64,000 nt of DNA. Origin: Bacillales bacterium (lineage in GTDB: Bacteria > Bacillota > Bacilli > CAJFEE01). Positions within the stretch are counted from its first letter, which is position 1, and the number at the start of each line of letters is the position of its first letter. Where the stretch lies: the NCBI GenBank assembly GCA_029256085.1, contig JAQSYP010000003.1, forward strand, positions 3,891 to 67,890, given 5' to 3'. Of the stretch, positions 1 through 64,000 are shown one piece after another. Under the pieces are notes generated by a model. The model ran no database searches, was not told where the DNA came from, and saw only the letters and a program-made list of their open reading frames with translations. Made by a program: the position numbers and the translations under genes.

Positions 1-1299
1 AGAGAACGCGTACATATAGCCAAGGAATGCACCTACTAAACCAGGAACAACCCAGCCTACACCTAATGAGAAAAGAGGAACATTTTGGAATAATTTAGTT
101 AAAGTTGGGAGTGTATATCCAGCCGCTTTTAAAGCGTCAAATCCACTCATAACACCGACGAATAACATTGTACAAACGTAAACTGATTGATGACCTTTAA
201 AGAAGTTGTGTGTAAATGCAAGTGCGATTAATGCAATTGCTAACGGGTAAATACCAACTAATACTGGAACTGAGAACTTAAGGATTGTACTTAATCCAAG
301 GTTAGCAAAAAGTGTACTAGAAACTGTTAATACGACAACCCATTGCTTATAAGAAACTTTGTTAAATAACTGAGAGAAATATTGACCACATGAAGTGATT
401 AATCCAACTGAAGTTGTTAAACATGCTAATGCAAAAATTAAACCTAAGACAACTGCACCGAAATCACCAAAAAGATATAACGCTACGTTAGTTAACGTTT
501 TTGCACCTGTCTCTGAAGCCCCGAACATACTTGGACTTGCTGCACCTAAGTATGCCAAAACTCCATAAATTACTGCTAAGAATACACCAACAATTGCTCC
601 CGCTTTGATAGAACTTGAAATAATTACTTTTTCATTTTTTAATCCTAGCTGCATAAATGTCACGGAGATTACAATGCCGAAGTTTAATGCAGCAATAGTA
701 TCCATCGTCATATAGCCGTCAAGGAAACCTTTAAAAAATGGCATAGTAGCATAGTCGCCAGTTGGTGCAGATAAACTACCTAATGGCTTAACTAATGTTG
801 ATACGAATAAAAGTGCGATTAATACTAATAAAGCTGGAGTTAACAACTTACCCATTCTATCAACTAACTTAGTTGGGTTTAAACATAACCAAAAAGCGAG
901 CGCGAAATACGCAAGTGTATATAAGAATAATGCCAACTGTGGCTCAACAGCACCTTTTGGAAGAAACGGTGCAACTCCCATTTCAAATGCGAGACTGCCT
1001 GCTCTTGGAATAGCAAGAAATGGTCCGATTGCTAAGAAAATAACTACTGTAAAAACAACAGCGAATTTAGCTGAAACACGACTTGCTAAGTTTTGAAGAC
1101 CACCTGATTTTGCAACAGCTGCAACACCTAGAACAGGTAAACCAACTGCGGACACTAAAAATCCTGCAAGCGCAACCCAGACATTTGTTCCAGCGGCTTC
1201 TCCAAGTGATGGTGGAAAAATAAGATTTCCAGCTCCGAAAAACATTGAAAATAGCATTAAGCTAACGAATAGTAAATTTTTATTTGATACCTTTTCCAT
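1..1299 (-). CDS. brnQ: Branched-chain amino acid transport system II carrier protein (BrnQ family). The C-terminal end runs off the window; the ATG is at 1299 on the complement strand.
   Basis: Minus-strand translation is a polytopic membrane protein with BrnQ-like motifs. GGAGG RBS lies 8 nt upstream of the ATG. A T-box leader precedes it. Confidence 0.8.
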   Translation of the reverse strand, partial: MEKVSNKNLLFVSLMLFSMFFGAGNLIFPPSLGEAAGTNVWVALAGFLVSAVGLPVLGVAAVAKSGGLQNLASRVSAKFAVVFTVVIFLAIGPFLAIPRAGSLAFEMGVAPFLPKGAVEPQLALFLYTLAYFALAFWLCLNPTKLVDRMGKLLTPALLVLIALLFVSTLVKPLGSLSAPTGDYATMPFFKGFLDGYMTMDTIAALNFGIVISVTFMQLGLKNEKVIISSSIKAGAIVGVFLAVIYGVLAYLGAASPSMFGASETGAKTLTNVALYLFGDFGAVVLGLIFALACLTTSVGLITSCGQYFSQLFNKVSYKQWVVVLTVSSTLFANLGLSTILKFSVPVLVGIYPLAIALIALAFTHNFFKGHQSVYVCTMLFVGVMSGFDALKAAGYTLPTLTKLFQNVPLFSLGVGWVVPGLVGAFLGYMYAFS

Positions 1300-1387
1300 A
1301 GTAGTAAAACCTCCACGTTAAATTGTTTTTATATATAAAGCTTCTAATGTCTATAATGTCACTCTGCATATAAGACCACCCCCATAA

Positions 1388-1655
1388 ATTCTAGTTGAAA
1401 AAACAAAAAACTCGCCCCTAAAGAAAGGGACGAGTTGAACCCGCGTTACCACCCAAATTTGATAATAAATCACACTTTGCAACGTACATATTATACGCGA
1501 CCTTTTTAACGGCAGGTTCCCGTCAGCTCCTACTATAATGTTTGGAACTGATTCTCAGAGATGATATTCAATCAAGACCTGAACATCGGCTTTCAGCGAC
1601 CACCGACTCTCTTTAGGACAGATTACTTAACTTACTTGTTCTCTTCAACGAATTT
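1388..1655 (-). promoter_or_regulatory. T-box riboswitch leader for brnQ. The minus strand carries the conserved T-box sequence AAUUUGGGUGGUAACGCGGG (RC of 1441-1460). A terminator hairpin follows at 1405-1436 (aactcgtccctttctttaggggcgagtt) plus a U-run. The specifier is possibly AUC (Ile), unconfirmed.
   Basis: The T-box 14-mer GGGUGGNACCGCG matches and overlaps the 5' arm of an intrinsic terminator. An AGAGAG/GGUGG stem I distal motif is present. Confidence 0.7.
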
Positions 1656-1806
1656 TTAAATTATTTTGAATATTTGTATAGTTATGGATTATAGCAGTAA
1701 AAAAACACTTTGTAAACTCCTGTTTAGAAAATTTATTTCAAAACTTATAAAATTGGTGAAAATAGTGTTATACTTTCATATGTATTAATTTTTTGGAGGA
1801 TTATGA

Positions 1807-3399
<1,593 letters not shown>

Positions 3400-3403
3400 A
3401 AAT

Positions 3404-3437
3404 TCAGGACAGTGAGAAAACTTGCTGTCCTTTTTTG
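3404..3437 (+). terminator. Intrinsic terminator after the ABC-F gene.
   Basis: Stem ggacag…ctgtcc followed by TTTTTT. Confidence 0.6.
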
Positions 3438-3573
3438 TATTGTTATGTGAGAATATGTAGAATTATTTCCCAGGAAAAGAAATATATTTTATAATTTTTG
3501 ATTTTCTTAATCTATTGTTATTCTAGTAGTGATAAAATATATAGTAACCGTTTTCAATATAGGAGGATATTTG

Positions 3574-4800
3574 ATGAGTAGATTTAATGAATATTTTTTA
3601 ATGAAAACTGAAGATGTAATAGATTATGTTAGAGATAAACTTAATATTTTTCCAGATAATGCTCAGTTAAGTTGTGTTGAAATTGGAGATGGCAACTTAA
3701 ACTATGTTTTTAGAGTTGAGGATGTTGAGACAAATAAATCTATCATTGTTAAACAGGCAGGAGTCACTGCTAGAATATCAGATGAATTCAAATTATCGCC
3801 CGATAGAAATAGAATTGAAACAGAGGTGTTGATTTTACAAGGTGAGTTAGCACCTGGGTTAGTACCTCAAGTAATCTTGTTAGACAACACAATGAGTTGT
3901 TGTGTGATGGAGGATTTAAGAGATTATACTATAATGAGACAAGCATTAATAAGTCATGAGGTATTTCCTAAATTCGCGGACCATATAACTACGTTTCTAG
4001 CAAATACATTATTACTAACAAGTGACGTTGTAATGGACCATAAGGAAAAAAAGAAGTTAGTTGTGAACTACATTAATCCTGAACTTTGTGAGATTTCTGA
4101 AGATCTAGTTTATACTGAACCATTTAATGATATTAATAATAGAAACGAACTATTTGAAGCAAACAAGTCTTGGATAATAGAAAATATCTACAAAGACGAT
4201 GCTTTAAGGTTAGAAGCTGCTAAATTAAAATTTGAATTTATGACCAATACTGAAAGTTTAATCCATGGTGATTTGCATACGGGTTCAATTTTTATTAATA
4301 AAGAATCAACAAAAGTTATTGATCCGGAGTTTGCTTTCTATGGTCCTATGGGATACGACATTGGAAATGTTATAGCAAATTTGATTTTCGCATGGGTAAA
4401 TGCTGACGCGACAATTAATGATGAACATAAAAAAGCAGAGTATAAGGATTGGCTAGAAAAAACAATTATTAGCGTAATTGATTTATTTAGTAATAAATTC
4501 TTAGACTTATGGAAAATAAATGTTAACGATAAATTAGCTAAAGAAAACGGATTTGACAGATGGTATCTTAATAGAGTTATACAAGATACTGCAGGTGTAG
4601 CTGGATTAGAGTTGTCTAGAAGAATAATTGGGTTAGCAAAAGTTAAAGATATTACTTCTATAGAAGATATAAACAAAAGAGTGAAGGCAGAAAGAATCTG
4701 TCTAAGTGTAGCTAAGGACTACATTAAAAATAGAAGTGATTTCCGTGAGGGTAATGATTTTATACAAGCACTCAATAATGCAGAGCGACTATTTAAATAA
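3574..4800 (+). CDS. mtnK: 5-methylthioribose kinase.
   Basis: [20 protein letters not shown] and [12 protein letters not shown] motifs match MtnK. AGGAGG RBS precedes the ATG at 3574; the ORF-track start at 3529 has no RBS. Confidence 0.9.
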
Positions 4801-4818
4801 TATTTTAAGGAGATAAAT

Positions 4819-5862
4819 ATGTCAGAACTACTACCTATTCAATGGAAAAATGATAAATTGGTGCTTTTAGACCAAACGGTTCTACCTAACGAAATAATTT
4901 ATGAAGAGTTCGAAACGATTGAGAGTGTTTGGGATGCGATTGTCGTAATGAAGGTAAGAGGGGCACCTGCAATTGGGGTATCTGCAGCTTACGGACTTTA
5001 TCTAGGTGTAAGAGAATTAGAATGTAATGATAGCAAAGAATTTTATGAGCAGGTTAAGGGAAAGGCAGCATACTTAGCTACATCCCGTCCGACTGCTGTT
5101 AATCTTTTCTGGGCATTAGAACGTATGGAAAATAAAGCAGAGCAGCTTGTGGATTTACCTGTTTCTTTAATGAAGGATGCTTTATTAGAAGAGGCTAAGT
5201 TAATTCACAAGGAAGACGAAGAAATTAATAGAATGATTGGCGAGAATTTATTAACTCTTCTAAAAGATGGAGTAGGGATTCTAACACATTGTAATGCAGG
5301 GGCTTTAGCGACAACTAAATATGGTACAGCAACTGCACCAATGTATTTAGCTAAGGAAAAAGGATGGAACTTTAAAGTATATTCAGATGAAACTAGACCT
5401 CGCCTTCAAGGATCTACCTTGACTGCTTTAGAGCTTCATCTGGCAGGAATAGACGTTACTGTAATTACTGATAATATGGCGGCAATGGTTATGTCACAAG
5501 GGAAAGTAGATGCTGTTATTGTTGGAACTGATAGGGTAGCAGCAAATGGAGATGTAGCCAATAAAATAGGAACGTTAGGAGTATCAATTTTAGCTAAGTA
5601 CTATAACATACCTTTTTATGTCGCGACACCTACTCCTACTATAGATTTAAGAACAGCAACTGGCAAAGAAATACCAATTGAAGAAAGAGAAACTACCGAA
5701 GTTACGAGTCGATTCGGATTAGAAACTGCACCAAAAGGTGTAAAGGTATATAATCCGGCATTCGATGTTACTCCTAATGAAAATGTAACTGCTATAATTA
5801 CAGAAAAGGGAATTGTCTATCCACCATTTGACGTAAACCTTAAAAAATTATTTGAACAATAG
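4819..5862 (+). CDS. mtnA: Methylthioribose-1-phosphate isomerase (eIF-2B alpha/beta/delta-like).
   Basis: Family signature. Adjacent to and co-oriented with mtnK. AAGGAG RBS. Confidence 0.9.
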
Positions 5863-5873
5863 GGAGTTAAAAA

Positions 5874-6518
5874 ATGCTACTTCTACAAAAAGAGCGTGAA
5901 CTTATAGTTGAATATTGTAAAAAACTTATAACAAATGGACTAACAAAAGGAACGGGTGGCAATATTAGTATTTTCAATCGTGATGAAGGGTTGGTCGCTA
6001 TTAGTCCTAGTGGTATTGATTATTTTCAAACTAATCCTGAAGATATAGTCGTAATAGATTTAGATGGAAAAATAATTGATGGTAATAGAAAGCCTTCATC
6101 TGAGTTAGAAATGCATACTATCTTCTATAAAAATAGAGATGATATTGATGTTATAGTTCATACACACTCACCATTTGCTAAAACAATTGCTACGCTAAAT
6201 TGGGAATTACCACCTGTCTCGTATTTAGTTGCATTTGCCGGTCCAAACGTAAGGTGTGCTAATTATGCAACTTTTGGAACTAGTGATCTTGCAAAAAATG
6301 CATTTGAAGCAATGATAGATAGAAGAGCAGTTTTATTAGCAAATCATGGCCTTCTTGCAGGTGCTCACAATATCGAAACAGCGTTTACTATTGCAGAAGA
6401 AATAGAGTTCTGCTGTGAAATCTACTACAGAACAAAATCAATTGGTGAGCCCGTGATGCTCTCGAAAGAAGAGATGGAAATCCTAAGTGAAAAATTTAAA
6501 ACTTACGGGCAAAGATGA
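5874..6518 (+). CDS. mtnB: Class II aldolase/adducin-family protein, probably methylthioribulose-1-phosphate dehydratase.
   Basis: TGTGGNIS motif and His-rich metal site typical of class II aldolases. Operon context with mtnKA. Confidence 0.7.
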   Translation: MLLLQKERELIVEYCKKLITNGLTKGTGGNISIFNRDEGLVAISPSGIDYFQTNPEDIVVIDLDGKIIDGNRKPSSELEMHTIFYKNRDDIDVIVHTHSPFAKTIATLNWELPPVSYLVAFAGPNVRCANYATFGTSDLAKNAFEAMIDRRAVLLANHGLLAGAHNIETAFTIAEEIEFCCEIYYRTKSIGEPVMLSKEEMEILSEKFKTYGQR

Positions 6519-6793
6519 AAAAAGAAAGGTGTTTTAAATTGGAACAAGGCCCCCATATAATCGCCCATAAGCATTCGATTAATAATCAAGAATCAATAGA
6601 AGTATCTGAAATTTGTGGTTGTTTTTACTGTTTAGAATTTTTCTCTCCAGATGAAGTTGAAGAGTGGATTGATGATGTAAATGGTAAAACAGCACTATGC
6701 CCTCATTGTGGTATAGATTCGGTTATTGGTGATGCTGCGGGTTACTCATTGAATGAAACATTCTTAGAAAAAATGCATGAATATTGGTTTTAA
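6515..6793 (+). CDS. Small Cys-rich (CGCFYC…CPHC) zinc-ribbon-like protein, 92 aa, translationally coupled to mtnB by an ATGA overlap.
   Basis: 4-bp overlap with the mtnB stop. Four Cys sit in two CxxC-like pairs. No recognisable family. Confidence 0.5.
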   Translation: MKKERCFKLEQGPHIIAHKHSINNQESIEVSEICGCFYCLEFFSPDEVEEWIDDVNGKTALCPHCGIDSVIGDAAGYSLNETFLEKMHEYWF

Positions 6794-6831
6794 TATTAAA
6801 AGCCTTCTCGGTTTGTATGGGAAGGTTTTTT

Positions 6832-6942
6832 TAGCTAGTAGGAAAGTATAAACTTTGACTAGTTCATACTTTCCTGACGCATAAGTGCAACTACGGCTCT
6901 GCCGTCGCCTTAAAGGCTCGGCAATCGCCGAGTTTTCTTTAT
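6832..6942 (+). repeat. Dispersed MITE-like repeat family 1, copy A; other copies at 37146-37254 and 48738-48848 (inverted).
   Basis: About 110 bp with roughly 85% identity among three copies. Internal inverted repeats ggaaagtat(a/g)aact/agttcatactttcc and ctcggcaatcgccgag. Confidence 0.8.
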
Positions 6943-7033
6943 GTCATTAAAACTGTTTTGACAAAGGATAAGTATGGTAAGATATAAGGTAATTTAAAAT
7001 TATAATATTATTCAGTACTTACGGAGGATATTT

Positions 7034-7501
7034 ATGGAATGGATTTTAAAGAACTTCAAGGACTTAACCGTAGAAGAATTATATCGGATACTATCATTAA
7101 GAGGCGAGATATTTATAGTAGAACAAAATTGTCCTTACCAAGATATTGATTTTAAAGATTTAAAATCTAAACATCTTTTTGCGGTAATAGACGGTGAAGT
7201 AGCAGCGTATTGCCGTATTGTTGAAAAGGGCGTCTCCTTTGATGAAGTTTCAATCGGAAGAGTAGTAGTTAAAGATAAATATAGAACTATTGGACTTGGA
7301 CAACAAATGCTGCGAATGGCGATAAAGTATATAACTGACGAGATGAATGAACTTAATATTAGAATTTCGGCTCAAGCATATCTGAAAAAATTCTATTGTT
7401 CTCTAGGGTTTGAACAAGTTTCAGATGAATACCTAGAGGATGATATACCTCACATAGAAATGTTAAGAAATAAAGATATCTCGGCGATTGACGAGCATTA
7501 A
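7034..7501 (+). CDS. GNAT family N-acetyltransferase (ElaA-like).
   Basis: GNAT fold motifs (RGEIFIVEQ; Q/R-x-x-G-x-G/A). Confidence 0.8.
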   Translation: MEWILKNFKDLTVEELYRILSLRGEIFIVEQNCPYQDIDFKDLKSKHLFAVIDGEVAAYCRIVEKGVSFDEVSIGRVVVKDKYRTIGLGQQMLRMAIKYITDEMNELNIRISAQAYLKKFYCSLGFEQVSDEYLEDDIPHIEMLRNKDISAIDEH

Positions 7502-7572
7502 AGCGATGAGGAAGAGCATTAGTTGCAGTTTCTTATTAGCCAATAAAAATAGCCAAGCGTAAAATCGCTTGG

Positions 7573-8301
7573 CTATAGTTTTACAGATTCAATTACTGTT
7601 GCTTTATCGTCTTTTGTAAAAGAGTCTTTGTATTCAACTCTATCAATAACACAATCTTTTCCAATTGTTATCACACTACCACGAACTACTTTAGCTTTTG
7701 TGTTTTCTAGCTCGATAATGTCACCTTCAATAATATCAGCCGTCAAACCATCTTTTATTTCGATGAAAGATAAGAACTTATGGATAAACTTTTTTAACTT
7801 TGCCATTGTAGGTTTTATCTTTACTTTAACGTTTTCAGCGCCAATTTCTTTAGCGTAAGCCTTACCTACAATTTCGACATTTACATCACCCGCATTTAGA
7901 AGTCCATCTATATTAAACATTCCTTGGGAGTTAAATTGTTCAGCGTTGCAATCACCTTTAACCTTTAAAACTCCTCTAGTTTTAATAATATCAGTATTTA
8001 AAGAACCATCAATCTCTAAATATCCATCAACCTTAACATCTTTAGAAATTACACTACCTTCAATATCTAAGTGCCCATTAACTGTAAGGAAGTCTGCAGT
8101 AACCTTCCCGTTTACTTCACTTGTTCCGTTGATTGTTAACTTCTTCGTCTCAACATTCCCTAAAACTTCTGATACTCCATTTGTCTTAAAGGTAGAGCAT
8201 ACAAGATCACCTTTTATATCACCGTTACCATTAATAATAACTTTATCGTAAAATCCACCACTGGAAGATCCAGTACCATCAATTTTTAAGCTGGATTTCA
8301 T
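7573..8301 (-). CDS. Bactofilin-family polymer-forming protein (YhbE/YhbF-like).
   Basis: Reiterated G-x-V/I-x-G-N/D beta-helix repeats. Downstream of a YhbD-like gene, as in the B. subtilis yhbDEF operon. Confidence 0.7.
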   Translation of the reverse strand: MKSSLKIDGTGSSSGGFYDKVIINGNGDIKGDLVCSTFKTNGVSEVLGNVETKKLTINGTSEVNGKVTADFLTVNGHLDIEGSVISKDVKVDGYLEIDGSLNTDIIKTRGVLKVKGDCNAEQFNSQGMFNIDGLLNAGDVNVEIVGKAYAKEIGAENVKVKIKPTMAKLKKFIHKFLSFIEIKDGLTADIIEGDIIELENTKAKVVRGSVITIGKDCVIDRVEYKDSFTKDDKATVIESVKL

Positions 8302-8302
8302 A

Positions 8303-8932
8303 TTATAAACCTCCTAACTTTGATCTAAGTGTATCAATTTCATTTGAATAATCTATATTTGCTATTACTTTAGCTTTGTCTTCAATATAAAAATTTGAGT
8401 GACTAGAAATAATGAAGCACGTTGTAATACCTAGTTTTCTAGAAATGATAATATTAAAATTTGATTCGGTTTTTTGAGAAAGATTTCCCTCTAAAGTTTT
8501 TACAATTGATTTGCAATCCTCTAAAGTAATATCTCCGTTCTCAAGTTGCGTATTTACAATATACATATGTGCAATATTTTTTAGATTAAAAGTCACTTTG
8601 CTAGGATATAAACTTAAAAATAATTGCAAAGTATTATTTGAAACAATGTTGCGTTGCTCTAAGTCAGATACTGTAAGATTTACATTAGAAAAGTTAGGAG
8701 AGAAATGGTCAGAGATTTCATCTAGGGAAAGGTCGTCTTTCATACTTTGGATCTTTTCAATTCTTTGAACTATCTCACCCTTTGGAAAGAAAGTTTCCTG
8801 TCCCGTAAATGTTGATTTTCTAATAAACCAATGCTCTGGTATTAAATTTTTTCTTTTCCATCTGTATAGTTGTCCGTAAGTTATGTTCATTAAGTCTAAT
8901 AAGTCTTTTTTGGAAATAAGTTCCTTTTCCAT
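8303..8932 (-). CDS. YhbD-like DUF4004 protein with an N-terminal MerR-like HTH.
   Basis: N-terminal KKDLLDLMNITYGQLYRWKRKNLIP HTH region. Operon with the bactofilin gene. Confidence 0.6.
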   Translation of the reverse strand: MEKELISKKDLLDLMNITYGQLYRWKRKNLIPEHWFIRKSTFTGQETFFPKGEIVQRIEKIQSMKDDLSLDEISDHFSPNFSNVNLTVSDLEQRNIVSNNTLQLFLSLYPSKVTFNLKNIAHMYIVNTQLENGDITLEDCKSIVKTLEGNLSQKTESNFNIIISRKLGITTCFIISSHSNFYIEDKAKVIANIDYSNEIDTLRSKLGGL

Positions 8933-8950
8933 AATTTATCACCTCACTAC

Positions 8951-8979
8951 GAGTGTAACATAACACTGTTACACTGTAA
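8951..8979 (-). promoter_or_regulatory. Putative σA promoter for yhbD-like gene with embedded perfect palindrome GTGTAACA-N6-TGTTACAC (8952-8973). On the minus strand the -35 is TTTACA (8974-8979) and the -10 is TACACT (8951-8956).
   Basis: 17-bp spacing of the hexamers. The palindrome fills the spacer and overlaps the -10, suggesting an operator for the adjacent MerR-like protein. Confidence 0.45.
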
Positions 8980-9237
8980 AGATTAGCTCAAAAAAACTTA
9001 CGACAAAAATATTTCTAGTTTTAATAATACTAAAATATAATTATTTAATGATTGTTTATAAATGTATGATTACTTCCGCAAGGGGTTTAAATGGTATTGC
9101 AAGATCGGTAAATGCACATAGAAAGGTTTCTATGTGCATTTTAAACTATTTCTATTAAAGTAGAGAAGCTTTCATTAAAAATTAAATATACTTGAATAAT
9201 AAAATAAAAGGACCAAATGGCCCTTTTGGGTATAATT

Positions 9238-10551
9238 TTAGCTAACTTCTTTTGTTATATTTTTTCCTTTTGAAGGGGTAACTGAAATACCTGTGGACTC
9301 CTCAAAGTTATACAAACTTGTAGGTAAATCTGTAAAACGTTCAAGTTCATTGTAAGCTGGTATTCCGTGATAGGACATGTCTAAACCTTCTTCCTCTTCG
9401 CGGTCGGTCGCACGGAATCCAACAGTTTTTTCGCATAACTTTGAAACAAATGTACCACCAATAAGTCCCCAAGCAACTACGACAAATGCACCTAGTATTT
9501 GAACAGATAGTAAAGAATAGTTTCCGGTAGTTAGCAGTCCTTCACCATTGTCGAACAAACCTACTGCGATTGTACCGAATACACCGTTGAACCCATGAAC
9601 TGCAACCGCTCCAACCGGATCATCAACTTTTAAATTATCTACGAATAGTGTTGCGTAAATAACTATTAGTCCACTAATTGCACCAATTATAATAGCGCTC
9701 CATGTTGATACAAACGCGCATCCAGCTGTAATTGCAACGAGTCCAGATAGAACGCCGTTTATCGTCATACTTGGATCTGCTTTCCCAAACTTTCTAATAG
9801 TCATAAAAAGTGCGGATGCGCCACCGCTTGCTCCTGCCAACATAGTGTTTAATGCTATTAATGCTAAACTACTATTTGAAGCATCTAACGTACTTCCTGC
9901 ATTAAATGCAAACCAACCGAACCACAGAATAAAAGCGCCAGCTGATGCAAGTGGAATATTACTTGGTGCGAAAACATTAGTACTGCCATCTGAATTAAAA
10001 CGTCCTTTTCGCGGACCTAAATTTTTTGCCATTGCAAATGCTGCAAACCCTCCTACTGCATGGATAACTGCAGAACCTGCAAAATCTTTCATTCCTAAAC
10101 TAGCTAACCATCCATCGCTATTCCATACCCAATGTCCTGATAGAGGATAAATTATTAAACATATGAGAGCTGCGGTTATTATGTATGCATTAAAATTCAT
10201 ACGTTCAGCAACTGCGCCAGAAATTATTGATATACATGCTACGGCAAAACCGATTTGAAATAATACAAATGCAGCGCTAGGTAATGGAACTGATAGGACT
10301 ATGTTTTCTGGACTACCGAAGAGACTTGTTCCGATCAAACCCATAGCATCATCTCCGAACATTATTCCGAAGCCGATCAACCAAAAAGCTAAAGCACCAA
10401 CTGTTAAATCAACGAATATTTTCATTGTTACATTTACGGCATTTTTAGTACGAACAAAACCTGCTTCAAGAAGACTGAATCCGCCTTCCATAAATAAAAC
10501 CATTGCAGATGCTATAACTATCCAAATTGCGTTTAAATGAATAAGCTCCAT
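9238..10551 (-). CDS. amtB: Ammonium transporter (Amt family).
   Basis: 11-TM Amt signature with conserved FAVA/HG motifs. Downstream of a PII gene. Confidence 0.9.
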   Translation of the reverse strand: MELIHLNAIWIVIASAMVLFMEGGFSLLEAGFVRTKNAVNVTMKIFVDLTVGALAFWLIGFGIMFGDDAMGLIGTSLFGSPENIVLSVPLPSAAFVLFQIGFAVACISIISGAVAERMNFNAYIITAALICLIIYPLSGHWVWNSDGWLASLGMKDFAGSAVIHAVGGFAAFAMAKNLGPRKGRFNSDGSTNVFAPSNIPLASAGAFILWFGWFAFNAGSTLDASNSSLALIALNTMLAGASGGASALFMTIRKFGKADPSMTINGVLSGLVAITAGCAFVSTWSAIIIGAISGLIVIYATLFVDNLKVDDPVGAVAVHGFNGVFGTIAVGLFDNGEGLLTTGNYSLLSVQILGAFVVVAWGLIGGTFVSKLCEKTVGFRATDREEEEGLDMSYHGIPAYNELERFTDLPTSLYNFEESTGISVTPSKGKNITKEVS

Positions 10552-10556
10552 TGCTA

Positions 10557-10916
10557 TTAACCCTCCTCGATGACTAGATCATCGATGTCAAAATCAGGTG
10601 CACCAGTTCTGATGTTATAAGCATCTAGAATCGGAAACACATAGATTTTCCCATCGCCATCTTCGCCTGTTTGTGCGGAATCGACTATTGATTTAATCGT
10701 TGGTTCTACCATGTAATCGGAAAGTATAATTTCTAATTTTACTTTCGGGTGAAGTGATACTTTATAATTCTTACCTCTATATACTCCTTGGGTATCTTTT
10801 TGTTTCCCTCTCCCGACAACCTGGGATACAGTAAATCCGGTGATACCTATATTTTTCAAACCTTTTATTGTTTCTGTTAGTCGCTCTGGTCGAATTATTG
10901 CTTCAATTTTCTTCAT
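10557..10916 (-). CDS. glnK: Nitrogen regulatory protein P-II (GlnK/NrgB-like).
   Basis: PII family T-loop region (GRGKQKD…YRG) over a 119-aa protein. AGGTGGG RBS. Confidence 0.85.
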   Translation of the reverse strand: MKKIEAIIRPERLTETIKGLKNIGITGFTVSQVVGRGKQKDTQGVYRGKNYKVSLHPKVKLEIILSDYMVEPTIKSIVDSAQTGEDGDGKIYVFPILDAYNIRTGAPDFDIDDLVIEEG

Positions 10917-10960
10917 GTAAATTGACCCACCTATCTAATGTTAGTTTTCATTACATCTTA

Positions 10961-10977
10961 TGTAAAATATTATAACA
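10961..10977. promoter_or_regulatory. TnrA/GlnR box TGTAAAATATTATAACA (perfect TGTNAN7TNACA), about 45 bp upstream of the glnK start.
   Basis: Exact match to the B. subtilis TnrA/GlnR consensus. Sits in the promoter of the glnK-amtB operon, the known target type. Confidence 0.7.
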
Positions 10978-11104
10978 AATGTATTTAGGGGTCAATGGCA
11001 TTATATGTAAAAGTTATAAAAGGTAAAAAATATATGCTTTGTAATATTTTAATGGTATTTACCTAGACTATCATTATGTGATTTAAGTAAAGGGGGATCT
11101 ATCG

Positions 11105-11341
11105 TTGGTTAATAAAAGTAATGAATTGTTAAATGGATGGACGCTGATTGCTCGCCAAACATATAAAGTATATTCGAACAATAACTCCTATGTGGTAATG
11201 GATAGTGATAATGATGTTGTTATGATTTGTTTAGTAACTGAACAGGATTTTGAAGTTGTTTCATCAAACTGGAATTTAAATTTTAAAATAATACCAGCTT
11301 TTAAGACCGTCAAAATTTTGAATGTTCCTGATGAAGACTAG
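11105..11341 (+). CDS. Hypothetical small protein (78 aa, TTG start).
   Basis: ORF with an AAGGGGGA RBS, followed by the bidirectional terminator at 11360-11382. No similarity recognised. Confidence 0.25.
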   Translation: MVNKSNELLNGWTLIARQTYKVYSNNNSYVVMDSDNDVVMICLVTEQDFEVVSSNWNLNFKIIPAFKTVKILNVPDED

Positions 11342-11407
11342 GTTTTATTGAATGTAAAAAAGGTCACGCAATCGTGACCTTTCATATGAAAAAATAAAAA
11401 CATAGTT

Positions 11408-12628
11408 TTATGTACTACCTTTTATGGGAAATCTGACAGTTGCGACAGTACCATTCCCTTTTTTGCTTTTAAAATCAATACTACCATTGTATTTATGAAC
11501 GATGTTATAACAAATTGTTAATCCTAATCCAGTTCCTTTGCTTTTTAATGAGTAAAAAGGGGTGCCAAGAGATTTCAACTCTTCATCAGTCATGCCATTT
11601 CCAGAATCAATTATGACTATTTCCATGTAATTATTATTCTGTTTAACATTCAGTGTGATTAACCCTCCAATTGGAGAAGCTTCAATTGCGTTTTTAATTA
11701 AATTAATTAGTAATTGTTTGAATTCGATTAAATTACAGTTAATCGTATAGTTATCTTCAAAAATTAAATTTAGGGTTATGTTATTTAGTAGCGCATAAGA
11801 ATTTATTAAGTCTACAACACTTTGTGTTGCTTCCTTGATATTAACTGATTGATTCTTAATATTTTCCTTAGGTCTTGATATTTCTAGGAAGTCTGAGATT
11901 ACTGTTTCAGCAATTTGTAGTTGTTCGAGCATAAGGGAGAAATGTTCATGTGTTCCATGAGTGGATTTTTGATTTTCTTGATAAAGTTGAATAAACCCTT
12001 TAACAACAGTAATTGGATTTCTTATTTCGTGTGCTACAGCTGCCGCTATTTGTCCAGATGATTTTACTCGCTCAGCTAGTTGGTTTTGTTCGTAATAGTA
12101 CTGTTGATTTAATATTCTAGTATAAGTTAGATAGAAAATTAAATAGAAAACAGCCTGGCTAGCTAGGAAGTTAATATAGTTCCCAAATATGTCCGTGTAA
12201 ATATAAGAATAATAAACTCCTTTGTCATAAACCCATACATATATAAAGAAGATTGTCATGATAAATATATTAATTCCAATTGAAAAATAAAATAAGTTCG
12301 GAATAAAGAAAAATATAGCAACGCATGGTATTAAACTAATAAGCATGAATGAGGAAAATATTTCTGGGTATAAAAACAATAAACTATAAAAATAAATTAT
12401 TGTTTCTATTACTATTATAATTTTTGATAGATTCGATTCACTTTTGGGATAAGTCCAGAGTGAGAAAGTTAATGATAAAACTAAAGTTAAATGAAACATG
12501 TACTCCTCAAAAGTATTTCGACCATATCCATAGATAAAACCCCAAAACATAATAATGATAATTATAGTTATTAAAATCCGATAAAATTTAAAGTCGGACT
12601 TACTATTAAAATCTTTCATTGACCCCAC
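11408..12628 (-). CDS. Sensor histidine kinase with an N-terminal 5-6 TM domain; sporulation kinase (KinB-like) type HisKA box.
   Basis: AHEIRNPITVVKGFIQL H-box typical of Kin-family kinases. HATPase_c N, G1 and G2 boxes. No cognate response regulator adjacent (orphan). Confidence 0.8.
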   Translation of the reverse strand: MGSMKDFNSKSDFKFYRILITIIIIIMFWGFIYGYGRNTFEEYMFHLTLVLSLTFSLWTYPKSESNLSKIIIVIETIIYFYSLLFLYPEIFSSFMLISLIPCVAIFFFIPNLFYFSIGINIFIMTIFFIYVWVYDKGVYYSYIYTDIFGNYINFLASQAVFYLIFYLTYTRILNQQYYYEQNQLAERVKSSGQIAAAVAHEIRNPITVVKGFIQLYQENQKSTHGTHEHFSLMLEQLQIAETVISDFLEISRPKENIKNQSVNIKEATQSVVDLINSYALLNNITLNLIFEDNYTINCNLIEFKQLLINLIKNAIEASPIGGLITLNVKQNNNYMEIVIIDSGNGMTDEELKSLGTPFYSLKSKGTGLGLTICYNIVHKYNGSIDFKSKKGNGTVATVRFPIKGST

Positions 12629-12696
12629 CCTGACATATGGTTCGCATAGTTATAATTCATAGTTATGTATACGACATAAAATCCGCTTATCCTCTT

Positions 12697-12733
12697 TATT
12701 TCGATAAAAAAAACCTTCTACTAGAAAGTAGAA
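12697..12733 (-). terminator. Intrinsic terminator downstream of tRNA-Sec on the minus strand.
   Basis: Hairpin ccttctac…gtagaagg followed by a U8 run on the minus strand. Confidence 0.6.
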
Positions 12734-12825
12734 GGTTATATTCAATTTATTCCCACGGTCTTACTCAAAAAGTACAATGAGACCGCATGACCTATTTAAG
12801 GACCACTATGTAAAAAACGTTAATA

Positions 12826-12922
12826 TGGCGGGACTGCATGAGAATCGAACTCACCAGAGACAGCACGTGCCTCTCATACGGTTTTGAAGACCGCGGGGTG
12901 CACCAGCAACCCAATCAGCCCC
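12826..12922 (-). tRNA. selC: tRNA-Sec (selC-like), anticodon UCA, with a long variable arm and encoded CCA.
   Basis: Hand-folded: 8-bp acceptor with one A·G mismatch, D arm GGGTTGC/TGGT/GCACCCC, anticodon arm GCGGT-CTTCAAA-ACCGT, extra arm of about 20 nt, and T arm GTGAG-TTCGATT-CTCAT. 97 nt long. Divergent from selB. Confidence 0.75.
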
Positions 12923-13019
12923 ATATAAAACATAGTATTTAATTTTCTCTTCGGGTTTATGATACACTAGAAGAAGTTTTGTATCAAGTTATAGAATTTT
13001 CCAAAGTAGGAGTGTTTTT

Positions 13020-14903
13020 ATGGAAAAAAAGTATTATACAATCGGTACAGCCGGTCATATAGATCACGGTAAAACGACCTTAATTAAAAATTTAACTAAT
13101 GTAGATACAGATAGGCTTAAGGAAGAAAAGGAAAGAAACATTTCAATAGAGCTTGGTTTCGCACCTCTGGATCTAGGGGACGATCTTCATGTATCTGTAA
13201 TAGATGTACCTGGTCATGAAAAGTTTATTAGGCAAATGATTTCTGGTGTTACAGGTATCGATTTAATGCTGCTAATCGTTGCTGCGGATGAAGGTGTAAT
13301 GCCACAAACACAAGAGCACTTAGAAATTTTAAGTTTACTCGAAGTTAAAAGAGGAATCGTAGTTATAACTAAAATTGATAAGGTTGATCAAGAACTAGTT
13401 GAAGTTGTTAAGGAAGAAATTAGAGACCAACTAGAAGGAACAATCTATTATGACAGTGAATTTGCATTGGTTGATAGCGTCAGTGGAAACGGATTAGATG
13501 CTTTAAAAAAATTAATAAAAACAGAATTACTTAAAGTTCAACCGAAACATCATACCGGGGCATTTCGAATGCCTGTCGATCAAGTATTTACGGTTAAAGG
13601 CCAAGGGACTGTCGTTAGAGGGACAGTTTATGAGGGTTCCATCTCACTAGGTGATACTATAACAGTCATGCCTGAAAATTTAAAAACGAAGGCAAGGCAA
13701 ATCCAAGTTTTCGGTAATCATGCAACTACTGTTGTTGCTGGGCAAAGGGCAGCAATAAATCTTGCAAATATAGAAAGAGATGAAATTGTTAGAGGTGACG
13801 TAATTGTTTCATCTGATGTGTATAAAGTTACAAAAACTATTGATGTTTCTTTGAAAATTGTTAAAGAAATTCAGCATCCTCTAAAGCAAAGATCGGAAAT
13901 TAAGGTACATATTGGAACATCGGGAGTAATGGGAAATGTGGTATTCTTTGATAGGAATGACGTTAAAGAATCAAATGATGAAATCTTGTGCCAACTACGA
14001 CTAGAGAATGAAATTGTTGCCAAAAGAGGTGACAGATTTATTGTTAGAAGGCCTTCCCCGGCAGAGACGGTTGGTGGTGGAGTTGTTGTTGATCCGAATG
14101 GTGATCGTTATAAGTTTGGTGAAAAAACGATAGAAATGCTTAAGTCGAAAAAGATAGGTTCACCTATTGAAAGAATGCAAACAATAATAGATATTAAAAC
14201 CCTTCTTTCTCAAAAGGATCTAATAACTTTCGCATCTGTTACTGAGCAAGAAATTTCACAATCAATAAATGATTGTGATTTAATAAAAATAGGGAATAGT
14301 TTAACTACCCCTGAGGTAATTTTAAGTCTAAAGAGATTAATTGTTGCGAACTTAAACTCATATCACAATATGTTCCCGCTAAGGTTAGGCTTAAACAAGG
14401 CAGAGTTGATACAAAATCTTACGAGTAGCTATGAAAAGTTGTTAATTGAATATGTAATTAATGACCTAATCAAAGACGCGACTTTAAAATTAAATGGACA
14501 ATTCGTCTCTATAGGAAGTTTTAAGCCTGAGTTACAAGGTAAATGGGCGAAAAGAATGGAACAAATACTAGTTAAACTAGAAAAGGACAGCTTCTTAGTA
14601 AAGCCATTTTCACATTATGTTACAGAGGAAAAGTTACCTGAAACTGAGGCGAAAGATTTTTATCATTTCTTAATTAGTGAAGGGCATGCTTATATTTTAG
14701 ATCCAATACATCTTATATCTACAAAAGCATTAAATGGCGCTTTAAAAAAGATGAAAGATGCAACTGGAGACAGCTTCGATTTACAAGTTGCAAAAGAAGT
14801 GTTAGGTATTTCTAGGAAATATTTAGTTCCCCTTATAGAACTATTTGATAAAATTGGACAAACGAAAAGAGTTGAAAATAGTAGATTCTGGTTAAATAAA
14901 TAA
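13020..14903 (+). CDS. selB: Selenocysteine-specific translation elongation factor SelB.
   Basis: N-terminal EF-Tu-like GTPase ([10 protein letters not shown]; DxPGH) plus C-terminal winged-helix extension. 627 aa. Confidence 0.9.
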
Positions 14904-14945
14904 GTATTATGTAGCAAAATAAAATAAAATATCTGTGTAAATGTA

Positions 14946-14974
14946 TTGTAAATTTGTCATAGTAGTGATAAAAT
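14946..14974 (+). promoter_or_regulatory. σA-type promoter for the fdhD-fdh operon: TTGTAA, 17-bp spacer, TGaTAAAAT extended -10. Flanked by repeats GTCATAG (×2), TAGTGA, TAGTCAC and GTCACTA (14956-15037).
   Basis: Hexamer spacing of 17 bp with a TG at -15. The repeats overlap the -10/+1 region (candidate operator). Confidence 0.45.
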
Positions 14975-15148
14975 CGTCATAGAATAGTCACAAAATAGAA
15001 ATATTTTGGAAATAATTTCATAACGATTTTGTCACTATTTTTATTTTTGGGGTTTAATAAAAACCTCTAACCCCTGGCCAGGTAAATGGACAGGTTTATA
15101 TTTTGGAATAAATTGTAAGCGATTTCTTAAACTTCAGGAGTGATACTT

Positions 15149-15877
15149 TTGATCAAAAAAGGATGTCCAGAAGAATACCCAATAACCTTGCATCTGAACA
15201 ACAATGAGATAGCTACTTTTCAGCTAACGAACAACGATCTAGAAGACTGGGCATACGGGTACCTCTTTTCCGAAGGGTTTATTACAACGAAGAGTGACAT
15301 TAGTCATATTCAACTAGATCAGGAAAAGGGCATAATTAAAGTTGAGTTAGAAAAAGGCTTTGACTCTGATGTTTTTTTCGATAAGAAAAAGCATTACACA
15401 GCTGGTTGTGGAAGAGGGGTAACCTTTTTCTCAATGACTGATGTTAAGGGTTTTAATAAAGCGGAAACATATTTTCAAATATCTAAACAATTTCTACTAA
15501 AGAAGATTCACGAATTCTCACTATCATGTCAGATGTATCTTGAAACAGGGGGAATGCACGGTGCATGTATACTTCACAAAGACGGTGACATCATCGTTAG
15601 GGAAGATATCGGTCGTCATAACGCTGTTGATAAAGTTATAGGGTATGCAGTGAGAAATAATCTCGATCCCAAGGGATTAATATTGTTAACTACTGGAAGA
15701 ATTTCCTATGAAATGCTTTCTAAAGCAGCTAAGTTTGGTTTTAGTGTTGTTGGATCTAGAACAGCTGCAACGATGCAAGCTGTGCAACTAGCTCGAGTCC
15801 TTAATATAGAAGTCATTGGTTACATTAGAGGTAGGATGTCTACTATTTATACAGATTTTAATAGAGTAGTAGATTAA
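15149..15877 (+). CDS. fdhD: Formate dehydrogenase accessory sulfurtransferase FdhD. The start is uncertain (TTG 15149 versus GTG 15140).
   Basis: GGMHGACI…GRHNAVDK motif containing the catalytic Cys of FdhD. Confidence 0.8.
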   Translation: MIKKGCPEEYPITLHLNNNEIATFQLTNNDLEDWAYGYLFSEGFITTKSDISHIQLDQEKGIIKVELEKGFDSDVFFDKKKHYTAGCGRGVTFFSMTDVKGFNKAETYFQISKQFLLKKIHEFSLSCQMYLETGGMHGACILHKDGDIIVREDIGRHNAVDKVIGYAVRNNLDPKGLILLTTGRISYEMLSKAAKFGFSVVGSRTAATMQAVQLARVLNIEVIGYIRGRMSTIYTDFNRVVD

Positions 15878-15953
15878 TAATTTGGTAACTCCTCTTATTT
15901 CTAGGAGTTCATATATAAACACAAAATTGATTATTTAAAGGAGGGGAAATGGG

Positions 15954-18926
15954 ATGAATGTAAGTCGTAGACAGTTTTTGAAATTGTCAGGTGCTACTGC
16001 AGCAACTTTAGCTTTAGTTGAATTAGGTTTCAACGAAAATGAAGTTAAAGCAAAATCGAAAGATTTTAAAATAGCTGAGTTAAAACCTACTCCGACAATT
16101 TGTCCTTACTGTTCTGTTGGTTGCGGTATTTTAGTTTATGCAACAGATAATGATGTTGTATACACTGAAGGGGACCCAGATCATCCGATTAACCAAGGTA
16201 GCCTTTGTAGTAAAGGAACTTCAATTCGCCAATTATATACTTCTGAAAAGCGTATGTTGAAGCCTTTATATCGTGCACCTGGAAGTAGCAAGTGGGAAGA
16301 AAAAGAATGGGGTTGGATGTTAGATAAAATCGCTGAGAGAGTTAAAGAATCTCGTGATAACTCATTCCAAATCGCTAAAGATGGTATTACAGTTAACCGT
16401 ACTGAAGCAATTGCATCACTAGGTGGAGCTGCTTTAGATAACGAAGAAACATATGTTATTCAAAAGTTGATGCGTGGGTTAGGTTTAACCTACATCGAGC
16501 ATCAAGCCCGAATATGACACAGTCCAACGGTTGCCGGTCTGGCGCCTACATTTGGTCGTGGAGCAATGACCAACCACTGGAATGACCTCCAGTATACTGA
16601 TTGCGCTCTAATTATGGGTGGAAACCCTGCTGAGAATCATCCAATAAGCTTTAAATATCTATTAAAAGCTAAACAAAATGGTGGGAAAATTGTATCAGTT
16701 GACCCACGTTTCACAAGATCGTCATCACAAGCAGATGTATACGCTCCGCTACGTTCAGGAACTGACATCGCGTTTCTTGGTGGTATGATAAATTACGCAA
16801 TTCAAAACGACATGATTCATAAAGATTATGTTGTTAGTTACACGAACGCTTCATTTATCGTTGAAGATACCTTCTCATATGAAGATGGTTTATTCAGCGG
16901 ATATGACGCAGAAAAACGTAAATATGATCAAAAACAATGGAAATATAAGACTGACGCTGAAGGAAAGACTGTTGTAGATAAAACTTTACAAAACCCTCGT
17001 TGCGTATATCAATTAATGAAGAAACATTTTGAAAGATATACAGTTGAAAAGGTATGTGAAGTTACAGGTACTCCTCAAGATAAATATATAGAAGTTGCTA
17101 AGACATTCTGTGCTACTGCTGACCCTAAGAAGGCGGGAACAATAATGTATGCAATGGGTACAACTCAGCATACAGTAGGAACACAAAATGTTCGTTCATT
17201 TGCTATCTTACAATTACTATTAGGAAATATTGGTGTTCCTGGTGGTGGTGTTCAAGCATTACGTGGAGAATCAAACGTTCAAGGTTCAACTGACTTTGGT
17301 TTATTATTCGGTAACTTAACAGGTTATATAGAAGTTCCACAAGCTGTTGCTGAGCAAGCTAGCTTAGAGAAGTTTTTAGGGGTTGTTACTCCAAAATTAG
17401 GATACTGGGTTAATAAGCCTAAGTTCCTTGTAAGTTTCTTAAAAGCAATGTATGGCAAGAGTGCTACTAAAGATAACGAATTTGGGTTCCAATTCTTACC
17501 TAAAATTGATCCTAAAGATTACTCACATATAGCACTATTTGAAAATATGTATGCTGGAAATCTTGATGGAGCGTTCTTATGGGGAACAAACCCAGTAGTT
17601 GGTGGACCTAACGCTTTAGTTGAAAAACAAGCTCTAGGTAAATTAAAGTGGATGGTAGCAGTTGACTTATGGGAAACTGAATCATCTTCATTCTGGCAAA
17701 AGGAAGCAGGAAGCAATCCAGAAGATATTCAAACTGAAGTATTCTTCTTACCTGCTTGTAGCTCATATGAAAAAGAAGGAACTGTTTCAAACTCTGGTCG
17801 TTGGATGCAATATCGTTGGCAAGCAATTAAGCCAAAGGGTGACTCAAAGGCTGATTTAGAAATCGTTCACATGTTAGCTCGTCGTTTAAAAGAAGCTTAC
17901 AAAGGTAGCACTAAGCCAGAAGATAAGCCTTTCCAAGCGATGACTTGGGAATTTGGTGAACATGATCATCCGGATATCGATTTAGTTGCTAAAGAAATTA
18001 ATGGTTACGATACAGTAACTGGTAAACTTGTTGCTAAATTCCCTGATCTAAAAGATGATGGAACTACTAGTAGTGGTAACTGGATTTATTGTGGATTCTA
18101 TCCTGAAGAAGGTAAGAACTTATCACAACGCCGTGACAATAAAGATACGGGTATGAGTAACTTCCTAAACTGGTCGTTCTCATGGCCAGTAAACCGTCGT
18201 ATTCTATACAACCGTGCTTCATGTGACCCTTCTGGTAAGCCATATAATGAGAAAAATGCAATTATATGGTGGGATGAGTCAGCAAAAGCTTGGGGCGGTT
18301 ATGATGTTCCTGACTTTAACAAACTTTTAGCTCCTTCAGATGAAGGTGGAGCAACTGCGTTTATGATGACTGGAACTACTAAGGGTAACTTATTTGCTCC
18401 TCGTAACGAAGGTCCGTTCCCTGAGCACTATGAGCCATTTGAAAGCCCAGTTCAGAACGCATTCTCGTCTCAACAAATTAATCCTGCTATTAAGATTTGG
18501 GATGGGGATCACAATCCTCGTGGAAACTCTGAGAAGTTCCCAATCGTAGCAACGACTTACCGTATGTCTGAGCACTGGCAATCAGGGGCAATGACACGTA
18601 ATACACCTTGGTTAGCTGAGCTTGTACCTCATATGTTAATTGAGATAAGTGAAGAATTAGCTAAGGATAAGGGAATAAAAGATAAGGATAAAGTTAAAAT
18701 ATCATCTGCACGTGGTGAAATTGAAGCATATGCAGTAGTTACTAAACGCTTTAAGCCTTATACGATACTAGGTAAAACAGTTCATCAAATCGGTATGATT
18801 TGGCATTTTGGTTACAAAGGTATTGTAACAGGTGCTTCGGCTAACAATTTAACTCCACACATTGGAGATGCGAACACAAATATTCCAGAATACAAAGCAT
18901 TCCTTTGTGATGTTAGGAGGGCGTAG
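15954..18926 (+). CDS. fdnG: Formate dehydrogenase-N-type catalytic alpha subunit, a selenoprotein. Tat signal RRQFLK. In-frame UGA (Sec) at 16515-16517 joins the two ORF-track ORFs 15954-16517 and 16566-18926 into one 990-aa protein.
   Basis: Same frame on both sides of the TGA. The context …[21 protein letters not shown]… matches the Sec site of FdnG/FdoG. A SECIS hairpin follows directly. selC, selB and selA are in the cluster. Confidence 0.85.
16518..16561 (+). promoter_or_regulatory. Bacterial SECIS element: hairpin with apical GGTTGCCGGTCTGGCGCC, immediately 3' of the UGA-Sec codon.
   Basis: Resembles the E. coli fdhF SECIS apex GGUUGCAGGUCUGCACC; the loop GGUC(U) is conserved. Confidence 0.65.
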
Positions 18927-18928
18927 TC

Positions 18929-19732
18929 GTGGAAAAGATGATTAAATTCGTAGACGTAACTTTATGCGACGGTTGTCGTGGTTGTATGGTAGCTTGTAAA
19001 AACTGGAACGATCTTCCGATTGAAATTGAAGAATTTCACGGAGTTCAGTCTCATGCTAATGTAACAGCTAACACTTGGAACGTTATAACTTACACTGAAG
19101 TTGAACGTAAAGATGGTGGACTTGATTGGTTATTCCGTCATGCTTCATGTCTACACTGTAAAGAAGCTAGCTGTGAGAAAGTATGTTCAGAAGATGCAAT
19201 TTCACACAGTAAGTATGATACAGTAGTAGTTGACGAAGATAAGTGTGTAGGTTGTGGATATTGCGTTGAGTACTGTCCATTTGATGTAATTCAACTTAAG
19301 ACGCTTAAAGATGGTCTTGTTGAGAAGAGAAAAGCATACAAGTGTACTATGTGTATTGACCGTTTAGACCAAGGCTTACAACCAGCTTGTGCTACAGCAT
19401 GTCACGCAGGTTCAATTGTATATGGTAATAAGGAAGAGTTATTAGCTAAAGCTGAAACTCGTTTACAAGATGTTAAGGATCGTTTCCCTAACGCTAACAT
19501 CTATAATCCAAAAGGGGTTGGTGGTACTAACACAGTTTATCTATTAGCAGATAAGCCAAGTGTATATGGATTACCAGAAAGCCCTAAAGTTCCAACATCA
19601 GCTGTGGTGTGGAAAGATTATGCTCAACCACTTGGGAAAGCATTATTAGGTGTTACAACAATGGCAGTAGTAGGTGCTGCGATCTCTAACGCAATCAATA
19701 ATAAAGGTGATGGAGGTCATGGCCATGAGTAA
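18929..19732 (+). CDS. fdnH: Formate dehydrogenase iron-sulfur beta subunit (FdnH-like) with four [4Fe-4S] motifs and a C-terminal TM anchor.
   Basis: CxxCxxCxxxC clusters and a C-terminal hydrophobic helix. GTG start with an AGGAGGG RBS. Confidence 0.85.
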   Translation: MEKMIKFVDVTLCDGCRGCMVACKNWNDLPIEIEEFHGVQSHANVTANTWNVITYTEVERKDGGLDWLFRHASCLHCKEASCEKVCSEDAISHSKYDTVVVDEDKCVGCGYCVEYCPFDVIQLKTLKDGLVEKRKAYKCTMCIDRLDQGLQPACATACHAGSIVYGNKEELLAKAETRLQDVKDRFPNANIYNPKGVGGTNTVYLLADKPSVYGLPESPKVPTSAVVWKDYAQPLGKALLGVTTMAVVGAAISNAINNKGDGGHGHE

Positions 19733-20396
19733 ACAAGTAAAACGTTTTTCTAAACCGGTTATTTTAGCTCACTGGTTAAATGCCTTCACATTTATGTTAT
19801 TGTATTTTACAGGATTACCATTATATTCAGAATGGTTTGATTGGGTTTACGTATTATTTGGTGGACCAGAAAATGCTAGATTTGTACATCATTATGGTGG
19901 TTTAGTATTTATTTTACCAACTGTGTTCATCTTATTAGTAGATGCTAAAAGTTTCACTCACTGGATGAAACAAATCTTCAGTTGGAAAGCACATGACTTT
20001 GCATTCTTTAAAGGTTTCGCTAAAGAATTCTTTGGTCTTCATGCTGATATTCCGAAGCAAGATTTCTATAATGCTGGTGAAAAGATTAACTCGTTATTAC
20101 AAGTATTCACTGCATTCTTACTAATCGTTTCAGGATTATTAATGTGGTTTGCAGATTTCTTTACTACAACTCTAGGCTTCTCACAATCAATTATTCTGCT
20201 TGCATACCCAATGCACTCAATCGCATTCGGTTTATCAGTTGCTGTAGTAGTTGGTCACGTTTACCTATCTATCGGACATCCGAATTCAAGACCATCAATG
20301 CAAGGTATCCTTAAGGGTTATATCTCTGAAGATTACGCTAAGGCTCACCATGGTAAGTGGTATGACGAGGAAGTTAAAGATAATTTAAAAATGTAA
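19725..20396 (+). CDS. fdnI: Formate dehydrogenase cytochrome b gamma subunit (FdnI-like).
   Basis: 4-TM protein with His ligands; overlaps the fdnH end. GGAGG RBS 8 nt upstream of the ATG at 19725. Confidence 0.8.
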   Translation: MSKQVKRFSKPVILAHWLNAFTFMLLYFTGLPLYSEWFDWVYVLFGGPENARFVHHYGGLVFILPTVFILLVDAKSFTHWMKQIFSWKAHDFAFFKGFAKEFFGLHADIPKQDFYNAGEKINSLLQVFTAFLLIVSGLLMWFADFFTTTLGFSQSIILLAYPMHSIAFGLSVAVVVGHVYLSIGHPNSRPSMQGILKGYISEDYAKAHHGKWYDEEVKDNLKM

Positions 20397-20487
20397 TTAA
20401 GTTTTTTTGAAGGAATGGCTACACTGGTGGTAGCCTTCCTTTATTTAACTAAAAATCCTATTGTTTCTAATTAGCGAGGTGCAAAAA

Positions 20488-21285
20488 ATGGGTCAACAAA
20501 ATGTTGTATCAAAAGAATACCAAGAGCTTCAAGAACAGTTAAACTCATGGCATAAGAATTGGTCAGAAAAGGTAAATGCAGAAGACATAACTAAGTCTTC
20601 CCCAAAAATTAGCAATGACCTACCAATCTTGAGTCAAATAGAAGTAAATATTAATGAAGAAATATTATCAGAAATGTTTGCTGACTTAATTTTACTTTTA
20701 AATGAGATAACACCGAATTTAAAGTCTTCACTTGTAAAAGTGGAAAATATAAAGAGCGAAGAGTTAAAAAAATGGTTTGAAGAATCTGTGCGTTCTAATA
20801 ATCTATACTTTGAGAAATATGCTGAAGAAAATGAACTTGAGTCATGGATACCCCAATTTTTAGCAGAACATTTAATTCGCCCGTTTTTACACGTGATGAG
20901 TAAACAATTTGAAGACAAGCTTGAAGGAATTAATAACGGTATAGGATGTAAATTTTGTGGTGAACCAGTACGCCTAGCTAAACAAGGAGAGAACGGGAAA
21001 AAGGTAGTTGTATGTCCACGATGTGAGGCGTCATGGGAACACAAGAAGCTAGAGTGTGCTATTTGCGGTAACGATGACCACAAGGAGCTTACAATTATCA
21101 AAATAGATGATGATACTACGGCTCAAATTCAAGCATGTAAAAAGTGTAATGGATACCTAAAATTTGTAGAAGCAAGAAACTTATTTAGAAACCATTCACC
21201 TGAAATAGTTGACCTATTAACTATTCACTACGATTATGTAGCTCAGGAAAAGGGATATGGCGAAAGTATAGAGCAAAAAAACTAA
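20488..21285 (+). CDS. fdhE: Formate dehydrogenase accessory protein FdhE.
   Basis: Multiple CxxC rubredoxin-like motifs (CKFCGEP…CPRCE…CAICGN…CKKCNGY). Confidence 0.8.
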   Translation: MGQQNVVSKEYQELQEQLNSWHKNWSEKVNAEDITKSSPKISNDLPILSQIEVNINEEILSEMFADLILLLNEITPNLKSSLVKVENIKSEELKKWFEESVRSNNLYFEKYAEENELESWIPQFLAEHLIRPFLHVMSKQFEDKLEGINNGIGCKFCGEPVRLAKQGENGKKVVVCPRCEASWEHKKLECAICGNDDHKELTIIKIDDDTTAQIQACKKCNGYLKFVEARNLFRNHSPEIVDLLTIHYDYVAQEKGYGESIEQKN

Positions 21286-21293
21286 GGTGTAGC

Positions 21294-21908
21294 ATGGATA
21301 AACTTAATATATCTAATATAATCTTAGCTGGCGGTCTCTCGTCAAGAATGGGAACAAATAAGGCAGAATTAAAAATTGGTGAACACACTGTTATTGAACG
21401 TATAATAAAAGAATTTGAACCACCTACTAACGAATCAATTATCGTTACAAATAATCCAAATTGCTATAATTCGTTTAATTGGAAATGTGTTAGCGATATT
21501 TACTTTCAAAAAGGTCCACTAGGTGGAATACATGCAGGACTGTTAAGTAGCACAAATGAAATTAATTTTGTTATATCGTGTGATATGCCTTTTCCAAATG
21601 CTAAACTTCTAACAAAAATGCTTGAACATATACACTATAACGATATAGTAGTTCCAGTAATAAATGAAAAGTTACACCCCTTATTTGGGTTGTACAAGAA
21701 GTCAATACTAACTGAATTGATTGATTGCTTGGAGCAAGATAATCTCCGTGTTAGAAAATTGTATGAGAAGTTAAGCACGTATTATATTACTGAGAAGGAA
21801 TTATATACTAAGAGTGAGTTAGAAAAAGGTATATATGAGATAGATTTTTTTAATATGAACACTATGAATGATTATTCAAAAGCAAAAAGCTTGTATAGTG
21901 AGTTTTGA
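21294..21908 (+). CDS. mobA: Molybdenum cofactor guanylyltransferase MobA-like.
   Basis: N-terminal ILAGGLSSRMG nucleotide-binding motif. Confidence 0.75.
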   Translation: MDKLNISNIILAGGLSSRMGTNKAELKIGEHTVIERIIKEFEPPTNESIIVTNNPNCYNSFNWKCVSDIYFQKGPLGGIHAGLLSSTNEINFVISCDMPFPNAKLLTKMLEHIHYNDIVVPVINEKLHPLFGLYKKSILTELIDCLEQDNLRVRKLYEKLSTYYITEKELYTKSELEKGIYEIDFFNMNTMNDYSKAKSLYSEF

Positions 21909-21941
21909 TGCCGCTAAGTATTGAAAGAAGGAAACATATAT

Positions 21942-23171
21942 ATGAAATTTTTCAATGTTCATACAGTTGAAGAAGTATTTAACTTAATCGACGATAAAAT
22001 CAAACCTATAGAATATACTGAAAAAGTTCTAATTAGCAACGCATTAAACCGAATATTATCAGTAGATATTTACTCTAATGAAAATGTTCCTAACTTTAGA
22101 CGTTCTACTGTAGATGGTTATGCTGTAAAAGCAGATGATACCTTTGGATCAAGCGAGTCAATGCCTGGTTTTCTTAACTTAATCGGTGAAATTAAGATGG
22201 GTGAGGAACCTTCTAGTGAAGTTAATTACGGAGAGGCAATGTATGTTCCAACAGGAGGAATGGTTCCTGACGGTGCTACTTCAGTAGTGATGATTGAACA
22301 CTGCGAAGAAATTGAATCACTTTTGAATGTTTATAGACAAGTTGCCCCGAATGAAAACATAATTCAGGTAGGGGAAGATATAAAAGTTAATGAACTTGTA
22401 CTGTCAAAAGGGAAGAAACTCCGAGCTCAAGAGCTTGGTGCGCTTTCTGCCTTAGGTATACTAGAAGTTGAAGTTTATAAGAAGATAAAAGTCGGCTATA
22501 TTTCAACTGGTGATGAGATAGTTACACCTGACACCATTAAATTAGAAATGGGTAAGGTTAGAGATGTTAATGCAATTACTCTCAACTCTATTTGTAAGCA
22601 AATGGATATTGATTTTATTTACGGAGGTATTGTTAAAGATAGTGAAGATGAGCTTTACAGAGTTACATCGAATTTATTAGCAGAAGTTGATTGCCTAATA
22701 CTTTCAGGTGGTAGTTCAGTTGGAACTAAAGACTACTCTGTAGATGTTATAAATAAATTAGGCAAACCAGGGGTATTTACCCATGGGATTTCTGTAAAAC
22801 CAGGCAAACCGACGATATTATCTATCGCAAATGACAAGCCTGTTATTGGATTACCGGGCCATCCTGTTTCTGCTTTAATAATATTTAAAGTGTTTGGAAC
22901 TACTATCCTTAATAAATATTCTGGTAACCGTAGTAGCTTATTTATTAATAAGATAACAGCTAAACTTACGAAAAATATCCCTTCAGCTGCTGGTAGGGCA
23001 GACTATATAAGAGTTAGCCTAGAAAAAACGGAAACTGGCTGGGATGCGACTCCTATTTTTGGGAAGTCAGGATTAATATCAACTTTAGTATCAAGTGAAG
23101 GTATTGCTGAAATTCCATCGGCTAAAGAAGGGGTTTTAGCTGGAGAATTAATAGAAGTAATACTTTTCTAA
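21942..23171 (+). CDS. moeA: Molybdopterin molybdotransferase MoeA.
   Basis: MoeA N, MoCF-biosynthesis and C-terminal domains. GAAGGA RBS before the ATG at 21942. Confidence 0.8.
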   Translation: MKFFNVHTVEEVFNLIDDKIKPIEYTEKVLISNALNRILSVDIYSNENVPNFRRSTVDGYAVKADDTFGSSESMPGFLNLIGEIKMGEEPSSEVNYGEAMYVPTGGMVPDGATSVVMIEHCEEIESLLNVYRQVAPNENIIQVGEDIKVNELVLSKGKKLRAQELGALSALGILEVEVYKKIKVGYISTGDEIVTPDTIKLEMGKVRDVNAITLNSICKQMDIDFIYGGIVKDSEDELYRVTSNLLAEVDCLILSGGSSVGTKDYSVDVINKLGKPGVFTHGISVKPGKPTILSIANDKPVIGLPGHPVSALIIFKVFGTTILNKYSGNRSSLFINKITAKLTKNIPSAAGRADYIRVSLEKTETGWDATPIFGKSGLISTLVSSEGIAEIPSAKEGVLAGELIEVILF

Positions 23172-23189
23172 CGGGTGTGTGATGCAAAT

Positions 23190-25106
23190 ATGATAAAAAA
23201 TAAATATGAACGTAAAATTTATCTATCAGATATTCCTAGGGAAAAGGCTCTTGAGCAAATATTATCACAATATAAACCGAAACTTAGGACAGTAACTAAA
23301 AATGCGACTGAGTCGATAGGAAACGTAACAGCCGAACCAATTTATGCAAAGAGATCTGTACCACATTATCATGCATCTGCAATGGACGGTATAGCGGTTA
23401 TAGCAGAAAGAACATTTGAAGCTAATGACAATAATCCTTTGCGCTTAATAAAAGGTGAAGACTACTGCATAGTAGATACTGGTAATGAAATAAAGTCTCC
23501 ATATGATTCAGTAATAATGATTGAAAATGTACAAGAGATTGATGAAAATATAGTAGAAATAATAGAACCAGCTACCCCATGGCAACATATTAGACCGATC
23601 GGTGAAGATATGGTCCAAGGTGAAATGCTATTTACGCAAGGTCATAAAATCAGACCAGTGGATCTTGGGGTACTTCTTTCAAGTGGCAATCAATCTGTAA
23701 AGGTTGTTATGCCTCCTAAAGTCACAATAATACCTACTGGTAATGAGCTAGTTTATCCTAGTGAAACAATTGAACCTGGAAAGATTGTTGAATTTAATGG
23801 ATCTGTTATGGCTGCATTCGTATCAGAGTGGGGCGGGCAACCTTTATTACACGAAATAGTAAAAGATAGTCCAGATTCAATTAAAGAAGCGCTTATAAAT
23901 GCTTCGAGGGATTCTGATGTAGTTATAATTAACGCAGGATCGTCTGCTGGATCAAAAGATTATACAGTTCATATAATCTCTGAAATTGGGAAAGTATTTA
24001 CACATGGCGTTGCAACTAGACCAGGAAAACCTGTTATCCTAGGAGAAATTAACGGAACAATAGTAGTTGGATTACCAGGATATCCAGTTTCAGCATATTT
24101 AGCATTGGAATGGTTTATAAAACCGTTAATAAATAAATATAACAATAATAACCATTGTAATAGGCATAAAATTAGTGCTAAACTTGGTCGTAGAATTGTG
24201 TCTACAATGGGTTCAGAAGATTTTGTACGTGTGACTTTAGGGAATATTAATGGAGAGCTAATTGCTAATCCATTGACTAGAGCTGCAGGAGTTACAATGT
24301 CGCTAGTGAAAGCAGATGGTTTACTTGTTGTTCCATCTAACGTCGTTGGTTTTGAACAAGGTGATTATGTTGAAATTGAACTTTATAAATCTATTGAAGA
24401 TATAGAAAAGTCAATAACTATAACAGGTAGTCATGATCTTGCCATAGATATATTGCACTCAATTCTAAAAAATACTAATACTGAGCAGACAATTACATCT
24501 ACTCACGTCGGAAGTATGGCAGGAATAATGGCAATTAAAAAAGGCGAGGCTCATATCGCTGGAATTCATCTGTTAGATCCAGAAACAAAAACGTATAATA
24601 TTCCTTACGTAAAAAAGCATCTAAAAGATAATAATATTGTTATATTGCCTTTTGTAAAAAGAATGCAAGGATGGATTACATCTAGTAATAATTTAAATGA
24701 ATATAGAAATGTTTCTGACCTTGTAAAAAACAAAATACCGTTTGTAAATAGACAAAAAGGTGCAGGAACTAGGATTCTCTTTGACTTGATACTAAGAGAC
24801 AATAACATTAAGCCATCTGAGATTCTTGGATATAATCGTGAGATGTTTACGCATCTAAGTGTTGCTGCAGAAGTTGCACAAACAAATAGTGTAGGACTTG
24901 GAATAGCTCCAGCTGCAGAAGCCATGGGATGTAGTTTCATACCAGTAGCTGAAGAATCATATGATTTACTTATGACTAAGGAATTTTTTGAAAGTCATTC
25001 TGGACAAACGTTATATAAAATCATAACTAGTTTAGAATTCAAACAAGAGGTTGAAAAAATTTCAGGTTATAAGGTTGATACTAATATAGAACCAATTTAT
25101 ATTTAA
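23190..25106 (+). CDS. MoeA-like molybdopterin molybdotransferase fused to a C-terminal periplasmic-binding-protein-like (substrate-binding) domain. The start is uncertain (23175 GTG versus 23190 ATG).
   Basis: N-terminal two-thirds is paralogous to MoeA. The C-terminal ~230 aa resembles a PBP/LysR-substrate-binding fold. Confidence 0.7.
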
Positions 25107-25128
25107 AGAGAAAAAGGGGGACGTTTTA

Positions 25129-25326
25129 ATGTTCAACAATATCGGTGTACCAGGGCTTATTTTAATTTTATTCTTAGTACTAATAATTTTTGGTCCAAAA
25201 AAGCTTCCTGAAATTGGTAGAGCTTTTGGGCAAACATTAAAAGAGTTTAAGAAATCTACTAATGAATTAACAAAAGACATTACAGAAGAAGTAGCAGAAG
25301 TTAAAGACGAGATTAAAAAATTATAA
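25129..25326 (+). CDS. tatA: Twin-arginine translocase subunit TatA/E.
   Basis: 65-aa single TM plus amphipathic helix, with the [11 protein letters not shown] signature. Confidence 0.9.
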
Positions 25327-25421
25327 TTTAAAAATTAAAAGACGAATCTTATATGATTCGCTTTTTCTTTTTGGGCAAAAATATTAAAATTAAGATTATA
25401 CAATATCTTACGAGGTGAGAA

Positions 25422-26840
25422 ATGAATAACCTTTTACGTCAATTGCCACCAATTCATGAGTTACAAAGAAACGATGCATACGAAATATTAAAGAATAAGC
25501 TCAAAGTTGGTGATGAACTAATAACGAATATATTAAAAATAGAAGTCGATGATCTAAGAAAGTTAATCCTTTCGAAAGGGAATTTAGATATTGATAATAT
25601 TGAAAAATATCTATTTGAAAAAGTTAAACACCATTTAAGTAGACTACTACAACCAAGATTAAAAAGAGTAATAAATGCAAGTGGAACAGTCTTACATACA
25701 AATTTAGGTCGATCAAGATTAAGTGACGACGCTATTACAAGAGTTGTTGAAGTAGCTAGAAATTATTCAAACCTTGAATATAATTTAGCTGAGGGTAAGC
25801 GTGGCTCCCGTCATTCAATAATTGAAGAATGGGTTAAATTAGCAACAGGTGCTGAGGCAGCTATGGTAGTAAATAATAATGCAGCAGCCGTTTACCTAAT
25901 TCTTAGAGCACTCGCTAAAGACAAAGAAGTTATTGTTTCGAGGGGGCAATTAGTCGAAATAGGTGGTTCATTTAGAGTTTCATCAATTATGGAGGAAAGT
26001 GGAGCCAAACTGAAAGAGATAGGCACAACTAATAAAACTCATATTAGCGACTATGAAGCTGCTATAACTGAAAATACAGCAATGCTATTAAAAGTACATA
26101 CTTCAAACTTTAAAATTATTGGATTTACAAAAACTGTAGAGTCCGATGAGTTAGTTCAGTTAAGTAATAAACACGACAATGTCATTGTCTATGAAGATTT
26201 AGGCAGTGGTGTTTTATATGACTATAAGAAAGATTGCATTGGGGATGAACCTCTAGTTAAAAGTGTATTAGATCAAGGTGTTGATATTGTTTCTTTTAGT
26301 GGAGATAAACTTCTTGGTGGACCTCAAGCAGGAATAATTGCGGGTAAAAAGCATCTAATTGAAAAACTAAAGAAAAATCAACTAGCACGAGTTCTTAGGG
26401 TTGATAAAATGACCTTAGCTGCATTAGAGGCAACAATATCCGCCTATGTTAGAGGAAATGAATATGCTAAAAGTATTCCAACCGTTAGGAATCTAGTTGA
26501 AACAAAGGATGTTGTTCATCAAAAGGCAATGATGATGGTTGATAAATTAGAATCTACTTCTAGAGGTTATTCTACACGTATCATAGAAGATGTTTCTGAA
26601 ATAGGTGGAGGTACTATGCCTGGTACAACTATCCCAACTTATGTTGTAGAGGTAAAGCATGATGTGGTTTCTACATCATTAATAGATAAAAAACTACATG
26701 AAAATGAAGTAAGTATTATTGGAAGAATCCAAAATGATAAAATCATATTCGATTTACGTACGGTAGAAATTGATGAGATACAAACGATTATAAATGCATT
26801 AATAAAACTTGAGGAACAATATGATTTATCCAGAAAATGA
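25422..26840 (+). CDS. selA: L-seryl-tRNA(Sec) selenium transferase SelA.
   Basis: PLP-lysine motif FSGDKLLGGPQAG. 472 aa. Confidence 0.9.
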   Translation: MNNLLRQLPPIHELQRNDAYEILKNKLKVGDELITNILKIEVDDLRKLILSKGNLDIDNIEKYLFEKVKHHLSRLLQPRLKRVINASGTVLHTNLGRSRLSDDAITRVVEVARNYSNLEYNLAEGKRGSRHSIIEEWVKLATGAEAAMVVNNNAAAVYLILRALAKDKEVIVSRGQLVEIGGSFRVSSIMEESGAKLKEIGTTNKTHISDYEAAITENTAMLLKVHTSNFKIIGFTKTVESDELVQLSNKHDNVIVYEDLGSGVLYDYKKDCIGDEPLVKSVLDQGVDIVSFSGDKLLGGPQAGIIAGKKHLIEKLKKNQLARVLRVDKMTLAALEATISAYVRGNEYAKSIPTVRNLVETKDVVHQKAMMMVDKLESTSRGYSTRIIEDVSEIGGGTMPGTTIPTYVVEVKHDVVSTSLIDKKLHENEVSIIGRIQNDKIIFDLRTVEIDEIQTIINALIKLEEQYDLSRK

Positions 26841-27480
26841 TTGGAAACAACTTATTAAAAGAGAAAATGTTAAAGGATACTTTCAAGATTTAATTAAAGT
26901 TATTGACCAGCAATATAAAGAATTTACTGTGTACCCAAAGCAAGAAAATATTTTTAATGCTCTGATTCAAACGTCTCTAGAGGATGTAAAAGTTGTTATT
27001 TTAGGACAAGATCCTTATCACAATATTAATCAGGCAAATGGTCTTGCCTTTTCAGTGAATTCAGATGAGAAAATACCCCCATCACTTAGAAATATTTTGA
27101 AAGAAGTTAAAGAAGATAACGGAAATTCTATTCTTTCTTGCGGTGATTTAACTCAATGGTCTAAACAGGGAGTATTATTGTTAAATGCAGCTTTAACAGT
27201 GAGAGAAGGGGAACCAGAATCTCATAAAAAAATTGGATGGGAAATATTCACAGATGAAGTTATACGTGAAGTTAACAATAAGACACAACCTGTAGTTTTC
27301 ATGCTTTGGGGTAGACATGCAGCAAAGAAAGAGGTACTAATAACAAATGTAAATCATCTAGTACTGAAAGCAGCTCATCCAAGCCCTTTATCGGCAAATA
27401 GAGGTTTTTTTGGATGTAAACACTTTTCCGCCTGCAATAAATTTTTAAATAGGAATGAATTAACTGAAATAAATTGGTAA
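26821..27480 (+). CDS. ung: Uracil-DNA glycosylase (family 1).
   Basis: GQDPYH and GLAFSV motifs. Overlaps the selA end by 20 nt. Confidence 0.85.
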   Translation: MIYPENDWKQLIKRENVKGYFQDLIKVIDQQYKEFTVYPKQENIFNALIQTSLEDVKVVILGQDPYHNINQANGLAFSVNSDEKIPPSLRNILKEVKEDNGNSILSCGDLTQWSKQGVLLLNAALTVREGEPESHKKIGWEIFTDEVIREVNNKTQPVVFMLWGRHAAKKEVLITNVNHLVLKAAHPSPLSANRGFFGCKHFSACNKFLNRNELTEINW

Positions 27481-27575
27481 ACCTAACAATGTATAAGGGA
27501 TAACATGAATCATATTATCCATATTATTAAAATGCATACATAAAGTATGGATTTTACTCTTAAAGGAGGTAAAAT

Positions 27576-28055
27576 ATGAAAAAGTGGTTTGAAGAGAATA
27601 TGATTGCGAGTATTCTTTTGGCAATCCTACGTATATACTTAGGTTTTTCATGGTTAAGTTCAGGATGGTCAAAGGCAACTGGTGAAGGGTTTACAGCTGA
27701 AGGGTTCTTAAAAGGAGCACTTGGACAAACTACGGGTGATCATCCAAGCGTATTACCGTTTTGGGGTGGATTTCTGGAAAACGTGGCACTACCAAATGTC
27801 GGGCTTTTCAATTTCTTAGTAGTTTACGGTGAAATAGCAATTGGAATTGCCCTAATTATTGGTTTATTTACTAGAACAGCTTTAATATTTAGTTTGATTA
27901 TGAATTTCTCATTTATGTTCAGTGGTTCAACCGGTGTTAATCCATATTACGTACTATATGCACTAATTTTATTAATAGGTGGTAGAAATACGGGTAAATA
28001 TGGTGTTGATGGTCTTATTATTGCTAAAAGGTTTGGTAATAGAGCAAGAATGTGA
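27576..28055 (+). CDS. DoxX family membrane protein.
   Basis: 4-TM DoxX signature. Confidence 0.7.
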   Translation: MKKWFEENMIASILLAILRIYLGFSWLSSGWSKATGEGFTAEGFLKGALGQTTGDHPSVLPFWGGFLENVALPNVGLFNFLVVYGEIAIGIALIIGLFTRTALIFSLIMNFSFMFSGSTGVNPYYVLYALILLIGGRNTGKYGVDGLIIAKRFGNRARM

Positions 28056-28107
28056 TATAAATAAACTAGAGCTAGCAAAATGCTGGCTCTAGTTTTATGA
28101 TTAAGAT

Positions 28108-28485
28108 TTATTTAACAACTTCATAATTCCAAGACTGCATTCCACCTTCTACATTATATACAGTCTTAAATCCATTGTTTATAAGAATATCACTTGCACT
28201 TTGTGAACGATTACCACTTCTGCATATTACGAGAATTTCTTTTTCTTTATCTAATTCTCCTAATTGTGCTTCTAAAGTCTGAAGTGGAAATAGCTTCGCT
28301 TCAGGTATATGACCTGAATTATATTCTTCTATTGTTCTTACATCAATTAGAACTACTTCATCTGGATTAGAACCTAGCATGTTTTTCGCTTCCTCAGTTG
28401 TGACATTTTTCCAACCAGAACTACTACAACCACTGATAAATACTGAGATTAAAACAAAGAAAATAATTTTACTAAAAAATTTCAT
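28108..28485 (-). CDS. Rhodanese-domain lipoprotein (single-domain sulfurtransferase).
   Basis: Lipobox LISVFISGC. Active-site loop CRSGNRS. Confidence 0.8.
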   Translation of the reverse strand: MKFFSKIIFFVLISVFISGCSSSGWKNVTTEEAKNMLGSNPDEVVLIDVRTIEEYNSGHIPEAKLFPLQTLEAQLGELDKEKEILVICRSGNRSQSASDILINNGFKTVYNVEGGMQSWNYEVVK

Positions 28486-28781
28486 ATTTAGTCACCTCGT
28501 AAGTATACCCTTTAGGGTATTATATATATATAAATTATAAGTTAACATAAGTAAGGGTACAATTATAATTTAGAAGTTTTGTAACAAAAATCTAGCATTT
28601 TGAACAATTTGTGAAAAAAGTATCGAGAATTTATCGATTTATCTCCAGTACACAGAATGTTCAAACCTGAGCATATGAACTTTAATAGTTTCCTATTATA
28701 TTTATAGTAAGAACCTATTATGTAAGCGTTTATATGCGGCTTGAAATTAACATGTCAGATATTTTTTAAGGGGTTGAATCA

Positions 28782-29804
28782 ATGTTTAAGAAATTAATAG
28801 CTACAGTAACGACTATGATATTAGTTCTATCACCTTTTACATTAGTAGCTAACGCAGAAACTAATACGGTGGATCTTCAGAAATTCCCGTACAAATCAGT
28901 TGCAATCCAGGTTATGCCAGAATATGATTATCCACAAAATTATCCAACGGATCAGCCAGTTGTGTTAGTGGGGTACTATGGTACGATGACTAATAAAACC
29001 GGAAGTGATTACAATGGAGAAATCGCTATTCCACTTCCAGTAAACGAAAAATATTTTCAAATATATATAGCTGCAGAATTCCCAGAGGAAAATAAGCCTG
29101 AAGTTCAGAGACCTTATAAGATCGATAAAGAAAAAGGTCTTATAACTTGGAAACCTTCTAATCCTATTAAAAAGGATGCAGATTATAAGTTTGTAGTAGA
29201 ATATTATTCGAATCCGATAGAAGTTGGAGATTCTAAGAAGTTTCCATTTGTATATACTGCACCTGCAAATGTAGATGCAATCGATATTCTGTTCTTTGCT
29301 CCGGCAAAATCAACAGATTTCAAAACAGATATTCCAGCAACAACAGTTTCTAAGACTGACTATAATGAAACACTTCTTGCATACCAGTATAAAAACCTAA
29401 AGGCTGGAGAGAAGAAAGCTTTTAACGTTTCTTATGTAAAAAAGGACAACTCTTCAACACTATCGAATATTAAACAGAACCCACCTGAAGCGAATCAATC
29501 AGGGTCAAATACTACAACTACAGAAAGTAGACCTATAATTGACGCTGTAGGGGCTTCGATAATTGGTGGATCTTTAATAATAATGGGATTTTTCATTTTC
29601 TTAGGATATAAACAAAAAGGTTCAACACCACCTTCTAAGAGTAATGTAAAGCACAAGAACAGTTCAACAAAGCAGCAACAGTCGGCACCAAAGAAAAATA
29701 ATAGCGTGTCAGTAATGGATGAGAAGAAAAAGCTTAGAAAAATGTTGCTTAATGGCGAGATAGATCAAGAAACTTACGAACTTAAACTATCAAAATTAGA
29801 ATAA
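28782..29804 (+). CDS. Uncharacterised bitopic membrane protein with a signal peptide, an ~250-aa extracytoplasmic domain, one TM and a cytoplasmic SHOCT-like tail. Paralogous in architecture to the 33287-34279 product.
   Basis: Signal peptide …LVANA. TM GASIIGGSLIIMGFFIFLGY. C-terminal LRKMLLNGEIDQETYELKLSKLE (SHOCT pattern). Confidence 0.6.
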   Translation: MFKKLIATVTTMILVLSPFTLVANAETNTVDLQKFPYKSVAIQVMPEYDYPQNYPTDQPVVLVGYYGTMTNKTGSDYNGEIAIPLPVNEKYFQIYIAAEFPEENKPEVQRPYKIDKEKGLITWKPSNPIKKDADYKFVVEYYSNPIEVGDSKKFPFVYTAPANVDAIDILFFAPAKSTDFKTDIPATTVSKTDYNETLLAYQYKNLKAGEKKAFNVSYVKKDNSSTLSNIKQNPPEANQSGSNTTTTESRPIIDAVGASIIGGSLIIMGFFIFLGYKQKGSTPPSKSNVKHKNSSTKQQQSAPKKNNSVSVMDEKKKLRKMLLNGEIDQETYELKLSKLE

Positions 29805-29819
29805 TAGGGGGAAAATAAG

Positions 29820-30284
29820 ATGAGTAAAAATGCAAAAATGATTGGTGGATCTCTAGTAATTGCAGTTGCGATTTTATTCCTATTAATTGCGGCAACACCA
29901 GGTTCAAGTGGAGTAGAGCTTAAATTAGCTGAACTACTAAAAGATCAACAAGAGTACACAGATGATTATGTAACTGTTGAAGGATTATTAATCGAGGATT
30001 CTATTAAATGGGATGCAGATAAAATCCAACTTAAATTTGACGTTCAAGATGAGAACGGTAAGAAGTTAAGTGTAATATATAACGGTGTTAAACCTGATAA
30101 TTTTTCTGAAGGTGTAATTACAATTTTACAAGGTAGTCCTGACGAGGAAAAAGCTGGTTTATTCCATGCAGAAACTGTAAAAACAAGATGTCCTTCAAAA
30201 TATGAAGGTGAGGACATGAAGAACTACGATCCAGAAGCTCACAAAGATAAGTTAAATAAAAAATCAGAAGAAGAGACAAAATAA
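29820..30284 (+). CDS. ccmE: Cytochrome c-type biogenesis heme chaperone CcmE, variant with a C-x3-Y (CPSKY) heme-binding motif in place of H-x3-Y.
   Basis: N-terminal TM. OB-fold core aligns with E. coli CcmE ([21 protein letters not shown] ~ [34 protein letters not shown] ~ AKEVLAKHDENYT). Confidence 0.8.
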   Translation: [154 protein letters not shown]

Positions 30285-30317
30285 AACTAAACTAGTAAAT
30301 TGAAAGGTGAAAACCAA

Positions 30318-32300
30318 ATGTATCTATTAGGAAACATATCAATTTACCTAGGATTAGCATTATCAATTTATTCACTAATTGTTTTAGTACTTGGTGTTAT
30401 TAAACAAAACCAAAGACTAATTAACAGCGGTAAAGGTGCTGCAATTAGTGTATTTATTTCTATGGCTACTGCAACTGCAGTAATGCTATACTTCCTAGGT
30501 ACATCTAACTTTCAGATTGAATACGTAAGAGATTACACAAGTTCTGAACTTCCAATGGGTTATAAGTTATCAGCACTTTGGGCAGGAAACTCTGGGTCTT
30601 TAATGCTTTGGAATTTATTCTTAACGATGTATATTGTTATGATTGTATTTTCAAGAAAACTTAAAGGGACTCCGTTTATTCCTTATGTTACGGCTATACT
30701 AATGGGTAATGCAGTGTTTTTCTACTTTGTATTAGGGTTTGTTGCTAAACCTTTCGTTCTGTTAGAGACAGCTCCTGCAGAAGGACACGGCTTAAATCCG
30801 ATGTTACAAAATCCTGGTATGTTAATACATCCAGTAACACTTTATTTAGGTTATGTTGGACTAGCTGTACCATTTGCATTTGCTATGGCAGCTTTAATAA
30901 TCAAAAATATGGATGATTTCTGGATTAAGATAACGAGAAGATGGACAATCATCGCTTGGTTATTCTTGAGTTTAGGTAATATTTTAGGTGCTCAGTGGGC
31001 ATACGTGGAATTAGGATGGGGTGGCTATTGGGCATGGGATCCAGTAGAAAATGCATCATTCATGCCATGGCTAACAGCTACTGCATATCTACACTCAGTA
31101 ATGATTCAAGAACGTAAAAACATGTTAAAAGTTTGGAATATAGCATTAATTATTACTTCGTATGCATTAACGTTATTTGGGACTTTCCTAGTACGAAGTG
31201 GAGTTCTTACATCAGTACATGCTTTTGCGAACTCTTCACTAGGTACATGGTTCTTAGTGTATATGACTATCGCATTACTAGGCGGACTTTATGTTGTGTT
31301 TAGTAGATATCATTTAATTAAACGCGATGCTGGTCAATTCCAGTCATACTTATCAAAAGAAAGTAGCTTCCTATTTAATAACCTTATCTTAGTTGGATCT
31401 GCTTTTGCGGTATTCTGGGGAACAATATTCCCAATCGTATCAGAAGCTATTAAAGGTAAGAAAGTAACAGTAGGTATACCTTTCTTTAACACTGTACAAG
31501 CTCCGTTACTTTTATCATTAATTTTTATCATGGCAGTTTGTCCACTAATCGCTTGGCAGAGATCTTCTGGGAAAAACTTAGTTAAGAATTTCTTAATACC
31601 GGCATTAGTAAGTTTAGGGATAGCAATACTTTTATTTATACTTGAAGTTACAAAGCCTTGGGCATTAATTAGTTATACGGTAGTTGCATTTATGATTCTT
31701 ACTCACGTTTCAGAATTTATCAAAGGAACAAGAGCTAGAATGAAAATGACAGGTGAAATGATTCCTGTAGCATTATATCGTTTAGCTGTTAGAAATCGCA
31801 GAAGATACGGTGGGTATATCGTCCATTTTGGTATTGCGTTAATAGCACTAGGCATCATTGGTTCACAGAACTATGAGACAGAAATAATGAAAACAGTATC
31901 TCAAGGTGAAGTAATTAGAATAAACAACTATGCTATTACTTATGAGAAATTAGATCAAAAGTCGGAAGGCATAAATGATATTATCTATGCTGATCTATCA
32001 ATTCAACACGCTGGAAAACCAATTGGTATTTTCGAACCTGAGAAGGTTTTCTACGGTAACTGGGATCAACCATCTACAGAAGTTTCTCTTTACAGTACAT
32101 GGAAAGAAGACTTATATATTACATTAAATAACTGGGAAGATGATGGACGAGCGACATTCCATATCAAGGTAATTCCAGGAATGCAGTTAATGTGGACAGG
32201 TTCTATATTATTAGTTATAGGAACGTTGTTTGCAATTTGGAGTGGTAAGTTTGGTAATATTACTCCAAGATACACAGGTAATCAAAAAGACGTATTTTAA
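30318..32300 (+). CDS. ccmF: Cytochrome c-type biogenesis protein CcmF (heme lyase subunit).
   Basis: WWD domain WGGYWAWDPVENASFMPWL. Polytopic, about 660 aa. Confidence 0.9.
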   Translation: MYLLGNISIYLGLALSIYSLIVLVLGVIKQNQRLINSGKGAAISVFISMATATAVMLYFLGTSNFQIEYVRDYTSSELPMGYKLSALWAGNSGSLMLWNLFLTMYIVMIVFSRKLKGTPFIPYVTAILMGNAVFFYFVLGFVAKPFVLLETAPAEGHGLNPMLQNPGMLIHPVTLYLGYVGLAVPFAFAMAALIIKNMDDFWIKITRRWTIIAWLFLSLGNILGAQWAYVELGWGGYWAWDPVENASFMPWLTATAYLHSVMIQERKNMLKVWNIALIITSYALTLFGTFLVRSGVLTSVHAFANSSLGTWFLVYMTIALLGGLYVVFSRYHLIKRDAGQFQSYLSKESSFLFNNLILVGSAFAVFWGTIFPIVSEAIKGKKVTVGIPFFNTVQAPLLLSLIFIMAVCPLIAWQRSSGKNLVKNFLIPALVSLGIAILLFILEVTKPWALISYTVVAFMILTHVSEFIKGTRARMKMTGEMIPVALYRLAVRNRRRYGGYIVHFGIALIALGIIGSQNYETEIMKTVSQGEVIRINNYAITYEKLDQKSEGINDIIYADLSIQHAGKPIGIFEPEKVFYGNWDQPSTEVSLYSTWKEDLYITLNNWEDDGRATFHIKVIPGMQLMWTGSILLVIGTLFAIWSGKFGNITPRYTGNQKDVF

Positions 32301-32309
32301 TTAAAGCAG

Positions 32310-32346
32310 CTGGGGGAGAGTCTTTCTCCCCAGAGCTTTTTTTGAG
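32310..32346 (+). terminator. Strong intrinsic terminator between ccmF and the ccmH-like gene.
   Basis: ctgggggagag-tctt-tctccccag hairpin followed by TTTTTTT. Confidence 0.65.
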
Positions 32347-32386
32347 TATATAAGGTATTTCAAAAGCTACCCAAGGGGGTAAAAAA

Positions 32387-32896
32387 ATGTGGGTTAGAAA
32401 GTTAATAGTTACACTGGTTGCCTTTTCTTTTCTAGGGTTTGGACAAATCGTTCAAGCTGAGGAGGAATTCGAACCATATAAGGATGAATACTATACTCCT
32501 GAATTTAGAGCAGTTGCTAGAAAAATTAAGTCTTTAGACAGTTGTTCGTCACTATATGATTGTCCAACAGGCCCATTAGTAAGAACCGCAAAACCAGATA
32601 TAGTTAAAATGATAAGTGAAGGTAAAACAACCGAAGAGATACTAGATTATTTCGTAGATACTTACGGTGAAGAAATTCTAATTGAACCAAAGAAAAAAGG
32701 TTTTAATATTGCAGCATACGCAGTTCCTGCAGCTATTATTGTTGGAGCAACAGGACTAATTGTATATGCAATAAGATTTTGGACAAGAACCTCTAGAACA
32801 GAGGAAGAAGAAAATGTTGTAGAAGATTCTCAAGATGAAACAGAATCAGAAATTATGAAAAAAATGATAGACGAAGAACGAAAAAAGTTTCTTTAG
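32387..32896 (+). CDS. ccmH: CcmH/CycL-like cytochrome c biogenesis protein with a non-canonical Cys motif (C-SSLYD-C instead of LRCxxC).
   Basis: Signal peptide; GKTTEEILDYFVDTYGEEIL aligns with the CcmH core GKSKKEIVDYMVARYGNFV; a C-terminal TM follows. Confidence 0.65.
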   Translation: MWVRKLIVTLVAFSFLGFGQIVQAEEEFEPYKDEYYTPEFRAVARKIKSLDSCSSLYDCPTGPLVRTAKPDIVKMISEGKTTEEILDYFVDTYGEEILIEPKKKGFNIAAYAVPAAIIVGATGLIVYAIRFWTRTSRTEEEENVVEDSQDETESEIMKKMIDEERKKFL

Positions 32897-32907
32897 GATG
32901 TGAAAAC

Positions 32908-33285
32908 ATGGAAGGTCAATTAACTACAATTGCAATGATAGCGTCTGCACTTCTTGTTTTAGGTTGTTTATATTTAACTATTTCTCCATTTTTCGTGCTT
33001 GATGAAGGTACATTCGAGTTGAAATTTACTAAAAATAAGAATAAGACTCAAAGTCACAAAGAAGCACTATACTCAACACTAAACGAAATTGAGATAGAGC
33101 ATAAAATGGGTAAAATCTCTGATGACGATTATAAGGAATTAACAAACAAGTATGAGACTATGATCGCGAAAATGATGAAAGACGATGATTTTGTTTCTAT
33201 TGATAATATTGATAACAAACTATTAAGTGAGATAGAAAAAGAAATTCAAGAAGAGCTGGACAAGAGGGAAAAAGGAGGTAAGTAG
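32908..33285 (+). CDS. Small membrane protein (N-terminal TM) with a cytoplasmic SHOCT-like domain.
   Basis: TM at residues 7-30, then MGKISDDDYKELTNKYETMIAKM (SHOCT pattern). 125 aa. Confidence 0.5.
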   Translation: MEGQLTTIAMIASALLVLGCLYLTISPFFVLDEGTFELKFTKNKNKTQSHKEALYSTLNEIEIEHKMGKISDDDYKELTNKYETMIAKMMKDDDFVSIDNIDNKLLSEIEKEIQEELDKREKGGK

Positions 33286-33286
33286 T

Positions 33287-34279
33287 TTGAAAAAATTCTT
33301 AAAGATTGCTTTAACCGCGCTACTTTCTCTACCCTTATTTTCTAACACAGTTCTAGCGGCAGCAAATATAGTCTATGAAAGTAATCATGTTATTTTTCAA
33401 CCAATCAATGAAAATACAATTAAGATAACATCAATGGCTACACTAGTAAATAGTGGGGATGATAAATTTGAAGGTAAAGTAGGGTATGGGTTACCTCTAA
33501 ATTACTCAAATCTTCAAATTGGCGATCAATCAATTAAGCCAACGAATGAGGCAAATGCTTTTACAATCGACGCTACTATAGCTCCAAATGAAAAGAAATC
33601 AATTTCATACTCTAACGATCAAGGCTTAACTAATAATGTAGCGAAAATTGATTTTGTCTATCCTCATGATGTACAAGTATTAAATATTCTAATACCTAAA
33701 GATACTGCTGAGGTAACTATTACTGGAGCAAAGTTCGAAGATAAAGGTGAATTCCCTTTTGAAAGTACAACTTTAAAACAATACGAAATTAAAGACTTAA
33801 AAGCTAATACAAAAGTTACAATTGATTACAAAAGAAACCCTAATGCACCAGCGCAAACTGGAACTGAAGGCACTCAAAACAACCAGAACCAAGAAACTGA
33901 TCAAAGTAATGTAACAAGAAAAGCACCACAATTTCATAACCCTGGACATTTAAGAATGTGGAACCAATCTGCTTTAAGTAGCTTTGACCCACACATTCTT
34001 TTGATAGTTCTAGGAATTATATTGGTGGCTATAGTTGTCTATTTTGCTTATTTTGAAATGAAACGCAGAAAACAACTAGAACACGTGAAATCTGATCAAG
34101 AAGAAAGAGTATTTAAACAACTTATTGCTAAGAGAAGTGCTATAATGAACAAGATTTTAGAGTTGGAAGAAGAATATAACTCTGGAAACATATCTGATGA
34201 AGATTACACTAAGAAAATGGAAGCATATAAGAATCACCTAATCCAAGTCAAACTTAGCCTTCGCGATTTTGTTGAATAA
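33287..34279 (+). CDS. Uncharacterised bitopic membrane protein (signal peptide, extracytoplasmic domain, TM, cytoplasmic SHOCT-like tail); paralogous in architecture to the 28782-29804 product.
   Basis: TTG start with a GGAGG RBS. Signal peptide …TVLAAAN. TM ILLIVLGIILVAIVVYFAYF. C-terminal SGNISDEDYTKKMEAYKNHLIQ. Confidence 0.6.
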   Translation: MKKFLKIALTALLSLPLFSNTVLAAANIVYESNHVIFQPINENTIKITSMATLVNSGDDKFEGKVGYGLPLNYSNLQIGDQSIKPTNEANAFTIDATIAPNEKKSISYSNDQGLTNNVAKIDFVYPHDVQVLNILIPKDTAEVTITGAKFEDKGEFPFESTTLKQYEIKDLKANTKVTIDYKRNPNAPAQTGTEGTQNNQNQETDQSNVTRKAPQFHNPGHLRMWNQSALSSFDPHILLIVLGIILVAIVVYFAYFEMKRRKQLEHVKSDQEERVFKQLIAKRSAIMNKILELEEEYNSGNISDEDYTKKMEAYKNHLIQVKLSLRDFVE

Positions 34280-34296
34280 TGATTGGAGTGCAACCA

Positions 34297-35010
34297 ATGA
34301 TTAAAATTGATAATTTAATAAAACGTGTTGGTGACAAAGTTATTTTAAAAGGTGTTTCACTTAATATAACAAAAGGTGAAACAGTAGGAATTCTTGGACC
34401 AAATGGTGCGGGTAAAAGTACACTTTTAAAGGTAATTGCTACTTTACTAAAGCCTACATCAGGGGAAGTTACTATTGACGGGTTAGACCTGAAAAAGGAT
34501 CCTATTAAAATTAAAAGTAAACTAGGGTATTTACCACATGCTAGCTTATTATATGATCACTTTACACCTTATGAAAATCTAAAGTTCTTTTCTAAAGTGT
34601 ATTACTTAGATAATGTTGAAGAAAGAATTCATAAACTTATAGATGATGTCGGTTTAAGGCTATTTACTCATGAACCAGTTAAATCATTCTCTAGAGGTAT
34701 GGTTCAAAGAATTGCAATTGCAAGATCTATTATACATGATCCTGAAATACTACTTTTAGACGAACCACATACCGGCTTAGACCAACAGGCAATTGGTATA
34801 CTTAACAACGTCGTTGCGAAACTTCAGGAAAGAGATGTTACAACTCTTATCGTAACTCATGATTTTTTACAAGCAGCAAAAGTATGCGATAGGATAGTAA
34901 TAGTAAGAAATGGTAGGATAGCAGACGATTTCCTGCTAGAAGGACAAGATATAAACCTTTTACAGAAACGATATCAATCGGTCGTAGAGGGGGATTCTAA
35001 TGCTATTTAA
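34297..35010 (+). CDS. ccmA: Heme exporter ATP-binding protein CcmA (ABC). An alternative start at 34279 overlaps the upstream stop.
   Basis: Walker A GPNGAGKST and ABC signature. Confidence 0.85.
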   Translation: MIKIDNLIKRVGDKVILKGVSLNITKGETVGILGPNGAGKSTLLKVIATLLKPTSGEVTIDGLDLKKDPIKIKSKLGYLPHASLLYDHFTPYENLKFFSKVYYLDNVEERIHKLIDDVGLRLFTHEPVKSFSRGMVQRIAIARSIIHDPEILLLDEPHTGLDQQAIGILNNVVAKLQERDVTTLIVTHDFLQAAKVCDRIVIVRNGRIADDFLLEGQDINLLQKRYQSVVEGDSNAI

Positions 35011-35677
35011 AGGTGCAATGGCTTTAGCCTGGAAAGATCTTTATACTGAATGGAAGACAAAACAAACTATAAGTACGATGCTTATTTTTGCGGGATTAGT
35101 TGTAATTGTATTTAGTTTTGCTTTTGATCCTATGAACACGACAGTTAAAGCAATAATTCCTGGATTGATTTGGGTAATTATTGTGTTTGCAGGTTTATTA
35201 GGACTTAACCGCTCCTTTACTTCTGAGGGCAAGAATGACACAATACACGCACTTATAGTTGCTCCATTAGATCCTAGTAGTATCTATCTTGGGAAGTTCA
35301 TTTCAAATCTTGTTATGATACTTATAGTTGAAATTATTTCAATACCGTTCCTTTTTATCTTATTTGATTTTAAATTTCATGCTAATCTTTTATATTTTAT
35401 TTTAACTATTTTTATTGGAACATTTGGATTCGTTAGTGCAGGAACATTTCTAGCAGCATTAAGCTCAAACTCAAGAAGTTCAGAGATGCTACTCCCAATA
35501 ATTCTGTTTCCAATATCGACTCCAATATTAATAGGTGCTGTTCAAGCAACTAAAATACAATTAATTAGCCCAGATAAATTTGCTAGTGCGATTTCATGGA
35601 TGCAATTAATTACAGCCTACGATTTAATAATTTTCGTAGCGTGCTTTATACTATATGAATATGTTCAGGAGGTGTAG
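35000..35677 (+). CDS. ccmB: Heme exporter permease CcmB.
   Basis: 6-TM CcmB family. Start overlaps the ccmA stop (ATGCTATTTAA). Confidence 0.8.
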   Translation: MLFKGAMALAWKDLYTEWKTKQTISTMLIFAGLVVIVFSFAFDPMNTTVKAIIPGLIWVIIVFAGLLGLNRSFTSEGKNDTIHALIVAPLDPSSIYLGKFISNLVMILIVEIISIPFLFILFDFKFHANLLYFILTIFIGTFGFVSAGTFLAALSSNSRSSEMLLPIILFPISTPILIGAVQATKIQLISPDKFASAISWMQLITAYDLIIFVACFILYEYVQEV

Positions 35678-35679
35678 TC

Positions 35680-36429
35680 ATGAAAAAATATCAAGATATA
35701 GAACTAGACTATGCAAAAGGAGTACAACCAGTTTCCACAATCCATAAGCTTTTAACGTATACAACTGCGATTTTATTTATTGTACTAGTATACATGGCAT
35801 TCATCTACTCACCAGTTGAAAAAACGATGGGACCAGTTCAAAAAATATTTTATGCACATGTTCCTTCTGCGTGGATTGCTGGTGTAGCATTTTTAGGAGT
35901 TTTTATTTTAAGTATTGCATTCCTTATAACTAGAAAAAGAATATACGATTTATATGCTGGAATCTCAGCTGAAATCGGTGTTGTATTTACTACAATCGTT
36001 TTAACTACTGGGCCAATTTGGGGACGCTCATCATGGAATAGCTGGTGGTCATGGGAACCAAGACTAACAACTACACTAATCTTATGGTTTATCTATTTAG
36101 CATACGTAATGATTAGACATATGGATTCTCCTTGGGATAAGAGAGCAAGACTAGCTGCAGTATTCGGTATAATAGGATTCTTAGATGTACCAATTGTATT
36201 CTTTGCTATCCGTTGGTGGAATACAAAAATGCATCCAATAGTATTTGGTGAAGGTAAAGACCAAAGTGGTGGTGGTCTTGAACCAGAAATGTTAGCAACA
36301 TTATTTGTTGGTTTAGGAGCATTTACGTTATTGTACATTGTACTATTGCAAAAAGGTGTAATGATTGAGAAAGCAAAAATAGCAGTACAGGCTTATAAAG
36401 AAAAATTACAAGATAAATTAGTTCGATAG
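35680..36429 (+). CDS. ccmC: Heme exporter protein CcmC.
   Basis: WWD motif WNSWWSWEPRLT. Confidence 0.85.
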   Translation: MKKYQDIELDYAKGVQPVSTIHKLLTYTTAILFIVLVYMAFIYSPVEKTMGPVQKIFYAHVPSAWIAGVAFLGVFILSIAFLITRKRIYDLYAGISAEIGVVFTTIVLTTGPIWGRSSWNSWWSWEPRLTTTLILWFIYLAYVMIRHMDSPWDKRARLAAVFGIIGFLDVPIVFFAIRWWNTKMHPIVFGEGKDQSGGGLEPEMLATLFVGLGAFTLLYIVLLQKGVMIEKAKIAVQAYKEKLQDKLVR

Positions 36430-36441
36430 GAGGCTACTAAT

Positions 36442-36567
36442 ATGGGATATTTAGCATCTGCTTACGGAGTAACTTGGTTTTTAATAGCAGCTTACATGCT
36501 TTTTCTAGGAAAAAAGCAAAGTGACATCGTAAAAGAAATTAAATTTTTAAAAGAGTTAGACAAATAA
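36442..36567 (+). CDS. ccmD: Heme exporter protein CcmD (41 aa, single TM); not in the ORF track.
   Basis: GGAGG RBS 6 nt upstream. MGYLASAYGVTWFLIAAYMLFLGKKQ… small TM peptide between ccmC and ccmG, as in canonical ccm operons. Confidence 0.6.
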   Translation: MGYLASAYGVTWFLIAAYMLFLGKKQSDIVKEIKFLKELDK

Positions 36568-36585
36568 AAAGGGGGCGTTCCATCT

Positions 36586-37104
36586 ATGGGTTCGCGCAAA
36601 ATACTACAAATCGTAGTTCTTGCCATTGTAGTTGGTTTACTAGCTTTCTTTGCCCTTGGCTTAAAATCTAACTTCAACAAAATAGAAAAAGGCGATCAAG
36701 CTTTCCTATTTGAAGCTGATAACATGGATAAGAAGAAGGTAAATCTAAACGATTATAAGGGTCAAGTAATTGTTTTAAACTTCTTTACTAGTTGGTGTGA
36801 TCCGTGTCGTGACGAAGTGTATGAGCTTGAGGAATTTAACAAAGAAGTTAAAGACTCTGGTAAGGCTGTTTTCTTTATTGTAGATAGAGGAGAAACACAA
36901 AAGCACGTTCAGAAGTTTATTGATGAATTTGATACTAAATCAGAGTACTTATTTGACTATAATCACTCGATATCAGAGAAATATGGCGTTGTTGGACAAC
37001 CCGAGACTTTAATAATTGATAAAAAGGGTGTTCTTAGAGAACATTTATTAGGACCGACAACAACACAGGAATTACTTTTCCTTGTGGATAAGTACAATAA
37101 ATAA
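36586..37104 (+). CDS. ccmG: Thiol:disulfide interchange protein CcmG/DsbE (membrane-anchored thioredoxin-like).
   Basis: WCDPC active site with an N-terminal TM. Confidence 0.85.
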   Translation: MGSRKILQIVVLAIVVGLLAFFALGLKSNFNKIEKGDQAFLFEADNMDKKKVNLNDYKGQVIVLNFFTSWCDPCRDEVYELEEFNKEVKDSGKAVFFIVDRGETQKHVQKFIDEFDTKSEYLFDYNHSISEKYGVVGQPETLIIDKKGVLREHLLGPTTTQELLFLVDKYNK

Positions 37105-37109
37105 TACAA

Positions 37110-37148
37110 TGGATGTGTCTAGTGTAAACTGGACACATCTTTTTTTAG
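37110..37148 (+). terminator. Intrinsic terminator after ccmG.
   Basis: gatgtgtctag…ctggacacatc hairpin followed by TTTTTTT. Confidence 0.65.
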
Positions 37149-37254
37149 CTATAGGAAAGTATAAACTTCTGCGTAGTTCATACTTTCCAAACGCATAAGA
37201 GCAACTACGGCTCTGTCGTCGCCCATAAGGCTCGACAATCGCCGAGTTTTATTT
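37146..37254 (+). repeat. MITE-like repeat family 1, copy B.
   Basis: Aligns with copies at 6832-6942 and 48738-48848. Confidence 0.8.
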
Positions 37255-37299
37255 AGTAAAGTTTATGTCTAATCTTGGCATTATTATATAGGTGAATAT

Positions 37300-38292
37300 A
37301 TGAGAAATCGTAATTTAATTATCATGGGAGTAATCAATATATTATTAATTTCATTAATGGGAACTATTGGATTTTCAATTATTGAAGATATTAAATGGTT
37401 TGATGCTTTATGGCTAACATTCGCATCAATACTAACAATTGGTTATGGTGATATAGTTCCTGTCACAACAGAGGGTAGGATTTTCGCATTAACATTAGTC
37501 CCCTTAGGAATAGGTGTAGTTACATATTTTTTTAGTTATTTAGCAGCAAGGTTTATAGAAAAAATCTTCTCGAAAACGTCATGGAGGAAGAGAATGAACA
37601 AGAAAATTAACTCTTTAAAAGAGCATATTATTGTCAGTGGATATGGTAGAGTCGGAGAAAAGGTAGTTCAAAACCTTCTAAATAACAAGATAAATGTTGT
37701 AGTCATAGAAAAAAATATCACAAGTTTTGGTCATGAAGAACAACCCTTTTTATATGTTGAGGGCGATGCTACAGATGAACATACATTGCTAGAAGCTGGA
37801 ATAAAGAATGCAAGTGGATTTATAACGACACTTCCAGATGATGCAGCAAACCTGCTTGCAACAATGTCAGCAAAAGATATTAATCCAAGTATACATATAG
37901 TAGCTAGGGCAGAAAGACCTGAATCAGAACGCAAACTAATTAGAGCAGGTGCGGACCGAGTTATTAATCCATCTTCATTAGGTGGAGAGAGAATGGCACT
38001 TACGTTACTAAAGCCGCTAACAATAAATTATTTTGAAACTATTTTACATGATGATAATAAAGAATTTAGTTTCGGAGAATATAAAATCACACCAGATTCC
38101 AAAGTTCTTAATCTTACAATATCCGAGAGTAATATTAGAAAAGAAACAGGCGTCACGATAATAGCTATACATAGGAATGGGGAACTTATAGGTAGTCCAG
38201 CACCATCTGAGTTATTAAGACTTGATGATGTAGTTATTGTATTAGGACTTACAGAAGATTTATCAAAACTAGAAAATTATCTATTAAAATAA
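37300..38292 (+). CDS. Two-TM potassium channel with C-terminal RCK (TrkA-N/TrkA-C) domains (MthK/YugO-like).
   Basis: Selectivity filter TIGYGD. Rossmann GYGRVG motif. Confidence 0.85.
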   Translation: MRNRNLIIMGVINILLISLMGTIGFSIIEDIKWFDALWLTFASILTIGYGDIVPVTTEGRIFALTLVPLGIGVVTYFFSYLAARFIEKIFSKTSWRKRMNKKINSLKEHIIVSGYGRVGEKVVQNLLNNKINVVVIEKNITSFGHEEQPFLYVEGDATDEHTLLEAGIKNASGFITTLPDDAANLLATMSAKDINPSIHIVARAERPESERKLIRAGADRVINPSSLGGERMALTLLKPLTINYFETILHDDNKEFSFGEYKITPDSKVLNLTISESNIRKETGVTIIAIHRNGELIGSPAPSELLRLDDVVIVLGLTEDLSKLENYLLK

Positions 38293-38329
38293 GCAGATGG
38301 CCATTGTAGACCATCTGCTTTGTTTTGTA

Positions 38330-39154
38330 TTAAGTTAATAAGTTACTTAATGTAGGTACTATCCTTAGCTGTGGAGAATAGTAATTTTGTTTAACGTGAG
38401 AAATAAAAATAGCATTCATGCCTAACTTAAGAGCGGGTGCAATTTCATTAATAAAATTATCCCCTACAGAAGTAGCTTCTTTTGGTTGAGCATTATATTT
38501 TTTTAAGAAAAATTCAAAATGTTCCTTAGTTTTCATGGGCTTGTTTGCTGGTGCAACTACTTCGTTAAAAATATTTTTAAGACCAAGTAAACTTAATAAT
38601 CGAATAGCATCAGCTTTATCAGTGTTTGTCATTAGGATTAACTTATGTGTTCTACTTAACCTTGTTAATGCGTCAGTAAGACCTGGTGTATGCTCAAACT
38701 TATAGTCTTTTGATGCCATTAATTCTTTTGTCTTATTATAAGCATCATAAGGAGGCATTAATCCATGGTGAATCGATGCAGTTGCGGGAATCCACCAGCC
38801 ATCGCTAACAAGCATGAATCTCTTCTCGTCAAGTAAATCTAATTCCTTATACTTTGGATAAGCTTGAGCATATGGGATTAACATACCATCCCATGTGTGG
38901 GCTTCAGTAACCTCTAGTGTCATTGGATCAAGTGTGAGTATAAGCTTTTCTTTAATATCATAAGCTTTACCAACCGTTAATGCGTGATTTCGACTAGTTA
39001 TTAATTCATAGTCTCGGAGAAATTTCTTACCTTGATCTAGGGACATGTGTTTTATTAGTTCATTGGCGTATATATCGAAATGATTTCTTCCTTCATACAA
39101 GGTTCCATCTAAGTCGAAAAATAAGACTTTAGATTGCAGTAATAATTCTTTCAT
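38330..39154 (-). CDS. HAD-superfamily hydrolase.
   Basis: FFDLDGTL motif I. AAGGAGA RBS precedes the ATG at 39154; the ORF-track start at 39214 overlaps the upstream gene. Confidence 0.7.
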   Translation of the reverse strand: MKELLLQSKVLFFDLDGTLYEGRNHFDIYANELIKHMSLDQGKKFLRDYELITSRNHALTVGKAYDIKEKLILTLDPMTLEVTEAHTWDGMLIPYAQAYPKYKELDLLDEKRFMLVSDGWWIPATASIHHGLMPPYDAYNKTKELMASKDYKFEHTPGLTDALTRLSRTHKLILMTNTDKADAIRLLSLLGLKNIFNEVVAPANKPMKTKEHFEFFLKKYNAQPKEATSVGDNFINEIAPALKLGMNAIFISHVKQNYYSPQLRIVPTLSNLLT

Positions 39155-39176
39155 ACCTATCTCCTTATAGTGGCGA

Positions 39177-40445
39177 TTAAATAGCTCTTTTAAGTTTTTC
39201 CTTTTTCTCAACAATTCTAAACATTATCTCGTAAATAATTGCGCTACACACGGCTATAATAGCCAATGCTATAAAAGTAAATTTATATCCAATAAAAGCA
39301 GATAACGGAATTGATAAAGGTGCAATTGTTCTACCAATTGTATATCTTAAACTAGCTGCAGCAAAGTATTGACCTCTCATATGTTCAGGAGATATCTTAC
39401 CAACGTAACTCTCATTAACCCCAACAGTTATTAATTCGCCTAAAGTAAAAATTACCATCCCGATAATGAATCCCCAAAAAATATAGCTCTCGCTAAAAAT
39501 AATCATAGAAATAGCATATAGTATAGATGAAGAAATAAAAACGGTTTTATCTTTCATGAAAGCAGCAACCTTTGATACCAGAACTGTAAAAAGAACAACT
39601 AATAATCCATTTTCAGATATAATCCACCCAAAAAGCTTTTCTCCACTTATATTAAAACTGAATATACCTAGCAAAGAAATATTAGTATTAGATACAATCT
39701 CCTTAATATAAACTGGTAATAAAAGATCGAGTTGCATGAATGTTTGCGATAGTAAGATACCTGCAACAATAAATAGTAAGAAAACTTTATCATTTATAAT
39801 AATACTATAGTTATTAAATTGCTCTTTAAGATGACCTTTCCAACCGGAAACTTCTTTAGTAGTTACCCCTTCAGGTTTCGTTTCTCTAATGTATTTAGCT
39901 ATTATAAAAGTTAGAAGAAACGTAACGAATGTACATGCCAATAGTAGATAAAACCTATAATCAAAAAAGAAAACTGCACCAATAATAGGTCCAATTACTA
40001 CGTTAATATTAATAGCTGTATAGAAAACAGCGAATACCTCTGCCTGTTTACTTTCTTCAACAATATCAACTACCATCGCTCTACTAGCTGGCCAGTAAAC
40101 TGAACCCATTATACCGAGTGTAGTGAAAGAAATAAACGTTAACATTGGACTATTTAAGATAGGTGAGTTTGCAAGAGTAAAGAATACGAATGATATCGCT
40201 TGGCCAAAGCATGCCCATACCATTATTATTTTTCTACCATATCTATCAACTAAATAGCCACCAAATAAATTTGCAAATACAGAGATAAGTTGAGACAAAA
40301 CTAGAAGTAAGCCAGAAGTCACTTTCCCTAAAGTCTCAGCAAAATATATCGCCATAAACGGAAAAAACATCCAAAATAATAAATTGAATAATCCTTCCCC
40401 AAAAAGTCTTATTTTTAAATTAGTATCCCACTTTAAAATATTCAT
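39177..40445 (-). CDS. MFS transporter.
   Basis: 12-TM MFS with the GxLxDRxGRK motif. Confidence 0.8.
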   Translation of the reverse strand: MNILKWDTNLKIRLFGEGLFNLLFWMFFPFMAIYFAETLGKVTSGLLLVLSQLISVFANLFGGYLVDRYGRKIIMVWACFGQAISFVFFTLANSPILNSPMLTFISFTTLGIMGSVYWPASRAMVVDIVEESKQAEVFAVFYTAININVVIGPIIGAVFFFDYRFYLLLACTFVTFLLTFIIAKYIRETKPEGVTTKEVSGWKGHLKEQFNNYSIIINDKVFLLFIVAGILLSQTFMQLDLLLPVYIKEIVSNTNISLLGIFSFNISGEKLFGWIISENGLLVVLFTVLVSKVAAFMKDKTVFISSSILYAISMIIFSESYIFWGFIIGMVIFTLGELITVGVNESYVGKISPEHMRGQYFAAASLRYTIGRTIAPLSIPLSAFIGYKFTFIALAIIAVCSAIIYEIMFRIVEKKEKLKRAI

Positions 40446-40569
40446 ATTATATTTCCTTTTTCAAAATTTAGACAAAATGCAATATTAAATATACTAGAAA
40501 TGTAAATCTTTTACAAATTTTAATAGTATAATAGAGTTGGTACTATTATTAAAAAGGATGGTATGTATA

Positions 40570-40932
40570 ATGGAAAAGTTTATTATTATAGCTGGTGTTA
40601 ATGCCTTTTTAGCAGTTGCCCTAGGTGCATTTGGTGCACATGGACTTCAAATGAATGCAACAGACTATGCAGTTGCTATTTGGGACAAAGCATCTAGATA
40701 TCAAATGTATCATGCTTTAGGTCTATTTGTAATCGCGTTCCTTACCGATAAATATCCAAAATCGTCACTACTCGAGTGGGCAGGGTGGAGTATGCTTGGA
40801 GGAATTTTTCTTTTTTCAGGAAGTTTATATGTAATGGCGGTTACAGGAATCACTAGCCTAGGAATTGTAACTCCAGTAGGTGGGCTACTATTCATTGCTG
40901 GATGGATTTTAACTGTACTTTCTCTGAAATAA
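40570..40932 (+). CDS. DUF423 (YgdD/TMEM256-like) membrane protein.
   Basis: Four-TM small protein with Gly-rich helices. AGGATGG RBS. Confidence 0.6.
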   Translation: MEKFIIIAGVNAFLAVALGAFGAHGLQMNATDYAVAIWDKASRYQMYHALGLFVIAFLTDKYPKSSLLEWAGWSMLGGIFLFSGSLYVMAVTGITSLGIVTPVGGLLFIAGWILTVLSLK

Positions 40933-40964
40933 TAAAAACTTGGCCAAAGAAGGCCAAGTTTTTT

Positions 40965-41390
40965 CTATTGTGCACCCTTTAATGTATTAAGTAAAACGGG
41001 ATCTTGTATGTTTGTAACAATTTCGTTTCCAATCGGATAGTAGTAGTTAATTTCATTGTCAAATGTAATAAAATCTAAGTAAACCATCAATAAGACATAA
41101 CGCATTCCAGTTGTTTGATCGCTTAAGATGATGTGGTCTCTACCTGCTGCCTCAATTACACCTTTGAAAATTTTAGAAGGCCATTCCTTGCTGTTTTCAA
41201 AAGTCATGTAAACTGTTGCAACTTTCCCCTTATTTAATCGTAGGATATTTTCAATGTACGATTCTTCCCTTGGAAGAACAAATGGAACAGGCTGAACTTG
41301 TTGTGGAACTTGTGGTGGTAAATACGATCCAGAAGGCTGTAGAAAGCCTTGAGGAACATTTTGACGATAATCTCCATACTGTTGATACAT
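40965..41390 (-). CDS. gerQ: Spore coat protein GerQ (YwdL)-like, with a Gln/Pro-rich N-terminus.
   Basis: Downstream of cwlJ, as in the B. subtilis cwlJ-gerQ operon. AGGAGGGG RBS precedes the ATG at 41390. Confidence 0.65.
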   Translation of the reverse strand: MYQQYGDYRQNVPQGFLQPSGSYLPPQVPQQVQPVPFVLPREESYIENILRLNKGKVATVYMTFENSKEWPSKIFKGVIEAAGRDHIILSDQTTGMRYVLLMVYLDFITFDNEINYYYPIGNEIVTNIQDPVLLNTLKGAQ

Positions 41391-41404
41391 ATAACCCCTC
41401 CTAA

Positions 41405-41839
41405 TTATGCAAATGTAGAGTAAACATTTGGACAATCTTTAATAGTCGGCTTAAAAAAGCAGTGGCTTTTATAGCGACCAGTATTATATTGGTTATACCA
41501 TGATACCGGGCAAGCCCCAGTAGGTCTGAAAAACCATAATGCATATGATGCAGGATCTATTCTTTCACCTTTAATCGCTCTTCTAGCTAACCTTTTTTCA
41601 CTTTCTCTCGCTCGTTGATAGAAATAACCTTTTATCGTAGCTTCAAAACCACCTGGTCTTTGGTAAATCATTTGTGTTAATGTTCTAGCTTTTTTAAAAT
41701 CTAAACAGTCAGATTTCACACGATTAACACCAACATTACCAACCATTAACATTCCTTGAATTCCTTCACCCTCAGCTTCAGCACGCATTAATCTGGCTAA
41801 TAAATCAACTTCTTTACTTGTATGTTTAATAACAGCCAT
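41405..41839 (-). CDS. cwlJ: Spore cortex-lytic cell wall hydrolase CwlJ (SleB-like hydrolase_2 domain).
   Basis: Size and motifs of CwlJ/SleB C-terminal catalytic domain; operon partner gerQ. Confidence 0.8.
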   Translation of the reverse strand: MAVIKHTSKEVDLLARLMRAEAEGEGIQGMLMVGNVGVNRVKSDCLDFKKARTLTQMIYQRPGGFEATIKGYFYQRARESEKRLARRAIKGERIDPASYALWFFRPTGACPVSWYNQYNTGRYKSHCFFKPTIKDCPNVYSTFA

Positions 41840-41865
41840 ATTCTCACCTCTCTATTGTGAGATTT

Positions 41866-41893
41866 AATATTTATGTGCATATATCATTAATAT
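41866..41893 (-). promoter_or_regulatory. Candidate σE-type promoter for cwlJ: on the minus strand the -35 is gCATATT and the -10 is CATAAATAT, with a 13-nt spacer.
   Basis: Resembles the σE consensus (ATATT…CATACA-T). cwlJ is σE-dependent in B. subtilis. Confidence 0.3.
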
Positions 41894-41951
41894 GCGCATG
41901 AATTTAAAATATGAAAGGGAGAGTGCATTTGTGACACTCTCCCTAAAAAAT

Positions 41952-42695
41952 TTATATTGAAAATAATTGTTGAAACTTTTCTGAATCTAAAAAATTACCT
42001 ACAAAAAATTGGCCAAATTCACCATATCTTGCACTTACCTCATCAAATCTCATTTCATAAACTAACTTTTTAAAGTTTAATGGATCGTCTCCAAATAAAG
42101 TAACTCCCCATTCCCAATCATCAAGTCCAACTGATCCAGAAACAATTTGAACAATTTTACCAGCATAATTCCTTCCAGTTTTACCGTGGGATGCCATATG
42201 CTTTCTACGTTCTTCCATAGGTAGCATATACCAATTATCACTCCCTTCACGACGTTTATTCATAGGATAAAAACAAATATGTTTAGTTTTAGGAAGCTTC
42301 GGGTATAATCGTGCTCTAATTTCAGGAACTTGATATGGATCTTCTTCTTTTGATAAGTAGTTACTTAACTCAACAATAGAAACGTAAGAATAAGCTGGTA
42401 AAAAATAATCTGAAATACGTAGCTTATTTAGTTCAAGCTCAGCACTATGTAATTCATCAAGTGTTGGCCTTAAAATCATAAACAAGATATCAGCCTTGTC
42501 CCCGACTACTGAATAAGAACCATGAGAACCTTGGTCTTCTTTTTCAGTTTGTGACCATTTTTTTAATAAGTCTTGTAATTCATTAATTAAAGAAGTTCTT
42601 TCTTCTGAAGGTAATATTCTCCATGAAACCCAATCAATACTTTTTAATATGTGTAACGAGTACCACCCGTCTAATGTTTTTGCTGCCTCAGTCAT
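41952..42695 (-). CDS. hemQ: Coproheme decarboxylase HemQ (chlorite dismutase family; YwfI-like).
   Basis: Chlorite dismutase fold motifs. Adjacent to pta, as in B. subtilis. AGGAGG RBS precedes the ATG at 42695. Confidence 0.8.
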
Positions 42696-42979
42696 TTTAA
42701 TTCCTCCTAAGAACGTGATAATAACTCTCATTTACAGTGTAACATGTTCATTATTTTTTCTAAATTATAATGTTTCTAAGTTATTAAAAATGGTATATAA
42801 TTATATATAACAGAGTGTGTATAATTTGTATAACAACTCCACAAACTGTTATATAATAAGGGTAAATTGGTGAAACATTACCAAAATTTTTTATGAATAA
42901 TTTTCAAAAAAGTATTCTCAGGATTACAAAAATGCATTATTCTAACTATAGAACAATTCATTCATGGGAGGCCTCCAAA

Positions 42980-43954
42980 GTGAGCGACTTATTTTCATTA
43001 TTAAAAGAAAGTATACAAGGTAAAAATACACGTATAGTATTTCCTGAAGGTAAAGACATAAGAGTCTTAAAAGCAGCTGTACGTTTAAAAGTTGAAAATA
43101 TAATAAATCCAGTTGTAATTGGTGATAAGGAAGAACTAGAAAAAATAGCTAGTGATGCTAATTTTAGTTTAACTAATTTAGAAATAATTAATCCAAACAC
43201 TTATGAAAAATTCGATGAGATGGTAGCATCATTTGTTGAAAGAAGAAAAGGCAAAGTTACTCTTGAAGATGCACATAAAATCTTAAAAGATGTAAATTAC
43301 TTTGGGACAATGTTGGTTTATTTAGAAATGGCAGATGGATTAGTTAGCGGTGCAATTCACTCAACTGGGGATACTGTTAGACCTGCATTGCAAATAATAA
43401 AGACTAGACCAGGGGTTTCAAGGACATCAGGTGTATTTATAATGGCTCGTAATGATGATAGATACGTTTTTGCTGATTGTGCAATTAACATCTCTCCAAA
43501 CAGTACTGACCTAGCTGAAATAGCAATAGAGAGTGCTAAAACTGCCGAGATGTTTGGAATTGAACCTAGAGTTGCGATGTTATCATTCTCGACAAAAGGT
43601 TCAGCCCATTCGCCTGAAACAACAAAGGTAGAAGAGGCAACGGCAATTGCACAAGAAATGGCACCAAATTTAGTCATAGACGGTGAGCTTCAATTTGATG
43701 CAGCGATTGTACCTTCAGTTGCAAAGCAAAAAGCTCCAAATTCAAAAATTAAAGGTGATGCAACAGTGTTTGTCTTCCCTACATTAGAAGCTGGAAATAT
43801 CGGCTATAAAATTGCTCAAAGACTAGGTGGATTTGATGCAGTAGGGCCAATCCTTCAAGGTCTTAACAAGCCTGTTAATGACTTATCTAGAGGTTGTAGT
43901 GAAGAAGATGTTTACAAATTGGCAATTATTACTGCGGCTCAAGCAGGTTTCTAA
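42980..43954 (+). CDS. pta: Phosphate acetyltransferase.
   Basis: GTG start with a GGGAGG RBS. The N-terminus VSDLFSLLKE…IVFPEGKD matches Pta. Confidence 0.85.
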   Translation: MSDLFSLLKESIQGKNTRIVFPEGKDIRVLKAAVRLKVENIINPVVIGDKEELEKIASDANFSLTNLEIINPNTYEKFDEMVASFVERRKGKVTLEDAHKILKDVNYFGTMLVYLEMADGLVSGAIHSTGDTVRPALQIIKTRPGVSRTSGVFIMARNDDRYVFADCAINISPNSTDLAEIAIESAKTAEMFGIEPRVAMLSFSTKGSAHSPETTKVEEATAIAQEMAPNLVIDGELQFDAAIVPSVAKQKAPNSKIKGDATVFVFPTLEAGNIGYKIAQRLGGFDAVGPILQGLNKPVNDLSRGCSEEDVYKLAIITAAQAGF

Positions 43955-43957
43955 TAT

Positions 43958-43998
43958 GAAAAAATCCCGTATGTCTCAAATAGACAACGGGATTTTTT
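43958..43998 (+). terminator. pta terminator.
   Basis: aaaaaatcccgt…acgggatttttttt hairpin and T-run. Confidence 0.65.
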
Positions 43999-44015
43999 TT
44001 AAGTGTATACTTGTA

Positions 44016-44403
44016 GAAAACTGCTCTCTTTCCGCGGGCACGGCCTCATGCTCCCCAGTTGTAAAAATGGATATTCGGCTCGTGATGTTGAGGTAAGTAA
44101 AAAACTAAAAATCATACGGAAACCTTGTGGTATTTCTAGTTCAGTGATGTTCAAGAATCTGCGAAGACTCCTAGGGGTTAGCTGGCAAAGGAAGACCCCG
44201 CAACGAGTTTGCGGGGGCCACTAAAAAACTAGCTTGTCAGAGTTCAGGAAACGAAAGTGAGTATTTTACTAAGTTGTATTGATTGTAGCGAAGGTGCTCG
44301 ACTCCTGCGGGAAAAGCAGGCTAAGTAAGACCCCGTAAGCGAGCGGAGCGAGTGCGGAGGCTTGCAGACTGCCCGCGGAAAGCGAGCACCGAAAGCGAAA
44401 ATC
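44016..44403. repeat. Nest of degenerate family-2 MITE fragments and GC-rich repeat units in a ~460-bp intergenic region.
   Basis: 44016-44090 matches the 5' half of family 2 (gaaaactgctctctttccgcgggcacggcctca…). 44362-44395 is an inverted 5' end fragment. GC content is far above the local background. Confidence 0.65.
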
Positions 44404-44414
44404 AACACTTATTC

Positions 44415-45209
44415 TTATTCTGCAACTTTTTCTAAATTTCCATTTTTATCCATTTTAAATGCTGTAGTAGCGCGGTCTTCTTCCTCAAACAGAACTAGCT
44501 TTCTAGCTCTATTTAAGATCTTCATAAGCGTATCATAGTCCTCGTGCATTGAAGTCGCTTCTGCCTCGAGTGTTTTAACACGGTTTTGTAAATCCTCAAC
44601 CATATTTTTTAAATTATTATTTTCTCGAGCTAGTCTTGAATTTTCGTATTGCAACATACTATCTTGAGCTGTTTGTACTTTTAGCGTTCTTAAATATTGA
44701 ATTACCTCATCAATTGTTAAATTACCGCCGTTTAAACTATTATTCGGTAATTGACGATCACTTTGAAACGATGGTTGAACTCTATCATTATTTAGAGGTA
44801 TTGTTAACTCATTACTTACCTCATTATTGTAATCATTCACGGCGTAATTAACTTGGGCGTTATTTTGTTCATATGATTCTACTACAGGATTTAGTTGTTC
44901 ACTAGTATGAAAGGTTGTATTTACAGCAGGTGTATATAGTAAATTCTTTTTAACTTTAACAGTAGTTGGTGCTGTATATGCACGTTTCTTATCTTTCCTA
45001 AATTTCTTAGCTAGTTGTAATGCTTTCTCGTATTTGTGCCTAACAACTGCATTCCAACGAAAGCCACACGCAGCAGATGTTCTATTAAGAATATCTCCGA
45101 CTTCCTCAAATGCGTTTAATTGTGTACTACCTTCACGTACGTGACGCAAAACAGTTTCAGCTAATAGTAAATCATTTTCGTCCGACCATGCATCTTGACG
45201 CAATTTCAT
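44415..45209 (-). CDS. rsfA: RsfA-family prespore-specific transcriptional regulator (Myb-like HTH).
   Basis: N-terminal WSDENDLLLAETVLRHVREGSTQLNAFEEVGDILNRTSAACGFRWN is a SANT/Myb-like motif of RsfA. Confidence 0.7.
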   Translation of the reverse strand: MKLRQDAWSDENDLLLAETVLRHVREGSTQLNAFEEVGDILNRTSAACGFRWNAVVRHKYEKALQLAKKFRKDKKRAYTAPTTVKVKKNLLYTPAVNTTFHTSEQLNPVVESYEQNNAQVNYAVNDYNNEVSNELTIPLNNDRVQPSFQSDRQLPNNSLNGGNLTIDEVIQYLRTLKVQTAQDSMLQYENSRLARENNNLKNMVEDLQNRVKTLEAEATSMHEDYDTLMKILNRARKLVLFEEEDRATTAFKMDKNGNLEKVAE

Positions 45210-45400
45210 TAAAAAAATCTCCCTTCACTTTAAAAAAATTCTAGATGCTACTATCTTGTACAAAAATAGTAATGTTTATACGAAAATGGTAAAAAGTATA
45301 ATAGATTAATACAAAAGTTGGATTATTGCATTGTTTTTGTGATAGATGTAAAATACGCATTAGTGATTAAGTTTTTTTAAAATGAAAGGAATGCAGTTTA

Positions 45401-45643
45401 ATGGCAAATGAGTTTCGAATATGCGATGAATGTCTTGCTACTAATATAAAAACACTAGTACCTAGATTGAAAAAAATAGATCCTGAGGCAACGATACAAA
45501 TAGGATGTCAATCTTATTGTGGCCCTGGCCGTAAAAAAGTATTTGCCTTTGTAAATGATAAGCCGTTAACAGGTATGACAGAGGACGAGTTGATTAAAAA
45601 AATTGAGAAAAAAATAGGTACTAAACAAATTTCAAATATTTAA
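45401..45643 (+). CDS. DUF1450 family small Cys-containing protein.
   Basis: 80 aa with CDEC…C…C motifs. Terminator at 45662-45705. Confidence 0.55.
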
Positions 45644-45798
45644 TTTAAATTTAAATAATAAGCTAGAATTGCGAATAATATGACCGCAACTCTAGCTTTT
45701 TTTTACATCAAATTTTCAAAAATGTTAATATTTAATGTTTAACACGATAAATTTAAAAGTTATAATGATAATTAAGATGTTGGAAAGGGGGGTTTTTT

Positions 45799-47094
45799 GT
45801 GAATCCCGAAAAAAAACTTAGCGAAGAAAAAGTTTTTAAAGACCCTGTACATAGATATATTCATGTAAGGGATAAATTAATTTGGGATTTAATAGGAACT
45901 AAAGAATTCCAAAGATTACGTAGAATAAAGCAGCTAGGTACAACATATTTAACTTTTCATGGAGCAGAACATAGTAGATTTAGTCACTCACTCGGAGTGT
46001 ATGAAATAATACGTAGAATAATAGATGACGTTTTTAAAGGCAGAGACGAATGGGATGAAGGTGAAAGGTTAGTGACGTTGTGTGCAGCACTATTACACGA
46101 TGTTGGTCATGGTCCGTTTTCGCATTCCTTTGAAAAAGTATTTCACTTAGATCATGAGAGTTTTACACAAAAAATAATTTTAGGGGAAACAGAAGTTAAT
46201 AATGTCCTAAAAGAAGAAGGTGCAGATTTCCCAACTAAAGTTTCTGAGGTAATTGCCAAAACTTATAAAAACAAACAAGTTATAAGTCTAATTTCAAGTC
46301 AAATTGACGCTGATAGGATGGATTATTTATTACGAGATGCATATTACACGGGAGTGAGTTATGGTAATTTTGACATGGAAAGAATTCTCCGAACAATGAG
46401 ACCTCGTGAAGATATGGTTGTTTTTAAAAGTAGTGGTATGCATGCTGTAGAAGACTATATAATGAGTCGCTACCAGATGTATTGGCAAGTTTATTTTCAT
46501 CCAGTAACAAGAAGCGCAGAGGTAATACTATCAAAAATATTACATAGAGCTAAAAAACTATATTTGAATGGATATGAGTTTAAGTACCACCCAACACATT
46601 TTGAATCTATTTTTAACGGATCAGTAACATTAGAAGATTATATTAGGTTAGATGAAGGTGTTGCCTTTTATTATTTTCAGCAGTGGCTAGATGAGGAAGA
46701 TAAAATTTTAAAAGATTTATGTGATAGGTTTTTAAATCGTAGGTTGTTTCAATACATTGAATTTAATGCCTTATTACAACTAGATAAATGGAGTGAATTA
46801 ACAAACCTCTTTAAGAAAGCTGGTATTGATCCTGAGTACTATTTAGTACCAGATTCTTCTTCGGATCTACCATATGATTACTATCGTCCAGGTGAAGAAG
46901 AGGAAAGATTACCTATTTATTTGTTAATGGGGAATAATGATATCCGTGAATTATCAAGGGAGTCATTTATAGTTGAGGCTATTTCAGGGAAAAAACGTAC
47001 AGATCATAAGCTATATTTTCCTTTAGACTTAATTAATGATACTAGCTCAAAGAAAAAATACAAAGAAGAAATCAAGAGAATATTAGGCATATAG
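45799..47094 (+). CDS. HD-domain phosphohydrolase (YwfO-like).
   Basis: HD motif HSRFSHSLGV…LLHDVGHGPFSH. GTG start with a GGGGGG RBS. Confidence 0.8.
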   Translation: MNPEKKLSEEKVFKDPVHRYIHVRDKLIWDLIGTKEFQRLRRIKQLGTTYLTFHGAEHSRFSHSLGVYEIIRRIIDDVFKGRDEWDEGERLVTLCAALLHDVGHGPFSHSFEKVFHLDHESFTQKIILGETEVNNVLKEEGADFPTKVSEVIAKTYKNKQVISLISSQIDADRMDYLLRDAYYTGVSYGNFDMERILRTMRPREDMVVFKSSGMHAVEDYIMSRYQMYWQVYFHPVTRSAEVILSKILHRAKKLYLNGYEFKYHPTHFESIFNGSVTLEDYIRLDEGVAFYYFQQWLDEEDKILKDLCDRFLNRRLFQYIEFNALLQLDKWSELTNLFKKAGIDPEYYLVPDSSSDLPYDYYRPGEEEERLPIYLLMGNNDIRELSRESFIVEAISGKKRTDHKLYFPLDLINDTSSKKKYKEEIKRILGI

Positions 47095-47097
47095 GCG

Positions 47098-47616
47098 GTG
47101 TATTTCGTGCTTGAATCATACATTTATATTTTAGAGTTTATAAACAAAGCAAAAGAAATAAGTGGTAGGAAGAAACTTCAGAAAATGATATACATATCAA
47201 AGAAATTCAATCTACCATTTATTGAGCGTTTTAACTTTCATTTTTATGGACCTTATTCGGATGAGTTGACTGTTAAGGTTGAAGAACTTTGTAATATGGG
47301 ATTAATTGAAGAAGAGAAAACTAAAAAAAGTGGAGCAACGCAATATGTTTATCGACTAACAAATAAAGGTGAAGATGTTTTAACCAATCACCTTGAACAA
47401 TTGAGAGAACACATACCTTTAATCAACAATTTACAAAATCAAACATCTAGATTTTTGGAATTAGTTGCAACTCTACTATATTTTGAGAGTTTAAGTATGA
47501 TAGAGGCAATAGAAAAAGTAAAGAGCCTGAAAAGTAAACAGAACTATACTGATGAGGAGTTTACTATAGCATATGACTTTATTGAAAAGCTAAAGAAAAA
47601 CGAGGTGGCTTGCTAG
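47098..47616 (+). CDS. YwgA-like hypothetical protein.
   Basis: Position after the ywfO-like gene; no catalytic motifs. Confidence 0.5.
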   Translation: MYFVLESYIYILEFINKAKEISGRKKLQKMIYISKKFNLPFIERFNFHFYGPYSDELTVKVEELCNMGLIEEEKTKKSGATQYVYRLTNKGEDVLTNHLEQLREHIPLINNLQNQTSRFLELVATLLYFESLSMIEAIEKVKSLKSKQNYTDEEFTIAYDFIEKLKKNEVAC

Positions 47617-47639
47617 CCCCTCGTTTTATCATCATTTTT

Positions 47640-47825
47640 TTATTGATCGCTTAAGCGAACACCTGCTACTGCATAGTGGCTTTTCGGCATATCTTCAATA
47701 AATACAACAACCTTTTCTACTGGTGCACCAGTTGTTTCACTTACAACTGCAGTTACTTTTTCAACAAGATTTTTCTTTTGCTCGTCAGTACGTCCTTCTA
47801 ACATTTTAACTGTTACGTATGGCAT
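47640..47825 (-). CDS. 4-oxalocrotonate tautomerase family protein (YwhB-like).
   Basis: 61 aa with an N-terminal Pro1 (MPYVTVKMLEGRT). Confidence 0.85.
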   Translation of the reverse strand: MPYVTVKMLEGRTDEQKKNLVEKVTAVVSETTGAPVEKVVVFIEDMPKSHYAVAGVRLSDQ

Positions 47826-47945
47826 TTAGTTGACCCCCATATAATTGATAATATGACTAGTTTCTGCTTAAATAATGTTATTATGTACTTAGCAAACACT
47901 ATCATAATTAAATTATAATATAAATAAATTTGGAGGACAAAATTT

Positions 47946-48596
47946 TTGGAAAATACTTTTATAGATTCATTAAGAGATTTACCATTTATTATTATTTCGT
48001 TAGTTATTGCTTTTTCTGTTCATGAGTTCGCCCATGCATATACAGCATACAAATTCGGGGATAATACCGCCGCAAGAGAAGGCAGATTAACGCTTTCTCC
48101 GAGAAGTCATATCGATCCAATCGGAGCTATAGCAATTTTTCTTTTAGGATTTGGTTGGGCGAGGCCTGTACCAGTAAACCCTAGAAATTTCAAAAATCCA
48201 AGAACTGCTGGAATTTTAGTATCTTTGGCTGGACCTGCGAGTAACTTAATACTCGCTACTATAGGAATGTTTATACTTATTCAACTAGTCAAACTTGGTA
48301 TTTCAGACGGTAGCAATTATGGCAGTACTTTAACAGATTTTTTTCAAGTGTTTATCCAATTAAACGTAATTTTGTTTGTGTTTAATCTATTGCCGATCCC
48401 ACCATTAGATGGTTATAGAATAATTTTTGATCTTGTGCCTAGAAGGGTTCAGTGGACATTGAACAAATATGAGGCATATGGAATGATTATTTTTTTAATA
48501 TTAGTAATTACTCCTTTGAATGCGTATACTATTGGCTACCTATTCAGGACAGTTGTACCTGGAATAATGTACGGTTTACAAGGGATTTTCGTTTAA
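47946..48596 (+). CDS. Site-2 protease family (M50) zinc metalloprotease (YwhC-like).
   Basis: HEFAHA zinc-binding motif within a TM helix. Confidence 0.8.
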   Translation: MENTFIDSLRDLPFIIISLVIAFSVHEFAHAYTAYKFGDNTAAREGRLTLSPRSHIDPIGAIAIFLLGFGWARPVPVNPRNFKNPRTAGILVSLAGPASNLILATIGMFILIQLVKLGISDGSNYGSTLTDFFQVFIQLNVILFVFNLLPIPPLDGYRIIFDLVPRRVQWTLNKYEAYGMIIFLILVITPLNAYTIGYLFRTVVPGIMYGLQGIFV

Positions 48597-48737
48597 TAAA
48601 AGCAGTTCCAAAGTTGAAATTTGGAACTGCTTTATTTTGTGATTGGAAGTTTTTCGACACGACGGTGCGGTTTTCCATAAAAATGGTGCAATCTAATCCT
48701 ACCAATCAAGATCTATCAACTAATTTGTCGAAGAATA

Positions 48738-48848
48738 ATAAAGAAAACTCGGCGATTGCCGAGCTTTTAAAGCGACTGCAGAGCCGTAGTTGCACTTATG
48801 CGTTAGGAAAGTATGAACTACTCAGAAGTTTATCCTTTCCTATTAGCC
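48738..48848 (-). repeat. MITE-like repeat family 1, copy C (inverted orientation).
   Basis: The reverse complement aligns with copies A and B. Confidence 0.8.
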
Positions 48849-48881
48849 AAAAAAACCATCCCAAACAGAATTTGAGATGGT

Positions 48882-50945
48882 TTATCGTATCAATTTTTTA
48901 AGACTGTCGAAAAAGCTTCCTTTTTTATGAGGTTCTTTCTCTTTTTTTTGTTTTTCGAGTTCGCTACCAGGGTGTACTTCACACGGTTCGGATGGTTCAG
49001 TACCAGCCTTAAAGTATACTAAACGTTTAAGTTTACAATTTTTTGTAGCTACTTTACCGTTAATTGGATCAATGTAAACACCAACTACATCTTTTGGTGG
49101 AGTAAATTCGGTAATTTTCTTGTCTCGATGAGTTTCTTCCATAATTTTAGCCCACAAGTTCCGAGATAATACTTTATCTCTAGCAAGCTCCAACAATTTT
49201 CCTTTATCGTATCCTACCCAAACACCTGTTACTAACTGTGGGGTATAACCTATCATCCAACTATCAGTATTAGTAGAACCTGATTTTCCAGCATATGGAC
49301 GGGACAACATTTTTGCAATACCAGCACCAGTTACAGGAGTATATGAATTTAAATTCGAATCAAACATTCCGGTCATTAAATGTGTTGTAACAAATGCTTC
49401 GGATGTTTTTAAAAGTTGCTTTCTATTAGCATTGTCATGATTATAAATTACGTTCCCTTTATTATCTTCAACACGCTCGATGAAATTGGGCTCGATTTCC
49501 TTACCACCATTTGCTATTATGCCGTAAGCATTTACCATATCTATTACTCTAACAGGTGATGTACCAAGGGCTAAACTTGGAACCTTTTGTAATGGTGAAT
49601 CAATGCCTAATTTTTTTGCAGTGTTAATTAATGTATCTTCACCTAAAAACAAATGAGTCTTAACAGCATAAACATTATCTGAAACAGCAATTGCCTGTGC
49701 CATTGTAATAAAATCATCTGCATAGTAGTTATTATAATTACTTGGCTTATAGGATTTGCCCTTTTCATCTACTAGAAAAGATGTATATTCACTTTTCATT
49801 GTTGTGGAAGGGGTAAATCCATTCTCTAGGGCAGCATAATATAATAACGGTTTCATAGTCGAACCAGGCTGTCTTATAGCTTGAGTCGCTCTATTGAATG
49901 GTGAAACCTTATAGTCTTTACCACCCATCAAAGCCCGAACGTTGCCTGTGGAAGGGTCTATTGATACAACAGCTAACTGAACTTCTGAGTCAACAGCAAC
50001 TTCCTGTTTTACGGTCTTTTCTACAATACTCTGTGCTTCTGTATTAAGAGTCGTATATACTCTTAAGCCGCCCTTTTCAATTTGTTCGCTATTGAGTTTC
50101 AATTTATTTGATAATTGTTTTTTTACTTCATCGATAAAGTAAGGTGCGAAGTAATTATCACGCTGCTTCTTTTTTACAAAAGTGAAAGGTTTATTTTTAG
50201 CGTTTTCAACCTCAGCTTTTGATATATATCCTTGGCTTTTCATCGTCTTTAAAACAAGATATTGACGTTCCTTAGACTTGTCAAAATTAATAAGCGGTGA
50301 AAAAACTGAAGGCCCTTTAGGTATGCCAACTAGTAAAGTCGCTTCACTAAGAGATAAATCTCTTGCGCTTTTACCAAAATAATACTGTGCAGCAGCTTCT
50401 ATTCCGTAGGCTCCATGACCAAAGTAGATCGTATTTAAATATCCTTCGATAATCCGCTTTTTTTCATAGTTTGCTTCTAATCTAAGGGTATAATAAGCCT
50501 CAGCAGCTTTCCTAAGCCATGACTTTTCATGAGTCAAATAGAGATTACGAGCGTATTGTTGAGTTATTGTACTTGCTCCTTGAACTTTAGCCATAGACTT
50601 TAAGTCAATTAAGATTGCTGCTCCAATTCTTTTTAAATCAAATCCATTATGTTGATAAAACCTCTTATCCTCTATAGCTACCGTAGCTTGAATAACCCAA
50701 GGTGAGATTTGCTCGAATGGAACCCAATAACGTTTCTGACCAAAGTGACTTTCACCAATTTTAGCTCCATCGCTCGAATAATAGACAGTGGATTGAGTTA
50801 CCGTAGTTTCTGGTGGGCCTTGGAATTTAACGATTGCATATATAGAAATTAATGAGAACATAACTATAATAGCTATTAAACTGTTTATTACAAAAGTATA
50901 GCGTAAGTATTTAGTTGTCTTCTTATTTAAGTTTCGATAACGCAT
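48882..50945 (-). CDS. Class A penicillin-binding protein (transglycosylase plus transpeptidase; PbpG/YwhE-like).
   Basis: GT51 motifs (EDKRFYQHNG; RKxxE) and transpeptidase STMK/SxN/KTG motifs. Confidence 0.85.
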   Translation of the reverse strand: MRYRNLNKKTTKYLRYTFVINSLIAIIVMFSLISIYAIVKFQGPPETTVTQSTVYYSSDGAKIGESHFGQKRYWVPFEQISPWVIQATVAIEDKRFYQHNGFDLKRIGAAILIDLKSMAKVQGASTITQQYARNLYLTHEKSWLRKAAEAYYTLRLEANYEKKRIIEGYLNTIYFGHGAYGIEAAAQYYFGKSARDLSLSEATLLVGIPKGPSVFSPLINFDKSKERQYLVLKTMKSQGYISKAEVENAKNKPFTFVKKKQRDNYFAPYFIDEVKKQLSNKLKLNSEQIEKGGLRVYTTLNTEAQSIVEKTVKQEVAVDSEVQLAVVSIDPSTGNVRALMGGKDYKVSPFNRATQAIRQPGSTMKPLLYYAALENGFTPSTTMKSEYTSFLVDEKGKSYKPSNYNNYYADDFITMAQAIAVSDNVYAVKTHLFLGEDTLINTAKKLGIDSPLQKVPSLALGTSPVRVIDMVNAYGIIANGGKEIEPNFIERVEDNKGNVIYNHDNANRKQLLKTSEAFVTTHLMTGMFDSNLNSYTPVTGAGIAKMLSRPYAGKSGSTNTDSWMIGYTPQLVTGVWVGYDKGKLLELARDKVLSRNLWAKIMEETHRDKKITEFTPPKDVVGVYIDPINGKVATKNCKLKRLVYFKAGTEPSEPCEVHPGSELEKQKKEKEPHKKGSFFDSLKKLIR

Positions 50946-51139
50946 TTTCCCCACCTAATTAGTTTGAATTTTATTAATTAGTATGGATTTTTATCAAGAT
51001 TCTTAAACACTAGCTTTAGTAATTAAATATTTTTATTGCATTTTTGCTAGTTTTTTATATACTTGAATTTGTGTTTGTAATTGTCGAAAATTAGGACAAT
51101 CTAAATATATATACTTTTTAAATGAAGGGAAGTAACATT

Positions 51140-51967
51140 ATGGAATTATGGTTTACTGAAAAACAAACAAAGAGCTTTGGAATAACAGCAAAGATAAACA
51201 AAACTTTACATACGGAACAAACAGAATTTCAAAAATTAGATATGGTTGAAACTGAAGAATTCGGAAACATGTTAATACTTGATGGAATGGTTATGACTAC
51301 TCAAAAAGATGAGTTTGTATATCATGAGATGGTTGCTCACATTCCTTTATTTACGCATCCGAACCCTGAGAATGTACTAGTAGTTGGTGGGGGAGATGGA
51401 GGAGTAATTCGTGAAGTATTGAAGCACCCTTCTGTTAAAAAAGCTACATTAGTAGAAATTGATGGAAAAGTTATCGAGTATTCAAAGATATATTTACCTG
51501 AAATCGCAGGAGAATTAGAAAACCCACGTGTAGATGTAAAAGTTGACGATGGTTTCATGCATATTGCTCAGAGTGAAAACGTTTATGACGTAATTATGGT
51601 AGACTCTACAGAACCAGTTGGACCAGCTGTTAACTTATTCACAAAAGGTTTCTATGCAGGGATTTCAAAAGCACTTAAAGAAGATGGTATCTTTGTAGCA
51701 CAAACTGATAATCCTTGGTTTACTCCAGAATTAATTACTAATGTTCAAAGTGATGTGAAAGAAATTTTCCCAATCGTAAAGCTATACATAGCTAACATTC
51801 CAACATATCCAAGTGGTATGTGGACTTTCACATTAGGATCTAAAAAACACGATCCATTAGAAGTAGCAGAAGAACGTTTCCATGAAATTGAAACTAAGTA
51901 TTACACTAAAGAGCTTCATAAAGCTGCTTTCGTATTACCAAAATTCGTACAAGACTTAATTAAATAA
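51140..51967 (+). CDS. speE: Spermidine synthase.
   Basis: [15 protein letters not shown] motif. GAAGGGAAG RBS precedes the ATG at 51140. Confidence 0.9.
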
Positions 51968-51980
51968 GGTGGTGCATAGC

Positions 51981-52853
51981 ATGCGTTTTGATGAAGCGTA
52001 TTCAGGGAATGTATTTATAAAAAGTCATCCTAATTATGAAGAAAGCCAAGCTGTAATTTACGGTATGCCTATGGATTGGACGGTCAGCTTTAGACCAGGA
52101 TCTAGATTCGGTCCAGCTCGTATACGTGAAGTTTCTTTAGGATTAGAAGAATATAGCCCATACTTTGATAAAGAACTTGAGGATGTAAAATACTTTGATG
52201 CGGGTGACATACCATTACCTTTTGGAAATCCCCAAAGAAGTTTAGATGAAATAGAACAGTTTGTAACTAAGATAATTGAAGATGGTAAATTTCCTTTAGG
52301 TCTTGGTGGAGAGCATTTATGTGCTTGGCCAGTAATTAAGGCTATGGCAAAAAAACACCCTAACCTAGCTGTAATCCATATGGATGCTCATGCTGATTTA
52401 CGAGAGCAATATGAAGGCGAGCCGTTATCACATTCAACTCCTATTCGTAAGGCATGTAACCTACTCGGTCCTGAAAATGTTTACTCATTTGGTATTCGTT
52501 CAGGAATGAAGGAAGAATTCGACTATGCAAAAGAAGCGGGAATGTTTTTAGCAAAATTTGAAGTACTAAAGCCACTATTAGAAGTGCTTCCGACTCTAAA
52601 AGGTCGTCCTGTGTACGTAACAATTGATATCGATGTTCTTGACCCTGCACATGCACCAGGAACTGGCACTGCAGAAGCGGGTGGAATAACATCTAAAGAA
52701 TTATTAGACTCAATCATGGCAATTGCTAATTCAGATGTTAATGTTGTTGGGTGTGACTTAGTAGAAGTTGCTCCAATTTACGATTCTTCAGAACAAACAC
52801 AAATTGCGGCAAGCAAATTTGTTCGTGAAATGTTATTAGGTTGGGTAAAATAA
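51981..52853 (+). CDS. speB: Agmatinase.
   Basis: Arginase-family Mn-binding motifs (GGEH; DAHADL; DIDVLDPA). Confidence 0.9.
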   Translation: MRFDEAYSGNVFIKSHPNYEESQAVIYGMPMDWTVSFRPGSRFGPARIREVSLGLEEYSPYFDKELEDVKYFDAGDIPLPFGNPQRSLDEIEQFVTKIIEDGKFPLGLGGEHLCAWPVIKAMAKKHPNLAVIHMDAHADLREQYEGEPLSHSTPIRKACNLLGPENVYSFGIRSGMKEEFDYAKEAGMFLAKFEVLKPLLEVLPTLKGRPVYVTIDIDVLDPAHAPGTGTAEAGGITSKELLDSIMAIANSDVNVVGCDLVEVAPIYDSSEQTQIAASKFVREMLLGWVK

Positions 52854-52910
52854 TATAAAATAAAGAAGCTAGACCTTAATGGTTTAGCTTTTTAAATTAT
52901 TAAAATCATA

Positions 52911-53028
52911 GAAACTGCTCGCTTTCCGCGGGCACGGCCTCAGGCTATTTTTGCAAGTAAACTTGCAAAAATGGATTTTCGGCTCGTGCTGTTCCCGCTG
53001 GCGAAATGCATGCATTTCGAGCAGTTTC
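52911..53028 (+). repeat. MITE-like repeat family 2, copy E, with 11-bp terminal inverted repeats GAAACTGCTCG/CGAGCAGTTTC.
   Basis: About 118 bp. Other copies are at 59916-60034 (inverted) and a truncated one at 44016-44090. Confidence 0.8.
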
Positions 53029-53103
53029 CAACTTCATGTATAGTAACTTTTCTATCTTAAAAAACTTGGCTTTGCCAAGTTTATTTTTGGAGGATAAAAA
53101 TCA

Positions 53104-53532
53104 ATGGATTTTAAATATCAGAATGTACCAATAAAAACTATAAACAATATAATAAACGTTAATAATGAACGACAGACTTTCGTAGTAGATACATTTGGCA
53201 GTGTATATTACAAAAATGGTTCTTATTTCTTATTTTTTGTTGAAGAGTACAAAGGAAACAAAATCGAAGTTAATTTCAAAGCAAATATAGAAAAGAATTC
53301 ATTTACTCTAAAAAGAAGTGGATCATTTAAAATGAACCATATATTTATAGATGGAGAAAAGACAACTAGCGAATACATAACTGAATATGCTGTTTTTAAA
53401 TACACAACAAGTAATTGCACAGTTGAATTTAATAATGGAAATGAATTTAGAATGAATTATAGCCTTGAACTGAACGATGATTTTATAGGAAAATATGAAA
53501 CAATAATTAAATTTGATATTAAGGTACATTAG
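53104..53532 (+). CDS. DUF1934 (YwiB-like) beta-barrel protein.
   Basis: Position downstream of speEB as in B. subtilis. 142 aa. Confidence 0.6.
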   Translation: MDFKYQNVPIKTINNIINVNNERQTFVVDTFGSVYYKNGSYFLFFVEEYKGNKIEVNFKANIEKNSFTLKRSGSFKMNHIFIDGEKTTSEYITEYAVFKYTTSNCTVEFNNGNEFRMNYSLELNDDFIGKYETIIKFDIKVH

Positions 53533-53585
53533 ACAAGGCTGAACGGATACACTATTACATAGTAGCATTTATGTAGGAGGAAAAT

Positions 53586-53765
53586 ATGGTACAGACTATA
53601 CTAGCGTTGTTAGCCGGAACGATTGTCGGTTTTTTATTTTCTCTAATTAAATTACCATTACCTGCTCCACCTAACTTAGCAGGACTAGCTGGAGTTGCAG
53701 GTGTACTCTTAGGTTATAAAGTTTATGAGTGGCTAATACCCTTTTTAAAAGAAGTTTTTAAATAA
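53586..53765 (+). CDS. XapX-like (DUF1427) small membrane protein, 59 aa; not in the ORF track.
   Basis: GGAGGA RBS 7 nt upstream. ALLAGTIVGFLFSLIKLPLPAPPNLAGLAGVAGV motif. Terminator at 53838-53872. Confidence 0.5.
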   Translation: MVQTILALLAGTIVGFLFSLIKLPLPAPPNLAGLAGVAGVLLGYKVYEWLIPFLKEVFK

Positions 53766-53879
53766 TTTAATATGTGCAAAATTTCTGCACAATTATGATT
53801 TATATTTATCTTACAAACCTTAAACCTAAACCTTTTTCTGTGGATCTTAATTGAACCACAGATTTTTTCTTTTTATAGA

Positions 53880-54833
53880 CTATTTTATTTCTAAAGTTGC
53901 TCCACCGGTTCGCTTAATTCCTCTGACTTTACTTAAATCATCGATTAACTTTAAGGCTGCTATATCCTTAAGTTTGGCTTCTACCATGAAATCAATATCT
54001 ATCCCGATCTTTTTCACAGCGTCAATTAGAGGCATAATAAACCCTAAATCAACCAAATCAGAATGAGCTCTATAATCTTTATCTGACTTAGGTGATGAAA
54101 TATGTATTTTCGGAGGTAAACCGAATTTATTCCATGTATCAGCCTGTGACTTGATAATTTCTTCAAGGCTGATTAGACACGGATTAGCGATATGATGGTG
54201 ATAATCAAAGGCAAACTTAAAATTATATTTTTTACATACATCAAGCGTTTCTAAGGCTGTATAAGTTTTATCGTCATTCTCAAAAGTTAATATATTTCTA
54301 ATATCATTAGGTATTAGCTCAATATTACTGCTGAATCTTTCTAATGCAGAAGTTTTATCTCCGTATGCACCACCAACATGGATGTTAATTGTTCCATTAC
54401 TAATTTCCATGGCCTCTAATAAATTAAAATGATACTCTAAATCACGAACAGCATTTTCGGTAATATGTTTCTTATCACTAGTGAATAGTGTAAATTGATT
54501 AGGATGAAAGCTAGATCTTAAATTAAAAACTTTAACAAGCCTTCCGAGTTCGGTCCACTCGTCTTTAAACTCACTTAAATAATCAAAGTTAACCTCAGGG
54601 TGTGTGGCTAACGGTACAATTGATGAAGAGAAACGATAAACAAAAATTTCGTGTGCTATGTTAAAGGATAGAATTCGATACGTATTTCTAATATTTGTTA
54701 GAGTTGTTTCTCGTAACTTCTCGAATCTAACATTTTTATCCATATCTTTCCATCTAGTAAAAGTAAGGCTTTTTGCAGGAGTAGAGTTCCATAAATTCAG
54801 CGCTGTAGAAACGTATCCAATTCTAATTCTCAT
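53880..54833 (-). CDS. uvsE: UV damage endonuclease UvsE (UVDE).
   Basis: UvdE family TIM-barrel motifs. 317 aa. Confidence 0.85.
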   Translation of the reverse strand: MRIRIGYVSTALNLWNSTPAKSLTFTRWKDMDKNVRFEKLRETTLTNIRNTYRILSFNIAHEIFVYRFSSSIVPLATHPEVNFDYLSEFKDEWTELGRLVKVFNLRSSFHPNQFTLFTSDKKHITENAVRDLEYHFNLLEAMEISNGTINIHVGGAYGDKTSALERFSSNIELIPNDIRNILTFENDDKTYTALETLDVCKKYNFKFAFDYHHHIANPCLISLEEIIKSQADTWNKFGLPPKIHISSPKSDKDYRAHSDLVDLGFIMPLIDAVKKIGIDIDFMVEAKLKDIAALKLIDDLSKVRGIKRTGGATLEIK

Positions 54834-54842
54834 ATGATACCT

Positions 54843-56036
54843 CTATAAGAAAGGTGCAAGTACATAACCGATTACTTCCTTTGCGAATTCAATAAAGTTT
54901 TTAGGTTTTATATGCTCTTTTTTAACTTTCATACTTTCTTCTAAATCAACTTCAATTGCTTGGCGAATGACTTTGGAAAATTCAGTATCCTCAATAATAC
55001 AATTTATTTCATTATTTGAATAAAGACTACGTAAATCAAAATTAGCAGTACCTACGTCACAGACGTTATCATCTAATACAAGAACCTTGGCATGGATAAA
55101 CCCTTTTTTGTAAAAGTAAATTTCGCATCCATGTTTCATTAATCTTCGATAGTAAATATAGGCAGCTTCATGCACATATTTATGGTCTTGTCTTAGAGGT
55201 GTTAACAAGACAACTTTTACCCCTCTTTTTAAAGCTGAAATAATCGCTCTGTTAACTTTTCTTCCAGGTACATAGTAAGGTGTTGCTATATAAAGCTCCT
55301 TCTCGGCTTTATTAACTAACTCGATCACGGTATGTAATAAGTAGGCCCCTTCTGTTGGAACGAGTCTATGTTTGCTTTCAAGCTTTTTTAACTTTGGATA
55401 ATACAAATAGTTATCATTAATTTTAGTTTTAGTATTCATTTCCCAATCAACAAAAAACTGTTTCTGTAAATCTTGTACTCCTTCACCAATCATTCTTAAA
55501 TGATAGTCCCTCCAGAATCCAAGCTTCTCATCAAGACCTAAATATTCATCACCAACATTAAAACCACCTATATAACCTATTTCACCATCAATTACAAAAA
55601 TTTTACGGTGATTTCGTTTGTTATACGAATAGAAAAAAAGTGGCCATTTGGGCTTATTACTATAATCGAATTCAACCCCATTATCATTTAACATTTGTAT
55701 TTGGTCTTTGGTAAAATCTCTTCCACCAACTTTATCTAAAAGGATTCTAACTTTTACGCCTTGTCTAGATTTTAAACAAATTAAGTTTAGAAACTCAGCA
55801 CTGATATTATCATCTCTAATTATAAAAATAAGAATGTGAATATGGTCCTTAGCATTTCTTATATCATCAAAAAATTTTTTAAAAAGATCATGTCCTTCAG
55901 TTATCAGTTCAAATGAACTAAAACGTTCCGGATACAATAATCTCTTAGACTTTCTTAAAAAAAGAAATCTACCTATTTTTAAATCAATACTGACCCATAA
56001 GAGTAGAAGAAATATTATTCCTAACACATAGAACAT
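54843..56036 (-). CDS. cls: Cardiolipin synthase (PLD family, two HKD motifs; ClsB/YwjE-like).
   Basis: HRKIFVIDG and HAKVLVLDD HKD motifs. Confidence 0.85.
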   Translation of the reverse strand: MFYVLGIIFLLLLWVSIDLKIGRFLFLRKSKRLLYPERFSSFELITEGHDLFKKFFDDIRNAKDHIHILIFIIRDDNISAEFLNLICLKSRQGVKVRILLDKVGGRDFTKDQIQMLNDNGVEFDYSNKPKWPLFFYSYNKRNHRKIFVIDGEIGYIGGFNVGDEYLGLDEKLGFWRDYHLRMIGEGVQDLQKQFFVDWEMNTKTKINDNYLYYPKLKKLESKHRLVPTEGAYLLHTVIELVNKAEKELYIATPYYVPGRKVNRAIISALKRGVKVVLLTPLRQDHKYVHEAAYIYYRRLMKHGCEIYFYKKGFIHAKVLVLDDNVCDVGTANFDLRSLYSNNEINCIIEDTEFSKVIRQAIEVDLEESMKVKKEHIKPKNFIEFAKEVIGYVLAPFL

Positions 56037-56178
56037 TAATAGTCCCCCTTTGACTTAATATTATTTTCCCAAGAAACAATTGTTTTAGACATAAGTATTT
56101 TTTTTAGGAAAATATTGATTTATTTTTTATTAAGACTGAATAGTATTTAGATAGAGAATAGAGGGGGAGTTGTTTACT

Positions 56179-58272
56179 ATGAGTTTTTATCTACTCATAA
56201 ATAACGTTATTTTTACTATACTAACTGCTTATGCAATATTTTTATTTTCGTATCTCATATTGACAAGGTACAAGTACATACAAGTTGGAGTCCCGATAAC
56301 ATCTGAAAGTAGTACGATAACAAAATTAAAAAATCTTTTTATATATGTATTTGGACAGGAAAAGCTTTTTAAAGATAGTAAAAGTGGAGTATTACATTTT
56401 TTACTGTTTTATGGATTTATAATAATACAATTTGGAGCAATAGATTTTATTTGGAAGGGATTGTCCCCTGGTGGACATTTACCATTAGGGAGTTATTATG
56501 GTCCATTTTCAACTATTCAAGAGGTTGTTGCGCTCTTAATTTTATTTGGAGTTGGTTGGGCTTATTATAGAAGATATATTGAAAAGGTTCCTAGACTTAA
56601 AAGAAATTTAAAAGCAGCAGTCGTCTTAATACTAATATCTACATTGATGATTAGTGTTATTTTCGGTAATGCCTTTGATGCAGTATGGCATAGTAAACAA
56701 ATGACTAATAATGAACCGATAACAGAAGCAATTTCGGAATTTTTTTCGTTTTTATCACCAAAGCGTTCAATGATTTTCTTTTATATATTTTGGTGGATAC
56801 ATACTTTGGCACTTTTAACTTTTCTTGTATACATACCACAAGGCAAGCATGCACATTTAGTTGCAGCACCTTTAAATGTGTTGCTAACAAGAAAACGTGC
56901 TAACACTTTAGAAAAAATAGACTTTGAACAAGATGACATTGATACTTTTGGTGTTGGAAAAATTGAAGAGTATAACCAAAAGCAATTGTTGGATTTATAC
57001 GCTTGTGTTGAATGTGGAAGGTGTACTAGTATGTGCCCTGCGGCAGCAACCGGTAAGAAACTTTCTCCAATGGATGTAATTATAAAACTTCGTGATCACC
57101 TTAATAATAAAGGGGCAGCATTAACGTCCAAAAAACCATGGGTGCCAAGTTATTTATTAAATAATACGAAGGGCAATCAACTTGCAACCTCAAGCAATGA
57201 TGATGATTTATATAATGAAATACTAAATCAAGAGCTAGCTGGCGATGTAATTTCAGAAGATGAGATTTGGCAATGTACAACTTGCAAAAGTTGTGAGGAT
57301 CAATGCCCAGTATTAAATGAGCATATTGATAAAATAATCGATTTAAGAAGGTATCTTGTAATGACGGAAGGAAATCTGCCACATGAAGCCCAAAGAACTC
57401 TTACTAATATTGAAAGACAATATAATCCTTGGGGAGTCTCAAGAAAAGAAAAGCTTAATTGGGTAAATGATCTTAATGATGTTAATGATATCGAATTAAA
57501 AACTGCAAGAGACTTGAGAAAAGAAGGCAAAAGTTTTGAATACTTACTCTGGGTCGGAAGTATGGGTTCGTATGATGAACGAAGCATGAAAATTACTAAA
57601 TCAATTATAAAGTTATTTAATATAGCACAAGTTGATTTTGCAATTTTAGGAAATGAGGAATTAAGTTCAGGTGATACTGCTAGAAGACTCGGAAATGAAT
57701 TTTTATTCCAAGAACTTGCTCAAAAAAATATAGAAATATTTAAAAAGTACTCTGTTAAGAAAATCATAACTTTTGACCCGCATGCGTTTAATATTTTTCT
57801 TAACGAATATAAAGATTTTGGTTTAGATATAGAAGTTTCACATCATACAACGTTTCTAAAAGAATTAATCGCCGAAGGAAAAATAGTTTTAGATAATGTA
57901 ATTCATCACAATGTAGCATTTCATGATTCTTGTTATTTAGGTCGGTATAATAACACTTTTGACGAGCCGCGATATATATTACGTGAAATCCCGGGCGTAA
58001 GACTTTTCGAAGCAAGTAGGAATATGTGTGATTCTATGTGTTGTGGTGCAGGTGGCGGCATGATGTGGATCGAGGAAAAAGAAGGCAAACGGATTAATGT
58101 TGAAAGGGTTGAGCAACTTTTAAAGGAAAGTGTATCTGCAATTGCAACTGCATGTCCATATTGCCTAACGATGCTTGAAGATGGAACAAAATCGATTAAT
58201 AAAGAAGACTCAATTGAAGTTTATGACATAGCAGAATTAATCCTAGAATCTTGTTACAAGAGTGATAAGTAA
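56179..58272 (+). CDS. fadF: Fused membrane (cytochrome b-like N-terminal) / HdrD-GlpC-like iron-sulfur oxidoreductase (FadF/YwjF-like).
   Basis: Two CxxCxxCxxxCP ferredoxin motifs and two CCG cysteine-rich domains (CDSMCCGAGGG). Synteny upstream of rpoE as in B. subtilis fadF-acdA-rpoE. Confidence 0.75.
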   Translation: MSFYLLINNVIFTILTAYAIFLFSYLILTRYKYIQVGVPITSESSTITKLKNLFIYVFGQEKLFKDSKSGVLHFLLFYGFIIIQFGAIDFIWKGLSPGGHLPLGSYYGPFSTIQEVVALLILFGVGWAYYRRYIEKVPRLKRNLKAAVVLILISTLMISVIFGNAFDAVWHSKQMTNNEPITEAISEFFSFLSPKRSMIFFYIFWWIHTLALLTFLVYIPQGKHAHLVAAPLNVLLTRKRANTLEKIDFEQDDIDTFGVGKIEEYNQKQLLDLYACVECGRCTSMCPAAATGKKLSPMDVIIKLRDHLNNKGAALTSKKPWVPSYLLNNTKGNQLATSSNDDDLYNEILNQELAGDVISEDEIWQCTTCKSCEDQCPVLNEHIDKIIDLRRYLVMTEGNLPHEAQRTLTNIERQYNPWGVSRKEKLNWVNDLNDVNDIELKTARDLRKEGKSFEYLLWVGSMGSYDERSMKITKSIIKLFNIAQVDFAILGNEELSSGDTARRLGNEFLFQELAQKNIEIFKKYSVKKIITFDPHAFNIFLNEYKDFGLDIEVSHHTTFLKELIAEGKIVLDNVIHHNVAFHDSCYLGRYNNTFDEPRYILREIPGVRLFEASRNMCDSMCCGAGGGMMWIEEKEGKRINVERVEQLLKESVSAIATACPYCLTMLEDGTKSINKEDSIEVYDIAELILESCYKSDK

Positions 58273-58376
58273 GCTCCCAATCAAAATTTTTATCATAGAG
58301 CATAAGCATCGTACATACGATGTTAAAGGAATAAATTTAGCTTGTCCTTTAACATAATTTTGAGGGGGAACCGATT

Positions 58377-59555
58377 TTGAAAAAGACTGTAATCGTTAGC
58401 GGAGCAAGAACACCTTTTGGTAAATTTGGAGGAGGGTTAAGCTCATTTACAGCTTCGCAGCTCGGAGGTATGGCAATAAAAGAAGCTTTAAATAGGGCTA
58501 ACATTGAAGCAGATATTGTTGATGAGGTTATCATTGGAAATGTACTTCAAGGAGGACAAGGGCAATTACCATCAAGACAAGCGATGCGATTTGCAGAACT
58601 ACCTTGGAAAGTTAAAACTAAAACACTAAATAAAGTATGTGCTTCAGGAATGTTGAGCGTAATAACAGCGCATCAGCAAATTCAACTTGGCGAAGATGAA
58701 GTAATTATTGCCGGTGGAATGGAAAGTATGAGTAACGCTCCATATTACATGCCTAAGGCAAGATTTGGCGCAAGAATGGGACACACCACATTAGACGATG
58801 CTCTAATATCAGATGGCTTAACATGCTCATTTACGGGAGTGCACATGGGAGAGTATGGTGATTTAACAGCCAATGATTTAAATATCTCAAGAGAAGAACA
58901 AGATAGATGGGCATTGAGAAGCCATGATTTAGCGCTTAAATCACAAGAAGAAGGTTTCTTTAGTTCCGAGATTTTTCCAGTTCCTGTTAAACAGAAAAAA
59001 GGTGATCCACTGTTAATTGTAAGTGATGAAAGTCCAAGAGCTGATACCAACCTAAGCAAATTATCAAATTTGAAAGCAGCTTTTTCAAAAGATGGTACTA
59101 TAACCGCTGGAAATGCACCTGGAATAAATGATGGTGCAGTTGCAATAGTTTTAATGAGTGAAGATAAGGCAGTAGAATTGGGACAGAAGCCATTAGCAAC
59201 AGTTGTAGCACATGCAGCAGTATCAGTTGAGGCTAAAGATTTTCCCAAGACACCAGGGATCGTAATTAATGAACTATTAAAGAAAACTAATAAGACAGTT
59301 GATGATATAGATATTTTTGAGATAAATGAGGCATTTTCCGCTGTTGCTTTAGCAAGTGCGAAGATTTCAGGGATTCCACACGAAAAAATCAACGTTAATG
59401 GTGGCGCCGTTGCTTTGGGGCATCCGATAGGGGCTAGTGGGGCAAGAATTATACTGACTATGATATATGAATTGCAGCGACGTGGTGGTGGAGTAGGGAT
59501 TGCTGCAATTTGTAGTGGTGGCGGTCAAGGTGATGCAGTAATGATTGAAGTCTAA
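58377..59555 (+). CDS. Acetyl-CoA C-acetyltransferase (thiolase II).
   Basis: Thiolase Cys (NKVCASGM) and C-terminal GGGQG/His motifs. TTG start with a GAGGGGGA RBS. Confidence 0.85.
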   Translation: MKKTVIVSGARTPFGKFGGGLSSFTASQLGGMAIKEALNRANIEADIVDEVIIGNVLQGGQGQLPSRQAMRFAELPWKVKTKTLNKVCASGMLSVITAHQQIQLGEDEVIIAGGMESMSNAPYYMPKARFGARMGHTTLDDALISDGLTCSFTGVHMGEYGDLTANDLNISREEQDRWALRSHDLALKSQEEGFFSSEIFPVPVKQKKGDPLLIVSDESPRADTNLSKLSNLKAAFSKDGTITAGNAPGINDGAVAIVLMSEDKAVELGQKPLATVVAHAAVSVEAKDFPKTPGIVINELLKKTNKTVDDIDIFEINEAFSAVALASAKISGIPHEKINVNGGAVALGHPIGASGARIILTMIYELQRRGGGVGIAAICSGGGQGDAVMIEV

Positions 59556-59915
59556 CATCAAAGATTATTAATTTAATTAGATTTGTAGAGGGTGTTCAAG
59601 TCTTGATGAGACTTTTGATACCCTCTTTATTAAAAGTATGAAAATACTATTATTACAGCTTTTGGACGCTTGCTTTCCGCGGCTGGAGTCAAGCGTCCTT
59701 CGCTCAAATATATACATTTAAATTACGTGGATTTTGCATTTTAATAATCACAACTCTAAAAATATCTAATTTTTCAGTGCCCTCACAAACTCGTTGTGGG
59801 GTATTGCTTAGCAGCCATACCCTCAGGGGAACTTATACCCTCAGATTCTTGAACATCAATTAATAAAATTGGTTTTTCAAGTGACCTGAAAAGATTAATT
59901 TATAACACGAAGTTA

Positions 59916-60034
59916 GAAACTGCTGGAAATGTATACATTTCCCCAGCGGGAACAGCACGAGCCGAAAATCCATTTTTGCAAGTTTACTTGCAAAAATTAG
60001 TTGAGGCCGTGCCCGCAGAAAGCGAGCAGTTTCT
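59916..60034 (-). repeat. MITE-like repeat family 2, copy F (inverted). Preceded by a GC-rich repeat unit at 59643-59700.
   Basis: The reverse complement aligns along copy E, including both TIRs. Confidence 0.8.
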
Positions 60035-60237
60035 TCGAGTGTAATAATAATAATATTTTACTTTAATTTTTAAAGAGAAAGCGCAAATCAACACTTAAAA
60101 TAAATATTTATAACATAAATTTTTTGAAATTTGTAATTATCATAATAATCTACTAGCATATTTTGGTATTTTTTGATTATAATGTATGATATGGATTTTT
60201 GTATTTTTAATTCCGTAAATACGGAGATTGAAAGGAA

Positions 60238-60837
60238 GTGCCACTTTTGAACTTAGGATTATTATCAAAAGATGAAATAAGAGAAATGGCTCTTATAGAA
60301 TTAGCTTACGAAATATTAACTGCAAAAAAGCAAGCTAGCCAATTTAAAGACATACTAGATGAAATAGCACGCTTGAACGGTGTAACAACAGATGATTTAA
60401 GATCAAGAATTTCTCAGTTTTATACAGATTTAAATGTTGATGGCCGTTTCCTATGCGTAGGTGAAAACCAATGGGGACTTAGATTATGGTACCCGTTTGA
60501 GCAATCAGAAGATGAAATAATTGTTGCTCCTAAAGTAAAGAAGAAAAAAGGCAAAAAAGTCGTTATTGATGATTTCGAAGATATTGACGAAATTGCAGAA
60601 AATGAATTTATTTTAGAAGATGACGAAGATGCTTTCGATGACGTAGATGAAATCGAAGACATTGATGATGAAGAAGAATTTATTGAAGATGTAATAGATC
60701 CTGATCTAGATGAAGTCGATGAAGTAGATGATTTAGATGAGGAACTAATCGTTGATGAGCTACCATTAGAAATCGATGATGAGTTGGAAGTCGAAGAAGA
60801 TGAAGACCTACTTGATGATCCTGAGGAAGAAGAATAA
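60238..60837 (+). CDS. rpoE: DNA-directed RNA polymerase delta subunit. The start is ambiguous (GTG 60238 or TTG 60247).
   Basis: N-terminal HARE-HTH (EMALIELAYEIL) and an extremely acidic D/E-rich C-terminal tail. Position upstream of pyrG. Confidence 0.85.
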   Translation: MPLLNLGLLSKDEIREMALIELAYEILTAKKQASQFKDILDEIARLNGVTTDDLRSRISQFYTDLNVDGRFLCVGENQWGLRLWYPFEQSEDEIIVAPKVKKKKGKKVVIDDFEDIDEIAENEFILEDDEDAFDDVDEIEDIDDEEEFIEDVIDPDLDEVDEVDDLDEELIVDELPLEIDDELEVEEDEDLLDDPEEEE

Positions 60838-60844
60838 TCAAATC

Positions 60845-60950
60845 TTGACAAGTCATTAAATTGCCGTTAAAATCATTTTTGGGCTCTATAAATATTTACT
60901 AAAACAAATTAGTTAATGCCTCCATATAATGGGGGCATTTTTTATTTTTT
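60845..60950 (+). promoter_or_regulatory. pyrG promoter (TTGACA, 17-bp spacer, TAAAAT) with a GGGCUC initially-transcribed sequence and a downstream terminator hairpin (60915-60939) whose 5' arm carries CCUCC. This is the CTP-sensing reiterative-transcription attenuator.
   Basis: Architecture matches the B. subtilis pyrG leader (GGGC start, with the pyrimidine tract in the terminator's upstream arm). Confidence 0.55.
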
Positions 60951-61066
60951 ACAAATAAAAGCCATGGCTAGCACCCTTTGATGCTAGCCATAATTATTTA
61001 AAATTGCCTCTAAAATGTTTTATTTAAAAAATTTAAGAAAAGATATATTTATGGACTACGATCTAG

Positions 61067-62677
<1,611 letters not shown>

Positions 62678-62682
62678 TAAAT

Positions 62683-62727
62683 TCCCTTCCTACAAAAGTT
62701 AGGAAGGGAGTTTTATTTTATTTTTTT
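62683..62727 (+). terminator. pyrG terminator.
   Basis: cccttcc…ggaaggg hairpin followed by a long T-run. Confidence 0.65.
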
Positions 62728-62735
62728 AAAAAAAA

Positions 62736-62762
62736 AGAGGATTTTCTTTCAATTTAGCGAAT
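62736..62762 (+). promoter_or_regulatory. σH-type promoter for spo0F: -35 aGAGGAttt, 11-nt spacer, -10 agcGAAT. A Spo0A-box-like TTCGAGA lies at about 62803.
   Basis: Matches the σH consensus RNAGGAWWW-N11-12-RNNGAAT. spo0F is σH-transcribed in B. subtilis. Confidence 0.5.
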
Positions 62763-62856
62763 TTATATTTGTTATGATAGTTTGTAAAAATCAATAATTA
62801 ATTCGAGAATATGAAAATAATTAAACTTTAAAGCTACTAGGGGAGTGTAAAAAAGG

Positions 62857-63243
62857 ATGACTCAAGGCAAAATTCTTATTGTAGATGATCAGTTTGGTAT
62901 TAGAATATTACTTACAGAAATTTTCAAGAAAGAAGGTTATAAAACCTTTCATGCGGCTAATGGGTTACAGGCCATAGATATAGTTCAATCTGAATCGCCT
63001 GACTTAATTCTTTTAGACATGAAAATTCCTGGAATGGATGGAATTGAAATACTAAGAAGAGTTAGACAAATTGATACAAAAGTTAAAGTTATAATTATGA
63101 CCGCATATGGTGAACTAGATATGATTCAGGAAGCCAAAAATTTAGGTGCGTTAACATATTTCTCTAAACCATTTGATATCGATGAAATTAGAACAGCTGT
63201 TAATGAATACTTAGGATTTAATAAGAATACCCAAATTATATAA
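62857..63243 (+). CDS. spo0F: Sporulation initiation phosphotransferase F (single-domain response regulator).
   Basis: Near-identical block to B. subtilis Spo0F (ILIVDDQ(F/Y)GIRILL…[14 protein letters not shown]…[14 protein letters not shown]…FDIDEIR). Confidence 0.9.
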
Positions 63244-63391
63244 AATTTTAGTATGGCATATCTTGTAAGAAATGCCATATTTTGCTATTCTACTTACGGA
63301 GCTCAGTGAAAATACATAATTGTTTTTTTATTTGCTAACAATAGCGAGGAGTCTTCGAATATTATTTGTTTCAAATAAGGAGGAGTAGTAA

Positions 63392-64000
63392 ATGCCTTTA
63401 GTAAATATGACAGATATGCTTAATACTGCTAAAGCAGGTGGATATGCTGTTGGTCAATTTAACATTAATAATCTAGAGTGGACACAAGCAATACTTAAAG
63501 CTGCTGAAGCTGAGAAATCACCGGTAATACTTGGTGTCTCTGAAGGTGCTGCACGCTATATGGGTGGTTTCAAAACTGTTGTTAAAATGGTTGAAGGACT
63601 ACTAGAAGATTATAAAATCACTGTTCCAGTTGCTATTCATTTAGATCACGGATCCAGCTATGACAAATGTATAGAAGCTATAGACGCAGGCTTTACTTCT
63701 GTTATGATTGATGCTTCACATGACCCGTTTGATCAAAATGTTGAAACGACTAAAAAAGTAGTAGACTATGCTCACTCAAAAGATGTTTCGGTTGAAGCAG
63801 AATTGGGGACTGTTGGTGGTCAAGAAGATGACGTGTCTGGAAGTATTATGTATGCAAATCCAGATGAATGTAAGGAACTAGTGGAACGTACTGGTATTGA
63901 TTGTTTAGCTCCAGCACTTGGATCAGTTCATGGTCCATACAAAGGTGAACCTAAGCTAGGTTTTGATGAGATGAAGCAAATTGGTGAGCTAACTAATATG
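63392..64000 (+). CDS. fbaA: Fructose-bisphosphate aldolase class II; the 3' end runs beyond the window.
   Basis: N-terminal [24 protein letters not shown] and HLDHG motif. AAGGAGGAG RBS. Confidence 0.9.

Follow-up and report, generated by a model that had tools for sequence, protein, structure and literature searches.

Does the interval from 12826 to 26840 encode all that is required for a selenocysteine (Sec)-containing formate dehydrogenase (FDH), and is it native to its host or imported? The window analysed here, a stretch of 64,000 nucleotides, derives from a spore-forming, Bacillus-like bacterium that is known from metagenomes only. The interval comprises the gene for tRNA-Sec, selB, fdhD, fdnG with an in-frame TGA, fdnH, fdnI, an fdhE-like gene, mobA, moeA, a second moeA fused to a periplasmic-binding-protein-like domain (MoeA-PBP), tatA and selA. 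We assign a probability of roughly 85% to the reading that it encodes a predicted menaquinone-linked, three-subunit enzyme of the Fdh-N type (FdnGHI), with Sec at codon 188 of the alpha subunit, and that it represents a rearranged native locus.

Gene calls are based on NCBIfam, Pfam and Rfam scores relative to curated cut-offs or gathering scores, and on ARAGORN for the tRNA. The genes selB, selA, fdhD, fdnG and MoeA-PBP exceed their curated NCBIfam cut-offs. A first-pass annotation of the window had listed the same genes and the in-frame UGA, and each was recovered where it had been placed; a 100% identical sequence was assembled independently from a Logan run (L084). Comparison with a sister lineage of about 88% identity (contig L082) shows purifying selection on all genes of the cluster (dN/dS 0.02-0.12). 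The annotation had also called the locus complete. This is overstated: the named genes are present, but selD, tatC, moaA-E/moeB and mobB are absent from the locus.

Selenocysteine decoding

All features described below lie on the plus strand unless stated otherwise. The tRNA-Sec gene selC (12826..12922, minus strand; anticodon UCA, TCA in the DNA) was detected by ARAGORN and matches Rfam RF01852 with 64.4 bits (gathering score 47); its sequence is identical in the sister lineage. Just downstream, a consensus scan only revealed a terminator-like hairpin of 11 pairs followed by a T run (12712..12737, minus strand), the putative terminator of tRNA-Sec. The Sec-specific elongation factor SelB (13020..14903) reaches 372.6 bits with TIGR00475 (cut-off 242), and its C-terminal winged-helix SECIS-binding domains correspond to precomputed Pfam matches PF09106, PF09107 and PF25461. 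At the opposite end of the interval, the selenocysteine synthase gene selA (25422..26840; TIGR00474, 556.7 bits, cut-off 267.9) overlaps with its 3' end the adjacent uracil-DNA glycosylase (UDG) gene. Both genes show strong purifying selection against L082 across a dS of about 0.9, with dN/dS values of 0.063 for selB and 0.095 for selA.

The only in-frame TGA of fdnG is codon 188 (16515..16517), in the translated context HQARI*HSPTVAGL. A bacterial SECIS hairpin at 16512..16570 matches Rfam SECIS_3 (RF01989) with 69.9 bits (gathering score 63, E = 6.6e-15), and this match begins at the TGA. This TGA and its context recur in L082 and in three contigs from other Bacillaceae, L085, L086 and L087; the apical hairpin GGUUGCCGGUCUGGC(G/A)CC is kept in relatives, and UGA and hairpin are conserved even where FdnG is only about 70% identical. 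The reading frame on either side of the UGA carries no non-synonymous change relative to the sister lineage.

A search for selD, suggested by the first-pass annotation, gave no tblastn match in the window, and no AIR-synthase-type gene was seen at contig positions 1-17317 or 56775-77161. Hence, selD was not found across contig positions 1-77161 (77 kb, window included). A lineage without selD, in which activated selenium would reach SelA by another route, is much less likely than the exchange of fdnG proposed below.

The formate dehydrogenase and its accessory genes

The catalytic subunit FdnG (15954..18926, 990 codons) is of the FDH-N type and reaches 1259 bits with TIGR01553 (cut-off 814). 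Its Tat export had been claimed before and is upheld by a predicted twin-arginine signal, SRRQFLK, within the N-terminus MNVSRRQFLKLSGATAATLALVELGF, where a precomputed PF10518 match is marked weak. Among Sec-containing FDH structures, the best solved relatives are the tungsten/Sec enzymes FdhAB of Desulfovibrio vulgaris and D. gigas (6SDR, 1003 bits; 1H0H, 985 bits), followed by the molybdenum enzyme of E. coli (1KQF_A, 926 bits), all matched over the full length; the scores are slightly higher against the tungsten enzymes, although the metal is not readable from sequence. In a residue-by-residue alignment the motif IEHQARI-U-HSPTV, identical in the Desulfovibrio FdhAB, falls on the catalytic Sec of the solved FDHs, and the active site has Sec followed by His, as in the FDH-N alpha family.

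FdnH (18929..19732) is a four-cluster Fe-S subunit with a C-terminal tail. Its best family, TIGR01582, gives 215.8 bits, below the cut-off of 334.7; of the solved structures, E. coli FdnH scores highest (1KQF_B, 201.7 bits, aligned to residue 240), whereas the Desulfovibrio beta subunits reach only 105-120 bits. The cytochrome b membrane subunit FdnI (19719..20396, with an alternative start possible at 19674) scores 112.6 bits with TIGR01583, just below the cut-off of 115.85, and 69.9 bits with PF01292. Its only real solved relative is 1KQF_C (54.7 bits), with which the histidines align in all four H-containing motifs; we take these histidines to be the heme ligands. A terminator-like hairpin follows fdnI (20417..20435, consensus scan only).

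As in E. coli FdnGHI (1KQF), there are three subunits: an alpha subunit with a Tat signal and Sec then His, a beta subunit with four clusters and a tail at its C-terminus, and a cytochrome b gamma subunit; fdnH and fdnI, however, remain below the NCBIfam equivalog cut-offs of that type. The Desulfovibrio FdhAB are soluble alpha-beta dimers and have no cytochrome b subunit. Unlike E. coli, the host is bounded by one membrane, which would leave the enzyme facing its cell wall and not a periplasm. A further difference is that the window holds fdhD, fdhE, mobA, moeA (in two copies), tatA and the sel genes in cis, while in E. coli these genes are scattered.

Upstream of fdnG, fdhD (15140..15877) encodes the sulfurtransferase for the FDH cofactor (TIGR00129, 169.2 bits, cut-off 140.9). 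The selB-fdhD intergenic region (14904..15139) hardly varies among three populations, while the coding sequence on its two sides differs by 4-15%; it has no Rfam match and is probably the promoter/operator of the FDH operon. Downstream, the fdhE-like gene (20461..21285) is the only weak gene call in the locus: its product has four CxxC motifs, but TIGR01562 (30.3 bits, cut-off 187.65) and PF24860 (19.1 bits, cut-off 27) both stay below threshold. It is 36-37% identical to positional orthologs in relatives, which do match FdhE_C (PF24860).

For mobA, the Moco guanylyltransferase gene (21294..21908), the best matches are MobA families, none of which reaches its cut-off: PRK14489.1-1 (MobA/MobB) with 153.8 bits (379), NF001457 with 113 (164) and TIGR02665 with 100 (151.85). 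The molybdopterin metal insertase gene moeA (21921..23171) likewise stays below with PRK14498 (411 bits, cut-off 534) and PRK10680 (278 bits, 440), while MoeA-PBP (23175..25106) passes the PRK14498 cut-off with 705 bits and matches PF12727 (PBP_like) with 206.8 bits. The tatA gene (25129..25326; PF02416, 73.8 bits) has no tblastn match (E <= 1e-8) in the relatives' loci, and a terminator-like hairpin found by consensus scan only separates it from selA (25343..25360). The earlier view that nearly everything for the enzyme is co-localised, including Tat and cofactor insertion, therefore holds for tatA, mobA, moeA, MoeA-PBP and fdhD, but tatC and the early Moco genes are missing.

The fdnG allele in related populations

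The lineage is a deep-branching one within the Bacillales. Two other populations of it are known. One of our observations concerns fdnG alone, which is 99.84% identical to the sister lineage L082 that is about 88% identical elsewhere. From 15923 to 19011, only 5 of 3089 positions differ, and all five differences are synonymous. Identity to L082 is 82-91% in the genes adjoining fdnG and 87.9% over an independent 21-kb region. Accordingly, dS amounts to 0.006-0.017 in fdnG and to 0.5-1.2 in the neighbours; fdnH and fdnI are intermediate (0.20-0.24), which suggests older events.

These values would be explained if lateral exchange were limited to fdnG, its allele having recently been swapped among related populations through homologous recombination, or having swept, with vertical divergence in the remainder of the locus. 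We give this explanation even odds. What weakens it is that sample 3300042923 also holds a population 95.8% identical to the window, whose contig L121 ends inside fdhD, just before the fdnG tract; the 360-kb contig may therefore represent a chimeric assembly path through the fdnG of the L121 population. Even so, an identity of 99.84% in fdnG would stand against 95.8% in the flanks.

Native or imported origin of the locus

PyrG shares 83-85% identity with many genera of the Bacillaceae, and pyrG, fbaA, rho, prfA and spoIIR follow the Bacillus pattern of gene order, which bears out the Bacillus-like host proposed at first reading. The housekeeping-type flanks described there were found as well, with amtB, P-II and a histidine kinase upstream and UDG, DoxX and rhodanese downstream. 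Each of PyrG, SelA, SelB and FdnG lies at about the same distance from many genera of the Bacillaceae, forming a flat identity plateau.

A block fdhD-fdnG(TGA)-fdnH-fdnI-fdhE-mobA-moeA is common to four unrelated Bacillaceae contigs (L085, L086, L087, and L122), to which our synteny argument is confined. In L086, L087 and L122 it continues through MoeA-PBP to the same UDG gene, while the L085 contig ends inside MoeA-PBP. The relatives' operon reads fdhD-fdnG(Sec)-fdnH-fdnI-fdhE-mobA-moeA-moeA_PBP-moaE-moaD-moeB and lies between pdxK and UDG; the window shows the same order from fdhD on. In Bacillus subtilis, ung and pdxK presumably adjoin. L085, L086 and L087 share the TGA and SECIS apex of the window, and fdnG of L122 is called split at the same point. 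At 49-52% identity to its counterparts, UDG has not diverged beyond the cluster genes (36-71%).

The differences are located at the ends of the block. The relatives have neither sel genes nor tatA at their FDH locus and keep moaE-moaD-moeB-yflT, whereas the window has tRNA-Sec and selB upstream, and tatA and selA in place of these genes. Upstream neighbours differ as well, being pdxK, DUF1806 and PIG-L in the relatives.

Sec machinery had been described as sporadic in Bacillaceae. This is only loosely true: a pattern-limited scan of GTDB genomes gave 170 SelA-encoding stretches, and the 80 loci listed are mostly from named Bacillaceae. The listed FdnG homologues, among them those of Mesobacillus, Neobacillus and Robertmurraya, are 65-71% identical and in nearly all cases interrupted at the UGA. 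In the usual Bacillaceae sel cluster, selD is divergent from (tRNA-Sec, selB) selA; among the 80 listed loci of other Bacillaceae, selD stands beside selA in 73 and divergently upstream of it in 72. SelA (53-58% identity) and SelB (about 50-54%) of the window are orthologous to those of this cluster, and the pair of tRNA-Sec (minus) and selB (plus) recurs in L003, L004, L007, L064, and L072. In contrast to the usual cluster, the window lacks selD and has 10.5 kb of FDH genes between selB and selA; in none of the 80 listed loci does FdnG occur within 10 kb of SelA.

That sel genes cluster with fdhA has been on record since 2006 (Zhang et al. 2006, PMC1794560): the two frequently form one operon, selD evolves independently of them, and selA-selB-selC operons stand beside fdhA in Alpha- and Betaproteobacteria and Pseudomonadales. 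The window resembles these operons in that the Sec-decoding genes adjoin the gene of the probable main, or sole, selenoprotein, with selD located elsewhere in the published cases. However, its sel genes are split over both ends of the FDH operon, while the proteobacterial selA-selB-selC form one operon. Its signals point to native rearrangement; for the Pseudomonadales, transfer was proposed (PMC1794560).

The first-pass annotation had considered the locus laterally acquired or patchily retained. Patchy retention fits our findings; lateral acquisition is not supported by composition or synteny. In its strongest form, the 14-kb interval would be a recent genomic island that brought the Sec trait together with its one selenoprotein from an unrelated donor. 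Clustering of sel genes with fdhA is indeed the configuration proposed to permit trait transfer (PMC1794560), the arrangement did not turn up in the 80 genome and 28 metagenome loci centred on SelA that were listed, and a tRNA gene lies at one edge of the interval. We nevertheless consider an island very unlikely. GC3 is 0.238 in the cluster and 0.231 in the flanks (Mann-Whitney p = 0.21), and the codon-usage distance of the cluster ranks 18 among 49 contiguous blocks, so that the comparison proposed by the annotation speaks against import. No integrase or transposase occurs among the neighbouring genes listed above, and the FDH/Moco block keeps its gene order in distant Bacillaceae, in three cases including UDG downstream. 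The nearest SelA, SelB and FdnG sequences all belong to Bacillaceae and repeat the plateau seen for PyrG; SelA is as distant from other Bacillaceae SelAs (median identity 55.7%) as these are among themselves (median 59.7%). The two other populations known from the lineage also carry the locus. With only these two known, ubiquity among close relatives, which the annotation had named as evidence against an accessory locus, cannot separate the options. Judged from sequence, the locus is a rearranged native one, not a recently imported island.

That the UGA is a true stop, with fdnG split or decaying and the sel genes relics, is hardly credible: gene callers do give two products (187 and 770 residues) and selD was not found in the window or contig positions 1-77161, but a SECIS above the Rfam gathering score lies exactly at the UGA, UGA and frame are kept in distant relatives, the catalytic motif falls on the Sec of enzymes with known structure, and selA and selB are under the strong purifying selection reported above.

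Taking the native reading, an old Bacillaceae FDH/Moco operon beside the UDG gene would later have received tRNA-Sec and selB at one end and tatA and selA at the other. From pathway knowledge, SelB-GTP would bind the SECIS and deliver Sec at the UGA. Mo or W would be inserted into molybdopterin by MoeA and MoeA-PBP, GMP added by MobA, and the cofactor sulfurated by FdhD. The folded alpha-beta unit would reach the outside of the membrane via the FdhE-like protein and TatA, with TatC encoded elsewhere, and electrons from formate oxidised there would pass to menaquinone by way of four Fe-S clusters and two b hemes. The sequence itself shows the UGA directly followed by the SECIS in fdnG, tRNA-Sec, SelB and SelA alongside, the twin-arginine signal, and FdnH and FdnI nearest to the beta and gamma subunits of E. 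coli Fdh-N.

The genes reported for the interval are indeed present, but loci of this kind are well known. What is particular to the lineage is the gene order, with tRNA-Sec and selB upstream of the FDH operon and tatA and selA in the place of moaE-moaD-moeB. Tentatively, and at slightly less than even chances, we propose that fdnG, and only fdnG, was recently exchanged or swept across populations otherwise 4-12% diverged. If true, an allele of a selenoenzyme would have undergone a gene-specific sweep in an uncultured lineage of the Bacillales.

Gene content and the recoded codon of fdnG

The locus opens with a tRNA-SeC on the minus strand (12826-12922; Rfam RF01852, 64.4 bits against a gathering score of 47), which according to ARAGORN is the sole tRNA in the whole 64-kb window. 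It is followed by eleven plus-strand genes, and the gene list of the first-pass annotation stands, since the best family matches are those it named. selB (13020-14903; TIGR00475, 372.6 bits, cut-off 242), fdhD (15140-15877; TIGR00129, 169 bits, cut-off 141) and fdnG (15954-18926; TIGR01553, 1259 bits, cut-off 814) exceed their thresholds. fdnH (18929-19732; 215.8, below the cut-off of 334.7) and fdnI (about 19719-20396; 112.6, below the cut-off of 115.85) have chains B and C, respectively, of E. coli Fdh-N as their nearest solved proteins, and the histidines of FdnI align with chain C in all four histidine-containing motifs. The fdhE-like gene (20461-21285; 30 and 19 bits, both under cut-off) encodes four CxxC motifs and shares 36-37% identity with its positional counterparts in relatives, which match FdhE_C. 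mobA (21294-21908), moeA (21921-23171), a fusion of MoeA to a periplasmic-binding-protein-like domain (MoeA-PBP, 23175-25106; PRK14498, 705 bits; PF12727, 207 bits), tatA (25129-25326; PF02416, 73.8 bits) and selA (25422-26840; TIGR00474, 557 bits) complete the series.

The in-frame UGA reported for fdnG is confirmed as a single TGA (16515-16517, codon 188) in the context IEHQARI-TGA-HSPTVAGL, which aligns residue for residue with the Sec stretch of solved periplasmic formate dehydrogenases; FdnG matches 6SDR with 1003 bits, 1H0H with 985 bits and 1KQF_A with 926 bits. The enzyme would be an ordinary Fdh-N-type complex. The only SECIS of the window lies at 16512-16570 (SECIS_3, 69.9 bits, gathering score 63, E = 6.6e-15), and the same TGA with the apical hairpin GGUUGCCGGUCUGGC(G/A)CC recurs in relatives despite an FdnG identity of only about 70%. 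SECIS_3 does not reach its gathering score in three Bacillaceae contigs carrying the syntenic operon (L085-L087); the TGA and the apical hairpin are nonetheless conserved there. Folding the 61 nt that follow the UGA by minimum free energy gives a result no better than for shuffled sequence (z = -0.22), so that the SECIS is supported instead by the covariance model and by comparison across species. A minority of Bacillaceae FdnG homologues (P0024, P0069, P0108) are full-length and carry Cys at the Sec position (HQARICHSS); hence, Sec and Cys forms of the enzyme coexist in the family.

Terminator-like hairpins found by consensus scan 3' of tRNA-Sec, fdnI and tatA suggest that the locus is read as several transcription units rather than as one operon. 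The promoter consensus scan returned 77 sites against 76 in shuffled sequence, for which reason we claim no promoter, and the intergenic regions of the locus contain neither a Moco riboswitch nor any other Rfam family at E <= 1. Between selB and fdhD lie 236 nt (14904-15139) that hardly vary among the window and two related populations, two stretches of 115 and 93 nt being identical, while the adjoining coding sequence diverges by 4-15%. This spacer, probably an operator or leader, includes the palindrome CAAAATA-N4-TATTTTG as well as repeats of the motif GTCA(T/C); it matches no Rfam family and does not align to the sequence 5' of fdhD in other Bacillaceae. selA and the uracil-DNA glycosylase (UDG) gene share 20-32 nt where the former ends and the latter begins (26809-26840), which suggests co-transcription of a Sec-pathway gene with a DNA-repair gene. 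Directly 3' of this pair, and conserved in the sister lineage, follow two genes (27576-28485), one for a membrane protein of the DoxX/DoxD family and one for a rhodanese of the lipoprotein type (signal sequence ending in ISGC); the products could conceivably take part in handling sulfur or selenium.

Host and chromosomal site

The window sequence is contained in the JGI metagenome contig Ga0456364_0000204 (196 kb), and an independent assembly from Logan (SRR35185192) contains the locus at 100% identity. A sister sample holds two related populations, one on a 360-kb contig (L082, L092) of about 88% identity, whose proteins are labelled 'MAG: Bacillales bacterium' at NCBI, and one on a 16-kb contig (L121) of 95.8% identity. 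Beyond these, identity falls to flat plateaus over many genera of Bacillaceae and Anoxybacillaceae: PyrG drops from 98% to 83-85%, and SelB from 98% and 89% to at most 54%, a large protein collection yielding only the two sister populations above the plateau. SelA is 53-58.5% identical to that of other Bacillaceae (best value of the GTDB genome scan 59%) and FdnG 65-71% identical to its relatives. Together with the right-flank order rpoE-pyrG-fbaA-tal-murA-glpX-rho-rpmE-tdk-prfA-prmC-spoIIR and the presence of gerQ, these plateaus place the host among the Bacillales, as a spore-former on a deep branch, and the description as a Bacillus-like chromosome is fair.

The earlier proposal left open whether the module was laterally acquired or patchily retained. 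Composition, synteny and flanks do not bear out the former. GC3 is 0.238 in the cluster and 0.231 outside (p = 0.21), and among 49 contiguous gene blocks the cluster takes rank 18 in pooled codon-usage distance. GC is raised at 15-20 kb, but comparable values are reached at 43-45 kb and again at 58-60 kb and GC3 is not different, so that this rise was rejected as a mark of foreign DNA. The series fdhD-fdnG(TGA)-fdnH-fdnI-fdhE-mobA-moeA is common to four unrelated Bacillaceae contigs from three sources (L085, L086, L087, L122). In the latter three, moeA is followed by MoeA-PBP, moaE, moaD, moeB, yflT and then UDG, the same gene as 3' of selA in the window; the L085 contig stops within the MoeA-PBP gene. 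The relatives' UDG is 49-52% identical and their cluster genes 36-71%, i.e., UDG is not more diverged, and no mobility genes lie beside the locus. Taken together, synteny, UDG divergence, host-like composition and the lack of mobility genes argue that the FDH/Moco block is an old resident of this chromosomal site, which fits patchy retention.

Several further features were noted. System II cytochrome c maturation is the norm in Bacillales. The window encodes on its plus strand (28782-37104) a System I cluster of CcmE, CcmF, a CcmH-like protein, CcmA, CcmB, CcmC and a thioredoxin-like protein, with two unannotated membrane-anchored secreted proteins inside it (28782-29804, 33287-34279); the window has no gene for a CxxCH protein of at least 90 aa. 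The motif of CcmE is CPSKY, the cysteine variant (System I*), which has been described for some firmicutes (review PMC3601427). An intergenic repeat of about 118 nt has at least three copies in the window (6826-6943, 37138-37255, 48738-48855) and recurs in the sister lineage (L082 4650-4767), the copies being 88-96% identical. At the left edge of the window, a gene for a branched-chain amino acid transporter is preceded by a T-box leader (1423-1657, minus strand; RF00230, 140.9 bits). Genes for SecA2 and Sec_acc_SLAP are located just past amtB in both sister populations (L082 248-2689; L121 2774-6048) and are absent from the window strain (compared region about 8932-9238).

A tract of low divergence at fdnG

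Within the locus, fdnG is far less diverged from the 88% sister than its flanks. In a tract that begins 31 nt before the fdnG start and reaches about 85 nt into fdnH (15923-19011), only 5 of 3089 sites differ from L082 (99.84% identity), all five synonymous; a second stretch, 19636-20165, is listed alongside it. The genes beside fdnG are 82-91% identical, an independent 21-kb region 87.9%, and dS is 0.006-0.017 in fdnG as compared to 0.5-1.2 in its neighbours, roughly 100 times lower. This contrast holds whether it is due to recent recombination or a sweep of fdnG, or to a chimeric path that the metagenome assembly took through the population of 95.8% identity, whose contig ends within fdhD. 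That the selenoenzyme allele was exchanged or swept as a single gene is put forward tentatively, at slightly under even odds.

Gene order, selD and implications

What sets the lineage apart is gene order. In the usual Bacillaceae sel locus, selD lies divergently upstream of selA (72 of 80 listed GTDB loci) and selB is present in 25 of the 80; the pair of tRNA-Sec (minus strand) and selB (plus strand) recurs in several GTDB SelA loci, as in the window. Here, tRNA-Sec and selB abut fdhD, and tatA and selA fill the place of the relatives' moaE-moaD-moeB-yflT. FdnG was found within 10 kb of SelA in none of the 80 listed loci, and FDH adjoined selA in none of 28 metagenome loci; the best identity in the JGI metagenome SelA scan, whose contents do not include the window's own source contig, was 61%. 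Neither of these scans nor the SelB protein search gave a further example of the window's order.

Calling the locus complete was premature, as selD, tatC, moaA-E/moeB and mobB are absent from the window and the contig positions covered. For selD, tblastn with an E. coli SelD probe, usable in that it matched 73 of the 80 relatives' SelA loci, found nothing in the window; the contig as extended on both sides (positions 1-17317 and 56775-77161) likewise showed no selD. The sel genes are clearly maintained: in the comparison with the 88% sister, selB has a dN/dS of 0.063 and selA one of 0.095, both with dS near 0.9, and the values of all cluster genes fall within 0.02-0.12. From this we infer that selD is located elsewhere in the genome, in agreement with its evolution independent of selA, selB and selC (PMC1794560); a lineage truly devoid of selD is possible but unlikely.

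Operons of selA-selB-selC adjoining fdhA were described in several proteobacterial groups by Zhang et al. (PMC1794560), a point repeated by Peng et al. 2016. The gene order found here is unreported and functionally unremarkable, the kind of locus being already known, and the understanding of Sec insertion and formate oxidation is unchanged. In practical terms, the locus supplies within a compact 14 kb the list of parts needed to express, in a Gram-positive host, a molybdo- or tungsto-enzyme that depends on Sec and is exported by Tat. For a single-membrane spore-former, it is a clean case of the rule proposed in 2006, by which Sec machinery tends to go with the FDH gene justifying its retention and selD stands apart from this pairing. 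A Sec-containing Fdh-N-type operon adjoining ung is widely shared in Bacillaceae, which suggests that its absence in model species, e.g., Bacillus subtilis, is a loss.

Follow-up and report, generated by a model that had tools for sequence, protein, structure and literature searches.

FdhAB of D. vulgaris Hildenborough is a soluble periplasmic heterodimer containing tungsten. Its alpha subunit is a selenocysteine (Sec)-containing formate dehydrogenase (FDH) of solved structure (PDB 6SDR, 8CM4), as are the E. coli proteins FdnG/FdoG, the alpha subunits of FDH-N/FDH-O (PDB 1KQF, Sec196). The fdnG gene of E. coli is annotated as a single CDS, in which TGA is codon 196. According to the E. coli rules, the apical stem-loop of the SECIS starts 11 nt downstream of the UGA, U17 is bulged, and the loop holds G23-U24 (PMC8659212). 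Zhang et al. 2006 (PMC1794560) report that selA, selB and selC commonly cluster beside fdhA with selD elsewhere, above all where there is no selenoprotein other than FdhA; selD is often unlinked from the other sel genes (PMC1794560). The general pattern of sel/fdhA clustering was already described in 2006 (PMC1794560).

A comparable locus is found in a Bacillales MAG, in a 64-kb stretch of one contig that was analysed as a whole and is referred to here as the window. Two ORFs of this window very probably constitute one gene, encoding the catalytic alpha subunit of a membrane-bound, TAT-exported molybdopterin formate dehydrogenase of the FDH-N type, with a UGA-encoded Sec188. The features of the gene are the following:

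15954..18926, + strand: FdnG-type formate dehydrogenase alpha subunit, predicted single gene of 990 codons (TIGR01553; full-length match to PDB 8cm4/6sdr/1kqf)
16515..16517, + strand: in-frame UGA, codon 188, most likely read as selenocysteine (alignment to Sec196 of FdnG and to the Sec (X) of D. vulgaris FdhA; TGA in 76/79 relatives)
16518..16560, + strand: full SECIS stem-loop (Rfam SECIS_3 match at 16512-16570)
16529..16546, + strand: apical SECIS hairpin, presumed SelB-binding part (conserved columns, pairing, folding energy)

The ORFs 15954-16517 and 16566-18926 share a reading frame (16566 - 15954 = 612 = 3 x 204). Translation of 15954-18926 encounters a single internal stop, the TGA at 16515-16517, and the joined ORFs comprise 990 codons including Sec188. 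The original prediction had placed an in-frame UGA at codon 188 between two ORFs of the same frame, and translation bears this out: the coordinates of the ORFs are as described, the protein string at the junction matches exactly, and no frameshift, which would have spoken against a single gene, is needed to unite the halves. A scan of the 64-kb window for ORF pairs split by TGA returned this pair as the sole credible case and no other.

Both halves match the same protein family, TIGR01553 (NCBIfam, formate dehydrogenase-N alpha), with 216.5 bits for the N part and 1016.4 bits for the C part, for a cut-off of 814.2. Because the two matches cover positions 2-194 and 196-1008 of the 1009 of the model, only position 195 remains for the TGA. 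The joined protein aligns over its full length with Sec-containing FDH structures (E ~1e-300 for 8cm4/6sdr; 1.9e-277 for 1kqf), the homology is unbroken along the whole subunit without a second stop, and the TGA codon coincides with the Sec of these structures. Alignment with FdnG, which had been put forward as a check, places the TGA at the homologous position, Sec196 in E. coli, and also at the Sec of D. vulgaris FdhA; the context had rightly been described as the canonical one of FdnG/FdoG. From the N terminus onward, the protein shows a TAT signal at residue 5 (RRQFLK), a CPYCSVGC motif of the 4Fe-4S type at residue 50, Sec188 followed by His189, and, at residue 435, ALRGES in the conserved Arg region. 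The alpha subunit is of the periplasmic FdnG type and not the cytoplasmic FDH-H.

The public gene calls (JGI/NCBI), like the ORF track used for the original prediction, divide the gene, in their case into products of 187 aa and 770 aa. The second of these starts at a later ATG, at window position 16614, which yields 770 aa as compared with the 786-aa ORF; for this reason the 786-aa sequence itself had no exact match among public proteins. These calls lack codons 188-219, 32 codons in all, among them the Sec-His pair of the catalytic site. Taken at face value, this annotation would favour a TGA acting as a real stop, so that the locus is a pseudogene or encodes two polypeptides, one of 187 aa with the TAT/Fe-S part and one of 770-786 aa with the molybdopterin part. 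Moreover, TGA does serve as a normal stop elsewhere in the genome, where it terminates 4 of the 47 supported ORFs. However, the catalytic residue would then be lost, together with the active-site His in the case of the public second ORF, and the full-length homology is intact with no other stop. A second sample, assembled independently, has the same TGA and the same hairpin sequence; 5 of the 2973 nt differ between the two strains, which nevertheless encode the same 187-aa product. A real stop is considered highly improbable, and the single selenoprotein gene is the reading retained.

The RNA following the UGA belongs to a known family. Rfam SECIS_3 (RF01989) matches 16512-16570 with 69.9 bits, above its gathering score of 63, with model positions 1-59 fully matched and E = 2.3e-14 for the whole window. 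This match is not due to chance. In the lower stem, 16518-16527 pairs with 16552-16560 with one A x C mismatch. The apical hairpin GGTTGCCGGTCTGGCGCC at 16529-16546 begins 11 nt past the UGA (spacer 16518-16528), U16531 corresponds to the bulged U17 of fdhF numbering, and G16537 and U16538 to its G23 and U24 in the loop, in agreement with the E. coli rules on spacing (11 nt), U17 and G23-U24. Its folding energy is -7.3 kcal/mol. The element had been announced as an fdhF-like SECIS hairpin lying directly 3′ of the UGA. It is indeed a SECIS above the Rfam threshold, but as a whole it is of the fdnG/fdoG type (SECIS_3, 69.9 bits) and scores only 17.6 bits with SECIS_2 (RF01988, fdhF type) against a cut-off of 70. 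Likewise, the full stem does start directly after the UGA, at 16518, but the 18-mer that had been quoted is the apical hairpin, 11 nt downstream, which is the canonical spacing. The resemblance to fdhF looks limited to the apical hairpin, GGUUGC(C)GGUCUG.

Folding of the SECIS region, also proposed with the original prediction, was uninformative by minimum free energy. The isolated 61 nt (16515-16575) fold no better than shuffled sequences (z = -0.22), and a competing 3′ hairpin (~16552-16573) is favoured and displaces the lower stem. The covariance model, the comparative pairing and the energy of the apical hairpin were used in place of plain minimum-free-energy folding.

The gene was compared with relatives at 79 loci, from Bacillaceae to Anaerolineales, the closest of which among the genome contigs searched is 70% identical. 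The equivalent of codon 188 is TGA in 76 of the 79, in several phyla, always with the hairpin conserved, which is difficult to reconcile with a real stop at exactly that codon. An ordinary residue without a hairpin was found in the other three only, and in each of them it is Cys (TGC). A scan of the relatives at the Rfam gathering score detected E. coli fdnG only and missed the TGA-bearing loci L001, L049, L066 and L072; consequently, hairpin energies were used as the Sec-versus-Cys control. All 77 TGA sequences fold the apical hairpin, at -7.3 to -12.6 kcal/mol, whereas the three TGC relatives adopt another fold and reach only -1.4 to -3.0 kcal/mol. Across the relatives, pairing amounts to 94.7% in the upper helix, where two pairs show compensatory changes (UA/GC/CG/UG; GC/CG), and to only 68% in the lower helix. 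When the 3′ partners were slid by 1-3 columns either way as a control, paired cells of the whole structure dropped from 79.8% to 34-52%. In the 77 sequences, alignment columns T20 and G26 are invariant and T27 is kept in at least 90%; U17, G23 and U24 are thus invariant or nearly so. Synonymous codon entropy is 0.51 bit at codons +4 to +10 versus 1.32 bit elsewhere (Mann-Whitney p = 0.001). Covariation, synonymous constraint and loss in the Cys homologues indicate that the hairpin, in its upper helix, is maintained by selection.

The three TGC relatives also raise the question of whether the TGA could be a sequencing or assembly error for a Cys codon such as this minority of homologues possess. 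The occurrence of the same TGA in the assembly of another sample argues against such an error, as does the hairpin, which is intact here and missing from the Cys homologues. Furthermore, an error would leave selB, selC and selA without a client gene, hence this explanation is regarded as exceedingly improbable and a genuine Sec codon is preferred.

Genes for Sec decoding surround the operon:

12826..12922, - strand: tRNA-Sec gene (selC), anticodon UCA, divergent from selB (ARAGORN; Rfam RF01852 64.4 bits, cut-off 47)
13020..14903, + strand: selB, Sec-specific elongation factor with C-terminal winged-helix domains (TIGR00475 372.6 bits, cut-off 242.25; Pfam SelB-wing_2, SelB-wing_3)
15140..15877, + strand: fdhD, formate dehydrogenase accessory sulfurtransferase (TIGR00129 169.2 bits, cut-off 140.9)
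18929..19732, + strand: iron-sulfur beta subunit, FdnH-like (TIGR01582 215.8 bits, below the equivalog cut-off of 334.7)
19674..20396, + strand: cytochrome b gamma subunit, FdnI-like (TIGR01583 112.6 bits, cut-off 115.85; Pfam Ni_hydr_CYTB)
20461..21285, + strand: FdhE-like accessory protein, weak match (TIGR01562 E = 2.9e-7, far below cut-off)
21294..25106, + strand: molybdenum cofactor genes (mobA 21294-21908, moeA 21921-23171, long moeA-family gene 23175-25106)
25129..25323, + strand: tatA/E, small twin-arginine translocase component (PF02416, E = 6.3e-21)
25422..26840, + strand: selA, L-seryl-tRNA(Sec) selenium transferase (TIGR00474 556.7 bits, cut-off 267.9)

The operon hence contains fdhD, alpha, beta, gamma, the fdhE-like gene, mobA, two moeA and tatA, and is flanked by tRNA-Sec, selB and selA. 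The beta and gamma genes have FDH-beta and FDH-gamma as their best matches, both below the equivalog cut-offs; the beta-subunit gene adjoins alpha in 79/79 relatives, and the position of the fdhE-like gene is conserved in 59/79. The public gene call for the gamma subunit begins at 19719. The tatA/E gene fits the TAT signal of the alpha subunit. No selD was found among the ORFs of at least 100 aa in the 64-kb window, nearly all of which were scanned, nor in the contig on either side of it (~4 kb and 8.6 kb).

This neighbourhood bears on how the UGA is decoded. A real stop would be at odds with Sec machinery adjoining the gene. Near-cognate read-through of UGA occurs in bacteria, and the codon could in principle be read through by a route other than SelB/SECIS, such as a reassigned code or near-cognate insertion of Trp or Cys. 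Nothing specific speaks in favour of such a route at this locus, which has a canonical SECIS as well as the dedicated machinery, and TGA ends ORFs whose products align with family profiles from end to end, for instance 5874-6518, which spans positions 2-213 of 214. Very little probability is given to this route, and insertion of Sec by SelB remains the favoured reading.

By analogy with the established E. coli system, the C-terminal winged-helix domains of SelB would bind the hairpin 16529-16546 during translation, 11 nt past the UGA, with its bulged U and loop G-U. SelB would thereby compete with release factor 2 for the UGA, bringing Sec-tRNA(Sec) to this codon in the ribosomal A site. The tRNA(Sec) would be supplied by selC, 3.6 kb upstream, and SelB by the gene directly upstream of the operon, while SelA, encoded at the downstream end of the operon, would convert Ser-tRNA(Sec) into Sec-tRNA(Sec); the selenophosphate synthetase SelD would necessarily be encoded elsewhere. 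The expected enzyme activity is drawn from the same E. coli model.

The grouping round the fdh operon of selC and selB on its upstream side, selA on its downstream side, tatA and the molybdenum cofactor genes could also represent a self-contained cassette of this Bacillales lineage, perhaps recently assembled or horizontally transferred, with this selenoprotein as its sole client. The arrangement is absent from the Bacillaceae relatives, selB being adjacent in only 1/79 loci. The idea is tentative and on balance doubtful: base composition (32-37% GC in the cluster versus 33.8% overall) gives no sign of a foreign island across the cluster, and clustering of this general kind was known from 2006 (PMC1794560).

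The main value of the analysis is a correction of annotation, in which one 990-residue selenoprotein replaces the 187-aa and 770-aa "formate dehydrogenase" products, and which marks the organism as probably depending on selenium to oxidise formate in respiration. The finding is correct but already known in kind: it is an ordinary selenocysteine codon with its SECIS and nearby machinery, not a discovery, and it adds nothing to the knowledge of the mechanism of Sec insertion.

Compared with E. coli FdnG/FdoG, the protein shares the TAT signal, the 4Fe-4S motif, Sec-His at the aligned position and homology over the full length (E = 1.9e-277). The RNA likewise belongs with E. coli fdnG to SECIS_3 (RF01989) and scores above cut-off; round the TGA the two agree at 46 of 59 nt, and the adjoining Fe-S and cytochrome b subunits, fdhD and the fdhE-like gene are common to both. 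The differences are a host that is a low-GC (33.8%) Bacillales MAG, an apical hairpin reading GGUUGCCGGUCUGGCGCC instead of GGUAGCAAGUCUUGCUCC in E. coli fdnG, beta and gamma subunits scoring under the equivalog cut-offs, and the embedding of selC, selB and selA in the same cluster. The alpha subunit of D. vulgaris Hildenborough FdhAB is the best match of solved structure (E ~1e-301, residues 1-989) and is identical round the Sec (IEHQARI-Sec-HSPTV here, IEHQARIXHSPTV with X = Sec there). Unlike FdhAB, the operon here includes a cytochrome b subunit, and the metal is not one that can be read from sequence. The E. coli fdhF apical hairpin, GGUUGCAGGUCUGCACC, is nearly the same as the one here, which is 1 nt longer. 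The E. coli fdhF SECIS (RF01988, SECIS_2) also shares the 11-nt spacing, the bulged U17 and the apical-loop G23 and U24 (PMC8659212), whereas the whole element here stays at 17.6 bits against the SECIS_2 cut-off of 70, and the host protein is of the periplasmic FdnG type.

The Sec-FdnG orthologues of Neobacillus, Cytobacillus, Peribacillus, Schinkia and other Bacillaceae (L001-L053) have 65-70% protein identity, the TGA, a near-identical SECIS and the order fdhD-alpha-beta-gamma-fdhE-mobA. They differ in having HSSTV in most cases where HSPTV is found here, and no selB within 3 kb upstream of alpha, such a selB occurring in only one of the 79 loci. The clusters of Zhang et al. 2006 (PMC1794560) likewise combine fdhA with genes for Sec decoding and have selD elsewhere; the difference is that here the sel genes do not make up a single selABC operon but lie on both sides of the fdh operon, with selC and selB upstream and selA downstream.

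The mechanical ORF finder lists 15954-16517 (187 aa) and 16566-18926 (786 aa) as two ORFs, the starts of which are 612 nts (3 x 204) apart and hence in the same frame. As originally predicted, they are split only by a TGA at codon 188: translation of 15954-18926 (forward strand) gives 990 sense codons, with the TGA at 16515-16517 as the sole internal stop and the junction context as quoted. Against the NCBIfam profile TIGR01553 (formate dehydrogenase-N alpha subunit), the N-terminal piece covers positions 2-194 and the post-TGA piece positions 196-1008 of 1009 (1016.4 bits, cut-off 814.2), so that the TGA falls on profile position 195. With Cys in place of the stop, the alpha protein matches Sec-containing formate dehydrogenase structures from end to end, i.e., D. 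vulgaris FdhA (8cm4 and 6sdr, E ~1e-301), and the E. coli FdnG structure (1kqf) with E = 1.9e-277. Codon 188 stands opposite the X (Sec) of IEHQARIXHSPTV in chain 8cm4. The fdnG annotation in an E. coli genome is a single CDS running across its TGA, codon 196 (V*HGPTV), which aligns base for base with the TGA of the window (46 of the 59 surrounding nts are identical). The proposed FdnG/FdoG Sec context was thus borne out, with Sec at the homologous position. The alpha protein carries the following features:

Residue 5: twin-arginine signal RRQFLK
Residue 50: 4Fe-4S motif CPYCSVGC
Residues 188-189: Sec188-His189 pair
Residue 435: ALRGES segment

The Rfam model SECIS_3 (RF01989) matches 16512-16570 over its entire length with 69.9 bits (gathering score 63, E = 2.3e-14 in the 64-kb window), whereas the fdhF-type model SECIS_2, with its cut-off of 70, reaches just 17.6 bits. 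Hence, a SECIS is present as predicted, but over its full length it is of the fdnG/fdoG type and not "fdhF-like". Neither is the quoted 18-mer, GGTTGCCGGTCTGGCGCC (16529-16546), "directly 3′" of the TGA, since it starts 11 nts past it. In the Rfam model structure, the element consists of:

16518-16527 paired with 16552-16560: lower stem, with one A x C mismatch
16529-16546: apical hairpin, atop the lower stem

In E. coli, the SECIS rules comprise a 17-nt upper stem-loop 11 nts from the UGA, a bulged U17, and a loop containing G23 and U24; SelB binding is assigned to U17 and G23 (PMC8659212). When the U of the UGA is counted as 1, U17, G23 and U24 fall on 16531, 16537 and 16538 of the window, and the spacing of 11 nts is also as in E. 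coli. The minimum-energy fold of the isolated 61 nts was uninformative (z = -0.22); it keeps the apical hairpin and displaces the lower stem by a competing 3′ hairpin.

Scanning one genome per species yielded 80 loci that encode relatives at 50-70% identity, from taxa including Neobacillus, Cytobacillus, Peribacillus, Schinkia, Syntrophomonadaceae, Rokubacteria, Elusimicrobia and Anaerolineales. The homologous codon, readable in 79 of them, is TGA in 76 and TGC (Cys) in 3. The TGC carriers are two Syntrophomonas-like MAGs and one Bacillota MAG (loci L008, L060, L064; codon at 2998-3000). These three have lost the apical hairpin and are natural Sec-to-Cys replacements; Cys homologues without the hairpin, which the original prediction had held to speak against Sec, were confined to them.

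The 77 TGA-bearing 59-mers (window included) were aligned without gaps and read with the Rfam structure. Pairing amounts to 94.7% in the upper helix, with compensatory changes at pairs 21-33 (UA 33, GC 10, UG 5, CG 2) and 22-32 (GC 40, CG 4), and sliding the 3′ partners by 1-3 columns reduces the paired cells of the whole structure from 79.8% to 34-52%. The lower helix is paired at 68%, which fits the small contribution reported for this part of the SECIS in E. coli (PMC8659212). Apical hairpin energies range from -7.3 to -12.6 kcal/mol in the 77 TGA sequences, against -1.4 to -3.0 kcal/mol, with a different fold, in the three Cys relatives. Synonymous entropy is 0.51 bit at codons +4 to +10 (ACG in 76/77, GCC in 73/73, GGT in 73/77 and CTG in 67/77 sequences), compared with 1.32 bit at conserved degenerate codons elsewhere in a 111-codon stretch (Mann-Whitney p = 0.001). 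Taken together, the pairing, compensatory, energy and synonymous-site tests show that the RNA hairpin is under its own selection and is lost where Cys replaced Sec. A true stop splitting the gene is contradicted by this conservation of TGA and hairpin across phyla, by the intact homology downstream of the TGA and by the adjoining Sec machinery.

The SECIS of the window clears the SECIS_3 gathering score by only 7 bits, and this cut-off missed the SECIS of four TGA-bearing relatives with intact hairpins (L001, L049, L066, L072); the curated model is narrow. In L049, a locus from an uncultured Bacilli MAG, a second FDH-alpha-like TGA site lies near 5704, downstream of the first operon; the identical 59-nt SECIS regions of both sites suggest a tandem duplicate.

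In the public gene calls (JGI; loci L084 and L085, on two contigs), the alpha gene is cut into 187 aa and 770 aa. The 770-aa call starts at 16614 and omits codons 188-219, including the Sec and the active-site His, while at NCBI the 187-aa fragment has its own protein entry, MDF2946674.1 ("Bacillales bacterium" MAG). By exact look-up, the window sequence is carried by the 196,405-bp JGI metagenome contig Ga0456364_0000204. On the contig of a second sample, the alpha gene differs at 5 of 2973 nts yet keeps the TGA, and its hairpin is identical; this excludes an assembly error. A TGC misread as TGA is contradicted by this second assembly, and also by the hairpin, intact here but absent from Cys homologues. 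Reassignment of TGA in the genetic code is likewise contradicted, as TGA works as an ordinary stop elsewhere in the window, where it ends 4 of the 47 supported ORFs; no other credible TGA-split ORF pair was found in the window. The original finding was right, and the Sec reading of codon 188 is supported.

Beyond the fdh region, the window carries a System I cytochrome c maturation set (29820-37104):

29820-30284: CcmE-like
30300-32300: CcmF/NrfE
32387-32896: CcmH
34279-35010: ABC ATPase
35000-35677: CcmB
35680-36429: CcmC-like assembly protein
36586-37104: thioredoxin-like protein

Since Bacilli usually employ System II (ResBC), finding this set in a Bacillales MAG is somewhat unusual. For three ORFs next to or within the cluster (28782-29804, 32908-33285 and 33287-34279), neither Pfam nor NCBIfam gives a match; signal-peptide-like N-termini are present in at least two of them, 28782-29804 and 33287-34279. 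As no CXXCH haem-binding motif occurs in any of the three, the client cytochrome of the ccm genes was not found among them. A T-box leader (1423-1657, reverse strand; Rfam, 140.9 bits) precedes a gene for a branched-chain amino acid transporter; the left window edge cuts this gene short, and it is seen at 3871-5217 of locus L083. An ordinary methionine-salvage cluster occupies 3529-6518 (methylthioribose kinase, methylthioribose-1-phosphate isomerase and a class II aldolase/dehydratase-like protein). In the stretch 45799-47616, a 172-aa ORF without family match comes directly after an HD-domain protein that has an HD_assoc_2 region (431 aa).

The Sec machinery and the fdh operon surround the alpha gene as follows:

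12826-12922, reverse strand: tRNA-Sec, anticodon UCA (ARAGORN and Rfam RF01852)
13020-14903: selB (TIGR00475, 372.6 bits against 242.25; SelB winged-helix domains in Pfam)
15140-15877: fdhD, first gene of the operon
18929-19732: putative beta Fe-S subunit (215.8 bits, under the equivalog cut-off of 334.7)
19674-20396: putative cytochrome b gamma subunit (112.6 bits, under the equivalog cut-off of 115.85)
20461-21285: FdhE-like gene (weak match)
21294-21908: mobA
21921-25106: two moeA-family genes
25129-25323: small tatA
25422-26840: selA, end of the cluster (TIGR00474, 556.7 bits against 267.9)

Best match and conserved position point to the beta and gamma assignments. Their mechanical ORFs overlap by 59 nts and may start too far upstream; the public starts are 18986 (beta) and 19719 (gamma), with which the overlap persists in part. 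No selD was found within the window or in the few kb of contig past each end; selD often evolves and sits separately from selABC, and sel genes are frequently clustered with fdhA (Zhang et al. 2006, PMC1794560). Base composition revealed no foreign island.

Among bacterial selenoprotein genes the alpha gene is a standard case, FdhA being described as one of the families with the widest distribution (PMC9312934), and the outcome is a corrected annotation that reveals nothing new. The sole local peculiarity lies in the sel genes, which bracket the fdh operon with selC and selB before it and selA after it. In Bacillaceae relatives, the 3 kb preceding the alpha gene contain no selB; only 1 of 79 loci has it there.

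Follow-up and report, generated by a model that had tools for sequence, protein, structure and literature searches.

An eleven-gene operon in a Bacillales genome very probably encodes a functional Cys-CcmE System I for cytochrome c maturation

The region at 28782..37104 (+ strand, as are all features below) of the window, the 64 kb stretch of DNA that was analysed, is a single operon in the order X1-ccmE-ccmF-ccmH-like-X2-X3-ccmA-ccmB-ccmC-ccmD-ResA/CcmG-like. We consider it very probable that this is a functional, vertically maintained Bacillales System I of the Cys-CcmE type ('System I*'), transcribed as one operon. The open reading frames agree exactly with those of an initial annotation, whose recognition of a System I (Ccm) cluster is borne out, with families assigned for all eight Ccm components. 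Its placement of the DNA in a Bacillus-type genome is likewise supported by the presence of gerQ, a cwlJ-like gene and hemQ(chdC)-pta in the window, and by an exact copy of the window's pyrG product on a contig of another assembly that reads rpoE-pyrG-spo0F-fbaA-tal-murAB-glpX-rho-rpmE-tdk.

The initial annotation had also regarded the cluster as exceptional for such a genome, and a C-x3-Y CcmE as mainly a trait of archaea and sulfate reducers. Neither claim of unusualness can be kept, because at least 128 species genomes (GTDB) contain this 11-gene module, mostly those of Neobacillus and Mesobacillus but also of Microaerobacter and Paenibacillus, because CPSKY is found in all 120 of the 120 best CcmE homologues, and because earlier papers had described both. 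Firmicutes are already listed among the Cys-CcmE organisms, where CPSKY is the majority motif and about one third of the Firmicutes concerned have CcmH (Stevens et al. 2011, PMC3601427), and Bacillus azotoformans has ccmEFHABC linked to nrfHA (Heylen & Keltjens 2012, PMC3475470). The operon is common to well over a hundred Bacillales species and already in the literature, and the headline finding is an ordinary one. Among the 80 of the 128 GTDB species genomes that were fetched, about 75 (Neobacillus, Mesobacillus and Pseudoneobacillus) have the full module in this order, and the 11-gene order recurs in Paenibacillus athensensis, Microaerobacter geothermalis and two metagenome contigs. Universal presence of the cluster in close relatives alongside System II would, according to the initial annotation, refute its claim; the cluster does occur, in synteny, in relatives both near and far.

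The ccmE gene (29820..30284; PF03100, E 2e-21) encodes a membrane-anchored haem chaperone of the System I* type. Its motif is R123-C124-P125-S126-K127-Y128 where E. coli has H-D-E-N-Y, so that the alignment upholds the initial reading that Cys replaces the haem-binding His and the Tyr is kept; C124-PSK-Y128 is invariant in the alignment. Among solved structures the nearest is 2KCT, the Cys-variant CcmE of Desulfovibrio vulgaris, whose 'TKCP' aligns to 'TRCP' of the window's CcmE, Cys opposite Cys. Haem binding in Methanosarcina acetivorans requires the Cys of its CcmE C-x3-Y (PMC9084895), and the System I* of D. desulfuricans is functional in a heterologous host (PMC9084895, PMC3601427).

The remaining core components are readily assigned. 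CcmF, the haem lyase/synthetase core (30300..32300; PF16327 plus PF01578), has an uncertain start codon, the JGI call being a 660-aa product from 30318; it aligns over its full length to Thermus thermophilus CcmF (6ZMQ, E 1e-110), with the WGGYWAWDPVEN motif and four His positions (IHP, YLHS, SVHAF, IVHFG) conserved. The haem-loading module comprises the ABC ATPase CcmA (34279..35010; PF00005; TIGR01189, 136.3 bits against a cutoff of 131.6), the ABC-2 membrane subunit CcmB (35000..35677; PF03379, E 5e-31), the WWD-domain haem-handling protein CcmC (35680..36429; PF01578, TIGR01191), in which HVP, the W-rich motif and the WWNT..H histidine of E. coli CcmC (7F02) are all conserved, and CcmD, a 41-aa single-TM protein (36442..36567; TIGR04391 CcmD_alt_fam, E 5e-12, 45.6 bits against a cutoff of 24) found in 71 of 81 loci. 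The last gene (36586..37104; AhpC-TSA, Redoxin and Thioredoxin_8 domains) encodes a membrane-anchored, thioredoxin-fold thiol-disulfide oxidoreductase with WCDPC. Among NCBIfam models it scores highest against ResA (PRK03147), at 102.7 bits where the cutoff is 170, with DsbE at 52 bits, and WCxPC is present in 77 of 77 relatives.

By analogy with work on E. coli, Desulfovibrio and Methanosarcina, we suggest that CcmABCD would carry haem to the outer membrane face and load it onto CcmE, where Cys124 would stand in for the haem-binding His of proteobacteria and Tyr128 would be the axial ligand. Holo-CcmE would hand the haem to CcmF, with its WWD domain and four conserved His, and CcmF and the CcmH-like protein would form the thioether bonds to CxxCH motifs of Sec-exported apocytochromes. 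The ResA/CcmG-like oxidoreductase would hold the apocytochrome cysteines reduced, presumably via CcdA encoded elsewhere; the absence of ccdA and dsbD from the cluster counts against our reading. So does the fact that we know of no experiment on any Gram-positive System I.

Promoter-like and terminator-like sites flank the cluster. The best sigma-70-like site in the 296-nt gap 5' of X1 (28542..28569; TTAACA-16-TATAAT, 11/12) is a consensus match only, and the region has no more promoter-like sites than expected from shuffled sequence. An intrinsic-terminator-like hairpin (37111..37140; 13 bp stem, then a T7 run) begins 7 nt past the last gene. A short GC-rich hairpin with a weak T-tail in the gap between ccmF and the ccmH-like gene (32313..32331) may be an internal attenuator or RNA-stability element.

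Alternatively, the cluster could be foreign to the Bacillus backbone, an island acquired recently by horizontal transfer, with sulfate reducers as one conceivable donor. Cys-CcmE is commonest in delta-proteobacteria (PMC3601427), and the chromosomal site does vary: between efp and spoIIIA in Neobacillus, beside a selenocysteine/formate dehydrogenase (FDH-N) island in this MAG and beside multihaem cytochrome genes in Paenibacillus. Comparison with the flanks, as proposed in the initial annotation, nevertheless showed GC (0.338 in the cluster, 0.337 outside) and GC3 (0.233 and 0.225) to match and codon usage to lie inside the window's gene-to-gene scatter; the composition of the cluster is native. 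The nearest relatives of CcmE are all Bacillales, and the Bacillales-specific X1-X3 form part of the module in all lineages that were looked at, which points to a long stay in the order, with rearrangements along the way, and not to a recent import. We regard a recent island as highly improbable.

The CcmH-like protein (32387..32896; PF03918, 62.5 bits against a cutoff of 25) departs from the canonical plan. A signal peptide and an ectodomain of CcmH fold are joined by a single TM helix to an acidic tail in the cytoplasm. As far as the family goes, calling it ccmH-like is right, but it has lost the CxxC by which canonical CcmH is defined ('KSLDSCSSLYDC'), and this also counts against our reading. 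The CcmH CxxC is regarded as essential in E. coli. In alignment with E. coli CcmH (2KW0) the first Cys is replaced by Ser and the second is retained. A five-Cys motif, C-T-C-G-C-G-Q-x3-4-C-x4-C, is present in 76 of 77 relatives, and this lineage retains two of the five Cys; the pattern looks new at the level of detail.

It could be argued that the system is decaying in this MAG and matures nothing, the adjacent cytochrome gene and most CcmH Cys having been lost. The window is without the pair of genes, for a PCYCGC-protein and a dihaem cytochrome, found upstream of the cluster in most relatives, and the CcmH-like protein is only 33-39% identical to the Neobacillus copies, compared with 60-70% for CcmF and CcmA-C. 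All reading frames of the cluster are intact, however, and every gene is under purifying selection relative to a sister MAG (dN/dS 0.00-0.075, dS 0.14-0.65; 0.03 for ccmE), the CcmH-like gene included at 0.075. The sister MAG keeps the 2-Cys form at dS of about 0.6, and the two remaining Cys are the only ones universal across the lineages examined. We consider decay most unlikely.

Three further open reading frames within 28782..37104, here called X1, X2 and X3, were absent from the initial annotation. X1 (28782..29804), of 340 aa, is a membrane protein that carries a signal peptide, has some 230 aa of ectodomain, crosses the membrane with one TM helix and has in the cytoplasm a Lys-rich tail that ends in a SHOCT-like helix (LLNGEIDQETYE; the SHOCT match is sub-threshold, E 0.014). 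X2 (32908..33285), of 125 aa, has an N-terminal TM helix and a cytoplasmic coiled-coil with the motif M-G-K-I-S-x3-Y. Neither matched a Pfam or NCBIfam family. X3 (33287..34279), of 330 aa and with no Pfam match, is a membrane protein in which a signal peptide and an all-beta ectodomain are combined with a TM helix and, on the cytoplasmic side, a long helical hairpin. On the outer face of the membrane it carries F-H-N-P-G-H-L-R-M-W-x-x-S-x-L-x3-P-H, of which F216, H217, W225, S228, L230, P235 and H236 are invariant in both alignments and N218-P219-G220-H221 only within the Bacillaceae set. The X1 and X3 families match each other in hhalign (probability 92%, E 7e-7) and, as judged by sequence, are distant paralogues. 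The fold match of X3 is a generic beta-sandwich resembling Ribophorin I (OST1) of the eukaryotic oligosaccharyltransferase; this resemblance does not speak for homology or a common function, given an identity of 8-11%, TM-scores of 0.33-0.38 and the occurrence of the same sandwich in M1 aminopeptidase N-domains.

We suggest that X1, X2 and X3 may be lineage-specific accessory subunits of the maturation machine, most likely a scaffold or apocytochrome-handling module in place of the missing TPR protein CcmI, in which the beta-sandwich ectodomains of X1 and X3 would be joined with X2 through shared cytoplasmic G-x-I-x3-Y helices; this draws on the constant order of the genes, on topology and on a fold match of a generic kind, a basis that counts against this part of our reading. 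They might instead be unrelated hitch-hiking envelope proteins beside a machine of CcmABCDEFH and the oxidoreductase only, which we think possible but doubtful. No family could be assigned to any of them, the fold is a common one, the sole haem-type residues are the conserved His pair of X3, and the systems of archaea and of Desulfovibrio function with no proteins of this kind (PMC9084895, PMC3601427). Against this, their sites are fixed, with frames overlapping or abutting: X1 lies immediately 5' of ccmE in 81 of 81 loci, as in Paenibacillus and Microaerobacter, and X2-X3 lie between ccmH and ccmA, the position of X2 being kept in 79 of 81 loci and in the outgroups. These positions hold in three or more families of Bacillales, where identities are 21-45%, X3 homologues were found solely in such ccm clusters, and purifying selection is as strong as for CcmF (dN/dS 0.07 for X1 and 0.03 for X2). 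Three Pfam-less membrane proteins at fixed positions across families look like a new detail, and both they and the odd CcmH are apparently unstudied in the literature.

A further point against our reading concerns clients. No real CxxCH open reading frame was found in the 64 kb window, the sole exception being a CxxxCH within the Fe-S protein FdnH, in agreement with the initial statement that the window holds no apocytochrome c gene. A dihaem cytochrome c gene adjoins the module in most Neobacillus loci, and 6- and 7-haem cytochrome genes do so in P. athensensis; the setting of this MAG beside a Sec/FDH island, with no preceding dihaem cytochrome gene, looks like a new detail. Judged by these relatives and by B. 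azotoformans, the clients would be cytochromes of anaerobic respiration (NrfHA, multihaem electron-transfer proteins, a dihaem class I cytochrome). Housekeeping cytochromes are normally assigned to System II. A narrower role, as an NrfEFG-like haem lyase that would handle only the active-site haem of NrfA, at CxxCK, and leave all else to System II, seems to us unlikely. CcmF does have its best NCBIfam match in the NrfE subfamily (TIGR03145, 429 bits), the CcmH-like protein weakly matches NrfF, an FDH-N island adjoins the cluster and nrfHA lies beside that of B. azotoformans (PMC3475470). Yet the NrfE score is far under the equivalog cutoff of 927 and equals the generic CcmF/NrfE family score, a TPR NrfG is missing, no nrfA is present in the window, and most relatives have as neighbour a dihaem CxxCH cytochrome or multihaem cytochromes without CxxCK. 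Moreover, the operon encodes all of CcmABCDE, the arm for haem delivery, of which an Nrf-type lyase has no second copy and which it borrows.

Among known systems, the System I* of Desulfovibrio desulfuricans and D. vulgaris (Allen et al. 2006; Goddard et al. 2010; reviewed in PMC3601427) shares with the operon CPSKY in CcmE in place of H-x3-Y, as well as CcmABCD, with CcmD kept, and CcmF. Desulfovibrio lacks CcmH and CcmG and has CcmI, whereas this cluster, in a spore-forming monoderm, has no TPR CcmI and has a non-canonical CcmH-family protein, a ResA/CcmG-like oxidoreductase and three extra membrane proteins. Bacillus (Schinkia) azotoformans LMG 9581 has a Bacillaceae System I cluster, the eight tags of which (BAZO_03265-03300) would fit E-F-H-X2-X3-A-B-C, to judge from tag spacing; nrfHA abuts it there, in contrast to the cytochrome-free Sec/FDH-N surroundings here, and the report (PMC3475470) is silent on the Cys of CcmE, on the motif of CcmH and on extra reading frames. 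The canonical System I of E. coli and Rhodobacter, CcmABCDEFGH(I), has the same component families, WWD domains and His ligands in CcmC and CcmF, but here His130 of CcmE is Cys, the LRCxxC of CcmH and a CcmI/TPR domain are absent, CcmD is of the 'alt' family and the oxidoreductase is nearer ResA than DsbE. The streamlined Ccm of M. acetivorans also has a C-x3-Y CcmE (PMC9084895), while archaea lack the CcmD and CcmH, as well as the CcmI, of bacterial systems and this cluster has CcmD, a CcmH-like protein and X1-X3. Finally, the System II of Bacillus subtilis (ResA/ResB/ResC/CcdA) belongs to the same host lineage and has the counterpart of the ResA-like oxidoreductase, but the cluster is without ResB or ResC and would instead deliver haem via an ABC module and the chaperone CcmE.

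Eleven co-directional open reading frames (ORFs), abutting or overlapping one another, fill positions 28782-37104 on the plus strand of the window. They are bracketed by a near-consensus promoter-like site on the 5' side (28542-28569) and by a strong terminator-like hairpin on the 3' side (37111-37140). The sole sizeable intergenic gap, 86 nt between ccmF and a ccmH-like gene, holds a GC-rich 8-bp hairpin (32313-32331). The haem export and loading module of System I (Ccm) is represented by family matches for CcmA (34279-35010; TIGR01189, exceeding its cutoff), CcmB (35000-35677; PF03379), CcmC (35680-36429; TIGR01191 and PF01578) and CcmD (36442-36567, 41 aa; TIGR04391), and comparison with 7F02 shows that CcmC has kept its two histidines and the WWD/Trp-rich motif. 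CcmF (30300-32300; PF16327 and PF01578) can be aligned over its whole length with Thermus CcmF 6ZMQ (E 1e-110), retaining the WWD motif WGGYWAWDPVEN of the WWD domain and the four conserved histidines (IHP, YLHS, SVHAF and VHFG). The last gene (36586-37104) encodes a ResA/CcmG-like thioredoxin-fold protein with the motif WCDPC, conserved in the operon; its NCBIfam score is higher for ResA than for DsbE, both under cutoff. These Pfam and NCBIfam assignments and motif alignments show that the initial annotation was accurate in describing a System I cluster with the named Ccm genes. Two other identities fit poorly. As a dedicated CxxCK haem lyase of the NrfEFG type, the cluster falls short of the models (TIGR03145, 429 bits vs a cutoff of 927; NF007691, 323 vs 394), and the window lacks both a TPR gene and any cytochrome with CxxCK or CxxCH. 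As a System II cluster (ResB/CcsB with ResC/CcsA), it offers only a 17-bit, sub-threshold ResB signal in the C-terminus of CcmF, and neither resB nor resC was seen in any of the loci fetched from relatives.

CcmE (29820-30284) belongs to PF03100 (76.7 bits vs a cutoff of 24.6) and matches the structures 2KCT, 1SR3 and 8CE8, consistent with the OB-fold haem chaperone of System I. Because it scores under cutoff for all the NCBIfam CcmE equivalog models, we assign it to a divergent subfamily. In place of the canonical H-x3-Y, its motif reads VKTR-C124-P-S-K-Y128-EG, so that Cys stands for the haem-binding His and the Tyr is kept. The nearest solved structure is 2KCT, a Cys-type CcmE from Desulfovibrio vulgaris whose cysteine aligns with C124, and CPSKY is present in all 120 of the best homologues; the C-x3-Y motif read initially from the sequence is thereby upheld. 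This substitution, within a CPSKY motif, places the cluster in System I*, the Cys-CcmE variant of System I, in the definition of which CPSKY is the majority motif (PMC3601427), found in 25 of 36 Cys-CcmE proteins (Stevens et al. 2011, PMC3601427). According to the same authors, Cys-CcmE occurs mainly in delta-proteobacteria, and 'chloroflexi and firmicutes also feature'. In Methanosarcina, the Cys of C-x3-Y is needed for haem binding (Gupta et al. 2022, PMC9084895).

The CcmH-like protein (32387-32896) matches the fold family PF03918 (62.5 bits), though it does not have the redox-active (LR)CxxC of System I CcmH. In an alignment with E. coli CcmH (2KW0), Ser takes the place of the first LRCxxC cysteine and the second is kept, giving S-LD-S-C...C in the window. 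In 76 of 77 relatives the motif is a five-Cys patch, C-T-C-G-C-G-Q-x3-4-C-x4-C, and other patterns are seen in Paenibacillus (C-N-C-N-C...C...C) and Microaerobacter (C-x3-C-x6-C). The universal cysteines are just the third and the fourth, exactly the two kept in the window. The patch of the Neobacillus proteins looks like the C-x-C-G-C-G string of a PCYCGC protein (PF13798), but we claim no kinship in view of the Pfam score, which is not significant (E 0.44). The original 2006 description of System I* had CcmH absent, and a CcmH-family gene is present here; PMC3601427 puts the share of Cys-CcmE bacteria with CcmH at about one third and does not regard a lack of it as characteristic, so membership in System I* is still allowed.

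Three further genes, missing from the initial list, lie within the operon: X1 (28782-29804, 340 aa), X2 (32908-33285, 125 aa) and X3 (33287-34279, 330 aa). None has a Pfam or NCBIfam family at any threshold, and permissive searches gave only sub-threshold noise, save a weak match of X1 to SHOCT (PF09851; 15.5 bits vs a gathering cutoff of 27, E 0.014) that X2 and X3 do not share. Each is predicted to be a membrane protein. X1 and X3 both comprise a signal peptide, an ectodomain of ~160-230 aa, one transmembrane (TM) helix and a cytoplasmic helical tail, and their families are distantly paralogous (hhalign 92%, E 7e-7, 245 columns); X2 has a TM helix at its N-terminus followed by a cytoplasmic coiled coil. 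By eye, we spotted a G-x-I-x3-Y turn in the tails of all three (LLNGEIDQETYE, MGKISDDDYKE and SGNISDEDYTK), conserved within each family and SHOCT-like at a sub-threshold level. Immediately outside its TM helix, X3 also carries the conserved segment F-H-N-P-G-H-L-R-M-W-x-x-S-x-L-x3-P-H, in which F216, H217, W225, S228, L230, P235 and H236 are invariant, Paenibacillus included. In its AlphaFold model (pLDDT 82), X3 combines an all-beta ectodomain with a disordered linker, a short amphipathic stretch bearing the F-H...P-H motif and a long TM-plus-cytoplasmic helix hairpin; a fold search against the PDB returned only a generic beta-sandwich/ribophorin-like match. Among the matches listed, homologues of X3 are confined to Bacillales and are all labelled 'hypothetical protein', and a profile search (word prefilter, 8000 candidates scored) added only Paenibacillus-type members.

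All eleven genes are maintained by selection. The same locus is present in a sister MAG (JGI 3300042923, locus L087), and over a pairwise dS of 0.14-0.65 the dN/dS values are 0.07 for X1, 0.03 for CcmE, 0.014 for CcmF, 0.075 for the CcmH-like protein, 0.03 for X2, 0.014 for X3, 0.00-0.02 for CcmA-D and 0.04 for the oxidoreductase. The S-LDS-C...C motif of the CcmH-like protein is kept in L087 as well. Together, the low ratios and the kept motif make decay of the cluster in the window MAG unlikely. Gene order, topology and selection suggest, as the simplest reading, that X1-X3 are accessory subunits specific to the lineage, possibly in the place of CcmI, the TPR protein that is absent here. We consider speculative, and on balance improbable, a fuller scheme in which X1, X2, X3 and the Cys-variant CcmH would belong, as subunits so far unrecognised, to a System I haem-lyase complex specific to monoderms. 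There, the beta-sandwich ectodomains of X1 and X3 would act in CcmI's place, capturing either apocytochromes exported by Sec or holo-CcmE on the surface of the membrane, the two invariant membrane-proximal histidines of X3 (F-H...P-H) would take part in haem handling, and the variable C-x-C-x-C...C...C patch of CcmH would replace CxxC redox chemistry. We found no paper discussing the extra genes X1-X3, and no earlier description either of the three conserved, uncharacterised membrane proteins or of the non-canonical CcmH.

The cluster had been put forward as unusual for a Bacillus-type genome, and this part of the claim is unsupported, because the module is widespread in relatives and already in the literature. 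The initial annotation named universal occurrence in close relatives alongside System II as refuting it, and the occurrence in close relatives is now seen. When GTDB species, each represented by one genome, were scanned, 128 genomes proved to encode window-type CcmE, and the full order X1-E-F-H-X2-X3-A-B-C-D-oxidoreductase is kept in ~75 of the 80 loci that we fetched from them. The 120 best CcmE homologues (64-100% identity), nearly all from Neobacillus, Mesobacillus, Pseudoneobacillus or 'Bacillus sp.', are already named CcmE by NCBI. A CcmE profile search of 1.84 billion cluster representatives yielded 1,697 CcmE clusters, with C-[PA]-[ST]-[KR]-Y in ~130 of the best 149, and the closest named relatives beyond the Neobacillus group were Microaerobacter geothermalis and Paenibacillus athensensis. 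The same module, X1, X2 and X3 included, recurs in these two and on two more metagenome contigs, with the oxidoreductase gene at its front in some of the loci. Firmicutes Cys-CcmE were already recorded in PMC3601427, and in Bacillus azotoformans nrfHA is linked to ccmEFHABC (BAZO_03265-03300; Heylen & Keltjens 2012, PMC3475470). Judging from tag spacing, these eight tags for six named genes fit the order E-F-H-X2-X3-A-B-C. Our literature search found no paper that treats ccmF together with Neobacillus. The headline finding is therefore real but already in the literature, and the cluster, common in its clade, is a Bacillales variant of System I*.

Some loci depart from the common arrangement. 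L025 (Bacillus sp. T33-2) and L038 (Mesobacillus subterraneus) have a module without ccmABCD, the oxidoreductase directly following X3, and tblastn found no CcmH-like ORF between ccmF and X2 in L038, L055 and L056. Such loci may be naturally reduced forms of the module; alternatively, the genes in question may be found at another site in each genome. The sister MAG bin K0S34 also has, on a 7.2 kb contig, a second CcmE (P0084) of Pseudoneobacillus type, 70% identical, reflecting either an organism with two ccm clusters or bin contamination.

A scan of all six frames of the 64 kb window for CxxCH and CxxCK found only Fe-S-type motifs and no real ORF with CxxCH, confirming the initial observation that no apocytochrome gene is present. 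The window is also without the gene pair found 5' of X1 in nearly all Neobacillus loci. In Neobacillus vireti (L042, 7362-8561), and at the same place in ~75 other loci, this pair, immediately before X1, consists of a PCYCGC lipoprotein (PF13798) and a dihaem class I cytochrome c (217-235 aa, two CxxCH); in Neobacillus the whole cytochrome-ccm block lies between efp and spoIIIAA. In P. athensensis (L082, 641-8300) and in L084 (1-4828), two large multihaem cytochromes with 6 and 7 CxxCH, fn3 and faint MtrC/MtrF-like matches stand directly upstream of the module. Genes for an NHL-repeat, a TPR and a DUF4082 protein are also upstream and a flavodoxin gene is downstream, and the neighbourhood resembles a set of genes for extracellular electron transfer in a Gram-positive. 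The adjacency of dihaem (Neobacillus), 6- and 7-haem (P. athensensis, L084) and NrfHA (B. azotoformans) genes points to anaerobic respiration.

The window itself has a complete selenocysteine/formate dehydrogenase island upstream of the cluster (12826-26840), which fits anaerobic respiration and proves nothing. It comprises tRNA-Sec (12826-12922, minus strand), selB (13020-14903), the Tat-exported formate dehydrogenase-N alpha subunit FdnG (in-frame UGA at 16515-16517, 'HQARI*HSPTV'), selA (25422-26840), fdhD, FdnH, the cytochrome b FdnI, mobA, tatA and two moeA genes. One moeA is fused to a PBP-like domain, and a 274-aa ORF in the island (20461-21285) has no Pfam family. Genes for UDG, DoxX and a rhodanese lipoprotein separate the island from the cluster. 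The DoxX/DoxD-family membrane protein and the divergent rhodanese (signal ...FISGC) lie directly upstream of X1 (27576-28485), and tblastn finds a rhodanese homologue at the same position in ~14 of 80 related loci (e.g. L006, L011, L013, L023 and L056). The rhodanese may have an extracytoplasmic sulfur or thiol function tied to the ccm cluster.

The backbone of the window is that of a spore-former, with gerQ, a cwlJ-like hydrolase gene and, 5 kb downstream of the operon, hemQ/chdC beside pta (41952-43954). HemQ/ChdC belongs to coproporphyrin-dependent haem synthesis, typical of Firmicutes, and the gene pair matches ywfI-pta of B. subtilis. An identical CcmE sequence is found on the 196 kb contig Ga0456364_0000204 of JGI metagenome 3300042934, labelled 'MAG: Bacillales bacterium' by NCBI. 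When pyrG was used to look past the end of the window, the sole result was a 10.4 kb housekeeping contig from another assembly (Logan SRR35185192), with an exact copy of the pyrG product in the B. subtilis-like order rpoE-pyrG-spo0F-fbaA-tal-murAB-glpX-rho-rpmE-tdk. The comparison with the flanks proposed in the initial annotation found that the ccm genes match the rest of the window in GC (0.338 vs 0.337) and GC3 (0.233 vs 0.225) and are indistinguishable from it in codon usage (RSCU), which speaks against recent horizontal transfer.

From the conserved motifs and by analogy with work in E. coli, Desulfovibrio and Methanosarcina, the best-supported reading is that the cluster encodes a working System I*. 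CcmABCD would load haem onto CcmE at Cys124/Tyr128; from CcmE it would pass to CcmF and the CcmH-like protein, which would ligate it to CxxCH motifs in the reduced state. Reductant would come from the ResA-like oxidoreductase, and CcdA presumably has its gene elsewhere. Neobacillus and B. azotoformans can be cultured and provide a genetically accessible setting for three questions about Ccm: how haem is released from a Cys-linked CcmE, what CcmH does without CxxC, and what replaces CcmI, for which X1-X3 are concrete candidates. X1-X3 could be annotated as Ccm-associated proteins, and within Bacillales the cluster could be used to mark anaerobic respiration that depends on cytochromes. System II (ResA/ResB/ResC/CcdA) is still what general reviews give for Bacillota and Gram-positive bacteria, whereas a large group of Bacillales from soil (Neobacillus, Mesobacillus and some Paenibacillus) carries a complete System I*, in several relatives beside nitrite-ammonifying or multihaem electron-transfer cytochromes.

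Follow-up and report, generated by a model that had tools for sequence, protein, structure and literature searches.

In proteobacterial System I cytochrome c maturation, CcmI (CycH) combines a membrane part, CcmI-1, which ties the protein to CcmF/CcmH, with a TPR part, CcmI-2, which acts as an apocytochrome chaperone; NrfG is its NrfA-specific paralogue. The TPR domains of CcmI and NrfG are known apocytochrome/NrfA chaperones (PMC12285233). A variant System I with a CxxxY motif in CcmE is recorded for archaea and Desulfovibrio (Allen et al. 2006, as cited in PMC9084895), and in archaea the CxxxY systems get by with CcmABCEF (PMC9084895). A 2022 study of Methanosarcina asked whether CcmD, CcmH and CcmI have non-orthologous replacements (PMC9084895). 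In B. azotoformans, a cluster of the same type as the one analyzed here, linked to nrfHA, was described as ccmEFHABC (BAZO_03265-03300; Heylen and Keltjens 2012, PMC3475470). That description names only these six genes and is silent on extra ones, whereas the eight locus tags would fit two unnamed genes between ccmH and ccmA.

The stretch of Bacillales DNA analyzed here (64 kb; the window) contains an 11-gene System I ccm operon, X1-ccmE(CxxxY)-F-H'-X2-X3-A-B-C-D-G, inside which the three genes X1, X2 and X3 are located (Table 1). A first-pass annotation had described their products as SHOCT-tailed membrane proteins encoded in close spacing with ccm genes. All three ORFs are present, profile matches confirm the flanking ccmE, ccmF, ccmH-like, ccmA, ccmB, ccmC and ResA/CcmG-like genes, and the spacing is indeed tight, with gaps from X1 to X3 of 15, 15, 86, 11 and 1 nt (window coordinates). 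The X3 stop codon overlaps the first possible ccmA start; X3 itself starts with TTG, preceded by a strong Shine-Dalgarno sequence, AAAGGAGGT. Co-oriented and tightly spaced as they are, the genes of the region look like one operon.

Table 1. Features of the ccm region, in window positions.
Feature	Position	Strand	Basis
Sigma-70-like promoter, best match 5' of X1, TTAACA-16-TATAAT	28542..28569	+	11/12 consensus matches; consensus match alone, number of such sites in the region not above shuffle expectation
X1, type I membrane protein, first gene of the operon	28782..29804	+	ORF, AF2 model, homologues, position
ccmE, haem chaperone, CxxxY type (C124-P-S-K-Y128)	29820..30284	+	Pfam CcmE E 2e-21
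ccmF / nrfE-family haem lyase subunit	30300..32300	+	Pfam CcmF_C 1.4e-57, Cytochrom_C_asm 2.8e-37
ccmH-like (H'), without CxxC, only Cys53 and Cys59	32387..32896	+	Pfam CcmH E 3.3e-17
X2, N-out single-TM protein, cytoplasmic helical tail	32908..33285	+	ORF, TIGR03142 matches
X3, distant X1 paralogue, juxtamembrane motif	33287..34279	+	ORF, alignment, AF2 model, hhalign
ccmA, ccmB, ccmC, haem export / CcmE-loading ABC module	34279..36429	+	TIGR/Pfam scores
41-aa single-TM ORF in ccmD position	36442..36567	+	Place in gene order
ResA/CcmG-like membrane-anchored thioredoxin, C71-x-x-C74	36586..37104	+	Profile matches, Cys positions
Intrinsic-terminator-like hairpin, operon end	37111..37140	+	13 pairs and T run

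The ccmF product scored about 427-430 bits against TIGR03145 and TIGR00353, in each case under the model's own cutoff. CcmA exceeded the cutoff of TIGR01189 (136 bits), CcmB matched its Pfam model with an E-value of 4.8e-31 and CcmC matched TIGR01191 with 2e-39. The ORF in the ccmD position has no Pfam match; in related loci this position is occupied by ORFs of 41-58 aa. As in the CxxxY variant, CcmE carries C-P-S-K-Y instead of HxxxY and a canonical CcmI is absent; the CcmH-like protein is degenerate (no CxxC), and in some related clusters CcmH is missing. Whereas the archaeal systems are streamlined to CcmABCEF, the Bacillales-type cluster adds three proteins and keeps ccmD-like and ccmG-like genes. 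No gene for a TPR protein was seen in any ccm cluster examined, and Pfam and NCBIfam scans of X1, X2 and X3 yielded neither a TPR match nor any family above threshold. The window holds no convincing candidate for a c-type cytochrome gene, CxxCH-type motifs being confined to one 4Fe-4S protein and one 700-aa ORF; in Neobacillus, a dihaem cytochrome c gene lies upstream of the cluster.

Of 82 related loci from Neobacillus, Mesobacillus and Bacillus spp., 69 show the full order X1-E-F-H-X2-X3-A-B-C-G and the remainder are mostly truncated contigs; the arrangement is therefore not due to chance. X2 is present in all 82. Relatives at 25-45% protein identity retain the arrangement. Distant X1 representatives (E-values 5e-74 to 2e-25) are encoded directly upstream of ccmE or ccmF in six out of six cases. 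Clusters that place the distant members taxonomically are few (Evansella clarkii, Bacillus shivajii, Salipaludibacillus agaradhaerens and Microaerobacter geothermalis), and a word-index homology search with the wide X1 alignment gave back only the close Neobacillus set. In a ccmE-seeded search that was blind to X1, the gene was found directly upstream in every assessable E-F-first locus whose ccmE was at least 37% identical (L092-L097, L099-L104, L106 and L138). The high-GC locus L106 is the one lineage in which both X1 and X2 carry zinc-ribbon tails rather than helical ones. The suggested co-occurrence with CxxxY CcmE holds in one direction: every readable X1-linked ccmE is of this type, all eight aligned X1-linked CcmE sequences sharing the motif CPS(K/A)YE, yet most CxxxY ccmE loci (ccmABC-E-F) have none of the three genes, and X1 thus does not track CxxxY CcmE generally. 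The genes accompany ccm clusters elsewhere, the lack of which the first-pass annotation would have taken as a refutation, and their genomic association across divergent lineages is good support for X1, X2 and X3 being conserved, hitherto unannotated components of the System I Ccm operon. The hosts of this variant are Bacillales-type, mostly low-GC, one-membrane bacteria; a literature search returned no paper on a Neobacillus ccm system.

X2 (125 aa) consists of one N-terminal TM helix and a charged helical tail. Its length and single TM helix agree with the initial description, whereas the SHOCT assignment is weakly supported: Pfam gave no SHOCT match for X2, and TIGR03142, the model of the CcmI N-terminal domain, was matched instead. 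All 29 X2 family members match this model (best E-value 9.2e-6, all sub-cutoff), the X2 of the window scoring 13.8 bits against a curated cutoff of 29.3, as do seven of ten divergent X2-like proteins from other ccm clusters (best 22.6 bits). Among 18,950 models, TIGR03142 is usually the top or sole match for X2-like proteins and covers the TM helix and the cytoplasmic segment. Judging from these matches, X2 appears to be a shortened, remote relative of the CcmI N-terminus (the CcmI-1 domain) that stops behind its cytoplasmic segment, a description that suits it better than that of a SHOCT protein. Like CcmI, it is encoded beside ccmH and ccmF, in a cluster otherwise without CcmI. It differs in having one TM helix, sub-cutoff scores and no periplasmic domain, so that the full CcmI layout, with two TM helices around a cytoplasmic loop and then a TPR domain in the periplasm, is not seen. 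E. coli CcmH, taken as a CcmI reference, gave no alignment and itself lacks the TIGR03142 domain.

We put at roughly 45% the probability that X1, X2 and X3 are accessory subunits, specific to this lineage, of a Gram-positive variant System I and jointly do the job of the bipartite CcmI. X2 would provide the CcmI-1 part in the form of an N-out TM helix and a cytoplasmic helical segment, and X1, together with X3 where present, would form a beta-sandwich platform, tethered to the extracytoplasmic side of the membrane, that stands in for the TPR domain (CcmI-2). The platform would hold the unfolded, Sec-exported apocytochrome beside the CcmF/H haem-ligation site; likely substrates would be the products of genes that neighbour the cluster in relatives, namely NrfA/NrfH or a dihaem cytochrome c. 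The cytoplasmic tails, with their common G-x-I-(S/D)-x-x-(D/E)-Y turn, may join the three proteins together or to the Ccm core, and X3 probably makes contact with CcmE, CcmF or haem through its His-rich juxtamembrane motif, on the outer side of the membrane. The proposed job, tethering of the apocytochrome to CcmF/H, is that of CcmI; in contrast to CcmI, the ectodomains reside on separate proteins, are beta-sandwiches rather than TPR domains and precede the TM helix, which reverses the polarity. The idea that the proteins substitute for CcmI, raised in the first-pass annotation, thus gains support from the remote relation of X2 to the CcmI N-terminal domain and from the lack of a TPR protein in the cluster; substitution for CcmH is not indicated, because the cluster has its own CcmH-like gene. 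Several observations argue against a split CcmI. X2 has a single TM helix and stays under the TIGR03142 cutoff in every case; some ccm clusters have X2-like genes but no X1, among them E-F-(H)-X2-ABC clusters of high-GC organisms (L107, L108, L117 and L153); remoter family members (P0270 and P0300) lie in non-cytochrome contexts; and a CcmI-like chaperone is not obligatory, since archaeal CxxxY systems manage without one.

The three proteins are not equivalent, and X1 is the widely distributed member of the trio, with 84 close homologues and a wider family of 389 clusters at 50% identity. As described at first pass, X1 (340 aa) and X3 (330 aa) are free of Cys and, in their sequences and AF2 models, possess an N-terminal signal-peptide-like segment and one TM helix. 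In X1, a beta-sandwich ectodomain of ~200 aa is followed by a low-complexity linker, the TM helix and, in the cytoplasm, a SHOCT-like tail of two helices; in X3, the beta-sandwich ectodomain leads into a juxtamembrane motif, the TM helix and a long cytoplasmic helical hairpin. Both ectodomains are modelled as all-beta (pLDDT >90 over residues 30-230 of X1 and about 90 over residues 28-183 of X3). Their paralogy, likewise proposed earlier, is seen at the profile level (hhalign probability 93.8%, E-value 1.7e-7, 252 columns) and in the same top PDB match for the two models, and not by BLASTP (E-value 0.076, not significant). Alignment of the X2 family with those of X3 and X1 by hhalign gave no convincing relation (probabilities 3.8% and 0.5%), and we therefore do not claim homology of the three tails; BLASTP of the X2 tail against the X3 tail was marginal (E-value 0.001). 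A haem-ligand role for conserved Met/His residues of X1 was rejected, because M45 is not constant over the wider family and the window's own X1 has lost the P-x-D-x-x-H motif. The label DUF2207, which NCBI gives to one homologue, was not reproduced by Pfam at E <= 1.

The SHOCT domain (PF09851) was described with an oligomerisation hypothesis that was not borne out experimentally (Eberhardt et al. 2013, PMC3581485). X1 scored 15.5 bits against it (E-value 0.014), below the Pfam gathering threshold of 27 bits, and the X3 of the window had no match. Sub-threshold matches were obtained for 21 of 58 wider X1-family members (best E-value 7e-4) and, more rarely, for X3 relatives (4/33, best E-value 0.0025); no scanned member reached 27 bits. 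The C-terminal helix-turn-helix of X1, ~28 aa long, does fit the SHOCT form, with helices at residues 311-323 and 329-339 (pLDDT about 89-92) and a G-x-I-D-x-E-T-Y turn, and UniRef names some orthologues 'SHOCT domain-containing'. The X3 hairpin (helices 235-298 and 304-329 in the AF2 model) is much longer. Accordingly, the SHOCT label of the first-pass annotation is only weakly supported for the three proteins.

PDB sequence searches with X1 and X2 profiles returned nothing meaningful, and fold searches gave no cell-wall-binding assignment, the unrelated function that had been considered at first pass. The arrangement of an N-terminal beta-sandwich, a single TM helix and cytosolic helices in X1 and X3 is that of Ost1/ribophorin I (PF04597), which likewise has a signal peptide, an extracytoplasmic (luminal) beta domain, one TM helix and short cytosolic helices. 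Ost1, like X1 and X3, accompanies a membrane enzyme that modifies unfolded Sec-exported polypeptides. Sequence identity to Ost1 is only 11-13%, however; the Pfam model Ribophorin_I is matched by one of 33 X3 relatives (E-value 0.025) and by no X1, and no STT3/AglB gene lies within 10 kb in any locus read. Further matches of the fold are PIG-T and the N-domain with which M1 aminopeptidases contact their substrates, and TAF2 and ITIH1 have it as well, which does not single out Ost1 as a relative by common ancestry. The beta-sandwich being so widespread, the analogy of X1 and X3 to substrate-presenting subunits is suggestive at best. It is doubtful, although conceivable, that the split, non-orthologous CcmI replacement evolved in one-membrane bacteria in a particular form: X2, as a truncated CcmI-1-like anchor, recruits one or two Ost1/ribophorin-like type I membrane proteins (X1 and X3), and a CcmF/CcmH' lyase working with Cys-linked CcmE is thereby presented with Sec-exported apocytochromes, NrfA and its CXXCK haem above all. 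If this were true, the Ost1-like beta-sandwich could be seen as a module of general use, an 'unfolded substrate presenter' common to bacterial cytochrome maturation and eukaryotic/archaeal N-glycosylation.

The X1 family is sizeable and unannotated, has a confident predicted fold and is repeatedly linked to c-type cytochromes. Away from ccm clusters, fusion to a cytochrome c domain is seen in the X1-like proteins P0307 and P0328, and P0328 and P0334 are encoded just 3' of multihaem cytochromes; nrfH-nrfA lies directly upstream of X1 in two lineages, Evansella clarkii and L083. Such links would also be expected if X1 and X3 anchored finished cytochromes (NrfA/NrfH or dihaem c) at a surface that lacks an outer membrane, being co-expressed with the maturation genes and dispensable for haem attachment. 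We regard this docking after maturation as unlikely, since X1 and X3 stay with ccm and not with cytochrome genes, nrfHA being non-adjacent in the window and in Neobacillus bataviensis; moreover, the junctions of X3, which lies between ccmH and ccmA, overlap or measure 1 nt, and X2, whose tail has a similar turn, is itself the relative of a maturation factor.

X3 carries a juxtamembrane motif at the outer membrane face, FHNPGH..W..SPL..F(N/D)PH, which is near-invariant and kept in about 86 of 91 distinct sequences; in the window it reads P-x-F-H-N-P-G-H-L-R-M-W..S.L..F-D-P-H (H217, H221 and H236). In Evansella and in L089, X3 is reduced to a protein of 128-132 aa comprising only motif, TM helix and tail, and in L083 it is missing altogether; the X3 ectodomain can therefore not be essential to the system. 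Three near-invariant His residues and an invariant Trp directly before the TM helix, in the sole part of X3 that these reduced proteins retain, could indicate that this core acts in haem binding or relay on the outer side of the membrane, the ectodomains being secondary. Possibly, the core serves as a ligand to the haem of Cys-linked holo-CcmE while this haem is passed on to CcmF, and with an unusual CxxxY CcmE and a CcmH without CxxC the transfer chemistry may differ from the canonical one. Haem handling of this kind nevertheless seems rather improbable: the X3 homologue of L086 lacks all three His residues (TATPSDFEKMWQDSPFGFINPY) in an otherwise intact cluster, L083-type clusters do without X3, the motif is unlike any known haem-binding motif that could be compared, and X1 is left unexplained. 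That the three are unrelated envelope proteins (stress or cell-surface proteins, for example), co-transcribed with ccm by chance in one clade, is very improbable: a functional family assignment was not found and the wider fold family does occur beside FtrD-like/MacB ABC genes and an HSP20 gene, but the linkage persists at the low X1 identities given above, over GC contents of 31-63% and in rearranged ccm orders, and X2 independently points to CcmI.

Taken together, the locus description given at first pass is confirmed in part and its interpretation is partly supported. X1, X2 and X3 provide three concrete, conserved candidates for a variant System I without canonical CcmH/CcmI, and their presence in culturable Bacillaceae makes the question of CcmH/CcmI replacement directly testable by genetics. 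A recent review places NrfHA maturation under System II (PMC12285233); in some Bacillales, nrfHA directly precedes a System I cluster. In these nitrate-ammonifying soil bacteria, the handling of the CXXCK haem of NrfA may be determined by the accessory proteins.

Eleven co-oriented open reading frames make up the ccm operon of the window, across 28782–37104. All Ccm components were recognised by Pfam and NCBIfam; X1, X2 and X3, the three single-pass membrane proteins encoded among them, gave no above-threshold match in either database. The window has ∼34% GC. The gaps beside the X genes measure 15, 11 and 1 nt. The earliest start codon available to ccmA overlaps the stop codon of X3, and the TTG start of X3 is preceded by a strong Shine-Dalgarno sequence. 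The best promoter-like match precedes X1, and a 13-pair terminator hairpin lies 3′ of ccmG. Within the operon, ccmF and the ccmH-like gene are 86 nt apart, and this gap holds a GC-rich 8-pair hairpin, which may act as an internal attenuator or RNA-stability element.

Features of the ccm operon and its surroundings in the window
Feature	Position	Length (aa)
SelB	13020–14903	
Possible N-terminal part of molybdopterin subunit	15954–16517	
Molybdopterin subunit	16566–18926	
4Fe-4S subunit	18929–19732	
Cytochrome b561	19674–20396	
Two MoeA genes	21921–25106	
SelA	25422–26840	
Rhodanese (minus strand)	28108–28485	
X1	28782–29804	340
ccmE	29820–30284	154
ccmF	30300–32300	666
Hairpin	32313–32331	
ccmH-like	32387–32896	169
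X2	32908–33285	125
X3	33287–34279	330
ccmA	34279–35010	243
ccmB	35000–35677	225
ccmC	35680–36429	249
ORF in ccmD position	36442–36567	41
ResA/CcmG-like	36586–37104	172

C53 and C59 (C-x5-C) are the sole cysteines of the CcmH-like protein, which lacks CxxC; its Neobacillus orthologues carry C-T-C-G-C-Q-D-H-Y-E-C-D-T-C at the corresponding position, and ccmH is absent altogether from some X1-linked clusters (L086, L103, L104). The ORF between ccmC and the ccmG-like gene, with a single transmembrane helix and no Pfam match, occupies the ccmD slot, which in related loci is filled by ORFs of 41–58 residues. The region 5′ of the operon (13020–26840) contains genes for selenocysteine and the molybdenum cofactor, together with an FdnGHI-like enzyme; the ORF of the molybdopterin subunit opens just past a stop codon, possibly a Sec codon. 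The rhodanese gene diverges from X1, as it does in N. piezotolerans (L002 9157–9513).

Close homologues of X1 (n = 84) and X3 (n = 107) came nearly all from Neobacillus and allied Bacillus species. Scanning one genome per GTDB species yielded 100 X3 relatives; the 80 retrieved all belonged to this group and, with two further Neobacillus loci, gave 82 loci. The complete order X1-E-F-H-X2-X3-A-B-C-G was found in 69 of them, the remainder being mostly cut contigs. Median identities to the window were 43% for X1, 42% for X2 and 34% for X3, compared with 62–68% for CcmE, F, A, B and C; by this measure the X proteins evolve faster than the Ccm core. With the X1 profile as query, an exhaustive HMM search collected 389 clusters at E ≤ 1e-3, of which 60 reached E ≤ 1e-30; the matches were mostly of 310–360 residues. 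All six distant representatives examined (E 5e-74 to 2e-25) adjoin ccmE or ccmF, in differing arrangements. The first-pass annotation had proposed the three proteins as a Ccm accessory module, and their conservation with ccm clusters elsewhere supports this.

Gene order around six distant X1 representatives
Locus	Order	Remark
L083	nrfH-nrfA-X1-E-F-H-X2-ABC-D-G	no X3
L086	X1-E-F-X3-ABC-D-G	no ccmH, no X2
L089	X1-F-H-X2-E-shortX3-ABC-D	
L090, Evansella clarkii	nrfH-nrfA-X1-E-F-H-X2-shortX3-ABC-D-G	
L091, Microaerobacter geothermalis	X1-E-F-H-X2-X3-ABC-D	
L175	X1-ccmE	

Weaker X1 relatives occur in other settings: P0270 has a two-component system, MacB-type ABC genes and an FtrD-like gene for neighbours, and P0300 an HSP20 gene. 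FtrD-like (PF10080) and MacB/FtsX-type ABC genes are seen 3′ of the Microaerobacter ccm cluster, in the place of ccmG (L091 8005–11231), and 3′ of a non-ccm X1-like gene on two metagenome contigs (L087 11570–13422, L088 7036–10146).

The first-pass annotation had suggested checking for co-occurrence with the CxxxY type of CcmE, the haem chaperone; it held in one direction. The eight aligned X1-linked CcmE proteins all contain C-P-S-(K/A)-Y. A metagenome scan seeded with ccmE alone, in which 80 loci were annotated with purpose-built HMMs, gave three classes. In the first, ccmE-F comes first, ccmE is at least 37% identical to that of the window, and X1 stands directly upstream wherever upstream sequence exists (L092–L097, L099–L104, L106, L138). 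The second, mostly high-GC, has ccmE-F-(H)-X2-like-ABC and lacks X1 even in relaxed searches (L107, L108, L117, L153). The third, the majority, has the order ccmABC-E-F, a longer CcmF and none of the three genes. X1 therefore implies a CxxxY CcmE, but not the reverse, and X2-like genes are more widely spread than X1, and X1 more than X3.

X1 and X3, both free of cysteine, had been described as paralogues. By BLASTP the relationship was not significant (E 0.076), but at the profile level it emerged: alignments of 32 X1 and 33 X3 relatives matched over 252 columns spanning ectodomain, transmembrane helix and tail (hhalign probability 93.8%, E 1.7e-7). Since AlphaFold also modelled both ectodomains confidently and the two models had the same best PDB match, distant paralogy is supported. 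Foldseek (E about 1e-7 to 1e-8, probability 1.00) aligned the models to Ost1/ribophorin I over ∼290 columns, including the transmembrane helix and the cytosolic part. Sequence identity in the fold matches was 9–13%, and the Pfam Ribophorin_I model was essentially unmatched by X3 relatives; the models thus point to a common fold and architecture, with family membership unsupported by sequence. A cell-wall-binding fold, which by the first-pass annotation's own criterion would have spoken against the accessory module, was absent from the strong matches.

The label 'SHOCT-tailed', given to all three proteins in the first reading, is weak: X1 scored 15.5 bits where the cutoff is 27, and sub-threshold SHOCT matches were found in 21 of 58 wider X1-family members and only 4 of 33 X3 relatives. 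The X2 family instead matches TIGR03142, the model of the CcmI N-terminal domain, in all 29 members (best E 9.2e-6), as do seven of ten divergent X2-like proteins encoded in further ccm clusters, all below the curated cutoff. X2 differs from CcmI in having a single transmembrane helix rather than two and no periplasmic domain; we call it a putative remote, truncated relative of CcmI-1, the membrane part, not a CcmI. A short G-x-I-S-x-x-D-Y turn is common to the X2 and X3 tails (BLASTP E 0.001), with homology unsupported in profile comparison. At L106, a metagenome locus of 63% GC, the X1-like (6819–7814) and X2-like (10907–11419) proteins both end in zinc ribbons instead of helical G-x-I-x-x-x-x-Y tails, a single case which hints that the two tails work together. 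X2-like proteins of the X1-less clusters L108 and L110 have zinc ribbons too.

The 'X3' products of Evansella and L089 are just 128–132 residues long and consist of a short outside segment with a His-rich motif, the transmembrane helix and a cytoplasmic hairpin. This motif, F-H-N-P-G-H-(L/I/V)-(R/K)-x-W-x-x-(S/T)-(P/A)-L-x-x-x-(F/W)-(N/D)-P-H, is kept in ∼86 of 91 distinct X3 sequences and lies, by alignment and AlphaFold model, on the outer face immediately preceding the helix. A haem-handling role for it is one rival explanation; in L086 the motif is degenerate, with all three histidines gone.

Neither nrfA nor a convincing cytochrome c gene is present in the window. In relatives, nrfH and nrfA (pentahaem nitrite reductase) stand directly upstream of X1 in Evansella clarkii (L090 7828–9811) and an uncultured relative (L083 448–2411), and a dihaem cytochrome c gene with two PF00034 domains, whose product is a possible substrate for the system, precedes the cluster in Neobacillus soli (L001 9099–9782) and N. 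piezotolerans (L002 8464–9123). The weak X1 relatives P0328 (L172 6989–8521) and P0334 (L173 2578–3588) lie immediately 3′ of multihaem cytochrome genes in neighbourhoods that contain no ccm gene, and the X1-like proteins P0307 and P0328 carry, as fusions, a zinc ribbon on the cytoplasmic side and a cytochrome c domain at the C terminus. A second rival is that X1 and X3 dock finished cytochromes after maturation. The proteobacterial TPR domain, CcmI-2, is a binding partner of apocytochromes; in the case of NrfG and Shewanella CcmI, NrfA is bound as well (PMC12285233); the same 2025 review places NrfHA maturation in System II.

The association of the X proteins with Ccm is close to the strongest that comparative genomics can provide, and the rival that they are unrelated hitch-hikers is the weakest. 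We consider it probable (roughly three chances in four) that they are dedicated Ccm accessory components. The mechanism we favour is that X2 and X1, with or without X3, form a split, non-orthologous substitute for CcmI: X2 would provide the membrane and cytoplasmic CcmI-1 element, and X1, optionally X3, a membrane-tethered extracytoplasmic platform standing in for the TPR domain. We prefer this reading because X2 appears to be related to CcmI and no ccm cluster examined encodes a TPR protein, because X1-like domains are repeatedly tied to c-type cytochromes even outside ccm clusters and relatives have nrfHA or a dihaem cytochrome beside the cluster, and because Ost1 and PIG-T, partners of membrane enzymes acting on unfolded exported polypeptides, have a parallel architecture; the zinc-ribbon tails of both proteins at L106 add a hint from one locus. 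Against CcmI replacement stand the common fold, the dispensability of X3 and its ectodomain in some lineages, and the archaeal CxxxY systems, which need no such factor (PMC9084895). Binding and function are predicted from sequence and models, and the statement with this mechanism included is tentative, a little short of even odds.

Heylen and Keltjens (2012, PMC3475470) described a System I cluster in Bacillus, 'ccmEFHABC', with nrfHA linked to it; the cluster's eight locus tags for six named genes would fit two unnamed genes. We found no description of extra ccm-cluster genes in the literature, in keeping with the first-pass view of the module as undescribed. Because the extra genes are undescribed, X1 and X3 fall within no Pfam or NCBIfam family, and the Bacillus cluster itself was already reported, we rate the system as a monoderm-type System I variant with three undescribed accessory proteins.
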